Source: Candidatus Adlerbacteria bacterium (GTDB lineage: Bacteria; Patescibacteriota; Minisyncoccia; Phycocordibacterales; SBAW01). Taken from it: a DNA stretch of 64,000 nt. The notes below the pieces were generated by a model. The model saw nothing but the letters and a program-made list of their open reading frames with translations, ran no database searches and was not told the origin of the DNA. How positions within the stretch are numbered: position 1 is the stretch's first letter; every line of letters begins with the position of its first letter. Made by a program: the position numbers and the translations under genes. The DNA lies in contig JAQBRA010000004.1 of assembly GCA_028286685.1 (NCBI GenBank), positions 12,898 through 76,897 on the forward strand, given 5' to 3'. Positions 1 to 64,000 of the stretch are shown one piece after another.

Positions 1-1
1 C

Positions 2-1003
2 TGGGATGATGAAAAAGTCGACAGCTGGTTTAAGACATCGCTTAAGACGGGGACCGAGCTGGGTTTGGGCTTTACGCACGAAGAGCCCATTACGGCGCTC
101 ATGCGCGACCATATTTCTTCGTACAAGGATTTGCCGGCTTATCCGTACCAATTCCAGACCAAGTTCCGCAACGAGACCCGCGCCAAGTCGGGCCTGATGC
201 GCACGCGCGAGTTCGTCATGAAGGACCTATACTCTTTTTCCAAAAACGAGGCCGAGCATCAGAAATTTTACGATGCCTGCGCTGATGCGTACGAGCGCGT
301 TTTTGAGCGCGTAGGACTGGGAGATAAAACATATAAGACCTTCGCTTCGGGAGGCTCATTCAGCAAGTACAGTCACGAGTTCCAAACTATCTCGGCCGCC
401 GGAGAGGATACTATTTACGTGTCCCGCGACCGCAAAATTGCAGTTAATAAAGAGGTGTACAACGACGAAGTGCTCGCCGACTTGGGCCTTTCCAAATCGG
501 ACTTGGCCGAGGAAACTTCTATCGAGGTGGGAAATATCTTTGGTCTCGGCACCCGCTTCTCCGAGGCCCTCGGCCTGGCTTATAAGGACGACAGCGGCAG
601 CGATATCCCCGTGTTTATGGGCTCCTACGGCATCGGGCCTGCGCGCCTCATGGCTACCGTGGCCGAACTTTTGAGCGACGACAAGGGCCTGGTGTGGCCC
701 GAGGAGGTGGCGCCTTTCCGCGTCCATCTCGTGTCGCTTGCTAACGGCAACGACGATGTGGTTACTGAGGCCGACGAGCTCTACCGCGAGCTCACCGAGG
801 CCGGGGTCGAGGTGCTGTATGACGATCGCGACGCGCGGGCAGGGGAGAAGTTTGCCGACTCGGACCTCTTGGGCCTGCCGCTGCGCTTGGTCGTATCGGA
901 AAAGACCCTGGCTGCGGGCAAGTTCGAGTGCGTCGAGCGCGCCTCCGGCACGACGCAGCACAAGAGCCTGTCGGAGCTGATCGGCATGCTCACTACCCGC
1001 TAG
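2..1003 (+). CDS. proS: prolyl-tRNA synthetase, C-terminal part (5' end lies outside the window)
   Basis: Reading frame is open from the first base of the window. Translation shows class-II aaRS motif-2/3 regions and an anticodon-binding domain (…FRNETRAKSGLMRTREFVMKD…, GSYGIGPARL). Confidence 0.85.
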   Translation, partial: WDDEKVDSWFKTSLKTGTELGLGFTHEEPITALMRDHISSYKDLPAYPYQFQTKFRNETRAKSGLMRTREFVMKDLYSFSKNEAEHQKFYDACADAYERVFERVGLGDKTYKTFASGGSFSKYSHEFQTISAAGEDTIYVSRDRKIAVNKEVYNDEVLADLGLSKSDLAEETSIEVGNIFGLGTRFSEALGLAYKDDSGSDIPVFMGSYGIGPARLMATVAELLSDDKGLVWPEEVAPFRVHLVSLANGNDDVVTEADELYRELTEAGVEVLYDDRDARAGEKFADSDLLGLPLRLVVSEKTLAAGKFECVERASGTTQHKSLSELIGMLTTR

Positions 1004-1028
1004 CTGTACCGGTCCTCACAATTTTCTA

Positions 1029-2084
1029 ATGGCCAACTACTTCCAAAACCGGATACTGCCCCTCTTCTCTAACGATGTCGGTATCGACCTGGGCACCGCC
1101 AACACTTTGGTGTACCTGCGCGGCAAGGGCATTGTCGTAACCGAGCCGTCGGTCGTTGCGGTCAATCAGAAAACGGGCCAGGTCGTCGCCGTGGGCACCG
1201 CCGCCAAGCAGATGCTCGGCCGCACGCCGGGCCACCTGGTCGCGGTACGCCCGCTGGTCGAGGGCGTAGTATCGGACTACGAGGCGACCGAGGAGATGCT
1301 TAGCTATCTCATGAGCCGCGCGCAGGGAGTGAGCAAGAAAATGCTCGGACCCCGCGCGGTCCTGGGCGTGCCCTCGGGCATTACCAATGTCGAGGTGCGC
1401 GCGGTCATAGACGCGGCTCGCGGCGCGGGCGCGCGCGAGGTGCATATAGTGGAAGAGCCGGTCGCGGCGGCGCTCGGCATCCGCATGCCCATACGCGAGG
1501 CGATGGGCTCGATGCTCGTTGATATCGGCGGCGGCAACACCGACATTGCGGTTATGTCCCTCGGCGGCATCGTCCGCTCCAAAAACCTGCGCATCGCCGG
1601 CGACAAGCTCAACCAGGACATTATTTCCTACGTGCGCAGTGAGTTTAAGATTTTAATAGGGGAGAAGACCGCCGAGGGGGTCAAGATGGCGATAGGATCG
1701 GTCGTGGAGGGCGACGGCAGCCTCCAGGCCGTGGTGCGGGGGCGCGACCTTATTACGGGGCTCCCGCGCGAGATCGTGATTACCGACTCGGACCTGCGCG
1801 AGGCCATATCGCAGTCCATCGATACGCTCATTGAGGCGGTACGCGAGGTGCTCGAAACGACGCCGCCCGAAATTCTTTCAGATATCATGCGCTCGGGCAT
1901 TGTTTTGGTCGGCGGCGGCGCGCAGCTGCGCGGGCTCGATACGCTCCTGACCCAATGGCTCAAGGTTCCGGTCATGGTAGCCGATGATCCCTTAACTGCA
2001 GTGGCGCGCGGCACCGGCGTCATTTTGGAAAATCTCGACCTGCACCGCGACCTCTTGATTGAAAACGATGGCGATATCTCCTAG
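1029..2084 (+). CDS. mreB: rod-shape-determining actin homologue MreB
   Basis: 351 aa. N-terminal DLGTANTLVY phosphate-1 motif and a GGGNTDIAV segment typical of MreB/actin ATPases. Confidence 0.9.
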   Translation: MANYFQNRILPLFSNDVGIDLGTANTLVYLRGKGIVVTEPSVVAVNQKTGQVVAVGTAAKQMLGRTPGHLVAVRPLVEGVVSDYEATEEMLSYLMSRAQGVSKKMLGPRAVLGVPSGITNVEVRAVIDAARGAGAREVHIVEEPVAAALGIRMPIREAMGSMLVDIGGGNTDIAVMSLGGIVRSKNLRIAGDKLNQDIISYVRSEFKILIGEKTAEGVKMAIGSVVEGDGSLQAVVRGRDLITGLPREIVITDSDLREAISQSIDTLIEAVREVLETTPPEILSDIMRSGIVLVGGGAQLRGLDTLLTQWLKVPVMVADDPLTAVARGTGVILENLDLHRDLLIENDGDIS

Positions 2085-2829
2085 CCCTTTTGACCGGATA
2101 CAGAAGTCCCGGCGGGCCTCGCGCTCCTGGCTGTGGTGGGTGCTGCCCGCCGCACTCCTTATCGGCCTTGCGCTGGCATTTAAAGGACCTGCGGCCGAGC
2201 TTTTCTGGCGCTTGCTGGAGCCCGTCGTGCGTGCGCGTGAGTCATTGCAGTATTCCGAAGCGGTAGCCTTGCGTGCAGAGCTTGCGGCAGCGCAGGCGCG
2301 CCTTATTGACCGCGACGCTTTGTATAAGGAAAATCTCGATCTTAAGGGGCGCTTGGGCCGCAACGACACGCAAACGCCGCGCGTCTTGGCCGGCGTCTTG
2401 CAGCGCTCGCCGTGGGTGCCATACGACACGCTCCTAATCGACGCCGGTGCCGCGCAGGGCGTCGCGGTAGGGGACTGGGTGTCGGCCGGAGGCCAGTCGC
2501 TTATCGGCCGCGTGGCCGAAGTGCAGGCAAGTACCGCGCGTGTCGAGCTCTTTTCCGCACCCGGCCAAGTCCATCAGGCTATGCTTGGCGGCACGAGCAC
2601 GCAGCCGGTGGCAGTTGAAGGCCAGGGCGGCGGCTCGCTGCAGGCGTCGGTGCCCGCAGGTACCGAAGTGTCGGTCGGAGACCCGATTATTTTCCCGGGG
2701 CTCGGCGGCGGCATCACGGCGCTCGTCTCTGCAGTCGACGCGCGGCCTGGAGAGTCGTTTATAGTTATATACATGCGCCTGCCCGCCGATCCCTTCGCGC
2801 TCTTATACGTTGAAGTGCTCAAGCCATGA
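2059..2829 (+). CDS. mreC: rod-shape-determining protein MreC
   Basis: Overlaps the mreB stop. N-terminal transmembrane segment, coiled-coil, then a beta-rich C-terminus (…GDWV…IGRVAEV…). Position is consistent with mreBCD. Confidence 0.7.
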   Translation: MKTMAISPSPFDRIQKSRRASRSWLWWVLPAALLIGLALAFKGPAAELFWRLLEPVVRARESLQYSEAVALRAELAAAQARLIDRDALYKENLDLKGRLGRNDTQTPRVLAGVLQRSPWVPYDTLLIDAGAAQGVAVGDWVSAGGQSLIGRVAEVQASTARVELFSAPGQVHQAMLGGTSTQPVAVEGQGGGSLQASVPAGTEVSVGDPIIFPGLGGGITALVSAVDARPGESFIVIYMRLPADPFALLYVEVLKP

Positions 2830-3116
2830 CCCTTGCCAGCCGCTACATCTACGCCATTACGTTTGCTATAGCCGCGACCGGCTTCCTTTTGCCGTTCTGG
2901 CCTTTGTGCGTTGTCGGCGTGCTTATAGCGGCGCTTTCAGGCCGCTATATTTTCGCCGTTGTTGTAGCGCTTCTTATCGATTTGGGACTGGGCATGCCGA
3001 CGGGCGTATTGCACTACCTCGTCCTGCCATTTACCGTGCTCGCGGTTATAGCGGCGCTTGCGCGCATTTTCGGCGCCGCTTACTTCTTGGACAAGACGCC
3101 CCTCGATAGGCTTTAA
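2826..3116 (+). CDS. mreD: MreD-like small polytopic membrane protein
   Basis: 96 aa, entirely hydrophobic helices. 4-nt overlap with mreC. Synteny with mreBC and PBP2. Confidence 0.55.
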   Translation: MTLASRYIYAITFAIAATGFLLPFWPLCVVGVLIAALSGRYIFAVVVALLIDLGLGMPTGVLHYLVLPFTVLAVIAALARIFGAAYFLDKTPLDRL

Positions 3117-4806
3117 TAGGTGGATGCTCCGCTGGTGGTTTAGGAAAGGCAAGATACGCTCGGAAATACATCCGGACGAAATTTTAATAGACTCCCAAAA
3201 CGTCTCGGACCTGGACCGCGACCAGTTCGAGGGCCGCATCGAGCGGCCGCTTTCCCGCCGGCAGCTGGTGGGCGCAGGGAGCGTCGTGGCCGTGGCAGTG
3301 CTGCTTCTGCTGGTGCGCGCCGGCAGCCTCCAAGTAGTGCATGGGCAGACGTATGCCGAGCAGGCCAAGAACAACCAGCTGACCGAGGAGACTATCTTTG
3401 CTGATCGCGGCACGATCGTCGACCGCAACGGCATCCCCTTGGCCTGGAACGAGCGCGACGAAATAGGCGATGATTTCGCCCGCCGGGCGTATGCCTCCAT
3501 GCGCGGGCTCGCCCATGCGGTGGGCTATACCAAGGCGCCTGCCAAGGACTCTTCCGGCAATTACTTCCGCACCGAGTTCGAGGGGCTCGACGGCGTCGAG
3601 AAGGCGTACAACGCAGAGCTAGGCGGCCAAAACGGGCTGCGCCTCACCGAGACAGACGCGCTTGGGAACGTTGTCTCGGAGGCGACGACGCGCGCGCCGG
3701 CGGCCGGCGCAGAGCTGCGGCTTTCTATCGATGCCAAGGTAACGCAGGGGCTCTACGACGTGCTGGCTAAGAACGCGGGCGCAGCGGGCTTCCAGGGCGC
3801 GGCGGGCGTCATTATGGATGTGCGCACCGGCGAGCTCTTGGCGCTTACCAGTTATCCCGAATACTCGCAGACCGCCATGGTCGAGGGCGACCGGGATTTG
3901 ATAGCCTCTTACAACACCGACAAGCGCCAGCCGTTCCTGGATCGCGCCGTAGACGGGCTCTATGCGCCGGGCTCTATCGTCAAGCCCATCATGGCTGCGG
4001 GCGCTATTTCCGACGGCATCATAGACGAATACAAGCAAATACTTTCAACGGGCTCCATTTCCATACCCAACCAGTACGATCCCAAAAATCCCACCCTATT
4101 CCGCGACTGGCGCGTCAACGGCTGGACCGACGCGCGCCACGCCATTGCGGTTTCCTCCGACGTGTACTTTTACTCCGTGGGCGGCGGCTACCAGGACCAG
4201 CGCGGCATGGGCATTGCCACTATCGACAAGTGGCTGCAGGCCTTCGGGTATGGGCAGGATGCGGGGCTCAAGGGCTTCTCCTCCAAGACCGGCACTATTC
4301 CGACTATCGACTGGAAAGCCAAGACTTTCCCGGACGATCCGACGTGGCGCCTCGGCAACACGTATCACACGGCGATAGGGCAGTTCGGCACGCAGGTCAC
4401 GCCGCTGCAGGCGGTGCGTACCGCAGTCGCCCTGGCCAACAGCGGCACGCTGCTCACGCCGACGCTTATAGCAAGCTCGACCCCGCAAGGCCAAAAGATC
4501 GACATCGACCCGCACGCTCTCCAGGTCGCCCGCGAAGGCATGCGCCTCGGCGTTACCGAGGGCATCGCCACAGGCGTCAAGCTCCCGTATGTCTCTGTTG
4601 CAGCCAAGACCGGCACTGCGCAGATCGGCATGAAGAACGAATACTGGAACGCCTGGATGATAGGCTTCTGGCCATACGAGAACCCCAAGTACGCCTTCGT
4701 AATGATCCTCGATCGGGCTCCCGCGCACACCTCGACCGGCGGAAACGTGGTCATGGCGCAGTTCTTCTCCTGGATGCACGAAAACGCGCCCGAATATCTG
4801 CAATAA
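3058..4806 (+). CDS. mrdA: penicillin-binding protein 2 (peptidoglycan D,D-transpeptidase, elongasome)
   Basis: SxxK (GSIVKP), SxN-like (VSSDVY) and KTGT (AKTGTAQ) active-site motifs. An alternative start at ATG 3124 is possible. Confidence 0.85.
   Translation: MRAFSAPLTSWTRRPSIGFNRWMLRWWFRKGKIRSEIHPDEILIDSQNVSDLDRDQFEGRIERPLSRRQLVGAGSVVAVAVLLLLVRAGSLQVVHGQTYAEQAKNNQLTEETIFADRGTIVDRNGIPLAWNERDEIGDDFARRAYASMRGLAHAVGYTKAPAKDSSGNYFRTEFEGLDGVEKAYNAELGGQNGLRLTETDALGNVVSEATTRAPAAGAELRLSIDAKVTQGLYDVLAKNAGAAGFQGAAGVIMDVRTGELLALTSYPEYSQTAMVEGDRDLIASYNTDKRQPFLDRAVDGLYAPGSIVKPIMAAGAISDGIIDEYKQILSTGSISIPNQYDPKNPTLFRDWRVNGWTDARHAIAVSSDVYFYSVGGGYQDQRGMGIATIDKWLQAFGYGQDAGLKGFSSKTGTIPTIDWKAKTFPDDPTWRLGNTYHTAIGQFGTQVTPLQAVRTAVALANSGTLLTPTLIASSTPQGQKIDIDPHALQVAREGMRLGVTEGIATGVKLPYVSVAAKTGTAQIGMKNEYWNAWMIGFWPYENPKYAFVMILDRAPAHTSTGGNVVMAQFFSWMHENAPEYLQ
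4770..4806. repeat. left copy of a 37-bp direct repeat, equal to the last 12 codons plus stop of mrdA
   Basis: ctggatgcacgaaaacgcgcccgaatatctgcaataa matches 6723-6759 in 36 of 37 positions. Confidence 0.9.
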
Positions 4807-4843
4807 TTCTGTATACGACTTGGTGGCACTTTTTACAAAAAAC

Positions 4844-4870
4844 CCGCCGAGTCGAAACTCAGCGGGTCAG
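4844..4870. terminator. bidirectional intrinsic terminator between mrdA (+) and the histidine phosphatase gene (-)
   Basis: aaaaaaCCCGCCGAGtcgaaaCTCAGCGGGtcagg: 9-bp stem (8/9 paired) flanked by A-rich and T-rich tracts. Confidence 0.6.
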
Positions 4871-4876
4871 GAATTT

Positions 4877-5548
4877 TTAAGTTCTAGATTCTCCGGATAG
4901 TCGGGTGATGGGGAGACCGTGCTGCCGGAGCGGCTTATTCAGGCTGTATGTCCCATCTATCTCCATCGTCAATATTCGGTATTCGCAGTTATCGAGATTA
5001 GCGAATGACTCGAACAGCTCTTCATTCCAGTCTAGGATTATTTTGAGCAGTACTCGGAACTCGAAGCCGTGCGAGAGAACAACAATATTGCATCCGGTAT
5101 CCCGTTGTATCTTGAATATCTTCTCCTTAAACTTTTCTAGCCTTTCGATCAGTTGTGCTGCACTCTCGCCGGTTGGAAAAGTGTAGCGCAGTACTCCGAC
5201 TTTATAGCGTTCAGCTTCGATCCCTGGGCGGTTCTCGGCAGTGATATGCCCCCAATCCTGCTTTACAATGAGGGGCTCGATTTCCACATTTGCATTAATG
5301 TGGTCGGGAAGCAGCGGAAGCACTATTTTGAGCGTTTGCACATTCCTGACGCCTGGAGACGTATAGAATCGGGTATCAGGGTTGCCGTTGAGAAGCTGGG
5401 CAAGTAAAGCCCCCAAGTTATGGGCCTGCTCGCGGCCTCTTTCGGTCAGTGGAATCTCAAGATCGCTCAAGACGTCGTAGACCCTATTGTCGACATCTTC
5501 CAACGACTCGGCATGCCGACAGATGATAATCCTAGGATTTCTTTCCAT
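4877..5548 (-). CDS. histidine phosphatase superfamily protein (phosphoglycerate-mutase-like)
   Basis: N-terminal RHAES (RHG-type catalytic His motif), consistent with histidine phosphatase family proteins. Lies in the low-GC islet. Start chosen at MERNPRIII; the ORF extends to 5584. Confidence 0.7.
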   Translation of the reverse strand: MERNPRIIICRHAESLEDVDNRVYDVLSDLEIPLTERGREQAHNLGALLAQLLNGNPDTRFYTSPGVRNVQTLKIVLPLLPDHINANVEIEPLIVKQDWGHITAENRPGIEAERYKVGVLRYTFPTGESAAQLIERLEKFKEKIFKIQRDTGCNIVVLSHGFEFRVLLKIILDWNEELFESFANLDNCEYRILTMEIDGTYSLNKPLRQHGLPITRLSGESRT

Positions 5549-5599
5549 GATGCGACCTTTCAGTGGTTTGGGGAGATATTTCAAGGTACACTCATTCTC

Positions 5600-6136
5600 A
5601 TGAGTGCCGTTTTACTGACCCTGTCTGATAAGGACATCTTCCCAAACACGCCGGATACGACCGGTACTGACTGGAAGGACCGTCCGACCGGCAAGGTTGT
5701 TCTCTTTAATGATAAGAACGAAATTGTCTTAGTAAGCAATAAGATTACTAATCTTTTTCTGCTACCCGGCGGCGGTATAGAGGAAGGCGAGGATATCGTA
5801 GAGGGCACAAAGCGCGAGTGCCGCGAAGAGACTGGTCACGAGATTGAGATCATCCACGAACTCGGTGTGACGGAAGACTACCGAGTCAGAGACAGTCGCC
5901 ATTGCATCAGCTATTGTTTCGCAGCAAAAGCACTTTCGCAGGGCCCGATCGCTCTCACTAAAGACGAAAGCGACATAGGTTTTTTTATGCAGTGGTTCTC
6001 CTTGGAAGACGCGGCGAAGCTGCTCGCCTCCCAAGAAGAGAAAGTTAGGCGGGGCGAAGTTGAGTTCTATAATACCTGCTTCAACATTGTCAGGGACTCA
6101 TTTTTTATCCGCCGCGCCCAGAAGCTACTCGCTTAA
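5600..6136 (+). CDS. NUDIX hydrolase
   Basis: Canonical Nudix box GGGIEEGEDIVEGTKRECREETG (GX5EX7REUXEEXGU). Start moved to the internal ATG at 5600 to avoid overlap with the divergent gene. Confidence 0.8.
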   Translation: MSAVLLTLSDKDIFPNTPDTTGTDWKDRPTGKVVLFNDKNEIVLVSNKITNLFLLPGGGIEEGEDIVEGTKRECREETGHEIEIIHELGVTEDYRVRDSRHCISYCFAAKALSQGPIALTKDESDIGFFMQWFSLEDAAKLLASQEEKVRRGEVEFYNTCFNIVRDSFFIRRAQKLLA

Positions 6137-6138
6137 CA

Positions 6139-6621
6139 CTAGCCTCCCTTGATTTTTCTGATAATCGAGCCCGTTGAGATTTCTTCTTCAGTATAACGGG
6201 GCAGTATTTGTATCTTTGTATCGGGCGAACTGGCTCTTACTTGTGCGAGTCTTTGCTGGAATCGGACCTCGTCCCCGGAGTTTTCCCCAAATACGATACT
6301 GCCCGGCTTCAATAATGAGAGCACGCGCGGACTGTTTGGGCTTACGCCTGCCAAATACACATAGTCGACACATCGCAGGGCTGCCACCATTGCGGCCCTT
6401 TGCCACTGGTTGATTATCGGACGGCTCGAATTCTTGTAGCCTCGTACATAGTTGTCCGAGAGCACCGCGACGACAAGCAGATTCTCGAGCGTAGCGGCAT
6501 ATTCGAGCAAGTGCAAATGGCCGACATGGATAAGATCGAATACCCCTCCCACCAGGCAAAAACTTTTACCGGGCGGCAGTAATTTCCTAAGGGCATGAGC
6601 GCTTCGAGGGACGCTTTTCAT
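6139..6621 (-). CDS. cytidylyltransferase-family nucleotidyltransferase (TagD/RfaE-domain-II-like, HxGH)
   Basis: GGVFDLIHVGHLHLLE, the (H/T)xGH motif of the PF01467 fold. AGGA ribosome-binding site 8 nt before ATG 6621. The longer ORF to 6756 runs into the duplicated mrdA tail and is rejected. Confidence 0.75.
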   Translation of the reverse strand: MKSVPRSAHALRKLLPPGKSFCLVGGVFDLIHVGHLHLLEYAATLENLLVVAVLSDNYVRGYKNSSRPIINQWQRAAMVAALRCVDYVYLAGVSPNSPRVLSLLKPGSIVFGENSGDEVRFQQRLAQVRASSPDTKIQILPRYTEEEISTGSIIRKIKGG

Positions 6622-6722
6622 GGTTGTTCCTTCTATTGTAGAGGTACAGGTTGAGAGGAATCTCAGCTGGGATGCATAATGGTATATTATTTGCATATGG
6701 TCAAATTCGTTTTTAAGAACGA

Positions 6723-6759
6723 CTGGATGCACGAAAATGCGCCCGAATATCTGCAATAA
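6723..6759. repeat. right copy of the 37-bp direct repeat (vestigial mrdA 3' end)
   Basis: ctggatgcacgaaaatgcgcccgaatatctgcaataa, one mismatch to 4770-4806. Confidence 0.9.
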
Positions 6760-6860
6760 GGCCTTTTCCGGCCCTTGTCCCGCTTGACTTGGGGCCCAAT
6801 TCGGCTAAACTAGTCTATCGAAGAAGCAGCTAACCCCCGCAAGGGGAATTTTAAATCCAC

Positions 6861-7319
6861 ATGGAAGAAATGATGTCCCAGGAGAAGTTCGAGGAGCTCA
6901 CGATAGAGCTTGAGAGCCTGCGCACGACCCGCCGCAAGGAGGTAGCCGAGCAGCTTGAGTACGCCCGCAGCCTGGGCGACCTCTCCGAAAACGCCGAGTA
7001 CCAGGAGGCGCGCGAAATGCAGTCCGCAGTAGAGGAGCGCATCGGCAAGCTCGAGAGCATCCTGAAGTCCGCCAAGATCGTCAAGGGCGGCAAGGGTGAC
7101 GGCGTGGGCATGGGCTCGACCGTTACCGTGCAGAAAATCGGCGGCGAAGACAAGCACACCTACACCATCGTCGGCGCCGAGGAAGCCGATATCATCAAGG
7201 GCAAGGTTTCCTACCACTCTCCGCTGGGCGCAGCGCTCCTCAATAAGAAAAAGGCGGACGAGTTCTCCTTCTCGACCCCGCGCGGCGTGCAGAAGTACAA
7301 AATACTTAAAATAGATTAA
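6861..7319 (+). CDS. greA: transcription elongation factor GreA
   Basis: N-terminal coiled-coil (…LESLRTTRRKEVAEQLEYARSLGDLSENAEYQEARE…) and a C-terminal FKBP-like domain. Confidence 0.9.
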   Translation: MEEMMSQEKFEELTIELESLRTTRRKEVAEQLEYARSLGDLSENAEYQEAREMQSAVEERIGKLESILKSAKIVKGGKGDGVGMGSTVTVQKIGGEDKHTYTIVGAEEADIIKGKVSYHSPLGAALLNKKKADEFSFSTPRGVQKYKILKID

Positions 7320-7330
7320 GCAGTAGATAG

Positions 7331-7360
7331 AAAAATCCCCGGACATACAGTCCGGGGATT
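7331..7360. terminator. bidirectional terminator between greA and the outer-membrane protein gene
   Basis: aaaaaTCCCCGGACatacaGTCCGGGGAtttt. Confidence 0.65.
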
Positions 7361-7386
7361 TTCGATTCCGCCAGCAGAGGAGCTGG

Positions 7387-8109
7387 CTAGAACCGAAAGT
7401 TGAGGCCTGCGCGAACGATATTTTCGCGCAGTTTGGTCGAGTAGTCGGCAGAATTGCCGCGACTGTCGGTCATGCTGCTTGAGCCGCCATTGAGATCGAT
7501 GTGTAGATATTCAATCTTGGCCGACCAGTCGTTGCCTATTGCCCATTCCACCCCGGCACCGAACGCCGGGCCGAAAGCCATGTGCTTTTCAGTCGTTGTC
7601 GACTGGTAGCCGCCGACCGAGAACCGATCGGTCACGGTCAGGCCTCCGTAGGCTATGCCGGCGGTGATGTAGGGCAGAAAGGAGCCCATGCTGTAGCCGA
7701 GACGTCCGCGGGTAGTGCCAAACCAGTGGGCCTCGGTATCGATATCGCTGGTCGCGGTAAAGATGCAGCCGGCGCATCGGTCGATCGAGCTGTTGCCCGA
7801 GAAGCCGGCCCAATTGAGATCGGTCTCGAAGCCCCATACGATGTTGCCCCGCATCCAGTTGGCGCCGGCTGTGATGCCGACCAGCGGCCCGTTGGTGCTG
7901 ATCGAATCGAGATCGAATCCTGTGGCCGTCTGCTTAGTATTGCCGAAGCCGTATCCGGCTGTGGCACCGATGTAGAAGCCTTCCCAGCGATCCCTGAAAG
8001 CCGCCGGTGCCGGCGATTTATACCCGGGTCCCACATCAGCCGCCTGAGCGGCCGAGAAGGGCAAACTACTTAAGGCCAGTGTGGCCAGAGCCAAAAAGCG
8101 AGTACGCAT
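7387..8109 (-). CDS. outer-membrane beta-barrel protein, Omp25/Omp31 (OmpA-like barrel) family
   Basis: Signal peptide ending AAQAAD, alternating amphipathic beta-strands, C-terminal …AGLNFRF with terminal Phe. Confidence 0.8.
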   Translation of the reverse strand: MRTRFLALATLALSSLPFSAAQAADVGPGYKSPAPAAFRDRWEGFYIGATAGYGFGNTKQTATGFDLDSISTNGPLVGITAGANWMRGNIVWGFETDLNWAGFSGNSSIDRCAGCIFTATSDIDTEAHWFGTTRGRLGYSMGSFLPYITAGIAYGGLTVTDRFSVGGYQSTTTEKHMAFGPAFGAGVEWAIGNDWSAKIEYLHIDLNGGSSSMTDSRGNSADYSTKLRENIVRAGLNFRF

Positions 8110-8181
8110 CGAAAACCTCGTTGTTTGCGTGTGAGTCCGCGCCGCTCAGAATGAGCAAACGGGAGGACTGTGTCCTTCATG

Positions 8182-8210
8182 AATGTAATACGTTATTGAA
8201 GATTTGTCAA
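8182..8210 (-). promoter_or_regulatory. sigma70-type promoter of the outer-membrane protein gene
   Basis: Minus strand reads TTGACA-17 nt-TACATT. The extended cTTGACAAAt recurs at other promoters in the window. Confidence 0.55.
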
Positions 8211-8259
8211 GAAAAAAGAAAACCCCAAGCCTAAGCCTGGGGTCCGGAGCGCGTCGCGC

Positions 8260-8556
8260 TCAATGTTCTGGGTAGTCTTCCGGAATGATTCCGTCCGGGA
8301 AGAAGAATTCGACCTGCTGGTTGTTCTTCACGGCGATGAACTTGAGGTTGCCGAGGCAGGTTGCCTCGCCATTCTCGATCGCCAGCAGCAAAGATTCCTT
8401 GCTGCAGCATTTTCGAGCGAAGTCGCTCAGCAGCGACGTTCCGCGCAGTTTCTTGAGCATCTTGCCGACGTGCGTGTGCACGCTGGTTTTCGTTGCGGAT
8501 TTCGTTGCCGCTTCTGCTTGAGCTACCATTTCTTTTCGTCCTGTTATCGCCTGCAC
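8260..8556 (-). CDS. hypothetical protein
   Basis: 98-aa ORF with a GC-rich hairpin (8224-8246) downstream. No recognisable motif. Confidence 0.35.
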   Translation of the reverse strand: MQAITGRKEMVAQAEAATKSATKTSVHTHVGKMLKKLRGTSLLSDFARKCCSKESLLLAIENGEATCLGNLKFIAVKNNQQVEFFFPDGIIPEDYPEH

Positions 8557-8720
8557 CCCGCAGGCTAGGTTTGTTCTACTAGGACGCCTGTTTACTCAAC
8601 TTAACGCAACCCTTTACACGACGGTTATACCCGCTCTGATAAAATGGTACCAGTTTATGCAAATCCGTCAAGTCCCCGTCTGAAGTATTAAAAGCCCCTA
8701 AATAACGCTATAGTAGGGCT

Positions 8721-10271
8721 ATGTTTTGGGCAGACCGCATAGCAGGGGAGATTGAGGCGAAGTTCGGCAAACAGGCCGAGCCCCTTTTGATACGGGACGA
8801 AAAGACTCTTTCCGGCCGCGTGCACGTAGGTTCCTTCCGGGGCGTCGCCATACATGGCGTCATCAGCGAAGCTCTTCAAGAGCAGGGGACACCCAACGTG
8901 TTTAGGTACGAATTTAACGACTACGACCCCATGGACGGGATACCGTCGTACCTGCCGCAAGGGGAGTACGAGCAGTATCTGGGCCTGCCGCTTAAAAATA
9001 TCCCGAGCCCGGAGCCGGGGTTTGATAACTTTGCCGAATACTACGGCGCAGAATTTAAGGCGGTCATAGAAGGCGCGGGCTTTGCTCCGGAGTTTTACCG
9101 CAGCAGCGAGCTGTATCTGTCAGGAAAGATGGACGGCGTCATACGCGAAGCCCTTGAGGGCGCAGCTGACGTGCGCCGCATATATAAAGAAGTCTCCGGT
9201 GGCACGCGCGAGGATACCTGGCTGCCCTTAAGCGTCATTTGCCCCACCTGCGGGAAACTTTCGACTACCCGCGCGAGCGACTTTGACGGCGAGACGGTTG
9301 CGGTCGAGTGCCGCGACTTGGACTGGGTAAAGGGCTGCCATTTTGCAGGCCGCGTAAGCCCGTTTGGAGGCTCTGCCAAGCTGCCCTGGAAGGTCGAGTG
9401 GCCCGCCAAGTGGAAGGTGCTGGGCGTTAAGGTAGAGGGTGCCGGCAAGGACCATTCGACCAAGGGCGGCTCGCGCGATGTGGCCAGCCATATTTCCAAA
9501 GAAGTATTCAAATACGAGCCGCCGTTTGACGTGCCGTACGAGTTTTTTCTCATAGGCGGGCAAAAGATGTCCTCGTCCAAAGGGCAGGGCTCGAGCGCCA
9601 AGGAAATATCCGACCTGCTGCCGGCCAAGCTATTCCGCCTCGCGCTGTTGTCCAAGGATATCAGTCAGGCATTCAACTTCGATCCGGAGGGAGACACGAT
9701 ACCCGTGCTCTACGATCTCTACGACAAGCTGGCCGAGGCGTACAAAGCCGGGGTTAAAGACGATTACACCCGCCTGTTCCTCTACTCGCATCCCTCTACC
9801 GCGAGGCCAAACCTCACGGTACCGGAATTTTTGATGCGCTTCAGCCAGGTGGCGTTTATCGTCCAGATGCCGCACATGGATTTAGAGAAGGAGGCGGAAA
9901 TTGTGAAAGGCGCGCCGCTCACTGATGCGGACAAGGTAGAGCTCCAAGAGCGCGCCGCTTACGCCAAGCACTGGCTTGGCGCTTATGCGCCCGAGAAGTT
10001 CGTCTTCAAGCTCCAGGAGTCGCTGCCGGAGGTTGCACAGAGTCTTCCTGAAACTGCCAAGGCTGCGCTTAAGGCACTGCACGACTTCATTGCAGCCAAA
10101 GACGCAATGCCGTCCGGCGAGGAGCTCCACGCCGAGCTGCATAAATCGAAAGAATTCAAGGCGATCTACCTGGCATTCTTGGGCAAAGAGAGCGGCCCTA
10201 AGGCCGGATGGTTCCTGTCGGTCCTCGATCGCGATTTCGTACTAAAAAGGCTTGCCTCGGCGAGCGCATAG
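8721..10271 (+). CDS. lysK: lysyl-tRNA synthetase, class I (archaeal-type LysRS)
   Basis: 516 aa. HVGS (HIGH-like) and KMSSSKG (KMSKS) motifs in a class-I architecture. Confidence 0.85.
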   Translation: MFWADRIAGEIEAKFGKQAEPLLIRDEKTLSGRVHVGSFRGVAIHGVISEALQEQGTPNVFRYEFNDYDPMDGIPSYLPQGEYEQYLGLPLKNIPSPEPGFDNFAEYYGAEFKAVIEGAGFAPEFYRSSELYLSGKMDGVIREALEGAADVRRIYKEVSGGTREDTWLPLSVICPTCGKLSTTRASDFDGETVAVECRDLDWVKGCHFAGRVSPFGGSAKLPWKVEWPAKWKVLGVKVEGAGKDHSTKGGSRDVASHISKEVFKYEPPFDVPYEFFLIGGQKMSSSKGQGSSAKEISDLLPAKLFRLALLSKDISQAFNFDPEGDTIPVLYDLYDKLAEAYKAGVKDDYTRLFLYSHPSTARPNLTVPEFLMRFSQVAFIVQMPHMDLEKEAEIVKGAPLTDADKVELQERAAYAKHWLGAYAPEKFVFKLQESLPEVAQSLPETAKAALKALHDFIAAKDAMPSGEELHAELHKSKEFKAIYLAFLGKESGPKAGWFLSVLDRDFVLKRLASASA

Positions 10272-10290
10272 GAGTGCGTCCCTAAAATAT

Positions 10291-10326
10291 AAAGCCCGCC
10301 CCGAGTAGTCTCGGAGGCGGGCGTTC
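10291..10326. terminator. bidirectional intrinsic terminator after lysK
   Basis: aaaGCCCGCCCCGAGtagtCTCGGAGGCGGGCgttctt. Confidence 0.6.
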
Positions 10327-10348
10327 TTGTATGGCCTTGCGGGCCTTA

Positions 10349-10621
10349 TTACTTGATTCTCATTCCGGCGGTGGAGCTGGAACGGATATCTGGAGCAACT
10401 TTCGTCGAGGCACTGGGGTCGTTGGACCCTAAGCGCAACCAGGAAAATGGCCGCCATAACAATTTTGTAAAGAACTTTTCGCGCGGCTTGAGCAGGTACC
10501 CTTGATGGTAAACCAGGTCCAGGCAGGAGGTGGAGCAGAACTGGCGCCCCCGGCGCTCAGCGCGGACCATGCCGAAACCCCGGTTGCACCCAAGACGGCT
10601 GCATGTCTTACGTTCACACAT
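10349..10621 (-). CDS. hypothetical Cys-rich (zinc-ribbon-like) protein
   Basis: N-terminal CxxxCSRLGCN…FCSTSC cysteine pattern. Shares the 10291-10326 terminator. Confidence 0.3.
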   Translation of the reverse strand: MCERKTCSRLGCNRGFGMVRAERRGRQFCSTSCLDLVYHQGYLLKPREKFFTKLLWRPFSWLRLGSNDPSASTKVAPDIRSSSTAGMRIK

Positions 10622-10765
10622 CTCTTATTCCTTCCTTGTTTAAGTTTTTGGCCCTCACGCAAAACTCATACAACTCTCTGTACCTGTTGTACGCCTTAAG
10701 CTTTGACGTGTCAATTGCCTGAAGCTTACAGGAAGGGGATAAGTCCCTATTTGTTGGAGCCGAAA

Positions 10766-10792
10766 AAGTAAAAAGCGGGTATCCATTCTGGA
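10766..10792 (-). terminator. terminator of the small membrane protein gene
   Basis: Minus strand GCGGATATCCagaatGGATACCCGC followed by a U-tract. Confidence 0.55.
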
Positions 10793-10823
10793 TATCCGCT
10801 TTGTCGAGCGTGTCTCTTGCTGC

Positions 10824-11024
10824 TTATGCAGTAACCCAGACCGCCCAAGTGAAGAAAAGTGCCGCGACGGATACGAGCAGTCCGGCGCCGAGTAGGATGG
10901 TTTTGATCCTGCAGGAGCGCTGATTTTTAGTCATCCGCTTTCGGCACCGCTTGATGCTGTCTTGCGCCGCGAACTTCGCAGTCATAACCGCCTCAAAGGT
11001 CTTGTCGTTCATGATCGTCTCCAT
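10824..11024 (-). CDS. small membrane protein (66 aa, single transmembrane helix)
   Basis: Has its own promoter and terminator. C-terminal hydrophobic helix ILLGAGLLVSVAALFF. Start chosen at METIMNDK. Confidence 0.5.
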   Translation of the reverse strand: METIMNDKTFEAVMTAKFAAQDSIKRCRKRMTKNQRSCRIKTILLGAGLLVSVAALFFTWAVWVTA

Positions 11025-11084
11025 TGGTTGTGGGAGACGCCTTTCCCTTAGTTTCCCAAACTTTTTTATACTTACTCTATTACC

Positions 11085-11113
11085 AGTATACACCCAGATA
11101 AGCCTTTTGTCAA
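11085..11113 (-). promoter_or_regulatory. sigma70-type promoter for the 10824-11024 gene
   Basis: Minus strand TTGACA-17 nt-TATACT. Confidence 0.55.
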
Positions 11114-11208
11114 GGTCTGTAAAACCCTTTGGTATAGGGCTTTTTTGACGAATACCCACAGCCCTGGCGACTCGTGTGCCAAAGGGGGGAAATGTGGATA
11201 AATACACA

Positions 11209-11259
11209 AGTTAAGTGGGGTAGGGTGGCGTACAATGTCTAGTAGTGGGATGAAGTGGG
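11209..11259 (+). promoter_or_regulatory. mra promoter region with MraZ-operator-like GTGGG direct repeats
   Basis: GTGGGgtagg GTGGCgtaca … GTGGGatgaa GTGGGataga at 10-bp periodicity, overlapping a TACAAT -10 element. Confidence 0.5.
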
Positions 11260-11291
11260 ATAGACCCACCCCACGAACTTCCGAAAAAACC

Positions 11292-11726
11292 ATGCTGATC
11301 GGCGAATACCTCCACACTCTCGACCCCAAGAAGCGCTTGTCGCTTCCTGCCAAATTCCGCAAGGAAGTGGGCCGCAAGGTGGTGATTACGCGCGGGCTCG
11401 ACTCCTGCCTCTTCATGTTTCCGGAGAAGGCGTGGATTAAAATCGCCCAGAAGCTCTCGGACCTGCCGGTAGGGCAGGCCGACACTAGGGGCATGGCCCG
11501 CTTCCTCTTGGCGGGAGCGGTCGAGACCGAGGTAGACGGCGCAGGCCGCATCCTCATCCCGGAGTACCTCAAGGACTTTGCCGAGCTGCGCTCGCGGGTG
11601 GTGTTGGCGGGCGTGTCCGACCGGATCGAGATCTGGAACGAGAAGACCTGGGAGGAGTACAAGCGCAAGATCGAGAAGGGAGCAGACCAGATGGCGCAAG
11701 CGCTGGGTAACATGGGGATCCTGTAA
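11292..11726 (+). CDS. mraZ: transcriptional regulator MraZ
   Basis: MLIGEYLHTLDPKKRLSLPAKFRKE… with duplicated SpoVT/AbrB-like halves (DxxxR). First gene of the dcw cluster. Confidence 0.9.
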   Translation: MLIGEYLHTLDPKKRLSLPAKFRKEVGRKVVITRGLDSCLFMFPEKAWIKIAQKLSDLPVGQADTRGMARFLLAGAVETEVDGAGRILIPEYLKDFAELRSRVVLAGVSDRIEIWNEKTWEEYKRKIEKGADQMAQALGNMGIL

Positions 11727-11729
11727 CAT

Positions 11730-12719
11730 ATGACTACTTTTTCTTTTACGCCCGTTCGTGCATCACACCGCTCCCGTCGAGAGGAGGGCGGCGAGGGGCA
11801 TGAGCGGGCGCAAGAGCGAAAGGATGAGCCGCACGTATCGGTCATGACGGATGAAGTTTTGGCCGCACTCGAAGTAAAGAAGGGCGAGGTGGTGGTGGAC
11901 GGCACTGCAGGTGCGGGCGGCCACAGCGAGGCCTTGGCTCATGCTGCAAAAATAAAACTGATCTCGCTTGATGCCGACCCGGATGCCGTAGCGGCGGTGC
12001 AGAAGCGCCTCGGCAAGAAGGGCGCCGTCATTAACGCCAACTTCGGCGATCTTTTGGCGGTCGCCGAGAAGACCGGCATTACTTTTATAGACAAGGCGCT
12101 GTTTGACCTGGGCTGGAACCGCGGCCAGCTTACGGCCGGCCGCGGGTTTTCCTTCATGTATGACGAGCCGCTCTCGATGAGCTACGGCCCGAAGGCCCGC
12201 TCCGGCTTTACGGCCGCCGAGATGCTCAATACTTTTACCGAAAAGGCCCTGGCCGACATCTTCTTTGGCTACGGCGAGGAGCGCTATGCGCGCCGCATCG
12301 CCAAGGTGATAGTGGAGCGCCGCGAAGAGAAGCCTCTTGCGACCACGCTTGAGCTTGTGGAGCTTATCAAGGACTCGGTGCCCGCGGCCTACCGCCGGGG
12401 GCGGCTCCACCCGGCGACGCGCTCCTTCCAGGGGCTGCGCATTGCGGTCAACGACGAGCTGGGGGCGCTAGAGCAGGGGATTGAGGCAGCTTGGAAACTC
12501 CTAGCCCCGGGCGGACGCATCGCAGTCATTACCTTCCACTCAATTGAGGATCGGGCCGTCAAGAGATTATTTGCGAAGTTCGCCAAGGGAGGGGGCGGGG
12601 AAAAAGGAAGGCTCTTATACAAAAAACCCCTCGTCGCTTCCGCCGCTGAAATTAAACGCAATCCGCCGAGCCGATCCGCCAAGCTTCGCGCAATCGAAAA
12701 AATATGCCCACAAGAATAA
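11730..12719 (+). CDS. rsmH: 16S rRNA (cytosine1402-N4)-methyltransferase RsmH/MraW
   Basis: …HVSVMTDEVLAAL…VVDGTAGAGGHSEAL SAM-binding motif. An N-terminal extension of ~35 aa makes the true start uncertain. Confidence 0.85.
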   Translation: MTTFSFTPVRASHRSRREEGGEGHERAQERKDEPHVSVMTDEVLAALEVKKGEVVVDGTAGAGGHSEALAHAAKIKLISLDADPDAVAAVQKRLGKKGAVINANFGDLLAVAEKTGITFIDKALFDLGWNRGQLTAGRGFSFMYDEPLSMSYGPKARSGFTAAEMLNTFTEKALADIFFGYGEERYARRIAKVIVERREEKPLATTLELVELIKDSVPAAYRRGRLHPATRSFQGLRIAVNDELGALEQGIEAAWKLLAPGGRIAVITFHSIEDRAVKRLFAKFAKGGGGEKGRLLYKKPLVASAAEIKRNPPSRSAKLRAIEKICPQE

Positions 12720-13027
12720 ACCCACTGACGCTCTACCGCCTCTATGTCCGCCGCGTGGTGGCCGCTCTGGGCGCCGCTATCGCAGTCTGCGCGTTCATGT
12801 ACGGATTCTTTCTGCTTGAGGCGGTCTCGCATGCGGCAAGCCAGGCCCAGGCGCGCCGCGAAGTCGGCCAGCTTTCTTCCAAAGTGGGAAAGCTCCAGGC
12901 GCAGTACCTCGCCGCAACCAAGGCTCTTACTCCCGAGCGCGCCCGCGCGATGGGCTTCGTCGAGCCGGCGCACGTCGCTACCGTGTATGCGGACGCGCAT
13001 GCGCTCACGCTCTCGGCTAACCGGTAG
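12704..13027 (+). CDS. ftsL: FtsL-like cell-division protein
   Basis: Single transmembrane helix (VVAALGAAIAVCAFMYGFFLL) plus coiled-coil. Sits between rsmH and ftsI. Confidence 0.5.
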   Translation: MPTRINPLTLYRLYVRRVVAALGAAIAVCAFMYGFFLLEAVSHAASQAQARREVGQLSSKVGKLQAQYLAATKALTPERARAMGFVEPAHVATVYADAHALTLSANR

Positions 13028-13042
13028 TACAATAAGGGAAGT

Positions 13043-14578
13043 ATGTCGTCCCGATTTGTCCTGCGCGTCCGGCTTTTGACCGCGCTTCTGATACTGGTGG
13101 CCCTCGTCATTGTCGGCAAGCTCTACTTTTTGCAGGTGGTGCACGGACAGGACTACGCTCGCCGCGCGGACGCCCAGATTATTGCTACGCACAACCCGCT
13201 GCTTAACCGCGGCGCAATTTACTTTACGGACAAGGACGGCACGCCGATCTTGGCCGCGACCCTGCGCGAGCTGGGCGACGCTTCTACGACTTCCGAAGAC
13301 GGCAATCACCAGCGCTACTATCCGGGCGGTTCCTTGTCGGCCCGGACGCTCGGCTTTGTGGCCTACAACAATGACGACGAGCAGAAGGGACGCTACGGCC
13401 TGGAGCGATATTACGACCCGGTCCTGGGCCGCTCCTCCGATAACCTGTACCGCAACTTCTTCGTCGAGCTCTTCGGCGCGGCGCAGGACGTGCTGAGCGG
13501 CAAAGGCCAGAAAGGCGACCTCGTAACCACTATCGAGCCGTCGGTGCAGGGTGAGCTTGAGCGAACCCTCCTGGAGTACGAGGAGACCTGGCACCCCTCG
13601 CTCTCGGGCGGCATCGTCATGGATCCGCACACGGGCGCCATTGTCGCCATGGCCGTATCGCCGACCTTCGATCTCAACCATTTCAACAAGGAAGACGATC
13701 CGACCATTTACGCCAATCCCATAGCCGAAAACGTCTACGAGCTCGGCTCGATCATGAAGCCGCTTACGGTCGCTGCCGGGCTCGACTCGGGCAGCATTAC
13801 TGAAACTACGACCTATAACGACACCGGCTGCATCACGGTCGACACCAAGAAGATCTGCAACTTCGACGCGGAGGCGCGCGGCGTCATTCCCGTGCAGGAA
13901 ATCCTCAGCCAGTCCCTAAACGTCGGCGCCTCGTTCGTGGCAACCAAGATGGGCCCTGAAATAATGCGCGACTACTTTTTAAACAAGTACAAGTTCAACG
14001 AGGAAACGGGCATCGACCTGCCGGGCGAGGTGCGCGGGCTTACCCAGAATCTCGAGGACGGCCGGGCGGTGGAGTTCGATACGGCGTCCTTCGGCCAGGG
14101 CATTGCCGTAACGCCCATTGAGATGGCGCGGGCGCTGGCGACCCTCGCCAACGGCGGCAAGCTGGTAACGCCGCACTTAGGGGCCGCCATCAAGGAAGAG
14201 AGCGGGATTACCCGCGAGCTGGGCTGGGGCGAGCCCGCACAGGTGCTAAAGCCGCAGACCGCTACTGCCATTAGCCGCATGCTGACCCAGGTGGTCGACA
14301 CGGCGCTCGCCAATGGCGACCTAAAGCTCGAGCGCTACAGCATTGCAGCCAAGACCGGCACGGCCCAGATTGCGGACCCCTCTGGCGGCGGCTACTACAA
14401 GGACCGGTACCTGCACAGCTTCTTCGGGTACTTCCCGAGCTATGACGCCAAGTTCCTGGTATTCCTGTTTGCGGTGGAGCCGCGCGGGGCACCCTTTGCC
14501 TCCCAGACCTGGGCCCCGCCGTTTAAGTCCTTGACCCAGTTTCTGATCAACTACTACAACATCCCGCCGGACCGGTAA
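13043..14578 (+). CDS. ftsI: peptidoglycan D,D-transpeptidase FtsI (PBP3-like)
   Basis: SxxK (GSIMKP), SxN (SQSLNVG) and KTGT (AKTGTAQ) motifs. N-terminal transmembrane anchor. Confidence 0.85.
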   Translation: MSSRFVLRVRLLTALLILVALVIVGKLYFLQVVHGQDYARRADAQIIATHNPLLNRGAIYFTDKDGTPILAATLRELGDASTTSEDGNHQRYYPGGSLSARTLGFVAYNNDDEQKGRYGLERYYDPVLGRSSDNLYRNFFVELFGAAQDVLSGKGQKGDLVTTIEPSVQGELERTLLEYEETWHPSLSGGIVMDPHTGAIVAMAVSPTFDLNHFNKEDDPTIYANPIAENVYELGSIMKPLTVAAGLDSGSITETTTYNDTGCITVDTKKICNFDAEARGVIPVQEILSQSLNVGASFVATKMGPEIMRDYFLNKYKFNEETGIDLPGEVRGLTQNLEDGRAVEFDTASFGQGIAVTPIEMARALATLANGGKLVTPHLGAAIKEESGITRELGWGEPAQVLKPQTATAISRMLTQVVDTALANGDLKLERYSIAAKTGTAQIADPSGGGYYKDRYLHSFFGYFPSYDAKFLVFLFAVEPRGAPFASQTWAPPFKSLTQFLINYYNIPPDR

Positions 14579-14634
14579 CTACCCTGAAAAGCGGGCAGGG
14601 CGGGGTAGGGTAGAATATATAAAACAGAAAAAAC

Positions 14635-15942
14635 ATGCGCACTATTTTCAAATCGATCATCGTTTGGATCCTGCAGATGGAGGCCAAGGCAGTATTGCGC
14701 AAGTATCAGCCAAAGGTGGTTGCTATTACCGGCAGCGTCGGCAAGACCTCGACCAAGGATGCGGTGTACGCCGTGCTTTCTAAGAAATTCCACGTTCGCA
14801 AAAGCGAAAAGAGCTTTAATTCAGAAGTGGGCGTGCCGCTTACGATACTGGGCTTGGGCAACGCCTGGGGCAACCCCTTGCACTGGCTGCAGAACATCAT
14901 CGACGGCCTCTCTCTTATACTGACTACGCACAGCTATCCGGAGTGGCTGGTCTTGGAAGTGGGGGCCGATCGGCCCGGCGACATCAAGTCGCTTTCCTCG
15001 TGGATCAAGGTAGACGTGGCGATTATTACGCGGCTTCCGGAAGTGCCGGTGCATGTGGAGTTCTTTGACTCGGTAGAAGCGGTCATTGAGGAAAAGGCCT
15101 CGCTCATGGACGCGGTGCGTCCTGGAGGCGCGATACTTCTATATGCCGATGACGAGCGCACCAAGAAATTGCAGCAACGCCTGCCGGCGCCCGATGCGCG
15201 CATCGTGCTGTTCGGCTTTAGCGACGAGACCGACGTGTGGGCGAGCAAGTTTGAAGTCGTGCGCGAGGAAGGGAAGGAGTCCTGGCCGATAGGCATGCGG
15301 GCGAATATTTCTGTCGAGGGCGAGTCGGCGCCCGTGCAGATCATCGGTTCTCTGGGCACCCATGCCTTTCTGTCGGCGGTAGCCGCAGCGGCTGCGGGCC
15401 ATGTGCTCGGGGTGAGCCTTCCTGATATTGTCGCGGGGCTCGAGGGTTATGAACCGCCTCCGGGCCGCGTGCGGATATTGCCCGGCATCAAGGATACGCT
15501 GATTCTCGACGATACTTATAACGCCTCGCCGGCGGCGACCATAGCTGCGCTCGATGCGCTCAAGCTGACGGCCCCCAAGGGCCGCGCCATTGCCGTCCTG
15601 GGTGACATGTTGGAACTTGGCCGCGTGTCGGTAGAAGAGCATCGCAAGGTGGGGGCCAAGGCGGCGCAGGTTGCCGATCTTTTGATAGTGGTGGGCGTGC
15701 GGGCGCGCGATATTGCCATGGGGGCACTCGACAATGGCATGAAGGACGAGAATATCTTGCAATTTGAGGACTCTCAAAAGGCCGGTGCCGAGCTCCAGAA
15801 TATGCTTCTGGATCATGACGCCATTTTGGTCAAAGGCTCGCAATCCGTGCGCATGGAGCGCGTGGTCGAGGAAATTATGCAGGAGCCGGAGCGGGCAGGG
15901 GAGCTTTTAGTGAGACAAGACTTAGAGTGGAAAAAGCGCTAG
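14635..15942 (+). CDS. murF: UDP-MurNAc-tripeptide--D-Ala-D-Ala ligase MurF
   Basis: Mur-ligase P-loop VVAITGSVGKTSTKD and C-terminal Mur ligase domain. murE is absent between ftsI and murF. Confidence 0.85.
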   Translation: MRTIFKSIIVWILQMEAKAVLRKYQPKVVAITGSVGKTSTKDAVYAVLSKKFHVRKSEKSFNSEVGVPLTILGLGNAWGNPLHWLQNIIDGLSLILTTHSYPEWLVLEVGADRPGDIKSLSSWIKVDVAIITRLPEVPVHVEFFDSVEAVIEEKASLMDAVRPGGAILLYADDERTKKLQQRLPAPDARIVLFGFSDETDVWASKFEVVREEGKESWPIGMRANISVEGESAPVQIIGSLGTHAFLSAVAAAAAGHVLGVSLPDIVAGLEGYEPPPGRVRILPGIKDTLILDDTYNASPAATIAALDALKLTAPKGRAIAVLGDMLELGRVSVEEHRKVGAKAAQVADLLIVVGVRARDIAMGALDNGMKDENILQFEDSQKAGAELQNMLLDHDAILVKGSQSVRMERVVEEIMQEPERAGELLVRQDLEWKKR

Positions 15943-16003
15943 GTGGGACAAAGCCCTAACGATTTGCTATTATCGGATAAGTAACATGTTCTAAGGGGTA
16001 GAA

Positions 16004-16207
16004 ATGAACCGTGCAAGCGAAAAAGCTATCCGGCGCAGCTGGGAGCATGACCTTAGGAGTCATCCTCTGGGCAGCATCCAAACTGGTCCGAGCAAGGAGG
16101 AGCTCCGAGCGCAGGCAGAAGCGCTTACTGTCGGCGTTACGGTAACGGTCTGCAGGGCCTCGTACAGAAAATCGGACCTCCGTAAACGAGCAGGCGGCTA
16201 TAAATAA
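16004..16207 (+). CDS. hypothetical small basic protein
   Basis: 67 aa. AAGGGG ribosome-binding site upstream. Followed directly by a perfect terminator. Confidence 0.3.
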   Translation: MNRASEKAIRRSWEHDLRSHPLGSIQTGPSKEELRAQAEALTVGVTVTVCRASYRKSDLRKRAGGYK

Positions 16208-16210
16208 GAA

Positions 16211-16240
16211 GATAGCGCGGACACGGTCCGCGCTTTTCTT
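16211..16240 (+). terminator. intrinsic terminator
   Basis: aGCGCGGACacgGTCCGCGCttttctttt. Confidence 0.65.
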
Positions 16241-16320
16241 TTGGCCCAAATTGTCGTACATTGTTCTGGTACGTTCGGTATGGCCTGCGATTAATTAAGT
16301 CGGGTCTAAGGTAGAAATAG

Positions 16321-16392
16321 GGCCCTATCGTCTAATGGTTAGGACAGTTCCCTCTCACGGAACAAATCGGGGTTCGAATCCCCGTAGGGTCA
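16321..16392 (+). tRNA. tRNA-Glu (anticodon CUC)
   Basis: Hand-folded cloverleaf: acceptor GGCCCTA/TAGGGTC (one G-U pair), D-arm with GG, anticodon stem GTTCC/GGAAC, loop CTCTCAC, T-arm CGGGG-TTCGAAT-CCCCG, discriminator A. Overall resemblance to E. coli tRNA-Glu. Confidence 0.85.
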
Positions 16393-16400
16393 CACGATCG

Positions 16401-16428
16401 AAAAACTCCGGCTTTGGCCGGGGTTTTT
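16401..16428 (+). terminator. terminator after tRNA-Glu
   Basis: aaaaaCTCCGGCtttgGCCGGGGttttt. Confidence 0.6.
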
Positions 16429-16526
16429 CGTATCGCCGTGATGCCTGGGAGGCAGATTCGAAAGGCGCAGGCACGACGGTGCCGAGCCGGGGTCGCGAGA
16501 TTTTCTAGCAGGAAAATACTTGTGAC

Positions 16527-16546
16527 CGAATCCCCGTAGGGTCACA
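16527..16546 (+). repeat. 20-nt direct repeat of the tRNA-Glu 3' end (att-like scar)
   Basis: cgaatccccgtagggtcaca is identical to tRNA positions 16375-16394. Followed by hairpin terminators at 16566-16590 and 16704-16740 and a further ggtcacaaaag copy at 16688. Confidence 0.7.
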
Positions 16547-16892
16547 AAAGACACAAACACCTGCCCTGCGGCAGGTTTTGTGCTTTTGTGACAGGCGCAG
16601 CGATGTTTTGCACTGGCAAAACCGCGAGCCGGGGCCGGCAAGCAAAATCGCTGACGAGCGATTTTGACTTGTGGCCAGGCTGACGGGCGGTCACAAAAGA
16701 AAAACCCGGCGCCTTCGTGGCGCCGGGTTCGGTTTTATGCAAATTGCGCCTGCGGCGACGGCACTACGGGCGTAAGCACGACCGACGTAGTCGCTCTCTT
16801 CCCGACTTTTCAGGAAATATAATTTCCGACGGTAAATGAAAAGAGAAAGGCCCGCGCAAATGGTGCGCGGGCCTCATGCTTCTGCGTGCAGA

Positions 16893-17234
16893 CTAGATCA
16901 AATCGATCTGCTCCGCGTTTTCGGTATTGACCAGTGGGAACCGGTCGAGCCGGGCTTGTACCTGCTCGTCGGCAGACTTTACAGGAGGGCCGTCGAGCCC
17001 GAGTCCGGTAAAAGGCTCGATGTCTCGCTCGTTCGCTGCGCCGGTGATGCGCCCTGCGAGCGCGATTGCCGCAGCCACATCTTCAGACGATCGGGCGTAC
17101 GCATCGGAGTTATCGTTCGGAACTCCAAAGCGCCGCCTTGGACGAACCGGGCCTCTCCTTAGATTCTGCCCGAGCCTCCATAGACTATTGCGAAGTTCAG
17201 GATCTTCAATGTCGGTTAACCTTGAGCGTTCCAT
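16893..17234 (-). CDS. hypothetical protein
   Basis: 113-aa ORF with a convincing downstream terminator (16849-16876, AGGCCCGCGCaaatggtGCGCGGGCCT). Confidence 0.4.
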   Translation of the reverse strand: MERSRLTDIEDPELRNSLWRLGQNLRRGPVRPRRRFGVPNDNSDAYARSSEDVAAAIALAGRITGAANERDIEPFTGLGLDGPPVKSADEQVQARLDRFPLVNTENAEQIDLI

Positions 17235-17356
17235 GACTTCCTCGCAGATTCGAGAAATCTCCGAGGGTGACGCGAAACAAACAACCCCTCTGTATTAATT
17301 ATACTCCACTTGACTATGAAAGTCAAGCGATACAAGGGGCGGTTGGGGATAGCTGC

Positions 17357-17809
17357 TTAGGCGAACATGCCGTCGACTACCTCTTTGACGATGGTGCCGT
17401 CGGCCTTGCCCTTCAAATCCTTCATAAGCGCGCCCATAAGCTGGTTGGCGCCGGTCTTATCGCTCACGTTCATTTCAGCGGCCTTGGCGGTTGCGGCAGC
17501 GACGATCTCCTCGCGGCTCATTTGGGCGGGGAGCATGATCTCGAGTATCGCGAGCTCGGCCTTCTCGCCCTCCGCGAGCTCTGGGCGGCCGCCAGCCTCA
17601 AACTGCTGGATAGAGTCCTTGCGCTGCTTGGCGGCGCGCATAACGACGGTCAGCACCTCCTCGTCGGTGAGGACGCCGTCGGGGCCGTAGCCCTTGGTTA
17701 CCGATTCGTTGGTGCAGTTGCTCATGAGACCGCGCACGACGCCGAGCTTAACGGAATCCTTGGCGCGCATGGCGTCCTTCATCATCTCCTTGAGGTCTGC
17801 TTGAGTCAT
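17357..17809 (-). CDS. GatB/YqeY domain protein
   Basis: Whole-length similarity to YqeY (…MKDAMRAKDSVKLGVVRGL…VVMRAAKQRKDS…). Confidence 0.8.
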   Translation of the reverse strand: MTQADLKEMMKDAMRAKDSVKLGVVRGLMSNCTNESVTKGYGPDGVLTDEEVLTVVMRAAKQRKDSIQQFEAGGRPELAEGEKAELAILEIMLPAQMSREEIVAAATAKAAEMNVSDKTGANQLMGALMKDLKGKADGTIVKEVVDGMFA

Positions 17810-17894
17810 AATTTTATATAAAATGGTATGGCTATAGCTTACCAGATGTGGTACTTTGCGGCTAGGAGAACCTTACACACGAAAGGAGGCGACA

Positions 17895-18632
17895 ATGCAT
17901 GCCCACAGGCTCGGAGATACCGCTTTTATCGTAAGCGATGACGGCGCCGTAAAGCGCACCATCGTAAGCAGCGTCGGCAAAGAGGGGAACATCAGGCTGC
18001 TCGACCGCGCATACGGGCAAGTATGCACGACCTTTGTCGAGGCGCTTGCAGCCGCGACGGCAAAGCTCAAGGAAAAGGAGCGCAAGCTCCAGGACGAGCT
18101 CGGCCCGCTTCAGGCATTGATCGCCCGCCTTTCTTCGCCAGAGTACGAGGAGGAAGTCATGGGCGGCCCGCTCTTGCGCACGAGCACGGCTTCTTTCTTG
18201 GCGGACAGCCCTGAAGTCGTGGAGCTTCCCGCTCCTGAGAGCTATATGGAACCGGGGCAGAAAGTCTTCTGCGCTATCGTCCCCGGCACTCATAACGGAA
18301 TGATTCCCCATTACCGGCCACACCCGTACTTCGTTCTCGAATCCGAAATAGCCGAGACGATCCTCGTCGAGCGGGGCAGGGTAGCCTACCGGATCGACTC
18401 CCACTATCATCCCTCGTCGGGCAGCATCTTTATCGACCCGGAAGAGGCCAAGAAGAAGCTGGTTTCGGTTTTTGAAACGGAAACCGGCGGCACTCTTCCT
18501 TCTGAGAACGTCAGGATAGTTTCCCGGGAACAGGAGAAGCAGGGCTCAAAGAGCTCCTTTGATCGCGTGGCCGGCCAGGTCAGCGGCAGGCCGGCAAACC
18601 CGCTGCTTGAGCCGCTTAGCGACTCAACCTAG
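17895..18632 (+). CDS. hypothetical protein
   Basis: AAAGGAGG ribosome-binding site 6 nt before ATG 17895. The 246-aa product has no recognised motif. Confidence 0.5.
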   Translation: MHAHRLGDTAFIVSDDGAVKRTIVSSVGKEGNIRLLDRAYGQVCTTFVEALAAATAKLKEKERKLQDELGPLQALIARLSSPEYEEEVMGGPLLRTSTASFLADSPEVVELPAPESYMEPGQKVFCAIVPGTHNGMIPHYRPHPYFVLESEIAETILVERGRVAYRIDSHYHPSSGSIFIDPEEAKKKLVSVFETETGGTLPSENVRIVSREQEKQGSKSSFDRVAGQVSGRPANPLLEPLSDST

Positions 18633-18701
18633 TCGGCTCATCCCGCCGCGATACACAAATCGCGGCGGGATTTTCTTTTATAAAAAAGTTACAATGGGTG
18701 T

Positions 18702-19793
18702 ATGGACCTCATTACTGTACTGGTGGCCGTACTTATACTTTTGGCAGTCGGGATAATCGCCATGCTGTACCGCCTGCAAAAGGGCGCCCAGGCGCCCCAA
18801 GACAGCTCGTCGATGGTGCTTTTGCAGAACCAGCTCGCCGAGCTTACCCGCGCCATGGATAGCAAGTTGGGCGAGGGCACCAAGACCATGTCGGAGTTTA
18901 TGATGACCCAAACCGACCAGGGCCGCACGCTCATGGCCACCATTACCAAGCAGATCGGCGACCAATTGCTTGAGGTGGTCAAGGGAGTGGCTAAGACGGA
19001 AGAGTCCACCAAGCAGATATTTACCATTGCCGAGCAGCTCGGCAACCTCGAAAAGGTGCTCAAGAACCAGAAGCAGCGCGGCAACCTGGGCGAGGCCAGC
19101 CTCGAGCTGGTGATGAGCAATATCCTGCCGCCCGGAGCTTATCAGATGCAGTACGAGTTTCCGGGCGGTGAGACGGTAGACGCCATCATCCGCACCAAGG
19201 AGGGCTTTATCCCGGTTGATGCAAAGTTCCCGCTGGAGAACTATTCGCGCCTGCGCGACGAGAAGGACGATGTGCGCCGGGTGGAGTACGAGGAGGCGTT
19301 TAAGAAAGATCTTAAAAAGCGCATCGATGAAACTTCTAAGTATGTGCGCCCCAAGGACGGCACGCTGCCGTTTGCCTTTATGTACATCCCGGCCGAGGGT
19401 ATCTACTACGACCTTTTGAACGACGGGGTAGGGGCGGTAAATACCCGCAGCCTGCTCGATTATGCGCAGAACGACCGCAAGGTGATAATTGTCTCGCCCA
19501 CGACCTTTGCCGCGTACCTGCAGTCGGTCCTGTACGGCTTTAAGGCTTTTAAGATCGAGGAGCAGGCCAAAGACATCGCCAAGAACGTCGAGGCGCTGGG
19601 CCGGCACATTAATGCCTACCAGGACTACTATAAAAAGCTGGGTGCCTCGCTTAGTACCACGGTCAACCACTTTAACGCCGGCACCAAAGAGCTGGGCAAG
19701 ATCGAGAAGGATGTCCTGCGCATAGACGCTTCGGCCGAGATAGCCATAGACGTGCCCCTGCTCGACAAGCCTATTTTGGAGGGTAAAGATTAA
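18702..19793 (+). CDS. rmuC: DNA recombination protein RmuC
   Basis: N-terminal transmembrane helix, long coiled-coil, C-terminal RmuC nuclease-like region (…LPFAFMYIPAEGIYYDLL…). Confidence 0.8.
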   Translation: MDLITVLVAVLILLAVGIIAMLYRLQKGAQAPQDSSSMVLLQNQLAELTRAMDSKLGEGTKTMSEFMMTQTDQGRTLMATITKQIGDQLLEVVKGVAKTEESTKQIFTIAEQLGNLEKVLKNQKQRGNLGEASLELVMSNILPPGAYQMQYEFPGGETVDAIIRTKEGFIPVDAKFPLENYSRLRDEKDDVRRVEYEEAFKKDLKKRIDETSKYVRPKDGTLPFAFMYIPAEGIYYDLLNDGVGAVNTRSLLDYAQNDRKVIIVSPTTFAAYLQSVLYGFKAFKIEEQAKDIAKNVEALGRHINAYQDYYKKLGASLSTTVNHFNAGTKELGKIEKDVLRIDASAEIAIDVPLLDKPILEGKD

Positions 19794-19816
19794 TGCCTCC
19801 CTGGGTAGGGAGGCAT
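19794..19816 (+). terminator. terminator after rmuC
   Basis: GCCTCCCTgggTAGGGAGGCatttggtcattt. Confidence 0.55.
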
Positions 19817-20048
19817 TTGGTCATTTGGGCCCCCAAATAATGAGGGCGAGGACGGCTATCGGCAAAAGGCAGATGGCCACCCCTGCAGCTTTGCGCACGA
19901 TCTTGTGGTGACGGTCGGGGTCTTTCCCCTCGGTCACTTCTTCGAGCCGGATTAGGTCGTCATGTCCGTATTGGCTAATATCAGTCACGGCGTTCTCCTC
20001 CGCTGCTTCGGGCTATCGGGGCCTTGTTGGTCCCTTCTGGCATTATTC

Positions 20049-20077
20049 TTGCACAAATATGCCTTATGGGCTAGTAT
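20049..20077 (+). promoter_or_regulatory. sigma70-type promoter of rplU
   Basis: TTGCAC-17 nt-TAGTAT, 30 nt upstream of the start codon. Confidence 0.5.
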
Positions 20078-20107
20078 GTTTGGACGAGCCAGGGGCTCGT
20101 TTTCTAT

Positions 20108-20515
20108 ATGGCAACCACGAGCAAAAAACCGTCTAAAATCGCTAAAAAAGAGGCAACCGCTGCAAAGGCGGCCAAGGAGTTTGCTGTTATCCAAACCGGC
20201 GGCAAGCAGTACATGGTTTCCGAGGGCGATGTCGTCAAGATCGAGGCCATGAAGGGGGAGCTTACCGCCGAGGGCCGCGAGGTCTACAAGGTAGGCGACA
20301 AGCTCACCTTTGAGGAGGTCCTTTTGGTGGACAACGGCAAGGATACCTCTATCGGCGACCCGTTCATCAAGGGTGCGAAGGTTATGGCCGAGATCAAGAA
20401 GATCGATCGCGCCGCTAAGGTAACGGTCATCAAGTACAAGGCCAAGTCCAACTATTTCAAAAAGCGCGGCCATCGCCAGCCATTCTTCGAGGTCGTTATC
20501 ACCAAGCTCGCGTAA
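20108..20515 (+). CDS. rplU: 50S ribosomal protein L21 (with a basic N-terminal extension)
   Basis: …FAVIQTGGKQYMVSEGDVVKIE… core L21 sequence. rpmA is not adjacent. Confidence 0.9.
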   Translation: MATTSKKPSKIAKKEATAAKAAKEFAVIQTGGKQYMVSEGDVVKIEAMKGELTAEGREVYKVGDKLTFEEVLLVDNGKDTSIGDPFIKGAKVMAEIKKIDRAAKVTVIKYKAKSNYFKKRGHRQPFFEVVITKLA

Positions 20516-20520
20516 GGTTT

Positions 20521-20613
20521 CGCAAAAGCAGGCTTGGCAGAGTACGGATAATTTTTTGCTAAAAATTTCCTCAAGCCTCGTGTCGTCACACTTGCGGAGC
20601 CTCTGCCAAACCT
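20521..20613 (+). other. long-range RNA hairpin in the rplU 3' region
   Basis: gcaaaagcaggcttggcagag pairs with ctctgccaaacctcttttgc (about 19 of 21) across a ~50-nt loop. Confidence 0.45.
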
Positions 20614-20628
20614 CTTTTGCTCCGCACG

Positions 20629-20658
20629 AAAAATCCCGCCTTAGAGGCGGGATTTTTC
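20629..20658. terminator. bidirectional terminator between rplU and recR
   Basis: aaaaatCCCGCCttagagGCGGGatttttc. Confidence 0.65.
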
Positions 20659-20770
20659 AAAGGCAGTACAAAACAAGTTGAGGCGAGCATTTCGCAGGCC
20701 GACTGGGCCGAGAATAGCAAATTTCCAGCAGGAAATTATGTGCGCGAGACGAGACTTGGTTTTGTACTGC

Positions 20771-21388
20771 CTAGTGCCTATTGCCCAAGGCCTGGGCGAT
20801 CGTGTCCGGGTCGGCGTATTCGAGCTCGGAGCCGGTTGAGAGACCGCGGCCCAGGGAGGACACGCGGAAGTTGAGGCCTTCTGAAAGCGGCCGGAGCTTC
20901 TCCATTAAGATTTCGCGGGTGTGGTCGCCCTCGGTAGTGGCTGATAGGCCCAAAATAAGCTCGTTTAAGAGGAGCTGCGAGGCGTCTTCCTCGACGCGGC
21001 GCATAAGTTCGCGGATGCGGACGAACTTCTCGGGCTCTTCAGTCGCCAGGGCGATAGTGCCGCCCAGCACAAAATACATGCCCCTAAAGCCCGAGCGCTC
21101 CACATTTTCTATATCGGCGTCTTTCTCAACCACAAACAGTATCGCCGCCTCGCGCGCGGGGTTGGCGCATATGGAGCAGAGCTCGCCTGCGGAGGAGTTC
21201 TTGGCATACCAGCGGTAGCATTTGACGCACTGGCGACTGTCGGCGCCGAGGCGCTTGATAAGGTCGGCAAGCTCGGTGCGCACGCCGGGGCTCGTGGAAA
21301 GCAGGTACTGCACGAAGCGCCGGGCCTGCCGAGGCCCGATGCCGGGTAATTTCTCAAATAGGGCGGCAAGCCGGCTTATTGAATCCAT
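20771..21388 (-). CDS. recR: recombination protein RecR
   Basis: MDSISRLAALFEKLPGIGPRQARR (HhH), C4 zinc finger, Toprim domain. Confidence 0.9.
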   Translation of the reverse strand: MDSISRLAALFEKLPGIGPRQARRFVQYLLSTSPGVRTELADLIKRLGADSRQCVKCYRWYAKNSSAGELCSICANPAREAAILFVVEKDADIENVERSGFRGMYFVLGGTIALATEEPEKFVRIRELMRRVEEDASQLLLNELILGLSATTEGDHTREILMEKLRPLSEGLNFRVSSLGRGLSTGSELEYADPDTIAQALGNRH

Positions 21389-21390
21389 AT

Positions 21391-22776
21391 CTAAAACGCG
21401 TCGAGCGAGCTTGATGAATCAAAGGCGCCGAAATCGGTCTTCTCCAGCGAGCGGAAGGTGGTGCGCTTGTCGTCAAAGTAGAGTTCGACCATGCCTACCG
21501 GGCCGTTGCGGTGCTTCTCGATCATGATCTCGGCGATATTGGGGCGCTCGCTCTCCTTGTTGAGCTTGTCGTCGCGGTGGATAAACATAACGACGTCGGC
21601 GTCCTGCTCGATCGAGCCCGAGTCGCGCAGGTCCGAGAGGCGCGGCTTGCCGCCGCGCTGTTCCACGGCGCGCGAGAGCTGCGAGAGGGCCAAAACCGGC
21701 ACGTCGAGCTCGCGAGCAAGCTGCTTGAGCGAGCGGGAGATTTCGGTTACCTGCTGCACGAGGTTGTCGTTGTTGCGCGACTGGGTGGGCACCATGAGCT
21801 GCAGGTAGTCGACGATGATGAGACCGAGCCCGTGCTCTTTCTTAAGTCTTCGGGCGGTGGCGCGCATCTTAAGGATGTTCTGCGCCGGCTCGTCGCTGAT
21901 AAATATAGGCGCCTGGCCCAACAGGTCGTAGGTCTCGCGGATCCGGTCCCAATCGTCCTGCTCCTTAATATTGCCGGTGCGCAGGTTCCAGGAGTTGACC
22001 CCGGCCTGCGCCGCCACCATGCGGTCTATAAGCTGCTGGGCGGCCATCTCGAGGCTGAATATGCCCACGACCGCCTTGTGCTCCACCGCTGCCTTGCGGG
22101 CGATGTCGAGCGCGAGCGCCGTCTTTCCCATGGAGGGGCGAGCCGCCAAAATGATGAGATCGGACTTCTGGAAGCCGGCCAGGAGGTTGTCCAGATCCTT
22201 AAAGCCGGTACGCACGCCGCGCACCTCGTCCTTGTGCTCATGGAGGTACTCCAGGCGCTGCCAAGCCTCCTTGAGCGAGTCGCCGAGCGCCATGAATTTG
22301 CTCATGGTCGGGGTCTGGGTGACCTCGTAAACCTTCTTCTCGGCCTTGTCCAAGGTCTCGTCGAGCTCGGACGACTCGTCGTAGCCGAGCTCGGCCACGA
22401 ACTCGCCGGCGTCTATAAGCCCGCGCAGCATGTGCTTTTTCTGCACCTGGCCTGCGTAGTGGCGTGCGTTGGAGGCCGCGGGCACGTCGGCTGCGAGTTC
22501 GGCCAAGTAAGCGAGGCCGCCGATGCCGTCGAGCTGCCCGTCGTCTGAGAGCCTCGCGCGCACCGACTCGATATCGATAGGCTCGTTCTTAGAATAGAGC
22601 GCCAGCATGGCGCGGTAAATCATCCGGTGCTTCTCTGCGTAGAAAGCGTCAGGGGAAACCAGGTCGCTGCTCTCGACCATGCCCTCGGGGCGTATCATAA
22701 GGGCGCCTAAGAAAGCTTTCTCGCTTTCCAGTGTCTGCGGAGGCATCCGCAATCCGTCTCGTTTGCCCTTGGTCAT
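21391..22776 (-). CDS. dnaB: replicative DNA helicase DnaB
   Basis: 461 aa. N-terminal DnaB domain, Walker A ARPSMGKTALAL, RecA-fold C-terminus. Confidence 0.9.
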   Translation of the reverse strand: MTKGKRDGLRMPPQTLESEKAFLGALMIRPEGMVESSDLVSPDAFYAEKHRMIYRAMLALYSKNEPIDIESVRARLSDDGQLDGIGGLAYLAELAADVPAASNARHYAGQVQKKHMLRGLIDAGEFVAELGYDESSELDETLDKAEKKVYEVTQTPTMSKFMALGDSLKEAWQRLEYLHEHKDEVRGVRTGFKDLDNLLAGFQKSDLIILAARPSMGKTALALDIARKAAVEHKAVVGIFSLEMAAQQLIDRMVAAQAGVNSWNLRTGNIKEQDDWDRIRETYDLLGQAPIFISDEPAQNILKMRATARRLKKEHGLGLIIVDYLQLMVPTQSRNNDNLVQQVTEISRSLKQLARELDVPVLALSQLSRAVEQRGGKPRLSDLRDSGSIEQDADVVMFIHRDDKLNKESERPNIAEIMIEKHRNGPVGMVELYFDDKRTTFRSLEKTDFGAFDSSSSLDAF

Positions 22777-22876
22777 ATCCCCAAGTGTACCTCTCTAGGG
22801 GTAGGGGTCCAAATGTGGCCATTGAGGGGACAAAAAGGGGATAAAAAGCAAATTGCTTTGCTTTTTATCCGGTGCC

Positions 22877-24337
22877 TTATTTCTTGGTCACTTTCTGGCC
22901 GCCCGGGGCGTCTTTGACCTCGAAGCCCTTCTTGGCTATTTGGGCGCGCAAGTCGTCCGATTTTTTGAAATCCTTATTGGTGCGGGCCTCCTCGCGTGCG
23001 GCAATGAGCCGCTGCACGTCCTCCGGCAGGTCGTCTACCGATATGACCGACACGCGCGCCACGGGGCCGCTGTCGCCCAGGCCCAGGCCTAATATTTTAT
23101 CGGCCTCGGCCAAAGAAGCGCGCTTGACCGCAGGGATAATTGCCGGGTCGCGCAGAAGCTCCCAGACGCGAGCCAGTGCCTGCGGCGTATTGAGATCATC
23201 GGCTATGGCGGCATAAAAATCCTTCAAGAATGTCTCGTCCGGCCGCATCTGAGACGGCGGGAGCTCCAAGTACGCGCGCACAAGTCGGCCGTAGGCGGTA
23301 TTGGCGCCCTCGACGGCGTCCCAGGTGAAGTTCATTGGCGTTCGGTAGTGCCCGTTTAGGAACCAATACCGCAGCGCGCGCGCCGAAAGCCCTTTGTCGG
23401 TCAGGTTATGCAGGTAGATTGTGTTGCGCAGCGACTTGGAGACTTTCTTGTCCTCTATGGTAATGAATTCGCCATGCATCCAGTAGCGCACGAATGGCTT
23501 GCCGGTCGCGGCTTCGGCCTGTGCCAGCTCGTTGTTGTGATGGATTGCGATATGGTCGATGCCGCCCGTGTGGATATCGATCTGCTTGCCCAGCAGCTTG
23601 AAGATCATGGCGACGCACTCGGTGTGCCAGCCGGGGAAGCCGAGACCCCACGGGCTCTCCCAGCCGAGCTTTTTGTCAGACTTCCACAGCACGAAGTCTG
23701 CCGGATGGCGCTTGTTGGTGTTGACCTCGAGCCGGGCGCCCGCCTCTTGGGCCTCAATATCCTGGTCGCCTAGCTTGCCGTAGCCCGGGAAGCGCGAAGT
23801 GTCGTAATACACGCCATCTTCGAGCCGGTAGGCATAGCCCTTCTGCTCGAGGGTTTTTATAACCGCTATCTGCTCGGGTATGTAGTCGCTCGCCCGCGGG
23901 AAGCGGATATGCTCGACGTCGAGGCCCAGCTCGCCGATGTCCTTAAAGAACGACTCCGCGTAGCGCTCGGCAAGCTTGCGCATATTGGCCATGGTGACCC
24001 GCAAGCCTTCGCGCTTGAGGCCCTTGGTCATCTTGTCCTCGCCTTCGTCGGCATCGGACACTAGGTGGCCGAAGTCAGTGATATTGATGACCTGCTGGAC
24101 CTTGTAGCCCCACGCATGGAGGCTCCGGCGTATCGTGTCGGCAAATACATAGGCGCGCAGGTTGCCGATATGCACGAAGTCATACACGGTCGGCCCGCAG
24201 TTATACATCTTGACCGCCGAGCCCATGGGCTTGAACTCCTCAAGCTCGCCCGAGAGCGTATTGCGCAGCATAAGGGGCGGCAGGTTCTTTTGCTTGGCCG
24301 CTGAGCGGCCGGGTCTTAAAAATTTCAGCAGATTCAT
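22877..24337 (-). CDS. cysS: cysteinyl-tRNA synthetase
   Basis: HIGN (HIGH) and KVSKSL (KMSKS) motifs, zinc-binding Cys, 486 aa. Confidence 0.9.
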   Translation of the reverse strand: MNLLKFLRPGRSAAKQKNLPPLMLRNTLSGELEEFKPMGSAVKMYNCGPTVYDFVHIGNLRAYVFADTIRRSLHAWGYKVQQVINITDFGHLVSDADEGEDKMTKGLKREGLRVTMANMRKLAERYAESFFKDIGELGLDVEHIRFPRASDYIPEQIAVIKTLEQKGYAYRLEDGVYYDTSRFPGYGKLGDQDIEAQEAGARLEVNTNKRHPADFVLWKSDKKLGWESPWGLGFPGWHTECVAMIFKLLGKQIDIHTGGIDHIAIHHNNELAQAEAATGKPFVRYWMHGEFITIEDKKVSKSLRNTIYLHNLTDKGLSARALRYWFLNGHYRTPMNFTWDAVEGANTAYGRLVRAYLELPPSQMRPDETFLKDFYAAIADDLNTPQALARVWELLRDPAIIPAVKRASLAEADKILGLGLGDSGPVARVSVISVDDLPEDVQRLIAAREEARTNKDFKKSDDLRAQIAKKGFEVKDAPGGQKVTKK

Positions 24338-24350
24338 TTGGTATGGGGTG

Positions 24351-25283
24351 TTATATCCAGTCTTTGTGTTTAAAGTATCCGATGCAGCAAAGGGCGATTA
24401 TACACATGCCGCCGACCAGTATCCAAAAATCGTACGCGCTCCCGGCGATGGGGTTATTGACCGTATTCATGCCGAAGAGGCCCGCAATAAAGGAGAGCGG
24501 CAAGAAGGTAAATGCCAGGACGGTAAACGTCTTCATGATCTCGTTTTGCTTGGTGTTAAGCAGCGAGTCGTTAGTGGCGCGCAGCTCGCTTAGGGAATCG
24601 CGCAGGCTCTCGACCGTGCGCTCGACGCGGGCGCGGGCGCCCTCGACCTCGCGCAGGTGGTAGCTGTATTCGGGGCCCAAGAGGCGATGGGCAAGAGGCT
24701 CCATAGAGGAAAGCATTTCCTTGTGCGGAGCAATCGCGCGGCGGAAGTCGTACAAGACGCGGGCTACGGCCGAGAGCTCGAACACCATGCGGCGCTCATC
24801 GCCTTTGAATATCCGCGCCTCGATCTCTTCCAGCCGTTCGTGCATCAGCTCGCACTCGCTATCAAGCGAGCGGTAGATGCTCCCGATCATCGCCGCAAAG
24901 AGGTGCCCGCCGTGGCTGTGGTTCGGGTGGCCGATCAGGGTCCGCGCCTCGAACGCCCGGGCAAACGAGTGCAAGGGGTCGATATTCTCGTAGCGGGTGG
25001 TAATCAGGAACTTCTTGCCGATGATAAAGTCTACTTCCTGCTCGGGCCGGCGGTTGAGCCCGAGCCGGAGCGTAGGGAAGTGGAATATGACGTAAAGGGT
25101 TTCGCCCACGCGCTCCATCTTGGACTTATAAGAGGTGGAGAGGAGTTCTTGCGCCACTTTGGGCTCGATATCGAACTCCTGCATAAGATCGCGCACCTCG
25201 CCTGGCGTGGGTGCAACCAAATCTATCCACGTCAAATCGCGCTCCTGGTACCGCGTCAGCATGAAAAAATTATACCACCCCAA
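24351..25283 (-). CDS. corA: CorA-family Mg2+/Co2+ transporter
   Basis: C-terminal two transmembrane helices with the GMN motif (AGLFGMNTV). Confidence 0.8.
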   Translation of the reverse strand: MGWYNFFMLTRYQERDLTWIDLVAPTPGEVRDLMQEFDIEPKVAQELLSTSYKSKMERVGETLYVIFHFPTLRLGLNRRPEQEVDFIIGKKFLITTRYENIDPLHSFARAFEARTLIGHPNHSHGGHLFAAMIGSIYRSLDSECELMHERLEEIEARIFKGDERRMVFELSAVARVLYDFRRAIAPHKEMLSSMEPLAHRLLGPEYSYHLREVEGARARVERTVESLRDSLSELRATNDSLLNTKQNEIMKTFTVLAFTFLPLSFIAGLFGMNTVNNPIAGSAYDFWILVGGMCIIALCCIGYFKHKDWI

Positions 25284-25297
25284 TTAGGTGTTCGCGC

Positions 25298-26083
25298 TTA
25301 GTGAGCGAGGACAAACGCGCGCGTTGCAGGGCCAAAGCGGCCGGCGGCCGGCATGATGCTATTGAGCGCTTGGAGCTTGGCGAGAGCCGCCTTAGTAGCG
25401 GGGCCGAAGTACGCGGTTTCGTTTCCGGCAGAGCCTCCGCCCGAGGCGGCCACGGCAAAGCCGTGCGTGTTGAGGTAGTGCTGGAGCGCGCGCACGTCCT
25501 CGCCGGTCATGCCGAGCTCGAGATCGCGGGAAAACGCAGAGGATGCCGCGGACGAGCCGGTTGCGGAAGCGGGGGCGGCAAGGGCGCTTGTCCCCGCCAC
25601 AGAGGCGCGCGTCAGGGGGCCAAAGTAACCGATCGCGGGCGCAATGCCTTTTGTCGCCTGGTACCGGGCAAGAGCCGCTTGCGTTGCGGGGCCGAAGTAG
25701 TCGGTCTCGTGCCCGGTTGATCCTGCGCCGCTCACTGCCACAGCAAAGCTGCTTGAGTTTAAAAATTGCTGGAGCCGGCGCACGTCCTCGCCCGTGCTGC
25801 CCAGCTGAAGGTCGCGGGAGAAGGGGAGCGAAGCAGTGGGAGTAGCAGCGCCCGGCTCAGTCCCGGAAATGACCACCGGCGTTTGGCGCATGAGTATGTT
25901 CCCGCCCGAGGTGTTGTCTGGGGATGTGGTAGCGGTTGGATTCGTAGAAGCCGCCGCTGCGGCGCAGCCGCCATAGAGAGACGCTCCGTACGCGCAGTTT
26001 CCATACGTGCTTGCGGCATGCACCCAAGGAGCGGCGCTGCATGCCAGAACGGCGAAAGCCGCCAGGAAAAGTTTGCTACGCAT
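25298..26083 (-). CDS. secreted protein with two tandem peptidoglycan-binding (PGBD, PF01471-like) repeats
   Basis: Sec signal peptide MRSKLFLAAFAVLACSAAPWVHAAS. Two ~72-aa repeats: FSRDLQLGSTGEDVRRLQQFLN…YFGPATQAALARYQ… and FSRDLELGMTGEDVRALQHYLN…YFGPATKAALAKLQ…. Confidence 0.75.
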   Translation of the reverse strand: MRSKLFLAAFAVLACSAAPWVHAASTYGNCAYGASLYGGCAAAAASTNPTATTSPDNTSGGNILMRQTPVVISGTEPGAATPTASLPFSRDLQLGSTGEDVRRLQQFLNSSSFAVAVSGAGSTGHETDYFGPATQAALARYQATKGIAPAIGYFGPLTRASVAGTSALAAPASATGSSAASSAFSRDLELGMTGEDVRALQHYLNTHGFAVAASGGGSAGNETAYFGPATKAALAKLQALNSIMPAAGRFGPATRAFVLAH

Positions 26084-26261
26084 GCTTGCCGCCGTAAGTG
26101 CTCTTTCCGTAGGATTGGCTATCTTGGGACAGTACCTTTCCCGGCAAAACCGCGCTTGCTGTATCGGTCATGCTTGCAAATTTCAATGCGACGGCGGCTG
26201 CGGCCATGCCGCCCAGCGCTCCCAGGAATTCTCCTCTGGTTATTTTCTTATCGCTATTCAT
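26076..26261 (-). CDS. small protein with a Tat/Sec-signal-like N-terminus (61 aa)
   Basis: …ITRGEFLGALGGMAAAAVALKFASM… Its stop overlaps the start of the PGBD gene (ATGCGTAG). Directly downstream of tatC. Confidence 0.45.
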   Translation of the reverse strand: MNSDKKITRGEFLGALGGMAAAAVALKFASMTDTASAVLPGKVLSQDSQSYGKSTYGGKHA

Positions 26262-26290
26262 ACAAGATGGTTGTGCTGCTAACTCGTTCC

Positions 26291-27007
26291 TTAATTATAC
26301 ATTTTTTTCGCGAAAGCTATCCCCACTTCCGTGAGGAGCATAGCTGGAACGGATACGAGCATGAGCATCACAGGATCGGTCGTGGGGGTCAAAATTGCCA
26401 AGATAATGAGAATCCCCAGAAATACCAGGCGCCGCTGCCGGGCTAAGGCATACGGGTTAAGAATGCGGATATAGGAGAGCGCGATGATGATTATGGGGAG
26501 CTCCAGTACCAAGAATGAGACCGTCATGGTCATAAGGACGAAGCTGACGTAGCTTTCTGCGGTGAGCATGTAGGTCGTTCCGGGGACGACGAAGTGCGAC
26601 AGCGCCTCAAGGCTCATCGGAACCAGGTACCGGTAGGACAAAGCGATCGATGCGAGCCCCAGGATTCCTGCGGCCGCGACGAAAGCGTAAAAGAGGCTCC
26701 GTTTGCGCGCAGAGAGAGCCTCGCCGACAAAATGCGACAGCAGGGCGAGCCATACCGGCAAGGACACCACGAAGGCGCCCATAAAGGCAACCTTCATCTC
26801 AAACAGGAAAGGGCCGAGCGGCGAGAGGAACACCAAGGTCTTCCCATTAAGCGGCCGCAGGAGATACTGGAGCAAGAGAGTCTCGCCGTACAGGAGCAGC
26901 ACGGTGGCGCTTACTATAAAAAACAGCCCGCCCCCTAGCAGATACCGACGCAGCGCAAGCGCATGCTCCCAAAAGTTCAGAAGTTTAGCTTCGGACCCTG
27001 CGTCCAT
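26291..27007 (-). CDS. tatC: twin-arginine translocase subunit TatC
   Basis: 238 aa, six predicted transmembrane helices, TatC-like hydrophobicity pattern. Confidence 0.85.
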   Translation of the reverse strand: MDAGSEAKLLNFWEHALALRRYLLGGGLFFIVSATVLLLYGETLLLQYLLRPLNGKTLVFLSPLGPFLFEMKVAFMGAFVVSLPVWLALLSHFVGEALSARKRSLFYAFVAAAGILGLASIALSYRYLVPMSLEALSHFVVPGTTYMLTAESYVSFVLMTMTVSFLVLELPIIIIALSYIRILNPYALARQRRLVFLGILIILAILTPTTDPVMLMLVSVPAMLLTEVGIAFAKKMYN

Positions 27008-27184
27008 TTAAGATTTCTTGCCCGAGTCCTTGTCTTTGGATCCATCGGAAAAGCTGCTCTTGAGCTCCTTAAACGACTGCCCGATGCTCTTGGCAAGCCC
27101 GGGGAGCTTATCTTTGCCAAAGAAAAGGAGGAGCACAAAAAGGATGAGGATGATTTCCGGGGTGCCCAATCCAAATAGGTTCAT
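27008..27184 (-). CDS. tatA: twin-arginine translocase subunit TatA/E
   Basis: Manually translated 58 aa: MNLFGLGTPEIILILFVLLLFFGKDKLPGLAKSIGQSFKELKSS… (transmembrane helix, FG hinge, amphipathic helix). Below the 60-aa ORF-track cutoff. Abuts the tatC start. Confidence 0.75.
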   Translation of the reverse strand: MNLFGLGTPEIILILFVLLLFFGKDKLPGLAKSIGQSFKELKSSFSDGSKDKDSGKKS

Positions 27185-27233
27185 GGCATAAGTATACCCC
27201 CAAAAGGGGTATTGTTGTCCACCTTATCTGAAG

Positions 27234-27647
27234 TTGCCTATGGCGCTCCTGTATAATAAAACTCCTATGGCGCGACTACCAACACCTGGCAGCGACGAGG
27301 GTACGTGGGGGGATACCCTTAACGAATTCTTGTCAGTCGGGCACGATGCAGCGGGGCTCAATGCAGGTCCCTTGTCTGAAAACGTAAAATCCGCGGATTA
27401 CACGCTCGCGCCTGCAGATAGCGGCAAGCGCTTCGTGGCGGCTGCGGCTCTTACTATTACGGTCCCGACGGTCGGCACTTTGGGCAATGGGTTCGAGTGC
27501 GAGGTCGTCAACGACAGCGGCGGCTCGGTTACCCTTAACGGCCCCGGCTCGACCAACGTTACCCTGACCGACGGCGAGATCGCCACTATTCTTGAAGTAA
27601 ACGGAAAGCAGCGCGTCGCATTCGGCAGCAGCACGGTCATTTCCTAA
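27234..27647 (+). CDS. hypothetical Gly/Thr-rich beta-type protein, translationally coupled to the following gene
   Basis: 137 aa. 3-nt gap to the next ORF. Composition resembles a fibre or tail-tip protein. Confidence 0.5.
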   Translation: MPMALLYNKTPMARLPTPGSDEGTWGDTLNEFLSVGHDAAGLNAGPLSENVKSADYTLAPADSGKRFVAAAALTITVPTVGTLGNGFECEVVNDSGGSVTLNGPGSTNVTLTDGEIATILEVNGKQRVAFGSSTVIS

Positions 27648-27650
27648 CCT

Positions 27651-29945
27651 ATGCGCACTATCGCCGGAACCATAGCGGCGGGGGAGCTTCACAATCCCGT
27701 CTATACTCTAGATTTTGCGGGCGGCGTCAATACCGGCATCGTGTCTGTCGCGCGCAACGATGCGCTGGCATGCGCCACGTATTGGGACGCAAGTGGCGTC
27801 CTGCGTACCGCGGCGGCTAATGTGCTCCGCTTGGATCATGATCCTAAGACGGGGGAGAACCTGGGTGCGCTTATAGAGGAGAGCCGCATCAATCGCCTTC
27901 TTTACAGCAACGACTACAGTCAGGCCTGGTGGACCAAGACAAACAGCTCTTTGGGTACGGCTATCGCGGGGCCGGACGGCACCGCAGGGAGCTTCAGGCT
28001 CCTTTTAGACGATGCAACGAACGGCGACCACCTGCTTGCGTCGACTTCCGTGGCTATTACAGCGGGGCATATTATTTGCGCCACCCTTTTAATAAAGCCT
28101 AAGGAGCATGCTGTCGTGCGGGTGCGCATCGCAAATGCCGCAGGGACTAACTATGTGGAGGACTGGTTTGACTGCACTCGGCAGATATTCGGGATGCCGA
28201 CCGCGGGCGGTACCGGATGGGCCATGAGCGAACACTCGTACCGCGAGGGGCCGAACGGCTCTTTCATACTGTATTTCCGCGTTACGACGGCCACCGATAC
28301 GACCGCTGTGCTCTCCTTTGGAGGCGTGCCGTCGCTGGAGACGACGACCTTTGCGGGCAATGCTGCCTCGGGCATGTATTTCTTCCACGCCGAGCTGCAG
28401 TCCGGCTCGGGCATCAACCTGTGTCCCTCGCTTATTGTCACGACCGGCGCCGCGCGCACGCGCTTGGCGGACCGCGTCACGCATGCAATGTCGGTGGTCC
28501 CCGGATACGACGGCCCCCAAGGCAGTATGACGGTCAAATACCGCAACATCGTGCGGACCGCTTCTTCGCAGATCATTAACCTGGCGCTTTCGGGCAATAC
28601 CACAAAGGGTCAGGTAGGCCTGGTGCTGGCAGCCAACTCCAACCAGGCCGAGACGGCTATCCGCAACGCCTCCGACGCGGTAGCGACCGCTATAAACGCC
28701 CGGGCCGGGGTCTTTGATGATTGGAACGTGGCCGGCGTGTCCTGGGTCAGCGGCCGGCACGAGATGGCCCTCAACGGGGCGGCAGCCTCTCCCGGGCCGC
28801 TTTTAAGCGCCATCGTCCCTCCTTCAACCGGAGCGCCGACCGCCTACTTGGGCCATGCCCGCACGGCCGCTACCGATACTTTGATGCTCAACGGCTGGAT
28901 AGCCGCGATCAAGTATTGGATTATCCCGCTCACCACCTCCGGGCTGCGCCGCGAGACGTCGCGCCTGTTTAATTACAGCCAGATACCGGGCACCTTCCGC
29001 AACGGGGTCAATTGCGCGGGCCTCGAGTACACCTCGACCGCGCAGCCGGGGACGCACAATGTCGACTACTTCGACACGCGGCAGGCGAGCTTTAGCTACT
29101 ATGCAAGCAAGATCCCGGGCGGCGTGGTGCGCGTGCCGTACCGCTGGGATCGGGCGCAGCCTGCCTTGGGCGGCGCGCTCGACGAGGCGTATTGCGCGCT
29201 TCTGGACGCCGCCTGCGCGCAGGCCCATACCGCGGGCATGGAAGTCATCCTCGATTGCCACAATTACTCCCAGTATCGCGGCAGCCTCGGCGGGTCGTTC
29301 CGCATAGGGGCTGCGGACAACACGGTAACCGTGGCGCACTTTGTCGATTTTTACGACCGGATGGCGCAGCGGTATGCGGGTGTGGACGGCTTCCTCGGGT
29401 TTGACCTTATGAACGAGCCCGGGCTCGTCGACAAGTTTACCCATGCCCGCATGATGCAGCGGGCCATAGACGCGGTGCGCACGCACGACACCGACTGCTA
29501 CCTGTTTATCGAGGCGCCCTTTGCCACACCCACCACGACCTTCCCGTACGACAACCGCGCCTGCTACCTTAATGACCCGTCAAGCAAGCTGGTGTACTCG
29601 GCGCACCACTACTACGACAACCCGGCTTCAGGCGTGTATGCGGGCTCCTTTGCGGCAGAGTTGGCGTATCCGATGCGCGCCCGCGACCGTCTCGTGCCGT
29701 TCCTGCGCTACCTGCTGTCTAAGAACGCGCGTGGCCATATCGGGGAGACGGGCTTTCCGGCGACCGAGGAGTGGCCTGCAATCGCGTACAATTTTGCGGC
29801 GCTGTGCAAGCAAGCCAACCTCATGATGAGCTGGTGGCAGGCCGGCCGCGCCGTGTCGGGGACCGACCCCTTGAGCCTTGAGCCGGCCGATATCAATAGT
29901 CCCGTCGATCGCGTGCACTGGGCGACCATCTCGCATTTCCAATAA
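27651..29945 (+). CDS. large protein with a C-terminal glycoside hydrolase family 5 domain
   Basis: The C-terminal ~320 aa carry the GH5 signatures …ILDCHNY…, FDLMNEP (acid/base), HHYYD, IGETGFP (nucleophile). The N-terminal ~450 aa are beta-rich and unassigned. Confidence 0.7.
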   Translation: MRTIAGTIAAGELHNPVYTLDFAGGVNTGIVSVARNDALACATYWDASGVLRTAAANVLRLDHDPKTGENLGALIEESRINRLLYSNDYSQAWWTKTNSSLGTAIAGPDGTAGSFRLLLDDATNGDHLLASTSVAITAGHIICATLLIKPKEHAVVRVRIANAAGTNYVEDWFDCTRQIFGMPTAGGTGWAMSEHSYREGPNGSFILYFRVTTATDTTAVLSFGGVPSLETTTFAGNAASGMYFFHAELQSGSGINLCPSLIVTTGAARTRLADRVTHAMSVVPGYDGPQGSMTVKYRNIVRTASSQIINLALSGNTTKGQVGLVLAANSNQAETAIRNASDAVATAINARAGVFDDWNVAGVSWVSGRHEMALNGAAASPGPLLSAIVPPSTGAPTAYLGHARTAATDTLMLNGWIAAIKYWIIPLTTSGLRRETSRLFNYSQIPGTFRNGVNCAGLEYTSTAQPGTHNVDYFDTRQASFSYYASKIPGGVVRVPYRWDRAQPALGGALDEAYCALLDAACAQAHTAGMEVILDCHNYSQYRGSLGGSFRIGAADNTVTVAHFVDFYDRMAQRYAGVDGFLGFDLMNEPGLVDKFTHARMMQRAIDAVRTHDTDCYLFIEAPFATPTTTFPYDNRACYLNDPSSKLVYSAHHYYDNPASGVYAGSFAAELAYPMRARDRLVPFLRYLLSKNARGHIGETGFPATEEWPAIAYNFAALCKQANLMMSWWQAGRAVSGTDPLSLEPADINSPVDRVHWATISHFQ

Positions 29946-29985
29946 AAATGCCCTTCAATGGGTGCATGTGTTATAATCTGCGCAT

Positions 29986-31200
29986 ATGAATAGCAGCAAA
30001 CTGAAGGCTCTGGGCGTGTTTTTAGTCGTGGCGCTGGCGTTCGGATTCGGCATGTACGCCGGAGTATCCGAGCGCGTCTCGGGTCTGGTATCCGCGCAGA
30101 CGGTAAGCGGCGTCCAGCCGGCTAATGTTGATTTTGCAAAGTTTTGGCAGGCCTGGTCGCTGCTCCAAAATAACTTCGTCGAAACGCACGCGTCATCTTC
30201 GGTCCCTTCGGACAACGAAAAGCTCTACGGCGCCATAAAAGGACTGACCGAGTCCTATGGCGATCCGTACACGACCTTTTTCCCGCCCGTAGAGGCAAAG
30301 CAGTTTGCCGAAGCTATCAGCGGCTCGTTTGGCGGCGTTGGCATGGAAATGGGCGACAAGGATGGCGCCATTGTCGTCATTGCGCCGCTTAAGAACTCTC
30401 CGGCCGAGCGGGCAGGCATACTGACCGGCGACGCCGTCATAATGGTAGACGCTACCTCGACCGCAGGCTTGTCGGTCGATGACGCGGTCAAGCTTATCCG
30501 CGGCCCCAAAGGCGAGAGCGTCAAGCTTACCCTCAAGCGCCCCGGAGTAGACGATCCGATTGTCGTCAATATCGTGCGCGACACCATAAGCATCCCGCTC
30601 ATCGTTTCCTCTGACAAGAACGGCGTCTTTACTATCGAGTTGTACAGCTTCTCGCAGAACTCGGGCGAGCTGTTCCGTCAGGAACTGCGCAAATTCATCC
30701 AGTCGGGCGATAGCAAGCTTATCTTGGACCTGCGCGGCAATCCGGGCGGCTATCTCGAAGCCGCGGTCCAGATGGCGAGCTTCTTCCTGCCGGTGGGCGA
30801 AACGGTAGTTACCGAGGACTACAAGGGCAAGCAGGAGAATATCGTGCACCGCTCGCTCGGCTATAACGTATTCGCCAAGAAAAAGATCTCCATGGTCGTC
30901 CTGGCTAACCAGGGCTCGGCCTCCGCTTCGGAAATCTTGGCGGGTGCCCTACAGCAGCATGGCGTTGCCAAGCTGGTAGGCACGCGCACCTTCGGCAAGG
31001 GCTCGGTCCAGCAGCTCTTGGAGCTTGGCGGCGGCGCCGAGCTTAAGGTGACCGTGGCGCGCTGGCTGACCCCTAACGGCACGTCTATTTCTGACGGCGG
31101 CCTTACCCCCGATATTGAAGCCGCCCGCACCAAGGAGGACGTTGAGGCCGGCCGCGATCCTCAAATGGACGCCGCGCTCAAATGGCTCGCCAAGCAGTAA
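29986..31200 (+). CDS. ctpA: C-terminal processing (S41) peptidase
   Basis: Signal/anchor, PDZ domain, S41 motifs LDLRGNPGG and TFGKGSVQ. Confidence 0.85.
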   Translation: MNSSKLKALGVFLVVALAFGFGMYAGVSERVSGLVSAQTVSGVQPANVDFAKFWQAWSLLQNNFVETHASSSVPSDNEKLYGAIKGLTESYGDPYTTFFPPVEAKQFAEAISGSFGGVGMEMGDKDGAIVVIAPLKNSPAERAGILTGDAVIMVDATSTAGLSVDDAVKLIRGPKGESVKLTLKRPGVDDPIVVNIVRDTISIPLIVSSDKNGVFTIELYSFSQNSGELFRQELRKFIQSGDSKLILDLRGNPGGYLEAAVQMASFFLPVGETVVTEDYKGKQENIVHRSLGYNVFAKKKISMVVLANQGSASASEILAGALQQHGVAKLVGTRTFGKGSVQQLLELGGGAELKVTVARWLTPNGTSISDGGLTPDIEAARTKEDVEAGRDPQMDAALKWLAKQ

Positions 31201-31222
31201 AATCAGGAGTATATTGTGGCGT

Positions 31223-31669
31223 ATGAAAGTAATCCTGCAAAAAGACATACGGGGCTTGGGACGCGCCCATGAGATAAAAGACGTGGCTGACGGCTACGCG
31301 CTTAACTTTCTCTTGCCGCATAAGTACGCGGTAGCCGCAACCCCGGAGAAGCTCAAGGAGGTAGAGGCAGGCCGCGCCGCCCGCGAGGCCGCAGAGCAAA
31401 AAGAGGAGGCCGCCCTGGTTTCCAAGCTCGACTCGCTTAACGGCAAGTCGGTAACGGTTTCGGCTCGCGCCACGGAGAAGGGCGGCCTCTTTAAGGCTAT
31501 TACTGCCGCAGACATTGCCAAGGCGATCCGCAGCGAGCAGAGCCTTGAAATTCTCGAGAGTGCCATTGAACTTCCGGCACCGGTAAAGACAGTGGGGGAG
31601 CATAAGGCTATCCTTTCCAGCAAGACTAAGAAGGCCGAGCTTTTGGTAGTCGTGGCGGCGGTTAAGTAG
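31223..31669 (+). CDS. rplI: 50S ribosomal protein L9
   Basis: MKVILQKDIRGLGRAHEIKDVADGYALNFLLP… canonical L9 N-terminal domain. Confidence 0.85.
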   Translation: MKVILQKDIRGLGRAHEIKDVADGYALNFLLPHKYAVAATPEKLKEVEAGRAAREAAEQKEEAALVSKLDSLNGKSVTVSARATEKGGLFKAITAADIAKAIRSEQSLEILESAIELPAPVKTVGEHKAILSSKTKKAELLVVVAAVK

Positions 31670-31719
31670 TAGCGGAAGCCTTCATGGTTCTTTTAGAGTG
31701 TAAAAGGTACGATAAGAGT

Positions 31720-32061
31720 ATGAAATTTTTAACGATTGGTTTCCTTGCTCTCGCCGCAGCAGTATTTGTATTTCCAGCAGGGGCAGAAGCGCGCCAGCAG
31801 TTTGGCGGCTTTGGCAGCATCAATATCAATAACAACATACCGTCTTACCAGAGCTATCCCAGCTACCCGGCCTACAACCCGGGCAACTCGTGCGGACGAC
31901 GCTGCGGCTCTTCCTATCAGTACCAGCAGCCAACTTACTACCAGTACCCTTCGTACTCGTACCAGTCTTCTTACTATCAGCCGATGTACTACCAGCCGTA
32001 CTCCTACTCTTATTCGTCTTCCTATTACTCGAGCAGCAACTCAAGCTGGTGGAGCTGGTAA
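31720..32061 (+). CDS. secreted Tyr/Ser/Gln/Pro-rich low-complexity protein
   Basis: Signal peptide MKFLTIGFLALAAAVFVFPAGAEA, then …SYPSYPAYNP…YQYQQPTYYQYPSYSYQSSYYQPMYYQPYSYSYSSSYYSSSNSSWWSW. Confidence 0.5.
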   Translation: MKFLTIGFLALAAAVFVFPAGAEARQQFGGFGSININNNIPSYQSYPSYPAYNPGNSCGRRCGSSYQYQQPTYYQYPSYSYQSSYYQPMYYQPYSYSYSSSYYSSSNSSWWSW

Positions 32062-32077
32062 TTAAGCGCATTTAGGC

Positions 32078-32112
32078 ATTAAAAAATCCCCTCAAGTTGA
32101 GGGGATTTTTTA
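32078..32112. terminator. bidirectional terminator between the Y/S-rich gene and rpmA
   Basis: aaaaaaTCCCCTCAAgTTGAGGGGAtttttta. Confidence 0.7.
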
Positions 32113-32122
32113 GAGGAGAAGC

Positions 32123-32404
32123 TTATTGCTTGGCGGTAACGTCGACGGCGTTGCGGACTTTCATGCGGCCGTCAAAGCGGACCTTGCGCTGGGGGCGGAA
32201 GGAGACGATGCCGTCTACGAGGGCAAAGAGGGTGTGGTCCTTGCCGAGGCCGACGTTCTTGCCCGGGAGCATGCGGGTGCCGCGCTGGCGGACAATAATA
32301 GCGCCCGCCTGGGCTACCTCGCCTGCATAGAGCTTAACGCCCAAATACTTTGCATTTGAGTCGTTTAGGTTTTTAGCTGTGCCGCCCGCTTTTTTACTTG
32401 CCAT
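32123..32404 (-). CDS. rpmA: 50S ribosomal protein L27
   Basis: [29 protein letters not shown]…[20 protein letters not shown]… L27 core sequence. Confidence 0.85.
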
Positions 32405-32816
32405 ACAGTATAATTGGTGTGTGCCTATAGTACCAAAAGAGGCCTTATTCCGCAAGCTGGAGCCTTATCTAGTCCCGGCAATAGTGGTTTTGGTGGGGGT
32501 AGGGGCCTTTGGCTTGGGCCGCCTCTCGGCGGACTCCCGAGAGTCGACCGCCCTGCGCATTATCTATCCCAATGCCCAGCTGGCCACCCCGGTGGCCGCA
32601 GGAGGCGTTCCAGAGACCGCCCAGGCCGCATCTCTGCCAGCCGAGTTGGGGCAGGGGAGCGGCCCTTATGTCGCCTCTAAAAACGGTACCAAATACTACC
32701 TAACCACCTGCTCGGGTGCCGGCCGGATCAAGCAAGAAAACAAGGTATACTTCGTCTCAGTACAGGAGGCAGAGGCGGCGGGCTTCGGCCCGGCCGCCAA
32801 CTGCCCCGGCCTCTAA
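32379..32816 (+). CDS. membrane-anchored protein with an Ada-type zinc-binding-like C-terminal domain
   Basis: C-terminal …[38 protein letters not shown] resembles the Ada N-terminal metal-binding motif. Start uncertain; overlaps the rpmA start on the opposite strand. Confidence 0.4.
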
Positions 32817-32821
32817 TCCTC

Positions 32822-33091
32822 GTGAAATCTAAAATCAAGAAAAAGCTCAAGCGTGTCTTTATCGTCACGCTTGGCGTGCTATTTATTATCGTCGGGCTCC
32901 TGGGCCTGGTCCTGCCGCTCTTGCAGGGCTGGTTTTTCCTGGCCATAGGCGGCTTGCTGCTTTCCATGTACTCGCCGGGCATCCGCACCTGGATGGACCG
33001 CCACACTATCAAGTACCCCAAGCTCCATGCCTTTGTTCAGCGGGCCCACACTTGGACCGAGCGCGTATTCGGCGCTCCTGAGGTAGACTAA
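32822..33091 (+). CDS. DUF454/YbaN-like small inner-membrane protein
   Basis: …GLLGLVLPLLQGWFFLAIGGLLL… signature. Confidence 0.6.
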   Translation: MKSKIKKKLKRVFIVTLGVLFIIVGLLGLVLPLLQGWFFLAIGGLLLSMYSPGIRTWMDRHTIKYPKLHAFVQRAHTWTERVFGAPEVD

Positions 33092-33095
33092 GGGC

Positions 33096-33695
33096 ATGAT
33101 AGCCATAGACGTAGAGGCATCCGGCATCGGCCCTGACACGCATTCCATAGTGTCGGTTGGGGCCATAGACATGGATCAGCCCTCCCGCCAGTTTTATGAG
33201 GAGTGCCGCGTATGGGAGGGTGCGCATATAAACGACGAGGCGCTTGCGGTAAACGGATTTTCCAAAGAAGAGATTACCGACCCCGGCAAGCAGTCCGAGG
33301 CCGACCTGGCGCATAAGTTTGCCGCGTGGGCCGAGGCTTCTGCGGACCGCACCCTGGCCGGGCAGAATGTCTCCTTTGACCGCGACATACTAGAAGCCGC
33401 TGCGCGCCGCGCCGGGCACACCGAGTGGCCGTTTGCCCACCGCACCATAGACGTCCACAGCCTGGCCTGGATGCACCAGGTTAAAAGGGGACTGACTCCC
33501 CCGGTTGATCCGGAAAAGAAGCGCTCGGCCCTTAACTTGGACGCTATCCTTTTGTACTGCGGCATCCCCGAGGAGCCCAAGCCCCATAACGCGCTGACGG
33601 GCGCCAAGTGCCATGCAGAGACCATCTCGCGCCTCCTCTATGACAAAAAGCTCCTTCCGGAGTTCGAGCAGTTTGAAATACCCTGGCTGAGCTAA
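33096..33695 (+). CDS. DEDDh-type 3'-5' exonuclease (DnaQ/RNase T-like)
   Basis: Exo I IDVEASG, Exo II NVSFDRDIL, Exo III H…NALTGAKCHAE. Confidence 0.75.
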   Translation: MIAIDVEASGIGPDTHSIVSVGAIDMDQPSRQFYEECRVWEGAHINDEALAVNGFSKEEITDPGKQSEADLAHKFAAWAEASADRTLAGQNVSFDRDILEAAARRAGHTEWPFAHRTIDVHSLAWMHQVKRGLTPPVDPEKKRSALNLDAILLYCGIPEEPKPHNALTGAKCHAETISRLLYDKKLLPEFEQFEIPWLS

Positions 33696-33699
33696 TTTG

Positions 33700-33770
33700 T
33701 CGGGCCGCCGGGAATTGAACCCGGTCTACATGCACCCCATGCATGTGTACTGCCGGTATACTACGGCCCG
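33700..33770 (-). tRNA. tRNA-Pro (anticodon GGG)
   Basis: Hand-folded: acceptor CGGGCCG/CGGCCCG, D-stem GTAT/GTAC, anticodon stem CATGC/GCATG with loop ATGGGGT, T-arm CCGGG-TTCAATT-CCCGG. Confidence 0.8.
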
Positions 33771-33853
33771 TTTCTGTCTTCTAGCTTTACTACCATACCG
33801 TATTTTGGTACGTTTGTGCCAGCAGTTTAGTCCTTTGCAGTGGGAGAGACACA

Positions 33854-34126
33854 ATGGCCAATGGAGACCGGTGCGTCCACTGCGACCTGCAGGAGACACA
33901 GCACGACCATCCTTACTATGCCCCTGAAGGGGTAAGTCCTTGCGGCATGTTCGAAAGTCCCGTTAAGCACGAGAAAGAGTGCCCTATAATCGGGTGCAAT
34001 GGCGATTGCCAGGAGACTTTGGCCGAAAGGGCCTGGAAGGCCCAGGTGGCAGAGAACCGGCTCCGCAATTCCTGGTATATGGACCCCCGAACGGGAAATA
34101 TTGTCTTAGTCGACATGAGCGATTGA
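33854..34126 (+). CDS. hypothetical Cys/His-rich small protein
   Basis: CVHC…C…CPIIGCNGDC pattern. Downstream hairpin plus T-tract at 34186-34215. Confidence 0.45.
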   Translation: MANGDRCVHCDLQETQHDHPYYAPEGVSPCGMFESPVKHEKECPIIGCNGDCQETLAERAWKAQVAENRLRNSWYMDPRTGNIVLVDMSD

Positions 34127-34209
34127 GCAAAATCGCCAATTGAAATCACCACTCTCAAAATACGTTGTCAAATAAGGGGTTCTTGGCACAGCCAAGGCCC
34201 CGTTTATTT

Positions 34210-34241
34210 TTGTCAAGCAAAGTGCTTGCAGCCCTTGACAA
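34210..34241 (+). promoter_or_regulatory. inverted-repeat operator/promoter element upstream of the SLT-like gene
   Basis: TTGTCAAG-N16-CTTGACAA, a perfect 8-bp inverted repeat. The right half is a consensus -35 hexamer. Confidence 0.5.
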
Positions 34242-34353
34242 GAAAATGGTACTATGTTCTTAACCCCAGAGCTTTCGAGCCCTGGGGACTTTTCGTGCCT
34301 GGGTAGTCGCCTAGGCACTGTGCATTACTACATAACCCCACGCAACCTATTAC

Positions 34354-34800
34354 ATGCCTGTTATCGCTGGTTTCGCCATTGCGCTCTCTGCGGCCGTAAG
34401 CAACGGTGCCGCAGTTGCGCCTCAGACCCAACCGACGGTAGCTATAACGCTCCCGGCCGCCATGCCCCAGTCCCAGTCCGTCGAGCAGTACATCCGCGAG
34501 TACTTTTCCGACGAGCCTGTCATGATCGAGATAGCCAAGTGCGAATCGCGCTTCCGCCAGTACGGCCAGGACGGCCACGTGCTGCGCAACGGATCAGGCA
34601 GCTCTGCCGTGGGCGTCTTCCAGGTCATGGGCTCGATCCATGCCAAGTTCGCCGACGACAAGCTCGGCCTGGACATTTACAGCCTCCAGGGCAACGCCGC
34701 ATACGCCCGCTACTTGTACGACCGCGAGGGCACCATGCCGTGGGCCGCTTCGGCCGGCTGCTGGAACAAGTCCGGCAAGCTCCTTGCCCGCGCCCAATAA
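34354..34800 (+). CDS. secreted lytic-transglycosylase (SLT/lysozyme-like) domain protein
   Basis: Signal peptide. AKCES (catalytic Glu-Ser) followed by AVGVFQVM (GLMQ-like) and an AAYARYL motif. Confidence 0.55.
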   Translation: MPVIAGFAIALSAAVSNGAAVAPQTQPTVAITLPAAMPQSQSVEQYIREYFSDEPVMIEIAKCESRFRQYGQDGHVLRNGSGSSAVGVFQVMGSIHAKFADDKLGLDIYSLQGNAAYARYLYDREGTMPWAASAGCWNKSGKLLARAQ

Positions 34801-34835
34801 AACTTAAAATAGTGGGGAAGTGGTCCCCTAGCAAA

Positions 34836-34862
34836 ACCCGCCCAGATTGGGCGGGTTTTGTG
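34836..34862. terminator. bidirectional terminator
   Basis: caaaaCCCGCCCAgattGGGCGGGttttgtg. Confidence 0.65.
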
Positions 34863-34914
34863 TTGGATGAAGAAACAGAATCGCCCGAAAGGTCAGGCGA
34901 CCTGTCGGGCGATA

Positions 34915-35193
34915 TTAGTTTAGATGCCGCTTGCGTTCCTGGCTTTCTCTGAGGAGCGTGCGCATGGAGTCGACTTCTTCGGCCGTTAAGTCCAGCCGTT
35001 CGATATACAGGTCAGCTTGCTCGCGAGTAATTTTGTTCTCGTCAACCCAGCCATCGAGTATGCCCAGCAACGAGCACTTAACGAGCATTTCGGTTTTTTC
35101 TTCAGATAAGGCAAGAAGTCGCCCTTCCCCCACAATGCCTTTGACAGAAAGCTCTCTTATAAGAGCCATTATCTTTGGCGATAGCTGAACCAT
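34915..35193 (-). CDS. hypothetical protein
   Basis: ORF with the terminator downstream. Start chosen at MVQLSPKIMALI. Confidence 0.35.
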   Translation of the reverse strand: MVQLSPKIMALIRELSVKGIVGEGRLLALSEEKTEMLVKCSLLGILDGWVDENKITREQADLYIERLDLTAEEVDSMRTLLRESQERKRHLN

Positions 35194-35480
35194 CCTTGCT
35201 CTCCTCAAGGTAAGTAGAAAGAATCTATAAATCAAAATACCTGAAATATATAGAAAGTCAAGTAGGGAAGTGACTCCCCCAGCTTCCCGAGAAAATATCG
35301 GCAAGACCCCCCTGAGCCTTTAGTATCAACAGTTCTCGGTTAGGGGAGCTGGGCATCTCGGCTAGCCAGAGTAGCCATATAAAGCCCGCTGTAAGCCCGT
35401 ATAAGGCGGCGGGAGAGGCGGATAGATACAAGAGGACCCAAGGCCGGGCCCCCTCCAGCTTCTCCCTATATAAGGGACGC

Positions 35481-35660
35481 AAAAGATATATTGTGCGACA
35501 CATCTTGCACTGATTCCCGATCGAATACGGACCAGTCAAAATGTGAAACTTTTCCACGCCCCCACCCTGCTGGCGGCCCGGCTGAAAAAGTTTTGGATCG
35601 TCGCACGTTCTATCTCAGATAATTATGTTAAAAAACGGTCCGGAGACCCCTCCCCCGAAA
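35481..35660 (+). repeat. copy A of a paralogous ~180-bp non-coding segment (promoter/leader of the HEPN-like gene)
   Basis: Conserved blocks gatatattgtgcgac, tgattcccga, aaaatgtgaaactttt, cc.accc.gc…gcccgg, agttttgg.tc, gacccctcccccg shared with 38241-38425. Confidence 0.75.
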
Positions 35661-36236
35661 ATTGAGATTCAGGAGGGAAGTGCTATTATTTTAGACGTGA
35701 AGCATCAGGACCTGAGGGACAAAATTGATGGCGCTTTTCTCAAGAAAGAATACTTGGAGTCATTCCTCATGCAGAGTGCCTATTTTGAAGCGGTTCTCAA
35801 GTATTTCCTTGAGTTCGTGCATTTCAAGATTATCTATGCTGAAAATGAAAACAAAGAGCATAAGCTAGTAGATATTCTCCAGAATAAGGTCGGCCGCTAT
35901 TCCCTCTTTGAGGTGATAACGATGCTTCGGGATTCCGAAGAGGTTTCCAAATCGGAAGCAGACGAACTGAATAAGTACAGAGAGAAGCGCAATAAAGTTC
36001 TCCATTCTTTGTTCGACGAAATGATGGGCCGAGAAGAGTTCGAAGAAAACCTTAAAAAGGTTGTCGAGTCTGGAAAAGTTATCGCCGAAACTAAGTGGTT
36101 TAAGTCCTTAGTTGAAGGCGTTGAAGATCTCGAAAAGATGTACGAACGTGGAAGATTAAAGAAAGAAAACATGCCGCCTAAGCAAACTGAGCCTCAGAAA
36201 TCCGGAGAGCAGCCTCCTTCCCCTGCTATAAACTAA
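35625..36236 (+). CDS. hypothetical protein with a HEPN-like Rx4H motif
   Basis: AT-rich codon usage. …NKYREKRNKVLHSLFDEMMG… carries the R-x4-H motif; otherwise helical. Confidence 0.5.
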   Translation: MLKNGPETPPPKIEIQEGSAIILDVKHQDLRDKIDGAFLKKEYLESFLMQSAYFEAVLKYFLEFVHFKIIYAENENKEHKLVDILQNKVGRYSLFEVITMLRDSEEVSKSEADELNKYREKRNKVLHSLFDEMMGREEFEENLKKVVESGKVIAETKWFKSLVEGVEDLEKMYERGRLKKENMPPKQTEPQKSGEQPPSPAIN

Positions 36237-36282
36237 TTATGTATACTATCCGTATGTAACCCATAAGCCGTGCGCCACAACC

Positions 36283-36395
36283 ATCACCTTGCGACCAGAG
36301 TCCTGCTACGGGCTCTGATCACTCGCAAGGTGAGTCAGGGTTCCGTAGTGGGACTTTGGTATTAAAAACTAGACGTAGCAGATCACCTTGCGATG
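36283..36395 (+). promoter_or_regulatory. structured leader with a tripartite repeat overlapping the FkbM start codon
   Basis: atcaccttgcga (36283), inverted tcgcaaggtg (36323), and gatcaccttgcgATG (36381) overlapping the start codon. Alternative hairpins are possible. Confidence 0.45.
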
Positions 36396-37109
36396 TTCTC
36401 ACAACTTAAGAGGCGGGTAAGTATTACCCCCTCACCCTTTCCCATACCAGTGGACGGCATGTGGCTCTTCGGGGCCCTGCCCCAGCACATAAGGCACGGC
36501 TACGACGAGAAGAGCACGATTGCCTACTTCCGCCGCCATATTAAGCCTGCCACCGTGTTTATAGACATCGGAGCGAACTACGGCTACTTCACGGTCCTTG
36601 CAGGCAAGCTGGGGGCTACCGTAGAAACCTTCGAACCCGACAAGACTTCTTTCCGCAGAACCTCGTGGAATGTCCGCCTCAATGGCCTTTCCCGTAAAGT
36701 TACCCTGCATAACACCGCAGTGTCAGACACAAGCGGAGTTGCCACGTTCTATATCGACAAGCCCGGATCGGGACTCAATTCCCTGGTTCCAGGGGTTCTC
36801 AAGAATGCCAAGGAAACGCGCGTCACAATCGAGCCGTACGAGGGGTACTACGACTTCTGCAAGATAGACGTGGAGGGCGCGGAGCTTCAGGTCCTCAAAG
36901 GACTGCGCCATAAGGGGATTGTCGTAGCGGAGTTCTGCCCCTCGCGACTGGATGAGATGGGGCTGGGAGCCCGGACCTTTCTCCAGGAAGTGCGCACAAT
37001 GGGGTGGAAAGTCTACAGTATGGACGAAGTGGAGCTGACTGACCAAGAAGCTATCAACCTGGCCGCCCTAGAATATCGGGATACTATCAATCTTTTGCTT
37101 ATTCCCTAA
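36393..37109 (+). CDS. FkbM-family SAM-dependent methyltransferase
   Basis: FIDIGANYGYFTVLAG (FkbM/Methyltransf_21 glycine-rich motif) and …FCKIDVEGAELQVL…. Confidence 0.75.
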   Translation: MFSQLKRRVSITPSPFPIPVDGMWLFGALPQHIRHGYDEKSTIAYFRRHIKPATVFIDIGANYGYFTVLAGKLGATVETFEPDKTSFRRTSWNVRLNGLSRKVTLHNTAVSDTSGVATFYIDKPGSGLNSLVPGVLKNAKETRVTIEPYEGYYDFCKIDVEGAELQVLKGLRHKGIVVAEFCPSRLDEMGLGARTFLQEVRTMGWKVYSMDEVELTDQEAINLAALEYRDTINLLLIP

Positions 37110-37245
37110 GCCCCATGAAGCGCCACTGGTACCGCTCCTCAGCAGAGATACCGCCTGCCCTGCCCCGCTCTCCGGGGAGACGGGGGCCAGGAAAGAAGAC
37201 GATCATCCTGTGGGAGGAAGGGAGAGACGGTCCCCGAGCATACAA

Positions 37246-37272
37246 CAAGGCCCCCTAGTGGGGGCTTTTGTT
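37246..37272. terminator. bidirectional terminator between the FkbM and protease genes
   Basis: aaGGCCCCCtagtGGGGGCttttgtttt. Confidence 0.65.
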
Positions 37273-37839
37273 TTAACGGCGTCCCTTTTTGGATTTTCGA
37301 GGGTTAGCGGCGCGGTTTATTGCCCGTTTGGCCTTCTCCTCTTCAAACCTATTCCAGTTCTCCACCTCTCCAATAAAATCAAATTCATGCACGGACGGTA
37401 TGCGGAACGACGCTACAGTTTTTCCTCCTTTATTAGTCAGAGCAAAATCTCCTTGAGTGAGAATGTCCATTCCGACAATAACTTCAAAATCAGGCTGGTC
37501 GGTTAGGTTGGCTTGGATGACCCTCAGTTTCGGAAACTTTACCCTACCGTCACACATAGAAAGTTCCTCAATAACGAACACCGGGACGTCACTGACCTTT
37601 CCTGCGGCTGTGCTCGACTCAGTAAGTCCCACTGACTGTAAGCTCATTTCCTGCACGAGTTCGGCTGATACGAATGTATGTGTCGCGCCAGTATCGACAA
37701 GTGCCGGGTACACTTTAGAGGTACCGGAGTCGTTCGTTATTTGTACTGGAATGACGATGCGATTGGCCGGACCAGAGAACCGCATTGACCAAGCTTCATG
37801 GCGTTCCATTTTAGTAGATAGCGGTTCTAGGCGAGGCAA
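37273..37839 (-). CDS. retropepsin-like (clan AA) aspartic protease
   Basis: ALVDTGATHTFVS (DTGA catalytic motif) and a later hydrophobic-GMDIL flap-like segment. Confidence 0.65.
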   Translation of the reverse strand: MPRLEPLSTKMERHEAWSMRFSGPANRIVIPVQITNDSGTSKVYPALVDTGATHTFVSAELVQEMSLQSVGLTESSTAAGKVSDVPVFVIEELSMCDGRVKFPKLRVIQANLTDQPDFEVIVGMDILTQGDFALTNKGGKTVASFRIPSVHEFDFIGEVENWNRFEEEKAKRAINRAANPRKSKKGRR

Positions 37840-38059
37840 AAGAGGCCGTGTAGCTGTCTACTCCTGGCGATACCTCCTGTAGAGAAAAATTTCCACGGCC
37901 AAATTTCTCAACTGCAAAATCATACGCTTCTGCAAGTGTATTCTTTACTTCGAGAATCTGATCGTCTTTAAGGATTAGAGTTTTACCATTGTACTTAGCC
38001 ACCAATTCGTCTTGGTGATCCTTGTAAAATTGTAGCGCCAAGGCGTGGTTTGATGCCAT
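37811..38059 (-). CDS. DUF5678-like small protein, partner of the aspartic protease
   Basis: 82 aa. …AKYNGKTLILKDDQILEVKNTLAEAYDFAVEKFGRGNFSLQEV matches the DUF5678-type pattern. Overlaps the protease ORF by 29 nt. Confidence 0.5.
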   Translation of the reverse strand: MASNHALALQFYKDHQDELVAKYNGKTLILKDDQILEVKNTLAEAYDFAVEKFGRGNFSLQEVSPGVDSYTASFASPRTAIY

Positions 38060-38240
38060 GCCCTCACTATACCAAAACGCTTCGATATAGCTAGCACGAA
38101 TCCCCTGTTTTTAGCAGGGTAAAAAGTCCTTTAATATGGCTTCATTTTCCACCTCGCCCATAAGAGTATTGCTCCCCTCCCAAGAGGTATTTATTCAAAT
38201 AGCCGAGACGTACCTGCAGCATAGCCACTCCAGCGTTCGC

Positions 38241-38425
38241 AAAACGATATATTGTGCGACGTATATGCTATTGATTCCCGACCGGGTTGAGTCTGCTTAA
38301 AATGTGAAACTTTTAGAGTCCCTACCCCGCCGCCGCGCCCCGGAAGATAGTTTTGGGTCCGGTCTCAATTCCCTCCGCTCTTTTTATAAATTTTCTGCAA
38401 AATTTCTCCAAAAGACCCCTCCCCC
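38241..38425 (+). repeat. copy B of the paralogous non-coding segment, followed by a terminator
   Basis: ~70% identity to copy A across ~180 bp, including the homologue of the HEPN gene's 5' end but no ATG. Ends at terminator 38459-38485. Confidence 0.75.
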
Positions 38426-38458
38426 GTTTTTTCAAAATTTGGGTAGGGGACCTAATAA

Positions 38459-38485
38459 AAAAGCCGCGGCATGCCGCGGCTTTTG
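38459..38485. terminator. bidirectional terminator
   Basis: aaaaaaGCCGCGGCatGCCGCGGCttttgac. Confidence 0.7.
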
Positions 38486-38503
38486 ACTTTTTCGCCGAGG
38501 CTA

Positions 38504-38764
38504 TTAATTGAGCCTCTTTGGTTTAACGTCTGGATTGTCTTCCAAAACCTTTTCTTGCAGGTAGCCGGCGGGTACTATGCTGATCGATACAATCGATATC
38601 TTGCGCTTCTTGTATCGGTCGAGAAATTCTTCCGCTTCGCGCCATGCTGCTTTGGGGTCCGGATAGGCAGTTCCGACTTTTTTCATCTGCAGCAGCAAGT
38701 TGTCCTCGCTATATGTTTCAGTGAGAATTCCTTGCCACATCCCTAGATTTTCTGCGTCAGCCAC
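38504..38764 (-). CDS. hypothetical protein
   Basis: 86-aa ORF immediately upstream of the terminator. Confidence 0.35.
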   Translation of the reverse strand: MADAENLGMWQGILTETYSEDNLLLQMKKVGTAYPDPKAAWREAEEFLDRYKKRKISIVSISIVPAGYLQEKVLEDNPDVKPKRLN

Positions 38765-38837
38765 GAGACGCTCCCTTTGTTGGTTTGGTTATCTGTAAAT
38801 TACATTAACATAACAATACAAGTATGTCCAGAGTGCT

Positions 38838-39503
38838 ATGATGAAGAGGATGAGCTACGCAGACAAGATAGGCGCCCTCCTCTCCCCTGCTGAGCGGGCG
38901 GTTTTTATAAAGTTGAACACGCCACAGAAGGTGCAGGACTACTTGGACGCCATGCCACTTAACTTTGAGGTACGCGGCGAAGAAGGCATATACAGCCCAC
39001 GAGAGGTATTAAAGAAAAAGAAGGCCCAATGCATGGAAGGGGCGCTTTTAGCAGTAGCAGCGCTCGAGTACAACGGCCAGCGGGCCTACTTGCTTGATTT
39101 GCGCACGCCCGAGTACGATTACGATCATGTGGTCGCTTTGTTTAAGGTAGGCGGCCGGTGGGGCGCCATAAGCAAAACAAACCACCCGGTGCTGCGGTGG
39201 CGCGACCCGGTGTACACAAGCGTGCGCGAGCTCGCAGTCTCATACTTTCACGAGTACTTCCTTTTTAGCGGCGAGAAGACTCTTAAGTCGCACTCTGACG
39301 CATTCTCCCTGCACCCCTACCCACTTGAGCGGTGGCTCACTACAGAAGATGACTTGGATTGGCTGGCCACCGAGCTTGATAAAGCAAAGCACTTCCCTAT
39401 TGCATCACCCAAGGCGATGAAGTCGCTGCGTCGTGCGTCCAAGATCGAGCGCAAAGCGACCGAGATGGTCGAGTGGAAGGATCCGTCAAAAAAGAAAGCT
39501 TAA
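38838..39503 (+). CDS. hypothetical protein, possible transglutaminase-like/papain-fold Cys-His-Asp peptidase
   Basis: CMEGALLAVAALEYNG … DHVVALF … weak Cys/His/Asp arrangement. Confidence 0.4.
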   Translation: MMKRMSYADKIGALLSPAERAVFIKLNTPQKVQDYLDAMPLNFEVRGEEGIYSPREVLKKKKAQCMEGALLAVAALEYNGQRAYLLDLRTPEYDYDHVVALFKVGGRWGAISKTNHPVLRWRDPVYTSVRELAVSYFHEYFLFSGEKTLKSHSDAFSLHPYPLERWLTTEDDLDWLATELDKAKHFPIASPKAMKSLRRASKIERKATEMVEWKDPSKKKA

Positions 39504-40273
39504 TTTTTAAGCCCGATGCCGTTGCGGAAGAGGTAGAGCGCGGTGCCTACGAAGGCAACCGTGAGGCCGCCTAAGACGCCAAAGCACAGCCCAAGGCTTA
39601 TATCGCTAATGCCCAAGAATCCGTAGCGGAACGCATTGACCATGTAGAGTATCGGATTGAACATCGAGACCGTCTGCCAGAACGGCGAGAACTGCTGGAT
39701 AGAGAAAAAGATGCCGCCGAGGTACGTGAGAGGGGTCAGGACGAAGGTCGGCACGATCGAGATGCCGTCAAAGCCCTTGGCGAATACGCCGTTGATAAGC
39801 CCGCCGAGGCTAAACAGCACTGAGGTGAGCACGATTGCTCCAATGAGGACAAATATGTTGAATATGACGAGGTGCGTAAAGAACAGGGACACCAGGAGGA
39901 CCAGGAAGCCCACCAAGAGTCCGCGCAATACTCCCCCGCTCATAAAGCCGAGTATCACCAGCCAGTCCGGCATGGGCGACACTAGAATTTCGTCGAGCGT
40001 CTTGGTCCATTTGGCAAAGTAGAAGGTCGAGACCGTATTCATGTACGAGCTCGTAATGACCGACATCATGATGAGGCCCGGGACGATAAACTGGATGTAC
40101 TCAAAGCCGTGGATAGGGGCGAGCTGTGAGCCGATGAATTTGCCGAAGACGACGAAGTAGAGTCCGGTCGTGATAACCGGAGGCAGGAGCGTCTGCGACC
40201 AGATGCGCACGATGCGCGTCAGCTCGTTGCGCATCATCGTGAAATACGGGATCCAGTACGGGTGTCGGGTCAT
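39500..40273 (-). CDS. ABC-2 type transporter permease
   Basis: Six transmembrane helices. 4-nt overlap with the upstream ATPase gene. Confidence 0.8.
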   Translation of the reverse strand: MTRHPYWIPYFTMMRNELTRIVRIWSQTLLPPVITTGLYFVVFGKFIGSQLAPIHGFEYIQFIVPGLIMMSVITSSYMNTVSTFYFAKWTKTLDEILVSPMPDWLVILGFMSGGVLRGLLVGFLVLLVSLFFTHLVIFNIFVLIGAIVLTSVLFSLGGLINGVFAKGFDGISIVPTFVLTPLTYLGGIFFSIQQFSPFWQTVSMFNPILYMVNAFRYGFLGISDISLGLCFGVLGGLTVAFVGTALYLFRNGIGLKN

Positions 40274-41010
40274 ACGGTTTCTTTGTCTCCTTTAATGATA
40301 TCGAGGTATACGGTCTCTAGCTTCTGTCCGTTGCGCTCCAAAAGGCCCTTCATGGGCTCGTTGACGGCAATCTGGCCCTTGTTGATGACCGCTATGTTGC
40401 GGCACAGCTCCTCGGCCTCTTCCAGGTAGTGGGTCGTAAGCACTATGGTCGTGCCCGACTCGTTGAGCTTGCGCAAAAAGTCCCACATGCCCAGGCGCAT
40501 CTCGACATCCACGCCCGCCGTGGGCTCGTCGAGTATAAGGAGTCGCGGCTTGTGGATGAGTCCGCGAGCGATCATAAGCCGGCGCTTCATGCCGCCCGAG
40601 AGGCTTTGCGAGACCGTGTCGCGCTTGTCCCACAGGCCCAGGGCCTTCAGGAGTTCCTCGGCGCGCGAGAGGGCCTCCGCGCGCGGGATGCCGTAGTAGC
40701 CGGCCTGGGTTACGACGATATCGATCACTTTCTCGAAAATATTAAAATTGAATTCTTGCGGCACCAGGCCGATGTAGGTCTTGGCCAAGTCCTTGTCGGT
40801 CTCGAGCGACGCGCCGAAAACGCGCGCCTCGCCCGAAGTCGCAGTTACCAGGCTGGTGAGTATGCCGATAAGGGTGGTCTTCCCTGCCCCGTTGGGGCCG
40901 AGCAGGGCGAAAAAGTCGCCTTCCTCGACGCTCAGAGTAACGCCTTTAAGCGCCTCTGTGCCGCCCGCGTAGATTTTGCGCAGGTCCTTAACTTCTATAG
41001 CTTTTGCCAT
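40270..41010 (-). CDS. ABC transporter ATP-binding protein
   Basis: Walker A GPNGAGKTT, signature LSGGMKRRL, Walker B LILDEPTAGVD. Confidence 0.9.
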   Translation of the reverse strand: MAKAIEVKDLRKIYAGGTEALKGVTLSVEEGDFFALLGPNGAGKTTLIGILTSLVTATSGEARVFGASLETDKDLAKTYIGLVPQEFNFNIFEKVIDIVVTQAGYYGIPRAEALSRAEELLKALGLWDKRDTVSQSLSGGMKRRLMIARGLIHKPRLLILDEPTAGVDVEMRLGMWDFLRKLNESGTTIVLTTHYLEEAEELCRNIAVINKGQIAVNEPMKGLLERNGQKLETVYLDIIKGDKETV

Positions 41011-41171
41011 AAGTTCCCCAGTATATCACAGTGTGATATTCCCTTGCTCGCTCGGAATCAAAAGCGAGCTTTTGTTCTCTCACTCGCTGCGGTCTTAGCA
41101 TTTTGGGGTTTAAACAAAAACACCCCTTTGAGTGGGGCGCTTTTGTTTTAAAAACGAGAGGAATGAAAACT

Positions 41172-41399
41172 TTAGCGGCAGTCCTTGCAGTGGCTTTTAT
41201 GGGTTACCAAGAGCCAGAGGGCCGATACGCCTACAAGCAAGTAGATGCCATTCTCGAGCTCCGGCATGGTGCCCACAAGCATATTGACGACGTTCCAGTC
41301 GCCGGCCGCGCCGCCCATAAGCGCGTTAAGACCGATAAGGCCCCAGTTGATGCCTCCGACGGCGACCAAGATAACTGCAGCGATGTGAAGTAATTTCAT
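41172..41399 (-). CDS. DUF378-family small membrane protein
   Basis: …VGGINWGLIGL…NMLVG… pattern. Confidence 0.6.
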   Translation of the reverse strand: MKLLHIAAVILVAVGGINWGLIGLNALMGGAAGDWNVVNMLVGTMPELENGIYLLVGVSALWLLVTHKSHCKDCR

Positions 41400-41509
41400 A
41401 GTGAGATACGGAAATGTTCGATGCGGTTCGACCGGTCCCGCTTGCCCATTAGTATGAGGCCTCCCCTCTTATTGAGAAGGTCCGCAAAGCCGTGTGTGGG
41501 GATATCGAA

Positions 41510-42796
41510 CTAGAGCGCCGGGAGGTACGACAGCGGGTTGAGGTACGCGTTGAGCGGCGCGATCGGAATGAATGCTACGGCGCCACTGTTGCAGGTATAT
41601 TGCTTGAAAGTAACGGCGCTCGAGACGTAGACCGTAAAGTGCAGGTGCGGGCCGGTCGCATAGCCGGTGTCTCCGGCCAGGCCCAAGGTTTCCCCCGTGG
41701 CAACGCGCTGGCCCTTGACGACCGAGATGCCAGAGAGGTGCGCGTACAAGGACGTTAGGCCGTTGTCGTGCTTAACCAGCACCCACTTGCCGTACTGGCA
41801 GTATTTGACGGCGCCTTGGTTAATTTCCTGCACGGTGCCGGAAAGAGCAGCCTTAACCGGCGTACCCACGGCGGCCCTAAAGTCGATGCCGTTGTGGCCC
41901 TGGCCGTTGTAGGCGCCCGATGCGGCAAATGCGGTGTTGCCGAAGTTCTGCGTAATAGTAACGGCGGCCAGCGGCCAGTTGAGTATGCCTCTGGCGGCGC
42001 CCGGAGCGGTGGTGGTGTCCGCAGCGCCCAGTCCCGAGGCCAAGCGCACGAGCTCGGACTCGAAGGCCGCCTGCTCGGCCTTTTTCTGCGCAATAAGCGC
42101 CTGGTACTCGGCCTCCTTGTTCTGGGTCTGCGTCAGGAGCGTGCTTTGCGTTGATCGCGTAGCCGCAACGCCGAGCTTCTGGTCGCTGAGCGTGCTCTGC
42201 AGATTTTTAAGCTCCAGGCGCTTCTGCTCGGCGCTCTTTTTAGAAGTCGAAAGGTTGGTGCGGAGCGCGGAGAGGTCGAGTATCTTGTTCTGCAGCTCGC
42301 TGCGCACCGTAGCGAGCGATATTGCCTGGTCAAAAAACGACGCCAGGGTGCCGCCGCCCAGAAGCGCCGATACCATTGAGTCCTCGGTCATGTGGTCGAG
42401 CTCGCGCAAGGTGTCTGCAACCTGCGTCTGCGAGGTCTCGATCTGATCCTCGGTCGTAAGAATATTGGCGCCAAGATTTTTTATATCCTTGTCTTTCTGC
42501 GAGATCTGAGTCTGAGTCAAAGATAGGCTCTTTTGCAGCTTCTGGATCTGCAGGTCGAGCCCCTTCACTGCGGTCTGGAGGGTCTGGCGCTGCGCCGCCG
42601 TGGTCGTCAGCTGGCCCTCAAGCCGCTTAATCTCGTCCTGCAGGTTCTTTATCTGGTCAGTGGTGGCGTCTACGCGGGCCTCGAGCTCTTCGCGCGTTTG
42701 TGCCTGAGCTTGCTGCGGCTGATTCTGTACAAAAAAGCCTGCCGAAAGCAAAAGCAGAGCGGCGACCCAGATAGAGGCTAGGCGAGTACGGAACAT
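41510..42796 (-). CDS. coiled-coil M23 metallopeptidase (EnvC-like murein hydrolase or activator)
   Basis: Signal/anchor, ~250-aa coiled-coil, C-terminal M23 domain with GHNGIDF and GPHLHF motifs. Confidence 0.8.
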   Translation of the reverse strand: MFRTRLASIWVAALLLLSAGFFVQNQPQQAQAQTREELEARVDATTDQIKNLQDEIKRLEGQLTTTAAQRQTLQTAVKGLDLQIQKLQKSLSLTQTQISQKDKDIKNLGANILTTEDQIETSQTQVADTLRELDHMTEDSMVSALLGGGTLASFFDQAISLATVRSELQNKILDLSALRTNLSTSKKSAEQKRLELKNLQSTLSDQKLGVAATRSTQSTLLTQTQNKEAEYQALIAQKKAEQAAFESELVRLASGLGAADTTTAPGAARGILNWPLAAVTITQNFGNTAFAASGAYNGQGHNGIDFRAAVGTPVKAALSGTVQEINQGAVKYCQYGKWVLVKHDNGLTSLYAHLSGISVVKGQRVATGETLGLAGDTGYATGPHLHFTVYVSSAVTFKQYTCNSGAVAFIPIAPLNAYLNPLSYLPAL

Positions 42797-42808
42797 TATA
42801 GGTTTATT

Positions 42809-44110
42809 TTAAAACGATTCGGCCGCGCGAGCAATGCGCTTGAGTGTCTCGTCTTTGCCAACAAGTGCCGCAATGGTGAAGGGGTCAGGAGATTTCTCGC
42901 GGCCCGAGAGCGCCACGCGCAACGGCCACAGCACGGCCCCCCTGCCCTCTTGCTCCGCATACGGCCACACCGCATCTTTTATATGCGCAGCAGTGAAGTC
43001 CTCATCGGCTACCCCCAAGATGATCGCTTGCACTGCCTGCAAGTGCTTTGACGCATCTTCGGCGGCAATCTTTCCCTTATTGAGCAGCAATGCAGGCTCG
43101 CAGGACACGTCGCCTGTGAAGTCATATTCTTTTATAAGGTCAGTAGCCTCAGTGAGCGTCTGCGCGCGCTCCTTAATGAGCGGCACGAGCCGGGCATCGA
43201 ACTCAGACTTACTGAAGTCCTTGAGCCGCGCGCCATACTCCTGGTCGCTCAGGCGCTTGAGATGCTCGTGATTGAACCAGAGGAGCTTTTCGGTGCCAAA
43301 GACGGCGCCTGCCTTGTGTATGCGCTCCAGCGTAAAGAGCTTTACCAGTTCCTCAAGCGTAAACACCTCCTGCTCGCCGCCCGGGTTCCATCCCAAAAGC
43401 GCCAGGTAGTTGATGATTGCCTCGGGGATAAAGCCCTGTGCTCGATAGTCGGTCGCCGACACGGCGCCGTGGCGCTTGGACAGCTTGGATTTGTCGGGGG
43501 CCAAGATAAGCGGGACGTGCGCATACTCCGGCCGCGCAAAGCCGAGCGCCTCGAGTATCAAAATTTGGCGCGGGGTGTTGGAAATATGCTCTTCGCCGCG
43601 GATGACGTGGGTTACGCCCATGTCATGGTCGTCAATGACAACCGCCAGGTGGTACAAGGGCTCGTCGATACTGCGCGCGATAACGAAGTCGCCCAAGTCG
43701 GTCGTGTCAAAGGTAACCTGCTCGCGCACCGCGTCGGCAAAGGTAATGACCGAGTTTGGGTTCTTAAAGCGCACGACCTTCTTGCCCGGATTATTTTCCG
43801 ACTCCTCGGCCTCGTAGGCCATCCCCGCATCCACCAGGCGCGCTACATGGCCCTGGTAGACGCTCAGGCGCTCGGACTGGCGGTATACGGGCGGCGTCTC
43901 GTATGGGATGCCCAGCCAGTGGACCACATCTAAAATGTCCTGCTCAAATTCCGGCTTGCTCCTTTCCTTGTCGGTGTCCTCAAACCGCAAAATCATTTTG
44001 CCCCCGTTGTGCGCGGCAAAAAGGTAGTTAAAAAGCGCCGTGCGCGCGCCGCCGATGTGCAAAAGGCCCGTGGGGCTCGGCGGAAACCGCGTAATGACCG
44101 GCTGTGACAT
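42809..44110 (-). CDS. gltX: glutamyl-tRNA synthetase
   Basis: PSPTGLLHIGGART (HIGH) and KLSKR (KMSKS); 433 aa. Confidence 0.9.
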   Translation of the reverse strand: MSQPVITRFPPSPTGLLHIGGARTALFNYLFAAHNGGKMILRFEDTDKERSKPEFEQDILDVVHWLGIPYETPPVYRQSERLSVYQGHVARLVDAGMAYEAEESENNPGKKVVRFKNPNSVITFADAVREQVTFDTTDLGDFVIARSIDEPLYHLAVVIDDHDMGVTHVIRGEEHISNTPRQILILEALGFARPEYAHVPLILAPDKSKLSKRHGAVSATDYRAQGFIPEAIINYLALLGWNPGGEQEVFTLEELVKLFTLERIHKAGAVFGTEKLLWFNHEHLKRLSDQEYGARLKDFSKSEFDARLVPLIKERAQTLTEATDLIKEYDFTGDVSCEPALLLNKGKIAAEDASKHLQAVQAIILGVADEDFTAAHIKDAVWPYAEQEGRGAVLWPLRVALSGREKSPDPFTIAALVGKDETLKRIARAAESF

Positions 44111-44136
44111 AGGGGCAGTTTAGCAGAAAATGGCCT

Positions 44137-45267
44137 TTATTTCTCGTGGCTGAGCCCGATATCGAGGAGCGCGTTGGCGATAAGCTTGGCCGCATCCGGG
44201 CGGCTGAAGCCGCGCGCCGCATTCTGCATCGCGTGCTTTATCTGCTCGCTGCTGAGTATCCGCTCGATTTCCGAAATCAAAAGGCCCGGGGTCAGATTAT
44301 TCTGCTCTATTACCGAGGCTCCCCCGGCGCGCGCGTAGGCAAAGGCATTCTTGGTCTGGTCATGGCTTACGGGTTCGGGTATCGGGACCAGTATCATGGG
44401 CAGGCCCCATGCCGCCGCCTCGAAGATATTCCCCGCTCCGGCGCGCGAAATGATAAGGCTGGCCGATCCCGCTGCCATGCGGGTAGCCAGGTCATTTAAG
44501 TAATCAAATGCCTTGTAGCGCTCATATACCACCGAGTCGGTAATAGCGACGCGCGAGCGGCCCACGACGTCGGTAAAGTTCGCCCGGCCGGTCTGGTGCA
44601 CCACCTGGTACTTCTCCAAGAGGCGCGGCAGCGCATCGAGCACTGCGTCGTTTATGGTCTGGGAGCCCTGGCTGCCGCCGGTGACCAGTATGACCGGCAC
44701 ATCAGGCTTGAGCTTGAGAAACTCCCGGGCTCCCTCGCGCGCGGGCAAAAGGGCCGCCTTGCGCACCGGGTTGCCGGTGTGCGCCACTTTCTCTTTCGGA
44801 AAGTATTCCGCCCCTTCGGCAAAGGCTACGGCGATTTTGACGGCAAACTTGGCCGCCCACTTGTTAACCCGGCCCGGGTCTACGTCGCAGTTGAGTATGA
44901 CGACCGGGATGCGGAAGACGCGCGCCGCAAGCAGCGTCGGAAAGCTGGCGTAGCCGCCGGTCGAAAAGACAACGTCCGGGTAGAGGAAAAACACGCGCAG
45001 CATCGAGCGGACGGTTCCCCATGCGGTCTTGAAGTAATCGAAGAAGTTGAGGATCGAGAAGTAGTTGCGGATCTTTCCGGCCGAGGTGGCGACCCAGGTG
45101 ATGTTGTTGGCGAGCAGCACCTCGCGGTCGTACGGGTCCGGCGCGGCATAGAAAAGCTGCGGCTCGAGCAGCTTGCGCTCGCGCGTCTCGTCGTTAATAG
45201 CCTCTGCCACGGCGACAATGGGGTAAAAGTGCCCGCCCGATCCCCCTCCGGTAAAAAGTATTTTCAT
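44137..45267 (-). CDS. murG: lipid II synthase MurG (GT28)
   Basis: TGGGSGGHFYP G-loop. Adjacent to ftsW and mraY. Confidence 0.9.
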   Translation of the reverse strand: MKILFTGGGSGGHFYPIVAVAEAINDETRERKLLEPQLFYAAPDPYDREVLLANNITWVATSAGKIRNYFSILNFFDYFKTAWGTVRSMLRVFFLYPDVVFSTGGYASFPTLLAARVFRIPVVILNCDVDPGRVNKWAAKFAVKIAVAFAEGAEYFPKEKVAHTGNPVRKAALLPAREGAREFLKLKPDVPVILVTGGSQGSQTINDAVLDALPRLLEKYQVVHQTGRANFTDVVGRSRVAITDSVVYERYKAFDYLNDLATRMAAGSASLIISRAGAGNIFEAAAWGLPMILVPIPEPVSHDQTKNAFAYARAGGASVIEQNNLTPGLLISEIERILSSEQIKHAMQNAARGFSRPDAAKLIANALLDIGLSHEK

Positions 45268-45286
45268 GCCTGTTTAAAATAAGCCC

Positions 45287-46390
45287 TTAGTGCTTCATGT
45301 GCCTCGATACGCTCAATATTATCCCGATTTCGGCCAAAGATATAGCCAGGGCGGTGCCGCCGTGGGAGACGAAGATAAGCGGCAGGCCCGACAACGGGAT
45401 GAGCCCGATAACCGAGGATATGTTCATAAATGACTGCCCGATAATTAGAAGGACGAGGCCAACCACCAAGAGGCCCCCGAACGGGTCAGGCGCCCGCGCC
45501 GCAATGCGCAGGCCAAGCAGGGCCACGGCCGCATACAGGAGTATCAGGACTACGCTGCCCAAGAAGCCAAACTCCTCGGCTGCCACGGCAAAAATTGAGT
45601 CGCCGATAGGCTCCGGCAAGAAGGCGAATTTCTCGATGCTTTGGCCAAAGCCCTTCCCTGCCCATTCTCCCGAGCCAACGGCAATTAAAGACTGCTGTAT
45701 CTGGTAGCCGGCGCCCTGGGGGTCGGAGCCGGGGTTAAGGAATATGGTAAACCGCTCCATTAGATACGGCCGCTGGAAGGCCGCCCCGGCTACGGCAATG
45801 ATGCCGATAAGGACTATAAGCAGTATGTGCCAGACGCGCCCGCCTGCGGCAAAGAGCATGCCCAGGCTCGCCAAAACGATTATGGCCGCGCCGTCGGTAT
45901 CGGGCTGCAGCAGGAGGATCATCGCGGCCGAGCCCACAATAAGCGCCATAGGCAATACGCCGCCCCGCACTGTGTCCACATGCTTGAAGTGCATCGCAAA
46001 CATTGCCGCCAAGAAGGCCACGACCGCGAGCTTTAAGAGTTCGACCGGCTGGAAGGTTATGGGGCCTAACGACAGCCAGCGCGCAGCGCCCTTAAGCTCC
46101 AGGCCGATGCCCGGCACGAAGGTGAGCGCGGTTAAAAACAGCGCGAATCCGAAGAAGTACGGCGTGTAGGGGCGCCATTTGCGATAATCGAGGCGCGAGA
46201 GTATCCACAGTGCGATGCTGCCGCAGACCAGTCCGAGCAAGAGCTGGTTAACGGCTACGGAGCCGAACGTCGCTCCCCCGTCGCGCGCCAAGAGTCCGAG
46301 CGCGGCTGAAGTAAAGATAAGCAGGCCAAAGACCACCAGCGCGGAAAGCACCAATAAAAAAGGCGTATCGATTGATTTGCGCGCTTGCAC
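45287..46390 (-). CDS. ftsW: SEDS-family peptidoglycan glycosyltransferase FtsW
   Basis: Ten-transmembrane SEDS topology. Synteny mraY-ftsW-murG. Confidence 0.85.
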   Translation of the reverse strand: MQARKSIDTPFLLVLSALVVFGLLIFTSAALGLLARDGGATFGSVAVNQLLLGLVCGSIALWILSRLDYRKWRPYTPYFFGFALFLTALTFVPGIGLELKGAARWLSLGPITFQPVELLKLAVVAFLAAMFAMHFKHVDTVRGGVLPMALIVGSAAMILLLQPDTDGAAIIVLASLGMLFAAGGRVWHILLIVLIGIIAVAGAAFQRPYLMERFTIFLNPGSDPQGAGYQIQQSLIAVGSGEWAGKGFGQSIEKFAFLPEPIGDSIFAVAAEEFGFLGSVVLILLYAAVALLGLRIAARAPDPFGGLLVVGLVLLIIGQSFMNISSVIGLIPLSGLPLIFVSHGGTALAISLAEIGIILSVSRHMKH

Positions 46391-46399
46391 TTCCTTTTA

Positions 46400-47452
46400 T
46401 TATACCAGCGCTAAAGCGAGGCCTGCTATTGCAGCCATAACGCTCACGATCCAGTAGCGCATCGTGACCTTATACGCGGGCCAGCCTATCGCCTCAAAGT
46501 GATGATGCAGTGGCGCAATGCGGAAAATCTTGCGACCCAGTACTTTCTTGCCGAATATTTGGATGATGTTCGATGCGACCGTCGCAACCAAAGGCAGTGC
46601 GATAAGCGGCAAAACCGAGACGCCCTTGCCGCCGCCCTTAACGTCGGTCAAAAATGCCACCACTACCAGAGCAATGGTCAGCGCCATGCTGCCGGTTTCT
46701 GAAAGGTAAAAGCGCGCCGGCGGGATATTGAACCAGAGGAATGCCAAGAGGCCGCCAGCCAGAGCCGCGCACAGCGCCGCGATGTCGAACTGGTTCTGGA
46801 AGAACGCGATGCCCGCATAGGCCGAGAAAATCGTGGCAAAGATGCCTCCGGCCAGTCCGTCGAGCCCGTCTATGACGCCGCCTGCATATATAAAGAGCGT
46901 AACCAGGACAAACAGCGGGATAAAGAGGATGCCCAGCTCGAGCGGCCCCGGCATAAACGGTACCGTAACGGAGGAGACGTCGAGTTTGTCGTAAAACCAC
47001 CAGGCGCACAGGACAGCGACGGTCGCCACGAACATAAGGCGCACGCGCAGCCGCAGGCCCTGGCGGCCCGATACTTCAAACAGGTCGTCCGCAAAGCCAA
47101 CCAGTGCGCCCATTGCCATGGCGGCCAGAGGCACCCAGGTCTGCGCGCGGCTGATAAACGCGAGCGTGCCGAATGCGTCGGGGAATATGCGCGCCAAGAG
47201 CGAGAGCAAGTCCGCAGTTAAAAGGACGCTTGCCCATACCACAATGCCGCCGAAGCGCGGCGTGCCGACCTCTTTTAGCTCATGGAGGCGGTTAAACTCG
47301 GTGGCCGCGGTGCCGTCCATGGCAATCTTGCCGCCTTTGGGCTTCCACATCTTGTACTTGTACAGGTAGTGGGCCAGAAACGGCGTAATGAGCACTCCTA
47401 TCAGAAAGGCCAAGGTGGCGGGCACGAATATGCGCATTACCTCGAAGGTCAT
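46400..47452 (-). CDS. mraY: phospho-MurNAc-pentapeptide translocase MraY
   Basis: 350 aa polytopic membrane protein with MraY DD…D motifs. Confidence 0.9.
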   Translation of the reverse strand: MTFEVMRIFVPATLAFLIGVLITPFLAHYLYKYKMWKPKGGKIAMDGTAATEFNRLHELKEVGTPRFGGIVVWASVLLTADLLSLLARIFPDAFGTLAFISRAQTWVPLAAMAMGALVGFADDLFEVSGRQGLRLRVRLMFVATVAVLCAWWFYDKLDVSSVTVPFMPGPLELGILFIPLFVLVTLFIYAGGVIDGLDGLAGGIFATIFSAYAGIAFFQNQFDIAALCAALAGGLLAFLWFNIPPARFYLSETGSMALTIALVVVAFLTDVKGGGKGVSVLPLIALPLVATVASNIIQIFGKKVLGRKIFRIAPLHHHFEAIGWPAYKVTMRYWIVSVMAAIAGLALALV

Positions 47453-47510
47453 AGATTTATGTACCTAGTATAGCCCAAAATAAGGCTTTTTCTGAGCCTG
47501 CGGGGCCTAC

Positions 47511-47539
47511 TTGACAAATACATCATTTGGGTGTACAAT
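47511..47539 (+). promoter_or_regulatory. sigma70-type promoter
   Basis: TTGACA-17 nt-TACAAT. Confidence 0.6.
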
Positions 47540-47597
47540 GGGTTCAGGACCAGTACCGGTCACACAACCCAACATTCTCTAACCCCAAGAGGACGCC

Positions 47598-48014
47598 ATG
47601 AGCGCTTATGATGGATACACAGGGCGCCTTCTTGAGGACAAGGTCCTCGGCAGGTGCACTTCCAAGCATCGCGGCTATATGCGATGGAGCGAAGCGGCTG
47701 CAGAGGTTCGCAAGAGCCAGCCAGCAGCGAAGGCGGCAGTAGCCGCAAGCCTCGAGCAGGAACTTCGCCGCAAGCTTCCGGGTGTCGATGTGCGGTTTTA
47801 TACCGCGGTCGGCTCTACGCTCGACCTGATGCACAGCGTCGACGGATTCTTCGTGTTTGAGGGCGTAGTCACGGTGACTATCGACCTGACGATGAATCCG
47901 AACAAGGACGCCTGCAAGGCGGACGTTCTCGTCACTGCGGACGACCTGGAGTCTCTTTCGATCGTCGCGCATCGCGTGGCGCGCGAGCTGCAAACCAAAT
48001 TGGAGAGAATGTAG
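47598..48014 (+). CDS. hypothetical protein
   Basis: 138-aa ORF downstream of a consensus promoter. Confidence 0.45.
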   Translation: MSAYDGYTGRLLEDKVLGRCTSKHRGYMRWSEAAAEVRKSQPAAKAAVAASLEQELRRKLPGVDVRFYTAVGSTLDLMHSVDGFFVFEGVVTVTIDLTMNPNKDACKADVLVTADDLESLSIVAHRVARELQTKLERM

Positions 48015-48015
48015 T

Positions 48016-48261
48016 ATGTGTGCGAAGCCTTCTCACCATTCGCGTAGTTATTTCTTTGAGTGCTCCAGCTGCGGGACTTATCCCGTTGACGAAAGCTCAC
48101 TGAGAAATTTCATTACGCGCAAGCTGAAGCAAAGCCTGGCCGACGAGCTCGCTCAAGGCGCTGCGGGAGCCAAGCTTAAGTTTAAGAATGGCTGCCCCAG
48201 ATGTAAGCCGGACGCGACTCACGAAACTGAGCTGGTAACGCTCAAGCGACAAACGCACTAA
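48016..48261 (+). CDS. hypothetical zinc-ribbon protein
   Basis: CSSCG…CPRC pairs. 1-nt gap to the previous gene. Terminator 48264-48320 follows. Confidence 0.4.
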   Translation: MCAKPSHHSRSYFFECSSCGTYPVDESSLRNFITRKLKQSLADELAQGAAGAKLKFKNGCPRCKPDATHETELVTLKRQTH

Positions 48262-48435
48262 CCAACCCACCGAAGCTGCAGAAATCCACCGGATTCTCTG
48301 TAGTTCGGTGGGTTTTCTTTTTTATACCAGTATTTAAAATATAAGTTGACAATAAGTTTCAATAGGTGTGTAGTAGTAAAAGATAGATAAGTTCCAATAT
48401 AAGTCCGGTGCCACAAAATAAATCGGAGGCAATCT

Positions 48436-49128
48436 ATGCGCATTCTTTTGATCGAAGACCACCCTCCCACTGCTCAGTCGATGATAGTTATGCTTGAGTC
48501 CGAGGGCTGTGTGGTTGATACGACAGCTCGCGGGCAAGACGGCATGGATCTCGCTAAGCTCTACGATTACGACATCATTCTGCTGGATATAGGCCTGCCG
48601 GACATGTCCGGCTTCGAAGTTATTCGGTTGCTGCGAATTTCCAAGATTAAGACGCCGATCATGGTCGTGTCCGGCCTCGCCGGCACGCACGACAAGGTTA
48701 AAGGTCTCATCTTCGGCGCCGACGACTATATAACCAAGCCCTTCCACAAGGACGAGCTGGTCGCCCGTATCCATGCTATCGTGCGGCGCTCCAGGGGCCA
48801 CGCGCAATCGACTATCCAGATTGGCGACCTGGTAATCAATCTCGACGCCAAAACGGTCAAGGTAAATGACCGGCAGGTGCACCTGAGCAAGAAGGAATAC
48901 CGCACGCTAGAACTGCTTTCTCTTAGGAGAGGCATAACAATCACCAAGGAGATGTTCCTAACCCATCTCTATGGTGGGATGGACGAGCCTGAAGACTTGA
49001 TCATTAATAGGTTCATCTGCAATCTTCGCAAGAAGCTGGCTCATGCCTCTGACGGCAAAAGCTATATCGAAACCGTCTGGGGTAGAGGCTATAAGATACC
49101 CGAACTAGACGCTGAAGCTACAGCCTGA
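48436..49128 (+). CDS. ctrA: OmpR-family response regulator with strong similarity to CtrA
   Basis: [15 protein letters not shown]…[17 protein letters not shown]…KTPIMVVSG…[33 protein letters not shown]…[17 protein letters not shown]…ETVWGRGY aligns closely from memory to Caulobacter CtrA across the receiver and winged-helix domains. Lower local GC and an AT-rich upstream region. Confidence 0.8.
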
Positions 49129-49191
49129 TTAAAAGGCCTTCAAATAGCAAACCCCTGGCCGAAATGCCAGGGATTTTTCTATGTTCTAAAA

Positions 49192-49749
49192 TTACTCAGA
49201 CGCCGAAACTTCGGTGCTCTCCTTTTGCCTATAGGCGTCCTCCAATTTTGAAAGTTTTTCGCGGACGTCGTTATAGTCAGGCAGGTCTTGGGCACGCTGG
49301 ACACCCAGGGTGGCCAAAAGCTCGGTCGTGGGCTCAAACAGGAACGAGCGCGAGTCCTTGGGGTTGGCAATTTTGCGCACCATGCCGCGCATCGTGAGCG
49401 TGCGCAGGGTCTGGCTTGAGTTTACGCCGCGGATAAAGTCGATCTCAGAGCGGGTCAGCGGGCCGCGATACAACACAGCAGCCAAAACTTCCTGCCCTGC
49501 CTTGCCCAGCTCGCGCGCGTATTCGTCCTTGCGGATCCGCTCTATCATTTCGGCAGCTTGGGGTGCTGCGCGCAGCTCGACTACCGTGCCGTCGTCTACC
49601 AGCACGACTCCCCCGCTCTGGGATGCTTCTTGTAAGGCAGCGGCTACGTCTTCGGCGCTAACGCCCAGCTGCTTAGCCAGTTCGGCGCGCGACAAAGGCC
49701 GGCCCAGGGCAAACAGGAGCGCCTCTATTTTTATGCGCAGATCATTCAT
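49192..49749 (-). CDS. scpB: segregation and condensation protein B
   Basis: Winged-helix ScpB pattern (…IEALLFALGRPLSRAELAKQLG…). Confidence 0.85.
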   Translation of the reverse strand: MNDLRIKIEALLFALGRPLSRAELAKQLGVSAEDVAAALQEASQSGGVVLVDDGTVVELRAAPQAAEMIERIRKDEYARELGKAGQEVLAAVLYRGPLTRSEIDFIRGVNSSQTLRTLTMRGMVRKIANPKDSRSFLFEPTTELLATLGVQRAQDLPDYNDVREKLSKLEDAYRQKESTEVSASE

Positions 49750-50476
49750 AAGTGGGGGTAGAGACCGAGTCGGACTCCATTGTTATATCACCGAAATCCT
49801 CCTCCTGCTGCGCCCGCAGTATCCCCTGCTTAACGAGTTCCAAGAGGGCCAGGAAGCTTACCACTACGCCGTAGCGCACCTCCTGGGACTGCGCCTTATT
49901 AAGGCCGCTAAACTCCTTAAAGCTCATGCGGAAGGCGCTCGAAATCCGCTGGCTCATCTGCCCTATCATTTCCTCGAGCGAAACAATTTTCTTAACCTCG
50001 ACCTTGGGCAGCGCCAAGGTCTGCGGAAAGCCCTGTATGAGCATTTGTGCGGCCTCGCGCAGGGAGGCCGGAGTGACGGCACTGTCGGGGATAAATAGCG
50101 GCTCGGGCTCCGGCGTATTACCTTCGTACAGATAGGGCGCGCTCAGCTGCGAGCCCAGCCCTTTTGCCGCCTCTTTTATAAGCTGGTAGAGCGCCAGGCG
50201 GTACTCCAGCTCTTTGATGTCGCGCGATTCGTCTTCGCTTAACTGGAGCGTCGGCAAAAGCGAGCGCGACTTGATAAGCAGGAGCGTTGCGGCAAGCGCA
50301 ATAAACTCGGCCGTCTCGCCTACCGGCAGGTTGTCCCTGGCATTGATGCGCGCAATGTATTCGTCGGTTACTTGTGCCAGCGAAATATCATTGATAAGCA
50401 GCTTGCGCTTCTCGATAAGCTCCAAGAGCATCTCAAGCGGCCCTTCGTATACGGCTGTTTTAACCTCGATTGGCAT
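49742..50476 (-). CDS. scpA: segregation and condensation protein A
   Basis: …VYEGPLEMLLELIEKRKLLINDISLAQVTDEY… kleisin N-terminal region. 8-nt overlap with scpB. Confidence 0.85.
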   Translation of the reverse strand: MPIEVKTAVYEGPLEMLLELIEKRKLLINDISLAQVTDEYIARINARDNLPVGETAEFIALAATLLLIKSRSLLPTLQLSEDESRDIKELEYRLALYQLIKEAAKGLGSQLSAPYLYEGNTPEPEPLFIPDSAVTPASLREAAQMLIQGFPQTLALPKVEVKKIVSLEEMIGQMSQRISSAFRMSFKEFSGLNKAQSQEVRYGVVVSFLALLELVKQGILRAQQEEDFGDITMESDSVSTPTYE

Positions 50477-50478
50477 AC

Positions 50479-51708
50479 TTATAGTACGAATTGCCCGTCC
50501 TTATAGATAACCTTGGTTTTACCATCCTTAAGATGCGCGGTAACGGTGCGTCGCGCGGTTGAGAACATGTCGGTGTGGACTGAGGAGTCGTTGTAGCCCA
50601 AGCGCTCCTTGTCCTTCTCGGTAAGTTTGGACGGATCTCCCGCGTAGGTGTCGGCATAGGCGGAACCCACGGCAATATGCGTGTTGCCCTGCGGGCCCCC
50701 GATGTTCTCGTCGTACAGCGTCTCGGCCATAAACTTGGTAATGCGCGAGTGGCGGCTATCGGTCAGGGAAAATTCTCCCACGCGGTCAGCGCCGGGCATG
50801 GCTATCATCTGCTTTACATAGGCCTCGCCTTTCTTGGCTTTGACCTTTACTACTTTCCCCTTTTCAAACCATAGCTCGATGCCGTTGGCGTAATTGCCGT
50901 CGCGGTAGAGCGGCTGGTTAAAGCGGATCCAGCCCTCGGTGCCGCGCCAGTCCGGCGACGTAAATATCTCAAAGCTCGGAATATTGCGCCCGCTGCCGCA
51001 GAGCCATTGGCGCTTCTCTCCCAGCTTGATCCATAGGTTAATGTCCGGACCCTCTACATGGAGCCGGTCTGTCTGAGGCGCGAGCCGGTTAAGCTTCTGG
51101 CGGTACTTCTCCATCCCCCGGTAGGTTTCCTTCCATTTGGCTATCGGGTCTTTCTCGTTAAGGAAGCAGGCATCGATAATCTGTTGCCAGTATTCCTTGA
51201 TAGAAAGCTTCGCCTCTTTTGCCATGGCAGGCGTGCCCCAGAGCGCTATGCACCAGGTAAATTTGCCCGCGTGCTCCTTTTCGTTGCGCCAGTCCATAAA
51301 CGGCTTGCGCGAAGCGCCGCGGCGCATGACCTTTTGTGGGTCGATGCCCTTGAGCGCATGCGGATGATTGTCCCCGACAATAAAGAGCAAGTGGTCTATC
51401 TCATCAATTAGGCCTTTGTAGTATTTGGCCGGAAAGTGGTCGAGCTGGTGGTCCTTTGCGCGCTCGAAAAACTCGCGGCTTAGGTTGTAGCGGCCCTCGC
51501 CCTCGGGCTGGTACTGCATAATGACGTGCCCGCCGGCGTCTAAGACCGCGTTGCGCACCGCCAGAAAGAGCGGCTCGCAGGACTGCGACCCGTTGATGCA
51601 GACAACGTCGCCCTTCTTTATCCCCTTGCCGCCGCCCAGCGCGAAGTTGACCAGCACATCGGCATATTTCTCCAGTACCGCCTTCTTTGGCGCGTAGCCC
51701 TTTGCCAT
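50479..51708 (-). CDS. pepS: M29-family aminopeptidase (AmpS/PepS-like)
   Basis: …YADVLVNFALGGGKGIKKGDVV…WCIALWGTPAMAKEA… pattern. Start taken at MAKGYAP; the longer ORF to 52023 is rejected. Confidence 0.75.
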   Translation of the reverse strand: MAKGYAPKKAVLEKYADVLVNFALGGGKGIKKGDVVCINGSQSCEPLFLAVRNAVLDAGGHVIMQYQPEGEGRYNLSREFFERAKDHQLDHFPAKYYKGLIDEIDHLLFIVGDNHPHALKGIDPQKVMRRGASRKPFMDWRNEKEHAGKFTWCIALWGTPAMAKEAKLSIKEYWQQIIDACFLNEKDPIAKWKETYRGMEKYRQKLNRLAPQTDRLHVEGPDINLWIKLGEKRQWLCGSGRNIPSFEIFTSPDWRGTEGWIRFNQPLYRDGNYANGIELWFEKGKVVKVKAKKGEAYVKQMIAMPGADRVGEFSLTDSRHSRITKFMAETLYDENIGGPQGNTHIAVGSAYADTYAGDPSKLTEKDKERLGYNDSSVHTDMFSTARRTVTAHLKDGKTKVIYKDGQFVL

Positions 51709-51818
51709 ATGCACAAAGTATAGCTTTTTAAGCCTTATAGCGTAAGGCTGTAGAGGTCGGCGCAAAGTTATCCACATAGTACCTTGTACAACAAGGTACC
51801 TGGTGCTACTGTTGGGGT

Positions 51819-52163
51819 ATGAAGCCAAGCGACGAGATAGTGTCGGAGAAAAAGGCGCAGATGCGCCGGGGCCTGCTGGAGTTCTGCATCCTGCTTGCGA
51901 TAAGCGACGGACGTGCGTACTCCTCCGATATTTTAAAAAAGCTGAAGGATGCGGACCTGTTAGTAGTTGAAGGCACCCTCTATCCCCTGCTCTCGCGCCT
52001 GCGGGCACAGGAACTGGTGGCATACGACTGGGAGGAATCCAAGTCCGGCCCCCCGCGCAAGTATTACGAGCTGACCCGCCACGGGCGCGAAACGCTCCTA
52101 AATCTGCAGAAAACCTGGAAGGAGCTCCATCGCTCGATTATCACCTTAGAAGACGCTAAGTAA
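51819..52163 (+). CDS. PadR-family transcriptional regulator
   Basis: …VEGTLYPLLSRLRAQELVAYDWEESKSGPPRKYYELT… winged-helix PadR core. Confidence 0.8.
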   Translation: MKPSDEIVSEKKAQMRRGLLEFCILLAISDGRAYSSDILKKLKDADLLVVEGTLYPLLSRLRAQELVAYDWEESKSGPPRKYYELTRHGRETLLNLQKTWKELHRSIITLEDAK

Positions 52164-52168
52164 TTATT

Positions 52169-53764
52169 ATGGAAAAGACCATCAACATAGTCATCGCCTC
52201 GACCCAGTTCGCGCTCGAGGAGCGCGCGTACGAAAAGCTGCACGCCTACCTCCAGTCGCTCAAGGCGCATTTCGCCACGCCCGAGGGCAAAGAGATCCTG
52301 CACGACATAGAGTCCCGCGTAGCGGAGAAGCTTTTGGAGAAAAAGCATGCGGTCATAACCGAGGCGGACGTCGACGTGATAATGGCCGAGATGGGCGACG
52401 CCTCCGAGCTTGATTCCGAGGATGCGCAGCCCGCGCCTGCGGCGGGCGGCAGCCACAAGAAGCTGTACCGCGATCAGGACGACGCCCTTATCGGCGGCGT
52501 GTCCTCGGGGATCGCGGCCTATCTCGACGTAGACCCTATATTCGTCCGGGCGGCCTTTATCGTCACCGCGTTCTTCGGCGGCACGGGCATATGGGTGTAC
52601 CTCCTTTTGTGGGTGCTCATGCCCGCAGCGACGAGCGCGAGCCAAAAGCTCGAGATGCGCGGGAGCGCCGTAACCCTCGACGCTATCAAGCGCATGGTGC
52701 ACGAGCGCACCGACGAGATCCGCAAGCGCGGCACGTTTAAAAAATTCATCTACTTCCCCTTCGAGGTGCTGGGGGCAATACTGCGGTTTTTGACCGGCAG
52801 CCTCCTGCCGGTGCTGGCGCGCGTATTCGGCGTCTTATGCGCAGCCGGCGCCTTCTTCGGCGCTATCGGCCTCACCATCCTCTTGGGCATCATCGTCTCT
52901 AACTGGAACGCCTCGTATGTCGACTTGCCGTTGCAAGAGATTGTCTCGCCCCTGCTATGGGGCACGGTCTTAGTGGCCGGATACTTGGCCGCGCTTATTC
53001 CTCTTGTCTTGATATTTTCCCTGGGCTGGCGCTTAGTGCGCGGCCGGAGCCTCTTCCCGTCCTCTATAGGCCTAGGGCTTATCGGCCTGTGGGCGCTGGT
53101 GGCGGTAGTTGCCGGGGTATCCGGCGCGCGCATCGGCAGCAACTACTACTCCTACGTTTCTACCAGTCCTGAGTATCAGGAAGTAGTGCAGACTCTGGCG
53201 CCCGGAGAATTTGCCAGCATTGCGGCAACAGAGAAGCATGTCACGATAAAAAACGGGCCGGCCTATGCCGTGGAACTCCGGGGCGTGCAAATGGATATGG
53301 ACAACATTGTAGTTGAGAACAAGGAGGGCGTGCTCTCTATCGGAACGCACTTTGAGGCTGAAAGCTGCATTTTCTGCCGCCACTCATCGCCCTCGGTTAC
53401 GGTTATCGTCCCCTATCTCGACCAAATTACTTTGCGCGATGCTTCGATACAATTTGAATCGTATGCCGACGACAGCCTTTCAATCGACGCGCGCAACTCC
53501 AGCGCAAGCGGACGGCTGACCGTAGCCAGCCTGATTCTTAAAGCAGAAGACTCCTATGTCGGGCTTGAGGGCGCCGCAGGCATTGCCACGGTAACCCTGG
53601 ACGATTCGCGCTTTGCGGGCGAGGACTTCCTGGTACAAACGTCTACCCTGTCCCTGAGCGATTCTTCCGCCACTATTAACTCCTCGACGACCCCCGTCAT
53701 AACCCGCAACAGCGACAGCGTGGTAATGGATGCCGACGGCAATCAAATCGGCAGGCAGGAATAA
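52169..53764 (+). CDS. PspC-domain membrane protein with a C-terminal beta-rich (DUF4097-like) region
   Basis: DDALIGGVSSGIAAYLDVDPIFVRAAFIVTAFFGG (PspC domain), several transmembrane helices, repetitive beta C-terminus. Paired with padR. Confidence 0.75.
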   Translation: MEKTINIVIASTQFALEERAYEKLHAYLQSLKAHFATPEGKEILHDIESRVAEKLLEKKHAVITEADVDVIMAEMGDASELDSEDAQPAPAAGGSHKKLYRDQDDALIGGVSSGIAAYLDVDPIFVRAAFIVTAFFGGTGIWVYLLLWVLMPAATSASQKLEMRGSAVTLDAIKRMVHERTDEIRKRGTFKKFIYFPFEVLGAILRFLTGSLLPVLARVFGVLCAAGAFFGAIGLTILLGIIVSNWNASYVDLPLQEIVSPLLWGTVLVAGYLAALIPLVLIFSLGWRLVRGRSLFPSSIGLGLIGLWALVAVVAGVSGARIGSNYYSYVSTSPEYQEVVQTLAPGEFASIAATEKHVTIKNGPAYAVELRGVQMDMDNIVVENKEGVLSIGTHFEAESCIFCRHSSPSVTVIVPYLDQITLRDASIQFESYADDSLSIDARNSSASGRLTVASLILKAEDSYVGLEGAAGIATVTLDDSRFAGEDFLVQTSTLSLSDSSATINSSTTPVITRNSDSVVMDADGNQIGRQE

Positions 53765-53766
53765 GA

Positions 53767-53800
53767 AAAACGGCCGCTCTTGCGAGCGGCCGTTGCGCGT
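53767..53800. terminator. bidirectional terminator
   Basis: aaaaACGGCCGCTCttgcGAGCGGCCGTtgcgcgtttt. Confidence 0.7.
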
Positions 53801-53801
53801 T

Positions 53802-54374
53802 TTACGCCGGTTCCCATGGCTTGGAAACGAACAGGTACAGGGTCATTTTGCCCAGCCCGGCGTTGCTGGAAGGAACTGAAGAAGCGCTGCAGGGCTCCTC
53901 CGGCACGGGATACCAGAGGCCGAAGTATTTGGCATCATCCGTCTTGTTCGACGGTTCCGTTGCAAGAAGCCCGGGCCCTTTCCTGTCTTTCTTGTTCTTG
54001 GCAGGAAAGCAGTCCTTGATATTTGGTATCGCCCGCGCTACTGCGAGAAGATGGTAAGGGCTTGCCAGTTGGAAGCCGTGTCCCAGGCCCCAGGTAACCG
54101 CTCCATATATGCCTGGGACAAAGCTGGGCCTTACCAGGCATATGCGCAGCAAGCCTCCGGGATGCGTCCCGGGGACCTTAAAGTGCCGGCCGAGGCTGGC
54201 AAGTTCGTAGTGCAGCTTGGTTTCGGATGCCACCTCTTTTACCTGCTCCGCCCAAGGCCTCCTGTCCGCTACATACGGAATGTCCGCATAATGCACCACT
54301 TCCCCGTCCACTTCTTGGGAAGTAAAAGGGTTCGCTATAACTTTTGGCTGCGCTGGTACAAGCCGGAGGCTCAT
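53802..54374 (-). CDS. hypothetical protein
   Basis: 190-aa ORF with no recognised motif. Confidence 0.4.
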   Translation of the reverse strand: MSLRLVPAQPKVIANPFTSQEVDGEVVHYADIPYVADRRPWAEQVKEVASETKLHYELASLGRHFKVPGTHPGGLLRICLVRPSFVPGIYGAVTWGLGHGFQLASPYHLLAVARAIPNIKDCFPAKNKKDRKGPGLLATEPSNKTDDAKYFGLWYPVPEEPCSASSVPSSNAGLGKMTLYLFVSKPWEPA

Positions 54375-54457
54375 TTCCCTCTCCTTTGGGTTATTTCAAT
54401 CTGAATAGACGGTAGCATACCTGTGCCTGGGCGTCTATTTTAGGATTCTGGCAATAC

Positions 54458-54486
54458 TTGACAAATATAGTAAATAGGAGTATACT
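54458..54486 (+). promoter_or_regulatory. consensus sigma70-type promoter
   Basis: TTGACA-aatatagtaaataggag-TATACT. Shares acttgacaaat and taaataggagtata with the promoter at 58873. Confidence 0.65.
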
Positions 54487-54520
54487 TTAAAACAGGTATA
54501 ACGTTCACACAACCTGGAGC

Positions 54521-54889
54521 TTGCGCATGTTCGTTTCCCGCCCTATTTTCCTTTCTGTTGCAGCCTCCGCTCTTATTGCGGCAGCTATCGTCGGCCTGCC
54601 TGCTGCTTTTAAGTGGGCCCAGCCGGCTCAGGTGGAAACCTGCAGCTCGCCCGGAATCCACCTGGTCTCGCTCCCCTCCTCTCGGATCGAGAGAAGCGGT
54701 CTCGTTATCGGCGTCGTGTACACGACAGCCGGCTACGGATACCGCATGGGCGGCAAGGAGGTTGGTATTAAGGTGTCCAACTTCGGCGTCACTCAGTGGA
54801 GCAACGAGCCCCGGCTGGTTGCCATCAAGGCCAAGGAGAAGTTCTGCGTATTGGAAGAGACTACGCAGATGGTCGCACAAGCACAATAG
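54521..54889 (+). CDS. small secreted hypothetical protein
   Basis: Signal peptide MRMFVSRPIFLSVAASALIAAAIVG. Terminator hairpin at 54893-54945. Confidence 0.45.
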   Translation: MRMFVSRPIFLSVAASALIAAAIVGLPAAFKWAQPAQVETCSSPGIHLVSLPSSRIERSGLVIGVVYTTAGYGYRMGGKEVGIKVSNFGVTQWSNEPRLVAIKAKEKFCVLEETTQMVAQAQ

Positions 54890-55005
54890 TCTATCGCCCA
54901 CCGAAAAGTCGCCCACTCTGGGCCACCTCGGTGGGCGATTTTTATTTGACATCTTCTTATATCTTTACTACAGTATCTTTCAGAAAACACAGGGAGGAGT
55001 TTTAT

Positions 55006-55353
55006 ATGAGCATGTTCCTTACTCGGCCCCATCCTTTGCGGCCCTGGTGGCAGCAGGGCCTGAGGTGGCTCTGGAACCTGGTCGGCTGGATCGTTCCCGC
55101 CGCTCAAGACGTCTTCGACCAGGATTGCGGTCCGGATCATCAAAGAGGGGTCCAGGTGCTGTTTGTAGCGCATCTGGCAATGCAGGTAGCCTTGTGGGCC
55201 ACTTGGGCTATGAGCAATGCTGGAACTGCGTGGCTCGCGGTAACCGCTGTTGGTTCAGTCGCCCTCTATCTTCTCTTGGGCGGCATGTACGTCGTCAAAT
55301 TGCTGGAAATGGGCGGCTCCTATCATGACGAGCCAAAACCGCGTCCGTGGTAA
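55006..55353 (+). CDS. small Trp-rich membrane protein
   Basis: GGGAGGAG ribosome-binding site; TTGACA-17-TACAGT promoter at 54946-54974; terminator at 55355-55392. Confidence 0.4.
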   Translation: MSMFLTRPHPLRPWWQQGLRWLWNLVGWIVPAAQDVFDQDCGPDHQRGVQVLFVAHLAMQVALWATWAMSNAGTAWLAVTAVGSVALYLLLGGMYVVKLLEMGGSYHDEPKPRPW

Positions 55354-55391
55354 AAACGCCGCGCCGATTATTCATCGGCGCGGCTTTCTTT

Positions 55392-55658
55392 TTACTTACC
55401 GATCAGCTCGTCTATGTAGCACCACTTCCAGTCCTCGCCGGGCTGGAATGATTTTATGACCGGGTGCTGCGTGGCATGAAAGTGCTTGGTCGCGTGCTTA
55501 TTCTTGGAGTTGTCGCAACAGCCGACGTGTCCGCAGGTAAGGCATAGGCGCAAATGCACCCAAGTATCACCCATCTTTAAACACTCCTCGCACCCCTCCG
55601 GGGTCCGCGCCGGGGTGGAAGTATCAGCTTTTTCAATATGTTCGCAAGTTTCAGCCAT
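55392..55658 (-). CDS. UBP-type zinc-finger domain protein
   Basis: CEEC…HLRLCLTCGHVGCC…KHATKHFHATQHP matches the zf-UBP pattern. Confidence 0.55.
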   Translation of the reverse strand: MAETCEHIEKADTSTPARTPEGCEECLKMGDTWVHLRLCLTCGHVGCCDNSKNKHATKHFHATQHPVIKSFQPGEDWKWCYIDELIGK

Positions 55659-55750
55659 GACCCATTATATCATTTTGAGCTTAGTGGCACTTCGTTTCCC
55701 GCACCTTAACCGACTTTTCATTATGTGTGGGCATTACTTAGGCGTACGGC

Positions 55751-56338
55751 ATGATCACGATCCGCGAAGTCGATAGACTCGAGTCTTTTAGCGATGCGGT
55801 GTTCGCTATTGTCATCACAATAGCGGTTCTTGCGTTGCGTGTACCCCAGCAAGCGACTCTCGAGTCGCTCAGGGATATTTTGCCTATTTTTCTTGTCTAT
55901 ATTTTTAGTTTTCAAACCATCGGTACCTATTGGAACAACCACCATCACCTTTTACAGGCAAGCAAACGCATAAGCACCAAGATCATGTGGGCCAACCTCC
56001 ACCTATTGTTTTGGATATCGCTCATACCATTTACCATGGAGTGGCTCGGTAAAAATATAGGCGCCATATGGTCCACAGCTGCTTTTGCTTTTGTTTTACT
56101 TATGTGCGGCGTGGCTTATAGAATCCTGGTGTTTACTATCGTGTTTCACCATGGCCAGGATTCTGAGCTCGCGCACGCAATTGGCAATGACGCTAAAGGA
56201 TGGATTTCAATTGGCGCTTACGTGCTGGCGCTTATCTTAGCCTTTGTTGCCCCGTGGGCATCATATGTGGTCGTGGTGCTGGTCGCGCTTATGTGGTTTA
56301 TACCCGATAAGCGGTTACAGGGGCAATTAAAAAATTAG
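55751..56338 (+). CDS. TMEM175/DUF1211-family putative K+ channel
   Basis: N-terminal RLESFSDAVFAIVITIAVL (RxxxFSD signature), six transmembrane helices. Confidence 0.65.
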   Translation: MITIREVDRLESFSDAVFAIVITIAVLALRVPQQATLESLRDILPIFLVYIFSFQTIGTYWNNHHHLLQASKRISTKIMWANLHLLFWISLIPFTMEWLGKNIGAIWSTAAFAFVLLMCGVAYRILVFTIVFHHGQDSELAHAIGNDAKGWISIGAYVLALILAFVAPWASYVVVVLVALMWFIPDKRLQGQLKN

Positions 56339-56364
56339 CGCCATTCGGATCTTTCAGTTCCGCC

Positions 56365-57714
56365 CTACTCCTTCTTGTCAGTCGAAAGCGGCTGGTCGAT
56401 GCGGTTCATGTCGCGCGGGAACATGGTGGCCTCGCGGATGTTCTCAAGGTTGAGTATCTGCATGGTGATGCGCTCGGCGCCGAAGGCAAAGCCGCCTTCG
56501 GGCGGGGCTCCGTAGCGGAATGCCTCGAGGAACATCTCGATCTTCTTGGGGTCCATCTCCCACTCCTCCACATGCTTCATGAGCTGCGCGTAGTCATTGA
56601 TGCGCCGGCCGCCCGAGAGCCACTCGCGTCCGCGGCCTATAAGGTCGACGCCTTCGTTAAACTCCGGATTCTCCGGATTGGGGTATACGTAGAACGGCTT
56701 CTGCTTGGTTGGGTAGCCGTAGACGAACACAAAGTCCGAACCGGTCTCCTCTTTGATAATCGCGCAGAGGTCCTGCTCGTCCTGCGTGCTGAGGTCCTTG
56801 TCCCCGCGCGGATCGCGTCCGGTTTTTGTAAATATTTTCTCCTGCGCCTCGGTCAGCGACATGGTCGGGGTCTTCTCGAGCATCACGGGCAGCTCGACCT
56901 TAAGGAGCTTAAGCTCGGCCTCGCACTTGGTAGAGACAGACATGAGGATAAACCGCACGGTGTGCTCTATCATGTCGCGGATGTCGGTCCACGACTCGAT
57001 AAAGGCCATCTCGGCATCGAGCGAAACTACCTCAGTGAGATGGCGGGTGGTCTGGCTCGGTTCCGCGCGGAATATCTTGTTGACGCTAAAGACGCGCTCG
57101 AATGCGGTCATAACGATCTGCTTGTAGAGCTGCGGCGACTGGCTTAGGTACGCGTCCTTATCGAAGTACTTAACCTTGAATACCTCTGCCCCGCCCTCGG
57201 CGGTTGCAGGCACGATAGAGGGTGCCTGGAACTCGAAGAAGTCCTGCGACTTCATAAACTCGCGGAACGAGTCGATGATGACGGCCTGCACTTTGAATAT
57301 TGCCTGGTTGCGCGGATGGCGCAGCGTAAGCGCGCGGTGGTCGAGCTGGGTCGGCAGGTCGAGATTGTAACCGTCGAGCGACATATCAAACGGCAACGGC
57401 TCTGCCTTAGCCAAAATTTCCAAAGTTTGAACTTGCAGCTCAAGATCGCCATTGAGGACATCGGGGTTGATGTTCTTCTCCGGGCGCTTGTTGACCATGC
57501 CGGAGGCGCTAATGACGTACTCGCCGCGGATTTCCTTGGCAACGGCAATGGCCAGCTCTTCGCTCGGGAGCACGACGGCCTGCACGGTCCCCGAGCGGTC
57601 GCGGAAATCAAAAAAGACCATCTTGCCCTGGTCGCGGCGCACCGAAACCCAGCCTTGGATTTTGACTTGTTCCCCTATTTTCCCCTTGAGGTCTTTTATA
57701 AGTGTGCGTGGCAT
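56365..57714 (-). CDS. class IIb aminoacyl-tRNA synthetase (asparaginyl- or archaeal-type aspartyl-tRNA synthetase)
   Basis: 449 aa. N-terminal OB fold, motif 2 …FRAEPS…, motif 3 GGFAFGAER. The length favours AsnRS or short-form AspRS. Confidence 0.85.
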   Translation of the reverse strand: MPRTLIKDLKGKIGEQVKIQGWVSVRRDQGKMVFFDFRDRSGTVQAVVLPSEELAIAVAKEIRGEYVISASGMVNKRPEKNINPDVLNGDLELQVQTLEILAKAEPLPFDMSLDGYNLDLPTQLDHRALTLRHPRNQAIFKVQAVIIDSFREFMKSQDFFEFQAPSIVPATAEGGAEVFKVKYFDKDAYLSQSPQLYKQIVMTAFERVFSVNKIFRAEPSQTTRHLTEVVSLDAEMAFIESWTDIRDMIEHTVRFILMSVSTKCEAELKLLKVELPVMLEKTPTMSLTEAQEKIFTKTGRDPRGDKDLSTQDEQDLCAIIKEETGSDFVFVYGYPTKQKPFYVYPNPENPEFNEGVDLIGRGREWLSGGRRINDYAQLMKHVEEWEMDPKKIEMFLEAFRYGAPPEGGFAFGAERITMQILNLENIREATMFPRDMNRIDQPLSTDKKE

Positions 57715-57872
57715 TGTGGCGTTTAGTGTATCAAAAATTTACTCGTCCTGCTTATCTGGAGCGGGCTGGGTTTCCGGGCGGTATTCCTCAGGCAGTACAG
57801 TGCCCTTGCCGCCATTGGGCATAAAAAATTCCCCAATCGTATGCAGGATGGTTAAAAAGAATTCCATAGTTT

Positions 57873-58820
57873 TTACAGGCTTACGCCGATGTTCTGGCGC
57901 ACCTCCTCCATTTTCTTCGATGCTATCGCTTTGGCCTTTGCGGCGCCTTGGGCCAGGGCCTTCTTAACATCATCGTCGGTAAGCGCAGCGTATTTAGCGC
58001 GCATCGGGGCCAAGTAAGCGTTGATATCGGCGGCCAAAGCCTCCTTGAGAATCTTGTAGCTCCCCTTGTTGGCTTCATAGAGCGGTGCCAGCTCCTCTTC
58101 GCTCTTGAAGAGCTTGTGGATGGCGTAGACATGGGCCGGACGCTCGCCGGATGAGTCGGTAACAATGCTCATGATCGCCTTAAGAGTATCCTCCTCGCTG
58201 CCAAAGAGCGGGATGGTGTTCTTGTAACTCTTGCTCATTTTCTGTCCGTCGGTGCCGGGCACTACGGCTACCTCGTCGCGGATCTTTTCCTGCGGTTCTT
58301 TAAGAGTCTGTCCGTAGGCCAAGTTGAACTTATTTGCGGCCTCGCGCGCATACTCCACGTGCTGGCGCTGGTCGGCGCCTACGGGCACGATGTCGGTGTC
58401 ATACAGGAGAATGTCGGCCGCCATGAGCATCGGATAGTTAAACAGTCCTGCGTTGGCCTCGAGCCCTTTGGCTACCTTGTCTTTGTAGGCGTGCGCGAGC
58501 TCTAAAAACTTTACCGTAACGAGGGTCTCGAGCATCCAGGCAAGCTCGGTGTGCTCGGATACGTCAGACTGTTTGAAAATAATCGAGTTGGAAGGATCGA
58601 TGCCGATAGCCAGGAGCGTCTTGGTGGTGTCGAGGATGTTCTGCCTAAGCGCTGCCGGGTCTTTGACGGTTGTGAGCGCGTGGTAGTCGACGACGCAGAA
58701 GATGCAGTCGTCCTCCTGGCTCATCTCGACCCACTGCTTGAGCGCGCCGAAATAGTTGCCGATGTGGAGCGCCCCGGACGGCTGCACGCCGCTAAATACG
58801 CGTTTTTTGCCCTCTGCCAT
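57873..58820 (-). CDS. trpS: tryptophanyl-tRNA synthetase
   Basis: GVQPSGALHIGNY (HIGH) and KMSKSYKN (KMSKS); 315 aa. Confidence 0.9.
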   Translation of the reverse strand: MAEGKKRVFSGVQPSGALHIGNYFGALKQWVEMSQEDDCIFCVVDYHALTTVKDPAALRQNILDTTKTLLAIGIDPSNSIIFKQSDVSEHTELAWMLETLVTVKFLELAHAYKDKVAKGLEANAGLFNYPMLMAADILLYDTDIVPVGADQRQHVEYAREAANKFNLAYGQTLKEPQEKIRDEVAVVPGTDGQKMSKSYKNTIPLFGSEEDTLKAIMSIVTDSSGERPAHVYAIHKLFKSEEELAPLYEANKGSYKILKEALAADINAYLAPMRAKYAALTDDDVKKALAQGAAKAKAIASKKMEEVRQNIGVSL

Positions 58821-58872
58821 ATGAGTATGAGTGTACCAGAAAAGTCCTTAAGGGGCTTGGGTTTTTAGACAC

Positions 58873-58901
58873 TTGACAAATGAGTTAAATAGGAGTATAA
58901 T
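58873..58901 (+). promoter_or_regulatory. consensus sigma70-type promoter
   Basis: TTGACA-aatgagttaaataggag-TATAAT. Confidence 0.65.
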
Positions 58902-58934
58902 TAAATAAATAGTTCATCAAACACGGGGGTTGCA

Positions 58935-59315
58935 ATGGAATTTCCGAAACCGCTTATGTCATACGAGGAGGCCTTGAAAGAGGTTGATGGATTGGCCGAC
59001 AAGCTCGGTCATAAAATTGAAGAAAAAATCAACCCACTCGTTGCTGCTCTGCGGATGTACGGTATTGTCACATCAGCGTCCTGCCAAGGACACGGCGGCT
59101 GTGGTTTGCGATATCCATGGATCGACGTCGAGATGGAAAGCATCCCTCTGGCAAGTCGGGTGGTTTGTGCCGCAAACTCGGCGCGTCATTGGTGGGTTTT
59201 TGAGCCCAGGCCGACTTTTATGCGGCTCCATCCTGGGAACATCAGGGTAAAACTGAGCCGCATGCAGCATCAGGCTCTGGTGTTTGCTGAACGGATTCGT
59301 AAGCTAAATGACTAG
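58935..59315 (+). CDS. hypothetical protein
   Basis: 126-aa ORF with GGGGG ribosome-binding site. Terminator 59322-59360 (AAACGGCGGGAcaaatGTCCCGCCGTTT). Confidence 0.45.
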   Translation: MEFPKPLMSYEEALKEVDGLADKLGHKIEEKINPLVAALRMYGIVTSASCQGHGGCGLRYPWIDVEMESIPLASRVVCAANSARHWWVFEPRPTFMRLHPGNIRVKLSRMQHQALVFAERIRKLND

Positions 59316-59381
59316 CGAGTCGTTAAGCAAAACGGCGGGACAAATGTCCCGCCGTTTTTTTATTTGCTCTGCTTTTTTGTC

Positions 59382-60491
59382 TTAGATCCCCTCCTCCTTA
59401 AGCTTCTCAACTAAACTCTTAGCTGCTTTGGAAAGCTTGTGAGGGAAGAGGATTTTGACCCGAACATACATGTCTCCCCTCTTGCCGCCGCGCTGCGGTA
59501 CGCCGCGGCCTTTTACCTTGAGCATCTCGCCATGGCTGACGCCGGTCGGGATATCTATATCTTCCTCGCCATCAAGCGTCTGGAGCTTGTAGCTGGTGCC
59601 CAACAGGGCGTCGGTAAGTTTGACGGAGAGCTCGGTAGTGAGGTTGGGCCCATCTTTCTTAAAGCGCGCATCGGGCTGGATATGCACCTTAACGTAGAGG
59701 TCGCCGGGGTTGCCGCCCGAGACCGCCTCGCCCATGCCGGTAAGGCGTATCATCTCATTGCCCTCGATGCCGGCCGGTACGGTGATGTCTATCTCCTCCT
59801 GCTTCTTGTATACCCCTTCGCCGCGGCAGGTCTCGCACTTTTCCTTGGGGACCTTGCCCATGCCCTTGCAGTGGCGGCACACGCTCTGCATGGTAATAGT
59901 GCCAAAGAAGGAATTGGTCGTCTCGTGGACCTTGCCCTGCCCGTTGCAGTGGGTACAGGTCATCATTTCGGTGCCCATCTTGGCGCCCGAGCCCTGGCAG
60001 GCCTCGCAGGTGCCGGTCTTAGCCAAAAGTACCGAGCGCTTGATGCCGAAAATAGAGTCTTTAAAGGAAATTTCGAGGTCAATGGAGATGTCGCGGCCGC
60101 GGCGCACGCGGGTGCCGCCTGCCTGGCCGGCAAAGATGTCTCCAAAAATATCCCCCATGTCAAAGCCTGCTCCGCCCTGATTGAAGGCCTCGGCAAATTG
60201 GCTGAAGTCAAAGCCGCCGCCCTGGCCGAATCCGCCAAAGCCTCCGGCACCCGTCCCGCCGGGAGCGCCCCCTCCGCCAAACACGCGGCCGTAGGAGTCG
60301 TACTCGGCGCGTTTCTTGTCGTCGGAAAGGACCGAGTATGCCTCGCTCACCTCCTTAAATTTGTCCGCGTCGCCCTCTTTCTTGTCCGGATGGAACTTGT
60401 GCGCGAGCTTGTGGAACGCCTTCTTAATCTCCTCTTTAGATGCCTTCTTCTCTATCCCCAAGATCTCGTAGTAGTCGCGTTTGTTGGACAT
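59382..60491 (-). CDS. dnaJ: chaperone DnaJ
   Basis: J-domain with HPD (…FHPDKK), Gly/Phe-rich region, four CxxCxGxG zinc repeats. Confidence 0.9.
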
Positions 60492-60579
60492 AATTATCCA
60501 CATTGTACGCGCCGTATGGCGCGTATGCAAGCTTTAGCCATAGTCCCGCTTAGTTGACAATAAGTGGAAAAATAAAAAA

Positions 60580-60607
60580 ATGCTCATGCGTACTTCAGCA
60601 TGAGCAT
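60580..60607. promoter_or_regulatory. perfect 10-bp inverted repeat upstream of dnaJ
   Basis: ATGCTCATGC-gtacttca-GCATGAGCAT. Preceded by a TTGACA box (60554) and followed by a terminator at 60646-60680. Confidence 0.45.
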
Positions 60608-60645
60608 GAAGCTTCTTTTGTTCGTAGTGCGGACGATTAGGGAAA

Positions 60646-60680
60646 AGAAAAAGGCCGCAACACAAAGTGTTGCGGCCCGG
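60646..60680. terminator. intrinsic terminator
   Basis: aaaaaGGCCGCAACACaaaGTGTTGCGGCCcggg. Confidence 0.65.
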
Positions 60681-60732
60681 GAACTAGTTACCTAATTCCG
60701 AATGTGCTTCTTGTTGTAGATCGAGCCGGCGC

Positions 60733-61197
60733 TTAGTTGTTCCGGCTCGTGAGGGTGCTGATCACGTTCTTGACCTGCGACATGTTGCCGGCCGCGAGCG
60801 CAGTCGAATTCGCCTCGGAGACGCCCGCCGCCAGGCTGTTGGCCACGCCGCTGACCGCCTGGTTCGCCGAGCCGCTGAGCTGGCCGACCACGGTGTTGGC
60901 CTGCGCGCCCATGGCGCCGAACGTGCCCAAATGCTCCGACGTCGCCGAGATGGCGTTGTCGACCGACGAGCTGTTGAGCATGACGGCACCCAGAGCGTCG
61001 GTCTTCGCGTTGGACGTGTTCGACGTGGCGTTGGCAACCGCACCGGCAACCTGCTGGCCGACGATCGTGCCCTGCAGGATGACGGTATTCGCCGCATCGA
61101 ACGTCTGGGCGTTGGCCGGAGCCGCGGGCAGAAGAGCGAGAACAGCGGCGCCGGCAATGAGGGCGGCGGCGCGGAACATGGTACGAATGGTCTTCAT
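60733..61197 (-). CDS. secreted Ala/Asn/Ser/Gly-rich low-complexity protein
   Basis: Signal peptide …AAPANAQT, then imperfect repeats (…AGAVANATSNTSNAKTDALGAV…ANQAVSGVANSLAAGVSEANSTALAAG…). Confidence 0.5.
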   Translation of the reverse strand: MKTIRTMFRAAALIAGAAVLALLPAAPANAQTFDAANTVILQGTIVGQQVAGAVANATSNTSNAKTDALGAVMLNSSSVDNAISATSEHLGTFGAMGAQANTVVGQLSGSANQAVSGVANSLAAGVSEANSTALAAGNMSQVKNVISTLTSRNN

Positions 61198-61295
61198 GAC
61201 TTGCTTCCTTGGTTGTTGTCGCGTGATTACAGTAGCGGGTTGCGACTCCTCCCGCTACAGTTCCCTGCCTCCGGCGGAATGCCAGGGGAGGTATC

Positions 61296-62294
61296 TCAGT
61301 TAAGTGCCGAGACGACTGTCTCGTTGCGGCACTTATAAAGGTTGAACTTCTGCTCCAGCAGGTCGCCGACCGCGAGGTCGATCAGGTCTCCCATCGAGTC
61401 TTGCACCGGCTCGCGCCGCTGCGCACCCGCTTCGAGATTGATCAGCTGCGGCTTTACGTCACCGAAGTAACGCGTCAGCTGCAGACGGATGCCGTCCTGA
61501 ACGACCTGCTTTTTGACCGTGGTGGTTGCCACGATCCGTCCGCCCACCGAGTCTCCAACCGGAAACTCAACGAGTCGCATGTCGAGCCGCTGGGCGATTC
61601 GATTCTGCTCGTAGCCGGCAGTAAGCCCTGCGGCTCCGCCGTTGATGCCGCCGCCGGGCAGAAAGTCGGTTCCGGTGATCGAGCCCATAATCACGTAGCG
61701 CGCGGGGTACAAAGTCCCTTTGCGCAACGGTATGTTCTTAATCTGGACCGTCTGCGACTCCGTCTTGGGCGGCGTGTTGGTGGTGACCTTGAGCGTAGCC
61801 GGACGGGAGACCCCGTCTGGACCCTTGATCTCCTGGTTCGGGATGGTTGTTTCCGTCACCGAGCCTTCCTGAGTTCTTACATTCAGGACGGCAGGACGGC
61901 TGACGCCGTCGCCAACGAGCTCCTGGCCTGCTTTGGCCTGGAACCAGTCGAGCGTTCCCCGGTAAACCGGATCCAGCTCGACAAGCCTCACCCCGGTGCG
62001 ACCCAGGGAGGATATTGCCATATCGGCTCCACCTTGGGTATTGAAGGCGCCGGTGCCGTCGTTGCTGGAGTAGTTGGCTTTGCCGGTTTTATCGCCGCCG
62101 CCGACCACTCCGAACGCAACTTGGCGCTGAGCCTTGGTGAGATTGCGTGCAACGCACGCAAGCTTGCCTTCCGCCACCTTACCCGTAACTTCGGGCTCGG
62201 GGCCCTTGGGCAGCTGTACATTTTCCCCGAACGGGGCAACTGCGCAGCCAGCCAAGGATAGAGCCGCAATAAGTACGGCCACGATGCGATGCAT
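61296..62294 (-). CDS. lipoprotein, possibly CsgG-family (curli-type secretion channel)
   Basis: Lipobox LSLAGC. The C-terminal half (…IMGSITGTDFLPGGGINGGAAGLTAGYEQNRIAQRLDMRLVEF…GGRIVAT…) resembles the CsgG core by pattern. The ORF's N-terminal extension to 62441 is rejected. Confidence 0.45.
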   Translation of the reverse strand: MHRIVAVLIAALSLAGCAVAPFGENVQLPKGPEPEVTGKVAEGKLACVARNLTKAQRQVAFGVVGGGDKTGKANYSSNDGTGAFNTQGGADMAISSLGRTGVRLVELDPVYRGTLDWFQAKAGQELVGDGVSRPAVLNVRTQEGSVTETTIPNQEIKGPDGVSRPATLKVTTNTPPKTESQTVQIKNIPLRKGTLYPARYVIMGSITGTDFLPGGGINGGAAGLTAGYEQNRIAQRLDMRLVEFPVGDSVGGRIVATTTVKKQVVQDGIRLQLTRYFGDVKPQLINLEAGAQRREPVQDSMGDLIDLAVGDLLEQKFNLYKCRNETVVSALN

Positions 62295-62316
62295 GCCACT
62301 CACTCCTGGTTGGGCG

Positions 62317-62787
62317 CTACGGCGTCGACTTGGTGACAACACTGTCAGCCGAGTTGTAGACGCCGCCGGTGCCCTGCGTTGTTGCGTTTGATTTGGCGGT
62401 GCCCGACTGCGTAGCGTTGTTGGCGCTTTGCGTCGTGCCATTCGTCACAGCATTGCCGTTGCCGGTAATGATCGTGTCGTTTTGGCTGTAGTTGCCGATC
62501 ACCGTGTTATGGGACGCACTAAACGGGCCGGTGTAGGTGTATTGCTGCACCACATCGCCGTTGTAGACGGTAGAGCCGCCGGTTGAACCGGGAGCGCCAG
62601 TTATGATGCCATGACGATTCAGGTAGTCCTGATAGGCGTCATTGCGCAACAGACTCTTGTCGTAGGTGCTCGTTGGAGCCCACGTGCCGCTCCATTTCAG
62701 GGGCGCATTGTTAGGCGATTGGGCTTGCGCCGCAGTCGCCAGGAAGGCCAGGCAAAGCCCGACAATCCCGCTTATGAGCTTTGTCAT
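62317..62787 (-). CDS. secreted Asn/Gln/Thr/Gly-rich repeat protein (curlin-like composition)
   Basis: Signal peptide MTKLISGIVGLCLAFLATAAQAQ. Repeats such as TGNGNAVTNGTTQSANNATQSGTAKSNATTQGTGG. Confidence 0.45.
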   Translation of the reverse strand: MTKLISGIVGLCLAFLATAAQAQSPNNAPLKWSGTWAPTSTYDKSLLRNDAYQDYLNRHGIITGAPGSTGGSTVYNGDVVQQYTYTGPFSASHNTVIGNYSQNDTIITGNGNAVTNGTTQSANNATQSGTAKSNATTQGTGGVYNSADSVVTKSTP

Positions 62788-62909
62788 GAGTTCCTCTCTT
62801 TGTTCAAAGTGCAATTTGCCGTTAAAAAGGGCGCCGTTAGGCGCTCTTTCAGCACTGGAGCGATCTTAACCTACTTAATAAAACGTGTCAAGCGTGGACA
62901 ATACTCAAG

Positions 62910-64000
62910 TTAGTGTTCTTCATTTTTGGCCGGTTCTTCCCCATCTCCTAAAAATCCTCCCGCCTGGATGCTCCAGAGCTTCTGGTAGAGCCCGCGCTCG
63001 CGAATCAGCTGCAGGTGGGTGCCCTGGGCGACCACTGCTCCCCCGTCTATGACCACTATCCGGTCCATTTTCATGATAGTGGAGAGGCGATGCGCGATGA
63101 CTATGACCGTCTTCCCTTCCATAAGCACATTGAGCGCATCCTGTATCAATGCTTCGGACTCGGAGTCGAGGCTTGAGGTCGCTTCGTCCAGAACCAGTAT
63201 GGGCGCGTCTTTCAGTATTGCCCTAGCAATGGCGACGCGCTGGCGCTCGCCGCCGGAGAGCTTGATGCCCCGCTCGCCCACGAGCGTGTCGTAGCCCAGC
63301 GGGAGCTTTGAGATAAATTCGTGGCAGTGCGCCTTCTTGGCGGCCTCTATAACCTGCTCGTTGGTTGCATCGCGATAGCCGTACCGGATGTTTTCCATAA
63401 GCGTGCGGTGGAACAGGATAGGCTCTTGCGGCACGAAAGCTATCGCGTCGCGCAGAGTATCTTGGGTAACCTTGCTGATATCTTGTCCGTCTATCTTTAT
63501 TTCGCCCAAGGCGACATCGTAAAGCCGCAGCAAGAGCTTGGTCACAGTCGACTTGCCCGCACCCGAGGGGCCCACCAGCGCTACCCGCTCCCCGCCGGAA
63601 ATAGTGAGGTTGAATTGCTGCAGAATGGGCGTGCCTTTATGGAAGTTAAACGACACGTCGTCAAACCAGACCTCGCCCGTATCAACCCTAAGGCGCTTGG
63701 CGCCCTTTTTGTCGCGTATCTCGTGGGGGGTTTGAAGTATGGCGAGCATCTCCCCGGCGTCGGCAAATGCGTCATAAAATCGGCGCAAGTTAAACCCTAT
63801 GCCCATAAGCAGGTTAAAGACCGTGAGCAGGTAGGCCTGTATGAGTACGAAGTCGCCCAAGGTCAGCTCGCCTTGCCTCCAGAGCAGGACCGCGCCCCAC
63901 AGGAGTCCCACCTGTATGGCTACGACAAAAAGCCCGATGATTCCCCAGGTCCAGCCGTCTATGAGCCAGTTGCGCAGGGTTTTCTGCCGCCAATCGGTAA
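62910..64000 (-). CDS. ABC exporter (fused permease-ATPase, MsbA-like); N-terminal part lies outside the window
   Basis: Walker A GPSGAGKST, signature LSGGERQRV, Walker B LVLDEATSSLD. The frame stays open past 64000. Confidence 0.85.
   Translation of the reverse strand, partial: TDWRQKTLRNWLIDGWTWGIIGLFVVAIQVGLLWGAVLLWRQGELTLGDFVLIQAYLLTVFNLLMGIGFNLRRFYDAFADAGEMLAILQTPHEIRDKKGAKRLRVDTGEVWFDDVSFNFHKGTPILQQFNLTISGGERVALVGPSGAGKSTVTKLLLRLYDVALGEIKIDGQDISKVTQDTLRDAIAFVPQEPILFHRTLMENIRYGYRDATNEQVIEAAKKAHCHEFISKLPLGYDTLVGERGIKLSGGERQRVAIARAILKDAPILVLDEATSSLDSESEALIQDALNVLMEGKTVIVIAHRLSTIMKMDRIVVIDGGAVVAQGTHLQLIRERGLYQKLWSIQAGGFLGDGEEPAKNEEH

Follow-up and report, generated by a model that had tools for sequence, protein, structure and literature searches.

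Genomic islands that target tRNA genes and tycheposon-like cargo islands are integrated by an integrase and are associated with partial copies of the tRNA 3' end. IMEX elements and the pdif modules of Acinetobacter carry no recombinase and are moved by the host XerC/D through short flanking sites, which are 28-bp dif-like XerC/XerD sites with an 11-6-11 organization. The cis-mobilizable elements (CIMEs) of the streptococcal ICE/IME literature are decay products of ICEs and IMEs in Firmicutes that have lost their integration and transfer genes and retain attL and attR (PMC5704250). They occupy the att site used by a related ICE and are mobilized in cis once an incoming element has accreted with them.

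The locus described here lies in a 64,000-nucleotide stretch of DNA from a Candidatus Adlerbacteria bacterium, an uncultured member of the CPR (Patescibacteria); this stretch is called the window. Two copies of a 37-nt direct repeat at the 3' end of mrdA bracket 1916 bp (4807-6722) that contain three genes only. The features of the locus are as follows.

3058-4806, plus strand: mrdA (PBP2), the target gene; ORF intact and terminating with repeat copy 1; Pfam Transpeptidase (2.9e-49) and PBP_dimer
4770-4806, plus strand: direct repeat copy 1, made up of the final 37 nt of mrdA with its TAA; the functional copy, which completes mrdA
4807-4840, no strand: junction spacer on the cassette side; no alignment to the relatives' native mrdA-greA spacer
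4841-4868, minus strand: terminator hairpin, 12-bp and GC-rich, followed by a T-run; ends the His-phosphatase gene and is kept in all DNA-alignable cassette copies
4877-5548, minus strand: His_Phos_1 enzyme (histidine-phosphatase superfamily, branch 1), 223 aa, RHAES motif; PF00300, E=2e-21
5549-5599, no strand: divergent intergenic region of 51 nt between the phosphatase and NUDIX genes, as read from the sequence
5600-6136, plus strand: NUDIX hydrolase, 178 aa, Nudix box intact (GGIEEGEDIVEGTKRECREETG); PF00293, E=1.9e-17
6139-6621, minus strand: cytidylyltransferase-fold nucleotidyltransferase (CTP_transf_like), 160 aa, HxGH ... ISTG; PF01467, E=5e-15
6676-6704, minus strand: sigma-70-like promoter of the nucleotidyltransferase gene, TTGACC-17-CATTAT; cassette-borne and conserved in copies elsewhere
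6723-6759, plus strand: direct repeat copy 2, which repeats the mrdA 3' end but is displaced and non-coding; adjoins native downstream DNA
6760-6860, plus strand: native mrdA-greA intergenic DNA with a greA promoter-like site (6784-6811); aligns with the empty-site spacer of relative L003
6861-7319, plus strand: greA, the native right neighbour of mrdA; Pfam GreA_GreB_N and GreA_GreB; directly after mrdA in L003, L004 and L005

As in an att-flanked islet, end repeats, an empty site and foreign composition were all found, but an integrase was found neither inside nor adjacent. The cassette resembles the CIMEs in having attL/attR-like repeats at a gene 3' end, a reconstituted target and no integration or transfer genes (PMC5704250). 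In contrast to these elements, it is a minimal 1.9-kb triad, intact at many unrelated Patescibacteria loci, with repeats that differ or are absent depending on the locus and with no known parental element. The likeness to tRNA-targeting islands and tycheposon-like cargo islands is seen in a cassette copy at a tRNA-Ile 3' end with a partial copy starting in the T-arm (L013), in partial tRNA ends at two further copies (L113 and L114), and in att-bounded mini-inserts at the tRNA-Glu gene of the window. The cassette differs from such islands by the lack of an integrase in or beside any copy, by the protein-coding target in the window and by its far smaller size. Like the IMEX and pdif modules it is recombinase-less and flanked by short repeats, but its 37-mer is the 3' end of mrdA and does not clearly resemble a dif-like 11-6-11 site, and the repeats vary by locus.

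The repeat unit, CTGGATGCACGAAAACGCGCCCGAATATCTGCAATAA at 4770-4806, recurs at 6723-6759 with a single C to T difference at position 16 (36 of 37 nucleotides identical), and its 3' boundary is exactly the mrdA stop codon. The earlier note had reported this recurrence of the last 37 nt of mrdA with one mismatch, which is borne out by the sequence match and by dinucleotide-preserving shuffles of the window, 0 of 100 of which contained two matches to the 37-mer. The mismatch is synonymous in the mrdA frame (AAC/AAT, Asn). By eye, the 37-mer exhibits weak partial palindromy, with 6-7 of 11 positions matching at best between putative dif arms, and it lacks an evident inverted-repeat core of the kind typical for tyrosine-recombinase sites. 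Terminal inverted repeats were not found at the islet ends. DDE transposons, IS elements and MITEs were rejected for this reason and because the duplication length is not fixed. That the repeat is a target-site duplication, produced by the long-stagger cut of a transposase-like or casposase-like enzyme, is very improbable. In its favour, both copies are target-derived and the element does not encode a recombinase itself; however, the islet ends lack terminal inverted repeats, the duplication measures 37 nt in the window and 40 nt in L013 and is absent elsewhere, unlike the product of a single transposase, only coincidence would make it end exactly at the stop codon, and no transposase was found.

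In three of the relatives (L003, L004 and L005) mrdA and greA are contiguous and 100-200 nt apart, which constitutes the empty site, and L002 carries a different insert, of 3.1 kb, at the same junction; the mrdA homologues in L002-L005 show 64-82% identity. Past copy 2, the window DNA shows homology to the L003 empty site, both to its native spacer and to its greA promoter. The insertion is established, and the 37-bp duplication without the insert, which would have spoken against the foreign origin proposed in the earlier note, was not seen in relatives. The L003 MAG, empty at mrdA-greA, holds the cassette elsewhere (contig L009), with 87-90% amino-acid identity. In L097 the cassette directly follows the mrdA stop, without a second repeat copy; the window and L097 have the cassette at the same site, yet they are not sister lineages.

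The GC content of 4807-6722 is 0.49, compared with 0.62 for the left flank and 0.57 for the right flank. The lowered GC noted earlier is real, although the difference had been given as a little too large (~45% in place of 49% for the islet). GC3 of the three cassette genes is 0.56-0.59 versus 0.67-0.84 for 19 host genes, and in codon usage they lie at a distance of 0.20-0.27 from the host pool versus 0.08-0.15 for host genes. Both GC and codon usage are foreign across the islet, and native composition was not seen. There is hardly any likelihood that the arrangement results from faulty assembly or binning, or that the triad is a core operon inherited vertically whose apparent mobility stems from the poorly conserved gene order of CPR genomes. 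In favour of this view, the sequences come from metagenome assemblies, several of the contigs stop ~120 nt or less from a cassette edge, and the cassette GC equals the flank GC in four contexts. Against it, an independent Logan assembly has the same sequence, 100% identical over 11.7 kb, and the mismatch leaves exact stretches of only 15 and 21 bases common to both repeat copies, too few for an assembly-graph loop. Moreover, rearrangement alone cannot yield a duplicated mrdA end, the site is empty in three relatives, GC3 and codon usage are foreign, and the cassette interrupts both secY|adk and tig|clpP.

The triad, a three-enzyme block without a mobility enzyme of its own, is nevertheless intact at about 11 other chromosomal places in related bacteria. 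It occurs in 11 distinct contexts in Patescibacteria, which include secY|adk, tig|clpP and tRNA-Ile|recG, with its own promoter and terminator. The suggested check for co-occurrence of the three families returned a fixed unit in 11 of 11 distinct contexts examined, always in the order CTP(+)/NUDIX(-)/HisPhos(+), with nucleotidyltransferase identity down to 56%. Together with the empty sites and the composition, this recurrence supports the claim of a foreign islet at the mrdA 3' end with an att-like duplication. In copies at other loci, the block conserved at the DNA level extends from the promoter (~6711) to the terminator (~4839). The cassette would accordingly be a self-contained expression unit, comprising the nucleotidyltransferase promoter, the 51-nt divergent region and a strong terminator. 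Judging from the sequence, the promoters of the NUDIX and His-phosphatase genes presumably reside in 5549-5599, and the hairpin at 4841-4868, which lies between an A-run and a T-run, probably also terminates mrdA.

Most contexts have no flanking repeat (L010, L097, L099, L101 and L108). In L013, a stretch of 40 nt recurs across the cassette, consisting of 25 nt of the tRNA-Ile 3' end, from the T-arm onward, and a further 15 nt, with an alignment score of 28 versus a shuffle maximum of 11; this is a second, independent duplication of a target 3' end. Partial tRNA 3' ends adjoin the cassette in L113 and L114. The mrdA and tRNA-Ile repeats have different sequences and lie at opposite cassette ends relative to the target gene; therefore one fixed attP cannot account for both, and a minimum of two att specificities would have to be assumed. 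A further point in favour of an integrative cassette is that the tRNA-Glu gene of the window has tandem mini-inserts bounded by copies of the tRNA-Glu 3' end, one of the inserts being homologous to cassette-adjacent DNA in L114.

No integrase, resolvase or transposase was found in or within ~5 kb of any copy in the 11 contexts, and no recombinase was found among 30 further ORFs of the window, the visible host genome being 64 kb, in agreement with the absence reported earlier for the islet. No parental element was found, no carrier was present in viral_contigs, and no excised or circular form of the cassette was observed. An alternative is that a larger element (a genomic island, prophage or IME) decayed and lost its integrase, leaving its cargo between attL and attR as a strict CIME. 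The foreign DNA flanked by repeats at a gene 3' end agrees with the definition of such elements, which have lost integration and transfer genes and kept both att sites (PMC5704250), and the tiny att-bounded inserts at tRNA-Glu in the window point the same way. However, the bracketed DNA coincides with the triad from promoter to terminator, leaving just 11-34 nt per end, with no pseudogene ORFs or extra non-coding DNA inside the islet, and the same minimal unit occurs in 11 contexts with no integrase or fragment of one within 5 kb. Repeated independent decay to the same three genes is unlikely, and this origin is considered improbable.

On balance, it is somewhat probable that 4807-6722 is a laterally acquired, non-autonomous integrative cassette that entered by a single crossover through the 3' end of its target, catalysed in trans. 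Entry would have occurred right after the mrdA stop by a Campbell-type single crossover of the 3' end of the chromosomal mrdA with its 37-nt copy on incoming DNA, presumably circular. Such a crossover would regenerate mrdA, ending in copy 1, and place the displaced copy 2 beside the untouched greA promoter; recombination between copies 1 and 2 would release the cassette and bring back the empty site found in the relatives. Since the cassette contains no recombinase, the crossover would be catalysed in trans. Two catalysts come into question, a trans-acting recombinase and the homologous recombination of the host; the former, a site-specific integrase-type recombinase that may be encoded elsewhere, as for cis-mobilizable elements, is preferred.

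Host homologous recombination accounts for the geometry in the window equally well. Accordingly, a ~2-kb fragment from a relative with the cassette after mrdA may have been circularized and integrated through the 37 nt, the repeat being a by-product at an already colonized locus rather than an att site. L097, with a single copy of the sequence and the cassette after the mrdA stop, shows the required donor configuration, the repeat stops at the stop codon exactly where donor and recipient homology would, and a lone synonymous third-position difference is expected among related strains. DNA-uptake machinery is common in Patescibacteria, the window has RecR and RmuC genes, and the recombinase search around the copies and among the window ORFs was negative. 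On the other hand, this route leaves the first colonization of secY|adk, tig|clpP and tRNA-Ile unexplained, and the tRNA 3' ends in L013 and L113, which are partial and begin in the T-arm, are a classical integrase footprint. It also requires exchange over 37 bp, near the lower limit for RecA-dependent events, and a fragment end that falls by chance within ~10 nt of the cassette promoter block. Overall, this route is considered possible but unlikely.

A broader proposal is likewise possible but unlikely. The triad may be the cargo of an undescribed class of ~1.9 kb recombinase-less promoter-to-terminator cassettes, inserted directly after the 3' termini of tRNAs and essential genes (the targets being mrdA, secY, tig, fba and tRNA-Ile) with restoration of the target, and moved by a trans-acting system shared with the tRNA-Glu mini-inserts. 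If true, this would provide a general route of gene gain in the streamlined genomes of host-dependent Patescibacteria.

A Pfam search confirmed the three families assigned earlier, with bit scores above the gathering thresholds for PF01467 (56.3/21), PF00293 (64/21.1) and PF00300 (77/21.7). No NCBIfam equivalog model reached its cutoff for any of the three proteins, all being far below. The best PDB matches of the His-phosphatase were PspA and F-2,6-BPase (~1e-5), and the PDB and NCBIfam matches of the NUDIX protein were generic only (DIPP, MutT and one ADPRase at ~5e-6). Among PADLOC anti-phage models, the sole match was a weak one of the NUDIX protein to PDC-S07 (2e-6), which does not amount to membership in a defence system.

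For the nucleotidyltransferase, RfaE domain II (rfaE_dom_II, TIGR02199) was the top NCBIfam model and the specific family with the highest score, with 73.7 bits (equivalog cutoff 181.5), and PHROG 7878 likewise came first at 3.6e-18. A profile of 30 nucleotidyltransferase sequences matched only ECT (3e-24), 3glv, TagD, CCT and Fom1-type cytidylyltransferases in the PDB, with no NMNAT, NadD or PPAT at E<=1e-3; the NMNAT models of NCBIfam gave 15-18 bits (E=1.6e-3 to 8e-3). By sequence comparison the enzyme thus groups with the ECT/TagD/RfaE-II type and not with NMNAT, and hence the earlier speculation about NMNAT-Nudix salvage of NAD or ADP-ribose is not supported; by profile and NCBIfam scores it falls outside the NMNAT (NadM/NadD/NadR) family. 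The core of the earlier reading, a mini-cassette of nucleotide or nucleotide-sugar enzymes, is upheld. With RfaE/HldE domain II, ECT, TagD and CCT, its best profile matches, the enzyme shares the HxGH and ISTG motifs. In contrast to RfaE/HldE II it stands alone, with 160 aa, no kinase domain and a score far under the RfaE-II cutoff, and it is invariably beside the NUDIX and His-phosphatase genes, an arrangement not known from the ADP-heptose, CDP-glycerol or CDP-ethanolamine pathways. NadM-Nudix and NMNAT-Nudix systems likewise pair a PF01467-fold nucleotidyltransferase with a Nudix hydrolase, but the cassette genes are separate and convergently transcribed rather than fused, and a His-phosphatase is not known to take part in that salvage.

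Presumably, the triad forms a small loop of synthesis and turnover for one nucleotide-activated metabolite, with a substrate of the X-phosphate kind. The nucleotidyltransferase would convert NTP and X-phosphate to an NDP-linked phospho-alcohol or sugar (CDP-X or ADP-X), the NUDIX enzyme may split this type of diphosphate, and the His-phosphatase may strip the phosphate that remains.

The two antisense ORFs that begin MQIFGR(V/I)FVHP, pointed out earlier as a side effect, are both present and follow trivially from the repeat. The second merely extends the nucleotidyltransferase ORF upstream in the same frame, whereas all homologues of this enzyme begin MKSVPRS.

The last 37 nt of mrdA, the PBP2 gene, ending in its TAA stop codon (4770-4806, copy 1), recur at 6723-6759 (copy 2) with a single C-to-T difference, as the earlier note had recognized. 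The substitution is synonymous in the mrdA frame (AAC/AAT), and two such matches occurred in 0 shuffles of the window. Identity of the copies breaks off precisely at the mrdA stop codon, with TTCTGT following copy 1 and GGCCTT following copy 2. The 1916 bp between the copies, termed the islet, contain 49% GC, compared with 62% in the left flank and 57% in the right flank; the value of ~45% read previously was slightly low. Codon usage also differs from that of the host, with GC3 of 0.56-0.59 in the three islet genes versus 0.67-0.84 in 19 host genes, and a distance to the host codon pool of 0.20-0.27 versus 0.08-0.15. The SRR13312974 Logan assembly is 100% identical to window 4603-16350. Because the mismatch leaves just 15 and 21 exact bases common to both copies, an assembly-graph loop is an unlikely source of the structure, and an artefact is among the less likely explanations. 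A Logan contig (L001) terminates at window 4603, inside the mrdA copy of a 28-nt repeat (26/28; 4598-4625 and 14343-14370) that is common to mrdA and ftsI at the corresponding position in both transpeptidase genes; this end is probably an assembly break at the repeat.

Three genes, all with secure Pfam assignments, take up the entire islet and leave no space for a recombinase, in agreement with the previous description of a phosphatase, NUDIX and nucleotidyltransferase cassette devoid of such an enzyme. The features of the islet are as follows.

4877-5548, minus strand: His_Phos_1 phosphatase, 223 aa (Pfam)
5600-6136, plus strand: NUDIX hydrolase, 178 aa, Nudix box intact (Pfam)
6139-6621, minus strand: cytidylyltransferase-fold nucleotidyltransferase, 160 aa (Pfam)
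4868-4841, minus strand: 12-bp GC-rich hairpin and T-run, 3' of the phosphatase gene
6704-6676, minus strand: promoter-like TTGACC-17-CATTAT, 5' of the nucleotidyltransferase gene

A 51-nt spacer separates the divergent phosphatase and NUDIX genes. The antisense ORFs beginning MQIFGR are generated by the repeat and are a side effect of it, as had been proposed. An Rfam scan of 4700-6900 (E<=1) returned no match. By eye, the 37-mer gave little support to a dif-like reading, with at most 6-7 of 11 matches between putative arms, and terminal inverted repeats at the islet were not supported.

None of the three proteins reached an equivalog model. The best score of the nucleotidyltransferase was to RfaE domain II (74 bits versus a cutoff of 181.5), and its PHROGs match is a heptose-1-P adenylyltransferase family. 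A 30-member family profile matched in the PDB only ethanolamine-phosphate, glycerol-3-phosphate and choline-phosphate cytidylyltransferases, 3glv and a Fom1-type domain. It matched no NMNAT, NadD or PPAT structure, and the speculated NMNAT-Nudix NAD salvage is therefore not supported. The NUDIX and phosphatase proteins gave generic matches only, and PADLOC yielded no convincing match and no defence-system assignment. The best-supported reading is that the triad would form a small loop, in which an NDP-activated phospho-alcohol or sugar is made and then split to NMP, X-phosphate and finally X. The cytidylyltransferase-type enzyme, the NUDIX hydrolase and the histidine phosphatase are strictly co-inherited and define an uncharacterised, putative small pathway for a nucleotide-activated metabolite, one that is open to biochemical testing.

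Homologues of the nucleotidyltransferase (48-87% identity) are nearly all from Patescibacteria. Every inspectable contig carries the same three genes, in the arrangement CTP(+)/NUDIX(-)/HisPhos(+), in the contexts listed below.

Genomic contexts of the triad in contigs of related genomes (L handles).
mrdA/greA: L097
L009 (WGS prefix CAYHLQ01): contig from a MAG whose mrdA-greA site is empty
hypothetical/pilin-like: L010-12
DHODH-tRNA-Ile/recG: L013-16
secY/adk, within the spc ribosomal operon: L099
tig/clpP: L101-105 (Vogelbacteria)
DUF6176/UCP032817-like: L106-107
histidine kinase/tRNA-synt_1b: L108
fba/contig end: L113
amidohydrolase/...: L114
further triad contig: L100

The DNA block conserved across contexts starts ~10 nt 5' of the -35 box (window ~6711) and reaches the terminator (~4839), so that it covers essentially the entire islet. 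The three-enzyme module travels as one fixed unit without a mobility gene of its own, and lands between highly conserved bacterial neighbours (mrdA/greA, secY/adk, tig/clpP) that are left unharmed. Cassette GC is 0.05-0.10 lower than that of the flanks in 6 of 10 contexts and equal in the remainder. The domains listed within ~5 kb of the cassette copies include no integrase, resolvase or transposase; decay of a larger island and a transposase-type target duplication are both considered less likely origins. When viral_contigs was scanned with the phosphatase and nucleotidyltransferase, matches reached just 32% identity and no carrier was detected. Generic RfaE-II-like proteins dominated a scan of metagenome_contigs with the nucleotidyltransferase alignment, the pattern FDL[IL]HVGH being too general, and a single close locus (L017) was recovered. 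No reciprocal empty site of the other contexts was found inside the window. Several metagenome contigs (L009, L097, L098, L100 and L113) end 20-190 nt from a cassette edge, an anecdotal observation that would be compatible with a cassette polymorphic within communities, either in presence/absence or across multiple contexts.

In the window, the islet lies between mreB-mreC-mreD-mrdA on one side and greA ... lysS (class I)-mraZ-mraW-ftsI-murE on the other. The nearest genomes are Adlerbacteria-like Patescibacteria MAGs, some of which carry a Saccharibacteria label. In three relatives mrdA and greA are contiguous: greA follows mrdA by ~200 nt and without the duplication in L003 (PBP2 77% identical), and the gap is ~100 nt in L004 and L005 (PBP2 64% identical). 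Window DNA 3' of copy 2 can be aligned to the region around the greA promoter at these empty sites, which indicates that copy 2 is the original mrdA end, displaced. A fourth relative, L002 (PBP2 82% identical), holds a different 3.1-kb insert of native GC at the same junction (11753-14893), and the junction is therefore a recurrent site of gene gain. That insert encodes a GTP-cyclohydrolase-II/OMP-decarboxylase fusion (558 aa) and a guanylate-kinase-like protein, cargo that again belongs to nucleotide metabolism. Within the insert these two genes lie between two Zn-ribbon (Yippee-like) paralogues, and no flanking repeats were found around it.

Roughly equal distances separate the window, L002, L003 and L097 (GreA 89-95%, MraZ 92-95% and LysS 64-82% identity). 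As L097 is not the window's sister, the cassette occupies mrdA/greA in two non-sister lineages; L003, no more distant from the window, has an empty mrdA/greA site and the cassette elsewhere. The window and L097 cassettes differ at ~19% of their DNA. L097 has no second repeat copy, and a search of its greA side for a decayed one found nothing above shuffle level; copy 2 of the window is 36/37 identical. Two readings fit: a recent, independent insertion in the window, or a site once vacated and later refilled. Site-directed gain or precise loss is needed in either case.

Duplicated target ends were also seen at other copies. In L013-16 the cassette adjoins tRNA-Ile(TAT). In L013 the 3' part of this gene from the T-arm on, together with 15 nt (4812-4851), is repeated at 6902-6941, beginning 7 nt past the cassette terminator, with a local alignment score of 28 versus a maximum of 11 among 500 shuffles; this is the classical footprint of tRNA-gene integration. 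In L113 the fba stop codon is immediately followed by a partial 3' end resembling that of tRNA-Ile, ~60 nt upstream of the cassette promoter, and no full tRNA is present at that position. L114 carries another such partial tRNA 3' end, ~70 nt upstream of the promoter. In L106 the triad and two further genes are bracketed by a 73-nt repeat (94.5% identity; 3861-3933 and 6844-6916). The repeat holds a palindrome (GTTCAGATGTTCTGAAC) and precedes two UCP032817-like paralogues whose proteins are just 28% identical; ambiguous as it is, it looks like a promoter/operator shared by the paralogues. Direct repeats are nested around the cassette in this contig, where a 17/20-nt repeat (3718-3737 and 4859-4878) follows the APH and DUF6176 stop codons. 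L009 has a 13-nt repeat flanking the cassette at positions congruent with the window junctions (0/60 shuffles reach its score); its left copy aligns with cassette-internal window sequence, and it was not counted as a target duplication. No repeats were detectable around the cassette in contexts other than these and the window, and the secY/adk copy (L099) has neither a duplicated secY fragment nor flanking repeats.

The insertion geometry is that of a Campbell-type single crossover, which accounts for the end of identity at the stop codon and for the intactness of both mrdA and the greA promoter. A circular form with a copy of the target 3' end would recombine with the chromosomal 3' end, regenerating the target gene, with its displaced end now beyond the insert. 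A crossover between the two copies would in turn bring back the empty site, predicted as ...ATATCTGCAATAA joined to GGCCTTTTCCGG, and the predicted circle would have ...TTTTTAAGAACGA joined to CTGGATGCACG...CAATAA, joined in turn to TTCTGTATACG. The main rival explanation for the crossover requires no dedicated enzyme: a fragment from an L097-like donor would enter the cell, circularise and, through the 37 nt, be inserted by the homologous recombination of the host. This fits the window well, as L097 has the cassette directly after mrdA without a repeat, but leaves the colonisation of new loci unexplained. We prefer a site-specific recombinase acting in trans, because partial tRNA copies running from the T-arm to the 3' end accompany the cassette in L013, L113 and L114, and because tRNA-Glu(CTC) of the window is followed by tiny inserts arranged in tandem (16321-16700), each bounded by a copy of the tRNA 3' end. 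Copy 1 lies within the gene (16374-16393) and is followed by a 132-nt insert, which is homologous to DNA just upstream of the L114 cassette (32/33 and 24/26 nt). Copy 2 (16527-16546, CGAATCCCCGTAGGGTCACA) is followed by a ~140-nt element, and a third, shorter copy lies near 16684-16699 (GGTCACAAAAGA). Similarity between the islet ends and these mini-elements is limited to promoter and terminator. Against a trans-acting recombinase, none was found among ~30 further window ORFs, the repeat sequences differ between loci, and the orientation of the cassette to its target in the window is inverted relative to L013. The differing repeats and inverted orientation imply that the triad would be cargo for at least two att specificities.

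With a recombinase in trans the islet would be CIME-like. It works like an att-flanked, integrase-less islet, for which the cis-mobilizable element (CIME), as defined in PMC5704250, is the closest named concept. Functional analogues are tRNA-targeting islands and the IMEX/pdif modules, which borrow a host recombinase. The islet differs from all three in being a minimal promoter-to-terminator unit that recurs intact at many unrelated Patescibacteria loci, in having locus-specific repeats or none, and in lacking a known parental element. No description of the triad or its mobility in Patescibacteria was found in the searchable literature. CPR/Patescibacteria have tiny genomes, and their routes of gene gain are little known. 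The interest of the cassette is moderate as it stands and would be higher if a dedicated trans-acting insertion system lay behind it; such a mechanism would offer a new handle on horizontal transfer in the CPR radiation and possibly a tool for gene insertion into CPR.

The non-coding element of ~140-150 nt at window 16547-16687 is ~85-90% identical to L013 4837-4985. The two copies belong to different genomes and lie downstream of different tRNAs; the L013 copy is inside the repeat-bracketed segment, beside the cassette. Its predicted fold comprises three hairpins, and in the two sequences compared 8 pairs are kept despite two-sided changes (e.g. AAAATCGC/GCGATTTT versus GAGTTTGC/GCAAACTC). 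It has no match in Rfam and may be an undescribed structured RNA or an arm of an integrative element.

Proteins of the outer-membrane type would not be expected in a genome of Patescibacteria. An OMP beta-barrel protein (PF13505) with a signal peptide is encoded at 7387-8109 (minus strand) between greA and lysS. It is absent there in L002, L003 and L097, has somewhat atypical codon usage (distance 0.19) and resembles one more strain-specific insertion. Further along, 61296-62441 (minus strand) gives a weak CsgG-like match (PF03783, E=1.4e-06). A second low-GC stretch (35000-38800; 0.43-0.49) encodes an FkbM-type methyltransferase, a retroviral-type aspartyl protease, a DUF5678 protein and family-less ORFs, with no recombinase. 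It contains a 73-nt direct repeat of 74% identity (35481-35553 and 38242-38314, 2761 nt apart). The stretch may be a further islet flanked by repeats; alternatively, the repeat may represent promoters of paralogues. Finally, a tandem-like internal repeat of 224 nt (25311-25534 and 25599-25822; 70% identity, copies 288 nt apart) sits inside a 261-aa ORF of high GC (0.65).

Follow-up and report, generated by a model that had tools for sequence, protein, structure and literature searches.

Repeats of the TLR type (tRNA-linked repeats) have been known from E. coli since 1978, and most of them have no assigned function (PMC8144298, citing Egan & Landy 1978; Rudd 1999). By definition, the 3'-terminal 18-19 bp of such an element equal those at the 3' terminus of the upstream tRNA or rRNA gene, and E. 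coli carries 22 of these elements at 10 loci, with one to five per locus (PMC8144298). They include RtT/RttR (RF00391, tyrT-tyrV) as well as RrA, RrB and RrF, which lie after 5S rRNA; the RrB repeat has been proposed to be a processing signal for RNase E (PMC8144298). In the E. coli genome (NC_000913), tyrV is followed by three units of 178 nt, each of which ends in AATCCTTCCCCCACCACCA (i.e. the 19 nt with which tRNA-Tyr ends, counted from inside the T loop), and the annotated RttR terminates precisely at the CCA of the tRNA-Tyr copy. Within the RtT unit, an internal antisense stretch (GGGGAAGGAU) is predicted to fold onto AUCCUUCCCC. No report of TLRs outside the Enterobacterales was found in the literature consulted, which was limited to open-access and preprint texts.

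The locus described here lies in a 64-kb stretch of DNA (the window), 3' of a tRNA-Glu(CTC) gene whose sequence is 100% identical in the retrieved loci L001, L094, L098, L128, L186 and L188. The original prediction, which was made from the sequence of the window, took the duplicated tRNA-Glu 3' end found there for a possible scar of integrase-mediated insertion or excision of an island, and pointed out that the dcw cluster is broken at this point. It is most likely, however, that the duplicated end is the closing strand of hairpin modules and not the scar of a lost island. The region 16375-16740 as a whole is probably a tandem pair of TLR-type structured RNA modules that follow the tRNA-Glu(CTC) gene, with a hairpin at the end (Table 1).

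Table 1. Features of the tRNA-Glu(CTC) locus and of the array behind it, in window coordinates
Feature	Position	Strand	Basis
tRNA-Glu(CTC), intact, no encoded CCA	16321-16392/3	+	ARAGORN; Rfam RF00005, 63.6 bits
Core copy 1: tRNA 3' end, reaching from C56 in the T loop as far as the discriminator, and 2 nt of trailer	16375-16394	+	exact 20-mer
Hairpin A: terminator-like stem-loop with U tract	16395-16436	+	inverted repeat I2; folded
Degenerate copy, in antisense, of the tRNA 3' end (GTGATGCCTGGGAGGCAGATTCGAA), predicted 5' strand of the m1 closing helix	16438-16462	+	
Module m1: P1 16464-16488, GG junction, P2 16491-16527	16464-16527	+	CM R1; nhmmer
Core copy 2: tRNA 3' end repeated perfectly over 20 nt, predicted 3' strand of the m1 closing helix	16527-16546	+	
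Hairpin B: long terminator-like stem-loop	16541-16592	+	I6 (100%, 10 nt); I12; terminator scan
Module m2: P1 16594-16630, GG junction, P2 16633-16676 (GACG loop)	16594-16676	+	CM R1
Third, partial copy (GGTCACAAAAGA), predicted 3' strand of the m2 closing helix, pairing with 16583-16592	16689-16700	+	D5; I3
Hairpin C: bidirectional terminator-like hairpin at the array end	16703-16729	both	terminator scan, 11-12 pairs; I4

As far as the letters themselves are concerned, the original prediction was accurate. The repeated block, CGAATCCCCGTAGGGTCACA, consists of the last 18 nt of tRNA-Glu plus 2 nt of trailer; it begins inside the T loop (between TT and CGAAT) and extends to the tRNA 3' end. It has two exact occurrences in the window, at 16375-16394 and 16527-16546 (152 nt from start to start, 132 bp in between), and no third one even when three mismatches are tolerated; under this tolerance 100 shuffles likewise gave 0 matches. 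The further copy that had been placed some 150 bp on is likewise present: GGTCACAAAAG, followed by an A, recurs 149 nt past core copy 2, and an inverted copy with one mismatch is found at 16583-16593. The three terminator-like hairpins are there as well (16399-16430, 16556-16579 and 16703-16729), and the absence of a credible coding sequence is borne out, there being no ORF of more than 83 aa within 16335-16742. What had been missed are four further hairpins (P1 and P2 of both m1 and m2) and a periodicity of ~150 nt, which appears in the spacings of four repeat families (152, 142, 149 and 149). The GC content of the region is 0.53-0.59, like that of its surroundings, so that no anomaly in composition is seen. 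Terminator-like hairpins are ten in number in 15800-17300 versus 1.8 expected in a consensus scan; candidate rho-independent terminators, as judged by the match to the consensus, lie on the + strand at 16559-16576 and 16703-16729, and on the - strand at 16421-16408.

When the relatives are read side by side, a common repeat unit can be recognised. First comes the tRNA 3' end itself or its copy, then a long hairpin that has a U tract and in many cases a CUGC loop, then an antisense copy of the tRNA 3' end (full or residual), and then helix P1; a conserved GAG-SC-GG junction separates P1 from P2, which mostly has a GACG loop and the 3' strand …TTGTGACC, and after P2 comes the next sense copy. 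The window array contains two such units in tandem, of which unit 1 comprises hairpin A, the antisense remnant, m1 and core copy 2, and unit 2 comprises hairpin B, m2 and the partial copy, after which hairpin C closes the array. The arms of hairpin A (16399-16412 and 16417-16430) are 93% complementary, and the hairpin has a homologue in L188, L098, L201 and L171. The antisense stretch behind it gave inverted blastn matches (w16462-16373/16385) with 72-79% identity, and RNAfold pairs it with core copy 2; its equivalent is close to perfect in L201, L116 and L193, and for m1 in the window it is degenerate. In L201 the sense copy seems to have diverged from the tRNA, with compensating change in the antisense strand. 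Hairpin B has the outer arms GTCACAAAAG and CTTTTGTGAC; its inner arms lie around 16556-16579, and the loop, at 16566-16569, reads CTGC. The same CTGC-loop hairpin comes after the tRNA in L176, L178, L128, L153, L171 and L170. The arrays of L098, L128, L178, L186 and L201 are closed, as is that of the window, by AAAAGAAAAG and a GC-rich hairpin. Neither ARAGORN nor Rfam reported a further tRNA or pseudo-tRNA in the array.

Both modules belong to a conserved family. Across the 64 kb, a profile HMM built on 14 modules (nhmmer) returned the m1 and m2 sites alone, and a covariance model of P1 and P2 (CM R1) likewise matched only these two, with 37.3 bits (E ~1e-4; nhmmer E 9e-10) for m1 and 96.4 bits (E 5e-16) for m2. 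Module m1, like the first unit of the window, has 93% identity to its counterpart in L188, and m2 has 81% identity to the unit that comes first in L186. In sequence sets from relatives (1.28 Mb, 0.60 Mb and 0.32 Mb), CM R1 gave 20-22 matches on ~17-18 contigs, every one of which lies 3' of a tRNA and on the same strand as that tRNA. A dispersed repeat of the REP or MITE type was considered and rejected, since searches with the 20-mer, the 11-mer, nhmmer and the covariance model all came back empty elsewhere in the 64 kb. A metagenome scan by the tRNA-end 18-mer gave ~120 contigs, ~20 of them with the same or a near-identical tRNA; one Logan contig is identical to window positions 10635-16350 and stops inside the tRNA.

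The helices P1 and P2 are kept by compensatory change. In a MAFFT alignment (A2), 87% of the cells are paired versus 68% in shuffles, two-sided changes occur in 26 of the 33 pairs (a number reached by 0 of 500 shuffles), and the covariation score is 0.447, compared to 0.08-0.14 with slid partners. An alignment made with the covariance model (A3), which is biased towards the model structure, has 92% of cells paired, covariation in 27 of 32 pairs and a score of 0.526 versus 0.05-0.09 with slid partners. The outer pair of P1 illustrates this: GCC…GAGGC and GGC…GAGCC are swapped consistently in 17 of 18 modules. Read on the tRNA-sense strand, the paired cells contain 31 G-U/U-G against 11 A-C/C-A, an excess with p ~0.002 by normal approximation over rows that are related and non-independent. 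Module lengths range from 62 to 146 nt and differ by non-multiples of three, which argues against a coding function, and the number of units among relatives varies from zero to three. The region 16375-16740 is made up of conserved structured modules and not of random scar DNA.

The arrangement is not confined to tRNA-Glu either. In other Patescibacteria the module architecture is also found after tRNA-Tyr, tRNA-Val and tRNA-Ser, and in each case it carries the respective tRNA's own 3' end. In L007, tRNA-Tyr(GTA) is followed, in this order, by a CUGC-loop hairpin, GAGGGATTTGAA (antisense to the T arm), P1, GAGGCAGGG, P2 and CAAATCCCTCCCTGCCCACA, the last of which matches the tRNA-Tyr 3' end in 20 of 20 positions and starts at the same position of the T loop. 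Corresponding arrangements are present after tRNA-Val(GAC) in L193 and after tRNA-Ser(CGA) in L120, where the copy again matches 20/20. Even within tRNA-Glu the copies follow the gene: tRNA-Glu variants that differ in sequence carry copies with the matching differences (L003, L010, L017, L112, L116 and L130). Among the 503 tRNAs in the retrieved loci, partial 3'-end copies starting in the T loop were seen downstream only, the upstream matches being T-arm matches to neighbouring tRNAs or duplicates of whole tRNAs. The original prediction had allowed that the repeats might instead belong to a conserved structured RNA shared by distant relatives, and with modules after several tRNAs this is largely what was found. 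Carriage of the modules on phages was rejected: the tRNA-end 18-mer matched only phage tRNA genes in IMG/VR (42-60 of 72 positions identical), and none of 52 viral loci retrieved with two module motifs gave a covariance-model match below E 0.3.

Set beside the E. coli TLRs, the window array shares their position, with m1 and m2 located 72-284 nt after tRNA-Glu on the same strand, and their identity to the tRNA 3' end, which is complete in unit 1 (20/20 nt) and limited to 11-12 nt in unit 2; core copy 2 is the hallmark of a tRNA-linked repeat. The number of units also falls within the range of one to five in tandem, the window having two with a period of ~150 nt. Putative co-transcription and processing are touched on here by the G-U strand bias and the predicted fold energies. 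Both groups further have a copy of ~19-20 nt that starts in the T loop, an antisense stretch able to pair with this copy, and terminator-like hairpins between the units. The differences are in the details, i.e. a unit of ~150 nt versus 178 nt in E. coli, a core of the form P1-GG-P2 with GACG and CUGC loops, and a copy that lacks CCA because the tRNA gene itself encodes none (unlike in E. coli). In contrast to the E. coli TLRs, moreover, the Patescibacteria family extends over at least four tRNA species, and its antisense copy may span the whole acceptor/T strand, split by the conserved CUGC hairpin. The Rfam model of RtT (gathering threshold 45 bits) had no match at E<=10 in window positions 15800-17200 and none at E<=0.05 in L116, L007, L193 and L120, whereas the positive control, the E. 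coli locus L210, gave four matches of 133-137 bits. The likeness is therefore one of architecture and not of homology, and on these sequence comparisons the Patescibacteria modules are a new family that follows the TLR principle while being unrelated in sequence to the E. coli TLRs.

Other known elements fit less closely. Of the 4227 Rfam families, tRNA alone matched, both in the window region (E<=10) and in ten related loci; matches to Leu_leader, rsmX and similar families stayed below threshold and were driven by the terminator hairpins. In tRNA-like signals by which a neighbouring RNA is released (mascRNA/MALAT1) and in 3' external transcribed spacers from tRNA operons, e.g. 3'ETS-leuZ (PMC8144298), the ends of a non-tRNA product are defined by tRNA-maturation enzymes, which by analogy may also be the case here; the mimic in the window, however, is limited to the acceptor/T-stem strand pair and is no cloverleaf, and the Rfam mascRNA model matches only the real tRNA in the window. 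Analogies with the hammerhead, the K-turn, the retroviral primer-binding site, integron attC and the hairpin attP of CTX phage were discarded for misfits in topology or complementarity, in that the antisense copy matches the gene trailer and not a CCA end, and no cargo lies between the sites.

Folding predictions agree with the anatomy given above. For 16393-16546, RNAfold predicts a structure of -80.8 kcal/mol (z -6.1, MFE frequency 0.43) in which the 20-nt copy forms a helix with the antisense remnant and encloses P1 and P2, and for 16545-16740 one of -105.2 kcal/mol (z -7.95) in which GUCACAAAAG pairs with CUUUUGUGAC and encloses the second P1 and P2. Folded as a whole, the region is 19 kcal/mol more stable on the + strand (-219.9 versus -200.9 kcal/mol). 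Owing to the palindromic design both strands fold well (z -11.1 and -12.4), and going by these predictions a role as a hairpin or cruciform at the DNA level is conceivable too.

By analogy with rrA, rrB and rrF of E. coli, the modules would be transcribed together with the tRNA through a leaky hairpin A or B, although both hairpins resemble intrinsic terminators and could halt transcription before the modules are reached. In the transcript, the sense copy and the antisense stretch would rebuild a helix that resembles the acceptor/T stem with the 3' flank of the tRNA, and the enzymes responsible for 3' maturation of tRNA-Glu would also cut out a stable RNA of ~130-150 nt, for which a protein-binding small RNA, with a level coupled to transcription of the tRNA, is the working guess. 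The number and mix of units would change by recombination between the 20-nt cores, which fits the mosaic nature of the arrays (unit 1 resembling L188, unit 2 resembling L186); the window array would then be an L188-type unit joined to an L186-type unit. In L188, the closest relative, the sense copy after m1 is degenerate, whereas that of the window is perfect, and a recent exchange of cores may account for this at least as well as selection does.

The alternative that the repeats are remnants of att sites holds that an element with its own tRNA-Glu 3' end inserted at the T loop and displaced the native end to 16527, after which it was mostly deleted; or else that it is a miniature, non-autonomous element that was mobilised in trans, in the manner of a CIME. 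In either case the modules would have been brought along by the element. CIMEs are cis-mobilisable elements that have kept their att sites and carry no recombination genes. With att scars and CIMEs the window indeed has in common direct repeats which cover a tRNA 3' end and begin in the T loop (16375-16394 being equal to 16527-16546), the lack of an integrase between them and a variable locus. The identity block extends between the T loop and the end of the tRNA, with its boundary at the central CG of the palindrome TTCGAA, which is reminiscent of the large serine recombinases of the phiC31/Bxb1 type; to the left of this CG, however, the sequence (…CTTGTGAC) lacks the symmetry with the right arm that an att half-site would have. 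In L186, L176, L178 and L165 an intact tRNA is directly followed by the type of unit (hairpin B and m2) that is found after core copy 2 in the window, so that the first 152-bp unit looks like an insertion, whereas in L188 and L094, the closest relatives, that place is taken by a unit of the hairpin-A/m1 type, which means that either unit may be the native one. Relatives do integrate elements here: a large serine recombinase (Resolvase, Recombinase and Zn-ribbon domains) adjoins the 3' end of tRNA-Glu(CTC) in L209 and L118, remnants of a recombinase gene are present in L149 and L208 (followed in L149 by a Gabija-like OLD-ATPase/UvrD pair, i.e. an island with defence genes), and in L043 direct 41-nt repeats of the tRNA end flank an insert of 1.04 kb. 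The locus is, moreover, a hotspot of rearrangement, the tRNA block being inverted between close relatives. In the window itself, none of the 58 ORFs (>=150 aa) encodes a Phage_integrase, Resolvase or Recombinase domain, i.e. there is neither a tyrosine nor a serine recombinase. The 132 bp between the repeats hold no remnant of an integrase or of island genes, do not stand out in composition, and belong with the supposedly native unit to one conserved family that covaries; the structured module occupies this position in many relatives that lack an island and is present even where a second repeat is lacking, and it occurs after four tRNA species with matching ends, which the specificity of a single integrase cannot explain. 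None of the viral contigs searched carries a module, and the tRNA at the serine-recombinase loci encodes CCA and has no module after it, unlike that of the window. An integrase-mediated scar is favoured by the extent of the repeat from the T loop, the seemingly empty sites and the recombinases of relatives, but given the conserved module, the missing recombinase and the unchanged composition, an origin of the window array from att sites is rather unlikely.

Quite improbable is a second alternative, according to which the array has no function as RNA and is a by-product at the DNA level, arising when a terminator hairpin is extended by template switching and its units are duplicated by slippage or unequal crossing-over, and persisting neutrally or as a selfish tandem repeat. 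Long, near-perfect palindromes centred on the post-tRNA hairpin in L193, L201 and L116, the variable number of units (zero to three) and the equal folding of both strands in terms of z-score are as this would have it. Such a by-product does not account for the 27 of 32 pairs in P1 and P2 that were kept by compensation across lineages with only ~40-60% Mur ligase identity, nor for the conserved GACG and CUGC loops and GAG..GG junction, nor for the fact that G-U outnumbers A-C threefold on one of the strands. That the repeats arose by chance, in a GC-rich intergenic region with ordinary terminators, has next to no likelihood: the 11-mer GGTCACAAAAG taken alone is weakly significant (three or more matches in 5 of 100 shuffles), but the expectation for the 20-mer is 0.00 even with three mismatches, and the arrangement recurs in dozens of independent contigs. 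TLR-type modules remain the preferred reading.

The break in the dcw cluster is real, in that the run of dcw genes stops at the Mur ligase, but it is not the work of an island. The array is flanked by genes for a PBP transpeptidase and a Mur ligase (14635-15942), and the flanking Mur ligase, yqeY-like gene and rmuC are syntenic in relatives. The relatives of the Mur ligase are all from Patescibacteria, with 83% identity in L001 and at most 49% in the rest. In 18 of the 36 relatives scanned, tRNA-Glu(CTC) lies 3' of the Mur ligase and shares its strand, mostly at a distance of a few hundred bases or less; Mur ligase identity to the window goes down to 33-49% in these relatives. Within 10 kb after the Mur ligase, none of these relatives has other dcw genes except L033 (ftsW, murG); rmuC lies a few kb further on in L003 and L006, and likewise in the window, where mraY-ftsW-murG are found at 47.4-44.1 kb on the opposite strand. 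Because the junction of Mur ligase and tRNA-Glu is conserved across Patescibacteria, at Mur ligase identities as low as 40%, the break is ancient; judging by gene order it is ancestral to a large clade and not the trace of a recent island. In L001, L094, L098, L153, L188 and L201, which are the closest relatives, the block of tRNA and array is inverted as seen from the Mur ligase and yqeY; in more distant ones it has the orientation of the window. Terminator-like inverted repeats at 16228-16243 and 16694-16709 (88%) are candidate breakpoints for an inversion.

A more far-reaching interpretation, which is unlikely as it stands, is that the modules are undescribed and widespread tRNA-templated RNAs of Patescibacteria, i.e. 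mimics of a tRNA minihelix that recruit the maturation machinery and whose copies are kept matched by recombination. The modules could then carry the sense and antisense acceptor/T-arm strand of the neighbouring tRNA, whatever its identity, and the product could be a regulator of, or decoy for, enzymes or toxins that recognise the acceptor ends of tRNAs; alternatively, the module DNA could be a decoy or insulator att site against the serine-recombinase elements targeting this tRNA. If true, this would provide a lead on the function of the TLRs of E. coli.

For annotation, the TLR-type reading is a warning that finding a tRNA 3' end in a short direct repeat does not by itself point to an island, integrated or excised. 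Since relatives integrate serine-recombinase elements at the very same tRNA, the locus is also a natural system for the interplay between repeats and integrases. Finally, the existence of an unrelated family, with strong compensatory evolution, after at least four tRNAs and in very small genomes, argues that the TLR principle (a structured RNA with a copy of the upstream tRNA's 3' end as its closing strand) is recurrent as well as functional, and not an accident of E. coli.

All relatives compared carry tRNA-Glu, about 90 nt of its upstream sequence and the repeat array as a block, with the Mur ligase on one side and the yqeY-like gene on the other, and the orientation of this block varies among them. 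When the region in the window was set against L001 (3673-5476), L094, L098, L153, L188, L201, L165 and L176, the block turned out to be inverted relative to the window in the closest relatives (RmuC identity up to 94%), and the orientation of the window is common to more distant relatives. In the window, terminator-like inverted repeats (88%) flank the block. An independent short-read contig (L263; Logan SRR13312974_46477), which is identical to window 10635-16350, ends within the tRNA-Glu gene, at 16350, which suggests a branch of the assembly graph at that position, due either to strain variation or to a tRNA common to several species.

On a larger scale, mraY, ftsW and murG are found 28 kb away from mraW, ftsI and the Mur ligase and on the opposite strand, adjoined by the gene for glutamyl-tRNA synthetase. 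The canonical dcw order would be restored by an inversion of about 31.5 kb (15.95-47.45 kb).

In the predicted minimum-energy fold of the whole region, window 16321-16470 does not form the cloverleaf of tRNA-Glu; by way of hairpin A, the terminator-like stem-loop behind the tRNA, the T arm and the 3' strand of the acceptor are paired with the antisense stretch downstream. Judging from this fold, the antisense copy has two possible partners, i.e. tRNA-Glu itself or the sense copy. Modules of the same architecture occur in other Patescibacteria downstream of tRNA-Tyr (L007), tRNA-Val (L193), tRNA-Ser (L120) and divergent tRNA-Glu genes (L116, L010), and include the end of the cognate tRNA both as a sense and as an antisense copy. 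A conserved hairpin, whose loop is A-CUGC-U and whose stem covaries, interrupts the antisense copy there, between its acceptor part and its T-arm part. The repeats of L020, in which tRNA-Glu is followed three times by GCTACC (the final 6 nt of this tRNA) and a hairpin, in tandem units of ~60-90 nt, are a distinct, shorter type of tRNA-linked repeat.

Large serine recombinase genes terminate at the 3' end of tRNA-Glu(CTC) in two relatives (L209 and L118), and at both loci the tRNA is closed by an encoded CCA. L209 also contains a LexA-like repressor-type ORF. In L149 and L208 the recombinase is reduced to a C-terminal remnant, which in L149 is followed by a Gabija-like pair (OLD-family ATPase and UvrD helicase). 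The 1.04-kb insert of L043 lies between 41-nt direct repeats (the tRNA-Glu 3' end plus trailer) and contains a degenerate sequence resembling a second tRNA-Glu, along with a small lipoprotein-like ORF, and no recombinase.

Coordinates of the features in the window and in related loci
Feature	Sequence	Position	Remark
tRNA-Glu block	window	16214-16740	
Flanking inverted repeats	window	16228-16243 / 16694-16709	
Glutamyl-tRNA synthetase	window	42809-44110	
mraY, ftsW, murG	window	44137-47452	- strand
Same-architecture module	L007	5262-5530	
Same-architecture module	L193	8792-9050	reverse strand
Same-architecture module	L120	5570-5806	oriented
Same-architecture module	L116	4793-5081	
Same-architecture module	L010	11414-11790	
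Shorter repeats	L020	4077-4330	
Large serine recombinase	L209	1535-3199	Resolvase+Recombinase+Zn_ribbon_recom; strand with tRNA +
Large serine recombinase	L118	638-2122	Resolvase+Recombinase+Zn_ribbon_recom; strand with tRNA +
Recombinase remnant region	L149	7628-11628	
Insert and flanking direct repeats	L043	11605-12745	
Small ORFs	window	15943-16320, 16740-17350	stretches around block; ORFs of 67 aa and 113 aa
Pilin-like gene	L001		near block
Repeat protein	L098		315 aa; near block
ORF	L186		460 aa; near block
Glycosylase-like ORF	L165, L178		near block
ORF	window	17856-18632	258 aa

An ORF of 258 aa that matches no Pfam family lies between the yqeY-like gene and rmuC in the window; L001, the closest genome, lacks it and has the two genes side by side. 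The small ORFs beside the tRNA block vary from relative to relative (equivalents in L001, L094, L098, L165, L178 and L186), and the intergenic zone around the block is a small-scale hotspot of gene content.

Follow-up and report, generated by a model that had tools for sequence, protein, structure and literature searches.

The gene pair lies on the forward strand of a 64-kb window (the whole stretch of DNA that was analysed, taken from a 192-kb contig of Candidatus Adlerbacteria) and consists of a small gene followed, after a gap of 3 nt, by a large gene (27651–29945, +) that encodes a protein of 764 aa. The gene order was identical in an independent 4.9-kb assembly of the locus. An earlier note on this DNA had read the small ORF from the TTG at 27234 to 27647 (+), giving a Gly/Thr-rich protein of 137 aa coupled to the 764-aa protein. 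The arrangement of the two ORFs and the composition of the small protein (G 13.5%, T 11.1%) were borne out, but its length was not. In all of the more than 200 homologues the start residue corresponds to the ATG at 27267 (MARLPTPG..., 126 aa), and a TATAAT box (27252–27257) falls within the TTG extension. The TTG start was therefore dropped, and the true product, judged from these sequence features, is most likely the 126-aa protein of a conserved "base" gene at 27267–27647 (+), in which the motif MARLPTPGSDEGTWGDTLNEFL precedes a predicted β-sandwich.

From the orientation of the genes, the pair is transcribed divergently from a dedicated operon, in which tatA and tatC are followed by the genes of a mini-protein and of a wall-binding protein. 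The control region between them (27185–27266, no strand assigned) was read directly from the sequence, and its elements are consensus matches only. It contains a perfect 7-bp hairpin (ATACCCC-CAAAA-GGGGTAT, 27194–27212), which is a putative control element, and the TATAAT box, which is located 9 nt before the ATG and would fit a leaderless-type start. TatA (58 aa; 27008–27184, −) matched Pfam TatA_B_E and NCBIfam tatAE (E = 5.5e-12), and TatC (238 aa; 26291–27007, −) matched Pfam TatC and TIGR00945 (E = 5.8e-24). The mini-protein (61 aa; 26076–26261, −) has a Tat-like signal, consisting of KKITRGEFL and a hydrophobic region, and the C-terminal sequence YGKSTYGGKHA. Its gene shares an 8-nt overlap with the next one, which encodes the wall-binding protein (261 aa; 25298–26083, −). 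This protein begins with a Sec-type signal with a hydrophobic N-terminus (KD 2.51), after which come an N-terminal Tyr-Gly motif, STYGNCAYGASLYGG, and two repeats of Pfam PG_binding_1; its gene contains an internal 224-nt duplication.

The module is flanked by housekeeping genes (cysS, corA, ctp and rplI). By inspection and partial Pfam scans, no phage structural genes were seen among the ORFs of at least 90 aa in the window, in agreement with the earlier note, nor were there any capsid genes in the window to which a spike could attach. No att-like direct or inverted repeats flanked the module, and no tRNA gene was adjacent to it, the nearest being more than 3.7 kb away. A prophage or tailocin locus in the window was rejected, since neither structural neighbours nor integration marks were seen. 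Base composition and GC3 did not mark the module as foreign DNA; its GC3 (0.67–0.82) was similar to that of the core genes.

Domains of the large protein

The N-terminal 450 aa of the large protein, previously described as unassigned, can now be matched to phage and GTA fibre families. A phage-type fibre region extends over aa 16–436 (27696–28958, +; phrog_5939 "tail protein", E = 4.5e-28). Within it, a head-spike-fibre domain (aa 74–272; 27870–28466, +) scored 63.4 bits against NCBIfam NF048003 (GTA_spike_fiber), for which the curated cut-off is 36 bits, and the match spanned positions 1–181 of the 182 in the profile. The comparison with phage fibre structures that had been proposed for this region gave a match to the head-spike fibre Rcc01080 of RcGTA (6TB9, chain F3; aa 39–281 against 48–280, E = 3e-16). 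The supposed likeness to a fibre or depolymerase is thus upheld by homology, but the window shows no phage, GTA or tailocin locus to which the module would belong.

An exhaustive search found 9,899 cluster representatives related to the fibre region at E ≤ 1e-3. In a phage collection, its relatives included tail proteins of cyanophage, Rhizobium and Azospirillum phages, and relatives were present in 72 IMG/VR contigs. The commonness of the domain was visible only by this exhaustive approach, since word-indexed searches with the whole large protein or with its first 450 aa returned four proteins each. Homologues over the full length numbered only three, all on phage-like contigs; one of these contigs has a T7-type tail fibre and a terminase, and a PHROG tail-fibre ORF was also seen beside such a homologue. 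No further fusions of fibre region and GH5 domain were found in a metagenome scan, and the spike-fibre domain is not carried by any of the other loci described below that have the cassette or the motif. The full-length AF2 model, calculated from a four-sequence alignment, had a mean pLDDT of 43.7 and was too poor for a fold search with the N-terminal region.

The C-terminal part is a GH5 endoglucanase domain (aa 452–747; 29004–29891, +), as the catalytic signatures had indicated. Pfam PF00150 matched aa 492–732 with 97.8 bits (cut-off 23.5), and the closest solved relative was the endoglucanase 4EE9 (E = 4.9e-45, aa 452–747). Alignment to 4EE9, with the codons checked, placed the acid/base at Glu589 in the NEP motif (29415–29417, +) and the nucleophile at Glu699 in the GETG motif (29745–29747, +); the His-x-Tyr motif is also present. 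Both residues were invariant in a four-homologue comparison. (The 7P6G entry shows NQP at the Glu589 position, with Q at the first catalytic site.) The GH5 part of the AF2 model showed alternating strands and helices at pLDDT 50–90, with gaps. Because both catalytic Glu residues are kept, the enzyme looks active. The NCBI annotation of the 764-aa protein reads endoglucanase, and nothing more.

Neither protein of the pair carries a twin-arginine signal, as both lack an RR motif and a hydrophobic region. The maximum KD hydropathy was 0.53 for the small protein and 1.29 for the large protein, compared to 2.5–2.9 for the secreted neighbours, and a Sec-type or other classical signal peptide was absent from the large protein by this measure. 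The Pfam scan of the large protein matched GH5 only and no CBM family. A CBM match combined with a classical signal peptide, which the earlier note had regarded as the mark of an ordinary secreted glycanase, was accordingly found in neither of its two parts.

The small protein and its cassette

A search with the small protein returned 205 matches, of which the best 120 were 62–73% identical over 89–99% of the query. The homologues have the same length and the same start and are similar throughout, forming an unnamed "MARLP" family; an alignment of 26 sequences had 34 invariant columns. Identity is 57–73% across Patescibacteria, Planctomycetes and Alphaproteobacteria, which implies strong purifying selection. 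The N-terminal motif is typical of phage fibre proteins and also heads the collagen-like fibre of a Streptomyces phage. The rest is a single β-sandwich, which in the predicted structure has a fold of the phage tail-fibre or tailspike type. Neither the protein nor its family profile had sequence relatives in the PDB, and no homology was detectable to the RcGTA base Rcc01079, which is a jellyroll.

The full-length small protein was absent from 50,697 phage records, 2.9 million IMG/VR viral contigs and plasmids, and the phage and viral collections matched it over the first ~30–44 residues only. On three viral contigs, proteins with its core domain occur near proteins with the spike-fibre domain: directly preceding them in L134, separated by one small ORF in L095, and ~5 kb apart in L108. 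The three homologues of the large protein on phage-like contigs have small ORFs upstream of them; these were considered as counterparts and rejected, being unrelated to the 126-aa protein.

In cellular genomes, genes for a variable carbohydrate-active enzyme, for a wall-binding protein and for a mini-protein that has a Tat-like signal, as well as tatA-tatC, almost always lie next to the small gene. Both tatA and tatC were found within 8 kb of it in 13 of 17 loci from several phyla. At a distance of up to 4 kb, tatC was present in 10/15 species genomes, and Tat linkage was also counted in 15 of 61 species loci. None of 150 control loci (1.38 Mb), picked by their fibre domain, contained tatA-tatC. 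The small gene and its partner are 2–38 nt apart in other genomes, in either order, and the partners there include SGNH/GDSL or SASA carbohydrate esterases. The cassettes of Bradyrhizobium, Rhodoplanes and Planctomycetes lie in mobile or defence-island DNA, with neighbours such as a relaxase, a coupling protein, an integrase, Shedu and MmeI; the window TatC is 46–51% identical to that of the Bradyrhizobium and Rhodoplanes cassettes and 32–36% identical to that of three Parcubacteria (L014, L015 and L017). In Saccharibacteria, Levyibacteriota and a Caldilineaceae genome, the N-terminal motif of the small protein heads fibre proteins (β-helix, collagen-like or unassigned) that directly follow tatA, tatC and the mini-protein gene. 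We regard the linkage of the cassette and its horizontal spread between phyla as demonstrated at the level of sequence. PADLOC defence models matched none of the six cassette proteins.

The other cassette proteins are also recognisable across loci. An alignment of 10 cassette mini-proteins showed R9, F12, L13, Y56 and G57 to be invariant; the signal in the window has RG, not RR. The window mini-protein matched NCBIfam NF038009 ("Tat system-associated protein") weakly, with 20.8 bits, and its cassette relatives scored 28–67 bits (64–67 in Saccharibacteria), all below the curated cut-off of 100 bits. By sequence, the cassette mini-proteins are related to NF038009 but fall outside the curated family. 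An HMM built from the peptidoglycan-binding tails of the cassettes matched in 10/17 loci, including the wall-binding protein of the window.

Comparison of the N-termini of the cassette partners drew attention to the first residues of the large protein, MRTIAGTIAAGE (27651–27686, +), as a proposed docking peptide. Peptides of this type are common to otherwise unrelated partners. A strict form of the motif, which was defined post hoc from the inspected data and fits only about half of the partners, occurred in 7/14 partners versus 5/858 background ORFs, a background that includes the partners themselves. The cassette peptide was not found in the phage homologues of the large protein. By analogy to residues 2–10 of Rcc01080, it probably docks into the base.

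Possible roles of the pair

Because of the linkage to tatA-tatC, the pair is more likely to be a spike that is encoded by the cell, and probably exported, than a fibre of a virion. The explanation that we tentatively favour, with a confidence slightly below even, is that the pair forms a two-part phage-derived spike that has been taken over by the cell, is exported via the Tat system of the cassette and is held at the wall. In the scheme that we infer for the docking of the fibre to its base, for export by Tat and retention at the wall, and for the substrate of the spike, the 126-aa protein would be the conserved base or adaptor and the 764-aa protein the exchangeable working subunit, in which the lectin-like head-spike-fibre region would bind a polysaccharide and the GH5 endo-β-glucanase would cut it. 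Base and large protein would assemble in the cytoplasm and leave it folded through the cassette TatAC; since neither has a signal peptide, folded Tat export is the most likely route. The mini-protein, with its Tat-like signal and Tyr-Gly tail, is a possible export pilot, and the peptidoglycan-binding protein would retain the spike on the cell wall, where the enzyme may degrade β-glucan that belongs to a host, to a neighbouring cell or to the matrix of a biofilm. The operon of tatA, tatC, mini-protein and wall-binding genes, together with the spike pair, moves between phyla as one cassette. Counting against this explanation, neither spike protein has a twin-arginine signal, and the mini-protein has RG in place of RR and scores far below the NF038009 cut-off. 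In addition, locus L017 has the small gene and the tat genes with no adjacent partner, and two Peregrinibacteria loci (L021 and L023) have partners with no tat genes within 10 kb. In small CPR genomes, moreover, an adjacent tatAC may perhaps be just the sole Tat system of the cell, lying beside envelope genes.

A more far-reaching proposal, which we consider rather unlikely, is that the cassette is a new protein-display system, in which TatA-TatC exports folded, signal-less cargo (fibres of phage type and enzymes like those of tailspikes), the mini-protein targets this cargo in trans, and the cargo is handed over by Tyr-Gly motifs to a stalk. The mini-protein would supply the signal, [ST]-R-[KRG]-x-F-L plus a hydrophobic region, and hold the cargo by its Tyr-Gly tail, from which the cargo would pass to the identical Tyr-Gly tip of the peptidoglycan-anchored stalk protein. 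If true, this would give Patescibacteria a viral-style surface spike with exchangeable enzymes, which has spread horizontally to some Planctomycetes, Chloroflexi and Alphaproteobacteria, and it would explain the purpose of the Tat system in metabolically minimal bacteria.

We considered the possibility that the pair is instead a virion part, that is, a head spike or tail fibre with its adaptor, for which the phage, GTA or tailocin structural genes lie elsewhere in the genome. Both proteins would then stay cytoplasmic until particle assembly and lysis, consistent with the absence of signal peptides. Such an arrangement has a parallel in rcc01079 and rcc01080, which are likewise apart from the main RcGTA cluster and have the Rcc01080 domain and the small-then-large order in common with the pair. 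Furthermore, every full-length homologue of the large protein is in a phage context, genes for both types of domain lie close together on phage contigs (next to each other in L134), and the inspected region is one third of the contig. However, the full-length 126-aa family was missing from the phage and viral collections and occurs in cellular genomes beside tatA-tatC, for which we know of no role in virion assembly. The window contains no structural phage gene that we could see, and the cassette N-terminal peptide is unlike that of the phage homologues, so a virion part seems improbable. That the pair is a decaying prophage remnant with no present function is very improbable: the phage ancestry of both genes and the isolated combination, with three other fibre–GH5 proteins known, would fit such a remnant, but both ORFs are intact, the catalytic residues are kept, the composition is like that of core genes, and the conservation of the small protein across phyla implies selection.

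It is also unlikely that the large protein is an ordinary stand-alone glycanase with a phage-derived binding region, released by unrecognised export or by lysis, with the small gene and the Tat genes as mere neighbours. Its GH5 domain is intact, its NCBI annotation is that of an endoglucanase, the spike-fibre region resembles a lectin and has an RcGTA counterpart that binds polysaccharide, and adjacency is weaker evidence in CPR genomes, which are gene-dense. Against this stand the low hydropathy of the N-terminus, without a Sec-type signal, and the lack of a CBM match. In addition, tight coupling of the small gene to a partner is maintained in the other loci, among them genomes of other phyla and mobile DNA, and the partners have the N-terminal peptide type in common despite their differing catalytic domains. 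Alternatively, Tat-exported, wall-bound enzymes (a glucanase here, deacetylases elsewhere) might remodel the producer's own wall or capsule, which could, for instance, benefit a mobile element or alter phage receptors. The esterase partners elsewhere, the peptidoglycan-binding protein in the cassette and the mobile or defence-island surroundings in Bradyrhizobium, Rhodoplanes and Planctomycetes would all agree with this, and the putative target is the sole difference from the cell-held spike that we favour. The fibre-type binding region and the phage homologues point to a foreign cell surface, however, and no cassette protein was matched by PADLOC; we therefore give such remodelling a low probability.

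Attachment to other cells is the way of life of CPR bacteria (Patescibacteria), and to our knowledge few of their surface tools have been described. Surveys found that they keep TatA and TatC, and named no cargo (PMC9166423). A chromosomal, conserved, Tat-linked phage module suggests how CPR cells might bind and digest the polysaccharide coat of a partner, and the idea that Tat moves whole fibre assemblies becomes directly testable. We found no literature on a link between Tat and fibres in CPR. As the base is constant and the enzymes are swappable (GH5, SGNH, SASA esterases, β-helix), the cassette family is also a catalogue of polysaccharide-active enzymes, and it provides an example of viral parts that were recruited by cells and passed between phyla.

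Comparison with known systems

Over its whole length (aa 452–747), the catalytic domain can be aligned with solved GH5 endo-β-1,4-glucanases (4EE9, 7P6G and 4LX4). These are single-domain enzymes of ~320 aa, whereas the protein described here is extended at its N-terminus by 450 aa of phage type, lacks a signal peptide and has a partner gene coupled to it. Phage tailspike and tail-fibre depolymerases such as CBA120 TSP4, gp83 of Acinetobacter phage Solidus and T7-like gp17, whose N-terminal anchor domains are exchangeable, likewise combine a conserved anchor with a variable head. A full-length homologue of the large protein adjoins a T7-type fibre gene, and cassette partners elsewhere use esterase or β-helix domains that are typical of tailspikes. 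In contrast to the phage proteins, anchor and enzyme are separate chains here, encoded on a chromosome and without a virion, and tailspikes do not usually have GH5 as their catalytic head.

A close parallel in layout is the RcGTA head spike (Rcc01079/GhsA and Rcc01080/GhsB, 6TB9), which is also a small-then-large module away from the structural genes. It consists of a base pentamer with one fibre, docked by fibre residues 2–10 (PMC7296036), and the fibre binds capsular polysaccharide (PMC10218006). The head-spike-fibre domain is common to Rcc01080 and the 764-aa protein (E and NF048003 score as above), and both fibres begin with a short peptide of small and hydrophobic residues, by which the RcGTA fibre is docked into its oligomeric base. 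The peptides differ, being MRTIAGTIAAG here and IALGLGLGL in Rcc01080; the repeated (Ile/Leu)-Gly docking motif does not occur in MRTIAGTIAAGE, whose pattern of small and hydrophobic residues is related but distinct. No relationship to Rcc01079 could be detected for the small protein, and the large protein has ~170 further fibre-type residues and the GH5 enzyme. The link here is to tatA-tatC and not to a GTA regulon, with no capsid genes in the 64-kb window.

Dedicated Tat operons exist, as in Bacillus subtilis, where tatAd-tatCd is encoded with phoD, and the window likewise has a minimal TatA-TatC pair beside its presumed cargo. The mini-proteins resemble NF038009 ("twin-arginine translocation system-associated protein") in being encoded directly after tatC; NF038009 is a family record without a function, and no paper about it was found. 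Tat is able to export folded hetero-oligomers with a signal on one partner only (PMC4273604, PMC10924467), and such hitchhiker export has been described for E. coli PaoABC and other co-exported complexes (PMC4273604, PMC10924467, PMC6708511). Signal-less cargo that rides with a signal-bearing partner could apply here as well. In the known cases, redox enzymes or PhoD are exported by means of true twin-arginine signals, whereas the Tat-like signal of the cassettes, mostly RK or RG, is carried only by a mini-protein of 50–75 aa, and the presumed cargo would be a phage-type fibre.

The gene pair and its chromosomal setting

The coupled pair described in the earlier note is present as claimed, with ORFs at 27234–27647 (+) and 27651–29945 (+) separated by 3 nt (TAA-CCT-ATG). 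A second, independently made assembly from short reads (Logan SRR13312974, 4.9 kb) contains the same DNA in the order PG_binding_1 protein, 61-aa ORF, TatC, TatA, small gene, 764-aa gene and next gene, and the arrangement is therefore no assembly artefact. At NCBI, the large protein is titled "MAG: endoglucanase [Candidatus Adlerbacteria bacterium]" and lies on a 192-kb contig. The small protein, previously given as 137 aa, had to be shortened. All of its homologues start at the residue encoded by the ATG at 27267 (MARLPTPG...), and a TATAAT box (27252–27257) is located inside the TTG-initiated extension, 9 nt 5' of this ATG; the message is therefore most likely nearly leaderless and the product 126 aa, with the Gly/Thr-rich composition reported before (G 13.5%, T 11.1%). 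The 82-nt region between the small gene and the divergent tatA contains a perfect 7-bp hairpin (ATACCCC-CAAAA-GGGGTAT, 27194–27212), 10 nt 5' of the tatA start codon, which may serve as an operator or act at the RNA level.

The module is flanked by housekeeping genes, with dnaB, cysS and corA upstream and ctp (S41 protease), rplI and rpmA downstream, and the remainder of the 64 kb mainly encodes cell division, wall synthesis and translation. Neither flanking repeats nor an adjacent tRNA mark an integration at the module, and the GC3 of both genes (0.67–0.82) is inside the core-gene range. The observation that no phage structural genes are nearby agrees with the 64-kb window, where inspection of the ORFs of 90 aa or more, with Pfam scans of part of them, showed none. 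The suggested resemblance to phage fibres was borne out by homology to phage and gene transfer agent (GTA) fibres, but not by location, since no phage locus was seen in the 64 kb.

Several other features of the window were recorded. An outer-membrane β-barrel protein (7387–8109, −; Pfam OMP_b-brl, 65.6 bits) and a CsgG-like protein (61296–62441, −; 28 bits) are encoded on this contig assigned to Candidatus Adlerbacteria, a lineage usually regarded as lacking an outer membrane; proteobacterial gene transfer and an unusual envelope are both possible. Directly after tRNA-Pro (33699–33770, −), the GC content falls to about 0.51 over a stretch from about 33700 to 39500 that may be a tRNA-linked island. 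It holds genes for an FkbM-type methyltransferase (36393–37109), a retropepsin-like aspartyl protease (37273–37839, −) and a transglutaminase-like protein (38838–39503), as well as several ORFs without matches. Just 3' of rplI, 31684–32061 (+) encodes a 125-aa secreted protein made almost entirely of Tyr/Ser/Gln/Pro repeats (..SYQSYPSYPAYNPG..YQYQQPTYYQYPSYSYQSSYY..).

Phage fibre relatives of the two proteins

The GH5 assignment of the C-terminus of the large protein was confirmed (Pfam PF00150, 97.8 bits against a cut-off of 23.5). Residues 452–747 align with solved GH5 endoglucanases (4EE9, E = 4.9e-45), and both the acid/base Glu589 (29415–29417, in LMNEPG) and the nucleophile Glu699 (29745–29747, in GHIGETG) are in place; PDB entry 7P6G has Gln at the acid/base site. 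Together with H652 and Y654, these residues are invariant across four full-length homologues, and judged by sequence the domain looks active.

The N-terminal 450 residues, which had been left unassigned, do have relatives. Residues 74–272 pass the NCBIfam model NF048003, "phage head spike fiber domain" (63.4 bits, cut-off 36), residues 39–281 match the head-spike fibre Rcc01080 of RcGTA, the GTA of Rhodobacter capsulatus (PDB 6TB9, E = 3e-16), and residues 16–436 match PHROG 5939, "tail protein" (E = 4.5e-28). At E ≤ 1e-3, an exhaustive HMMER search with the fibre region returned 9,899 cluster representatives, and proteins with more than one copy were frequent. Among cultured phages, the region matches tail proteins in cyanophages, in a Nostoc phage and in phages of Rhizobium and Azospirillum, as well as ORFs without annotation in 181 Salinibacter phages; in IMG/VR, 72 contigs carry it. 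The RcGTA version of this domain binds capsular polysaccharide (PMC10218006). Fusion of the fibre region to GH5 is rare, occurring in only three further proteins (56, 51 and 42% identity), all on phage-like contigs. One of the genes (on contig L004) is flanked by a T7-type tail fibre, a small-terminase-like gene (Pfam DNA_Packaging_2) and a large terminase, and another (on L002) is immediately 3' of a PHROG "tail fiber" ORF.

Comparisons of the small protein with Pfam, NCBIfam and PDB sequences gave no match, nor was any relationship to the RcGTA head-spike base, Rcc01079, detectable. Its family comprises 205 hits, the best 120 of which are 62–73% identical and 126–127 aa long, and an alignment of 26 sequences has 34 invariant columns. 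From residue 1 to residue 30–44, the protein matches the N-terminus of a collagen-like fibre of Streptomyces phage BRock. The core of the domain is also encoded in three viral contigs (domain E about 1e-11) from a set picked solely for the spike-fibre domain. The small-domain gene is immediately 5' of the fibre-domain gene in L134, separated from it by one small ORF in L095, and about 5 kb away in L108; at least one viral contig has both domain types on neighbouring genes, ordered as in the window. Taken with the fibre matches of the large protein, the BRock and viral-contig matches therefore indicate that both genes were built from phage tail parts. Searches of 50,697 phage records, of 72,556 plasmids and of 2.9 million viral contigs gave no full-length small protein and matched only its N-terminal motif.

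This motif, which spans the first ≈35 residues (M-[AP]-R-L-P-x-P-G-x-D-x-G-T-W-G-D-I-L-N-x-[FY]-L...), heads dozens of Patescibacteria proteins of 119–1439 aa. Those scanned contain pectate-lyase-type β-helices, DUF5907 repeats, the BppL_N baseplate motif, collagen repeats or CBM5/12, and by their domains look like tailspikes and tail fibres. We inspected such genes in three Saccharibacteria MAGs and one Levyibacteriota MAG (L028, 8400–14320; L029; L034, 8719–11827; L069, 6820–11773) and in a Caldilineaceae MAG (L051, 10001–13755). The Saccharibacteria and Levyibacteriota loci share the order tatA, tatC, mini-protein, fibre gene, except that no mini-protein ORF was called at L029; a gene for a Tyr-Gly protein is divergent in L028, L029 and L034. 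At L034, the stop codon of the mini-protein gene overlaps the start of the fibre gene. All of these genes are present in L051, in another order. The long fibres scanned have collagen repeats, CBM5/12, DUF5907 or a weak β-helix match, while the family scan of the L034 fibre gave no match.

A tat-linked cassette with exchangeable partners

The context of the small gene was examined in the window, in 15 species genomes and in Bradyrhizobium sediminis, 17 loci in all. Of these, 13 have tatA and tatC within 8 kb, mostly within 3 kb, and 10 of the 17 additionally encode a protein ending in PG_binding_1. The taxa represented are Adlerbacteria, Parcubacteria, Paceibacterota, MAGs labelled Saccharibacteria, two Planctomycetaceae, a Pirellulales MAG, Rhodoplanes elegans and B. 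sediminis; in a second Rhodoplanes genome (L024), the 5.7-kb contig that carries the small gene has no tat genes. By a tighter measure, tatC was within 4 kb in 10/15 loci of the full-length family and 15/61 loci of the N-terminal motif, and in none of the 150 loci (1.38 Mb) gathered for the fibre domain, a weak control because it is largely viral.

Outside the CPR, the cassette is found in clearly mobile or foreign DNA. Its neighbours are a relaxase, a TrwB-type coupling protein and a primase in one locus (L010) and an integrase in another (L013). On the closed B. sediminis chromosome (L005, CP076136.1 878851–899318), it lies in foreign-looking DNA (GC 0.48–0.59) beside Shedu (SduA_C), MmeI and other defence genes; ORC/CDC6-like and SMC/AAA genes also adjoin it there. 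In R. elegans (L025), the DNA is likewise foreign-looking, with TIR-like genes beside the cassette. Both surroundings look like defence or mobile islands. The window TatC is 46–51% identical to alphaproteobacterial cassette copies and only 32–36% identical to three Parcubacteria copies (L014, L015, L017), and cassette TatA is 50–81% identical across phyla, a pattern indicating that the cassette moves between phyla as one unit. A position that we take to align with E. coli TatC Glu15, a twin-arginine contact, was compared by eye between the window TatC and those of L005, L012, L016, L025 and other loci: it is Ala, Ser or Val in the TatC subgroup of the window (..LALRRYLL), and Glu in the Parcubacteria and Saccharibacteria cassettes (..LSELRTYFF).

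The partner gene lies 2–38 nt from the small gene, in either order, and differs by locus: fibre plus GH5 in the window, GDSL/SGNH or SASA carbohydrate esterases in most other loci, and proteins without any family match in some. None of 76 other loci has the spike-fibre domain. In a relative (L012) with the same chromosomal neighbourhood, cysS on one side and rplI on the other, the cassette has another partner gene, which encodes 416 aa. Although their catalytic parts are unrelated, the partners have similar N-termini: MRTIAGTIAAG in the window, and MRIHVGIIAAA, MWMRPGVIAAA, MWMHPGIIGS, MLHPGVIAGS, MRMHSGVIAAS, MRSHSGVIAAA and MLRGVAAITA elsewhere. A strict pattern matched 7 of 14 partners and 5 of 858 background ORFs (partners included), a comparison that is descriptive only, because the pattern was chosen after seeing the data.

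The RcGTA head spike has a comparable layout of small base plus fibre: a pentamer of Rcc01079 holds one fibre through residues 2–10 of Rcc01080 (IALGLGLGL, against MRTIAGTIAAG in the window), and the fibre is flexible beyond them (PMC7296036). This precedent and the shared partner N-termini lead us to read the 126-aa protein as a probable base or adaptor, conserved between loci, into which the partner would dock by its first dozen residues. Phage-borne homologues of the large protein have N-termini unlike the cassette peptide. The closest of them (P0002, L002 4378–6681) starts MLGVGLSL..., with a Leu/Gly alternation like that of RcGTA, which suggests by analogy that this phage uses an RcGTA-type attachment while the window protein has a cassette-type peptide.

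Between tatC and the wall-binding gene sits a gene for a 50–75-aa mini-protein. Its n-region is Tat-like ([ST]-R-[KRGT]-x-F-L; KKITRGEFL in the window) and is followed by a hydrophobic stretch and a C-terminal tail, G-Y-G-x-x-x-Y-G-G-K; R9, F12, L13, Y56 and G57 are invariant in an alignment of ten loci. The mini-protein has a relative in NCBIfam NF038009, "twin-arginine translocation system-associated protein", but scores below the cut-off of that model, with 64–67 bits in Saccharibacteria and 20.8 bits in the window. The wall-binding proteins have Sec-type signals and then, at the mature N-terminus, a Tyr-Gly repeat (STYGNCAYGASLYGG in the window) of the same kind as the mini-protein tail, followed in many loci by Ig-like repeats and then by the C-terminal PG_binding_1. 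An internal 224-nt direct duplication (70% identity) in the window gene (25311–25822) corresponds to its two PG_binding_1 repeats. Signal peptides are lacking in both proteins of the pair; over 12 residues, hydropathy peaks at 0.53 in the small and 1.29 in the large protein, against 2.5–2.9 in secreted neighbours.

Proposed function and alternatives

The analysis establishes, at the level of sequence, a pair of intact, coupled genes derived from phage fibre parts and an apparently competent GH5 domain, fixed in a cellular chromosome. It also establishes the membership of the pair in a cassette with tatA-tatC, the mini-protein and the wall-binding protein, the horizontal spread of that cassette and the swapping of partners. 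We propose that the small protein oligomerises and grips its partner by the N-terminal peptide, and that the complex would fold in the cytoplasm and leave through the cassette TatAC. Tat can carry folded hetero-oligomers with a signal on one subunit only (PMC4273604, PMC10924467, PMC6708511). The mini-protein may give the signal in trans, binding the cargo with its Tyr-Gly tail, and the wall-anchored protein, which has the same motif, may serve as the last docking site on the outside, where the enzyme would cut β-glucan of a host, a neighbour or the matrix. This reading as a whole, a cell-adopted phage spike that is Tat-exported and wall-docked, is offered tentatively, as falling a little short of probable. 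Its core, a domesticated, cassette-borne phage spike and not a prophage gene, is held more confidently than the export route; the stronger claim, that folded fibres leave by Tat under a signal peptide supplied in trans, we rate as rather unlikely. That the same exported complex acts on the producer's own envelope, perhaps serving mobile elements, we consider unlikely.

The pair could instead be part of a virion, GTA or tailocin whose structural genes are elsewhere. RcGTA makes this a serious rival and only a third of the contig is visible. However, the viral collections searched yielded no full-length member of the small-protein family, and the family goes together with tat genes; we rate this rival as improbable. 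The same low likelihood applies to a stand-alone, ordinary glycanase with chance neighbours, against which speak the conserved coupling of small gene and partner and the N-terminal peptide common to the partners. Least credible is a dead prophage remnant, given the intact ORFs, the retained catalytic residues and the strong conservation of the small partner.

For the domesticated spike that we favour, each part has known relatives: GH5, the head-spike-fibre domain, tailspike anchor folds, TatAC and the "Tat-associated" family. We found no description in the literature of a cell-encoded, phylum-hopping cassette uniting phage-type fibres and tailspike-like enzymes with a dedicated Tat system. 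Compared with these known systems, what looks new is the combination: a constant small base, exchangeable enzymes and their own Tat system, spread across phyla.
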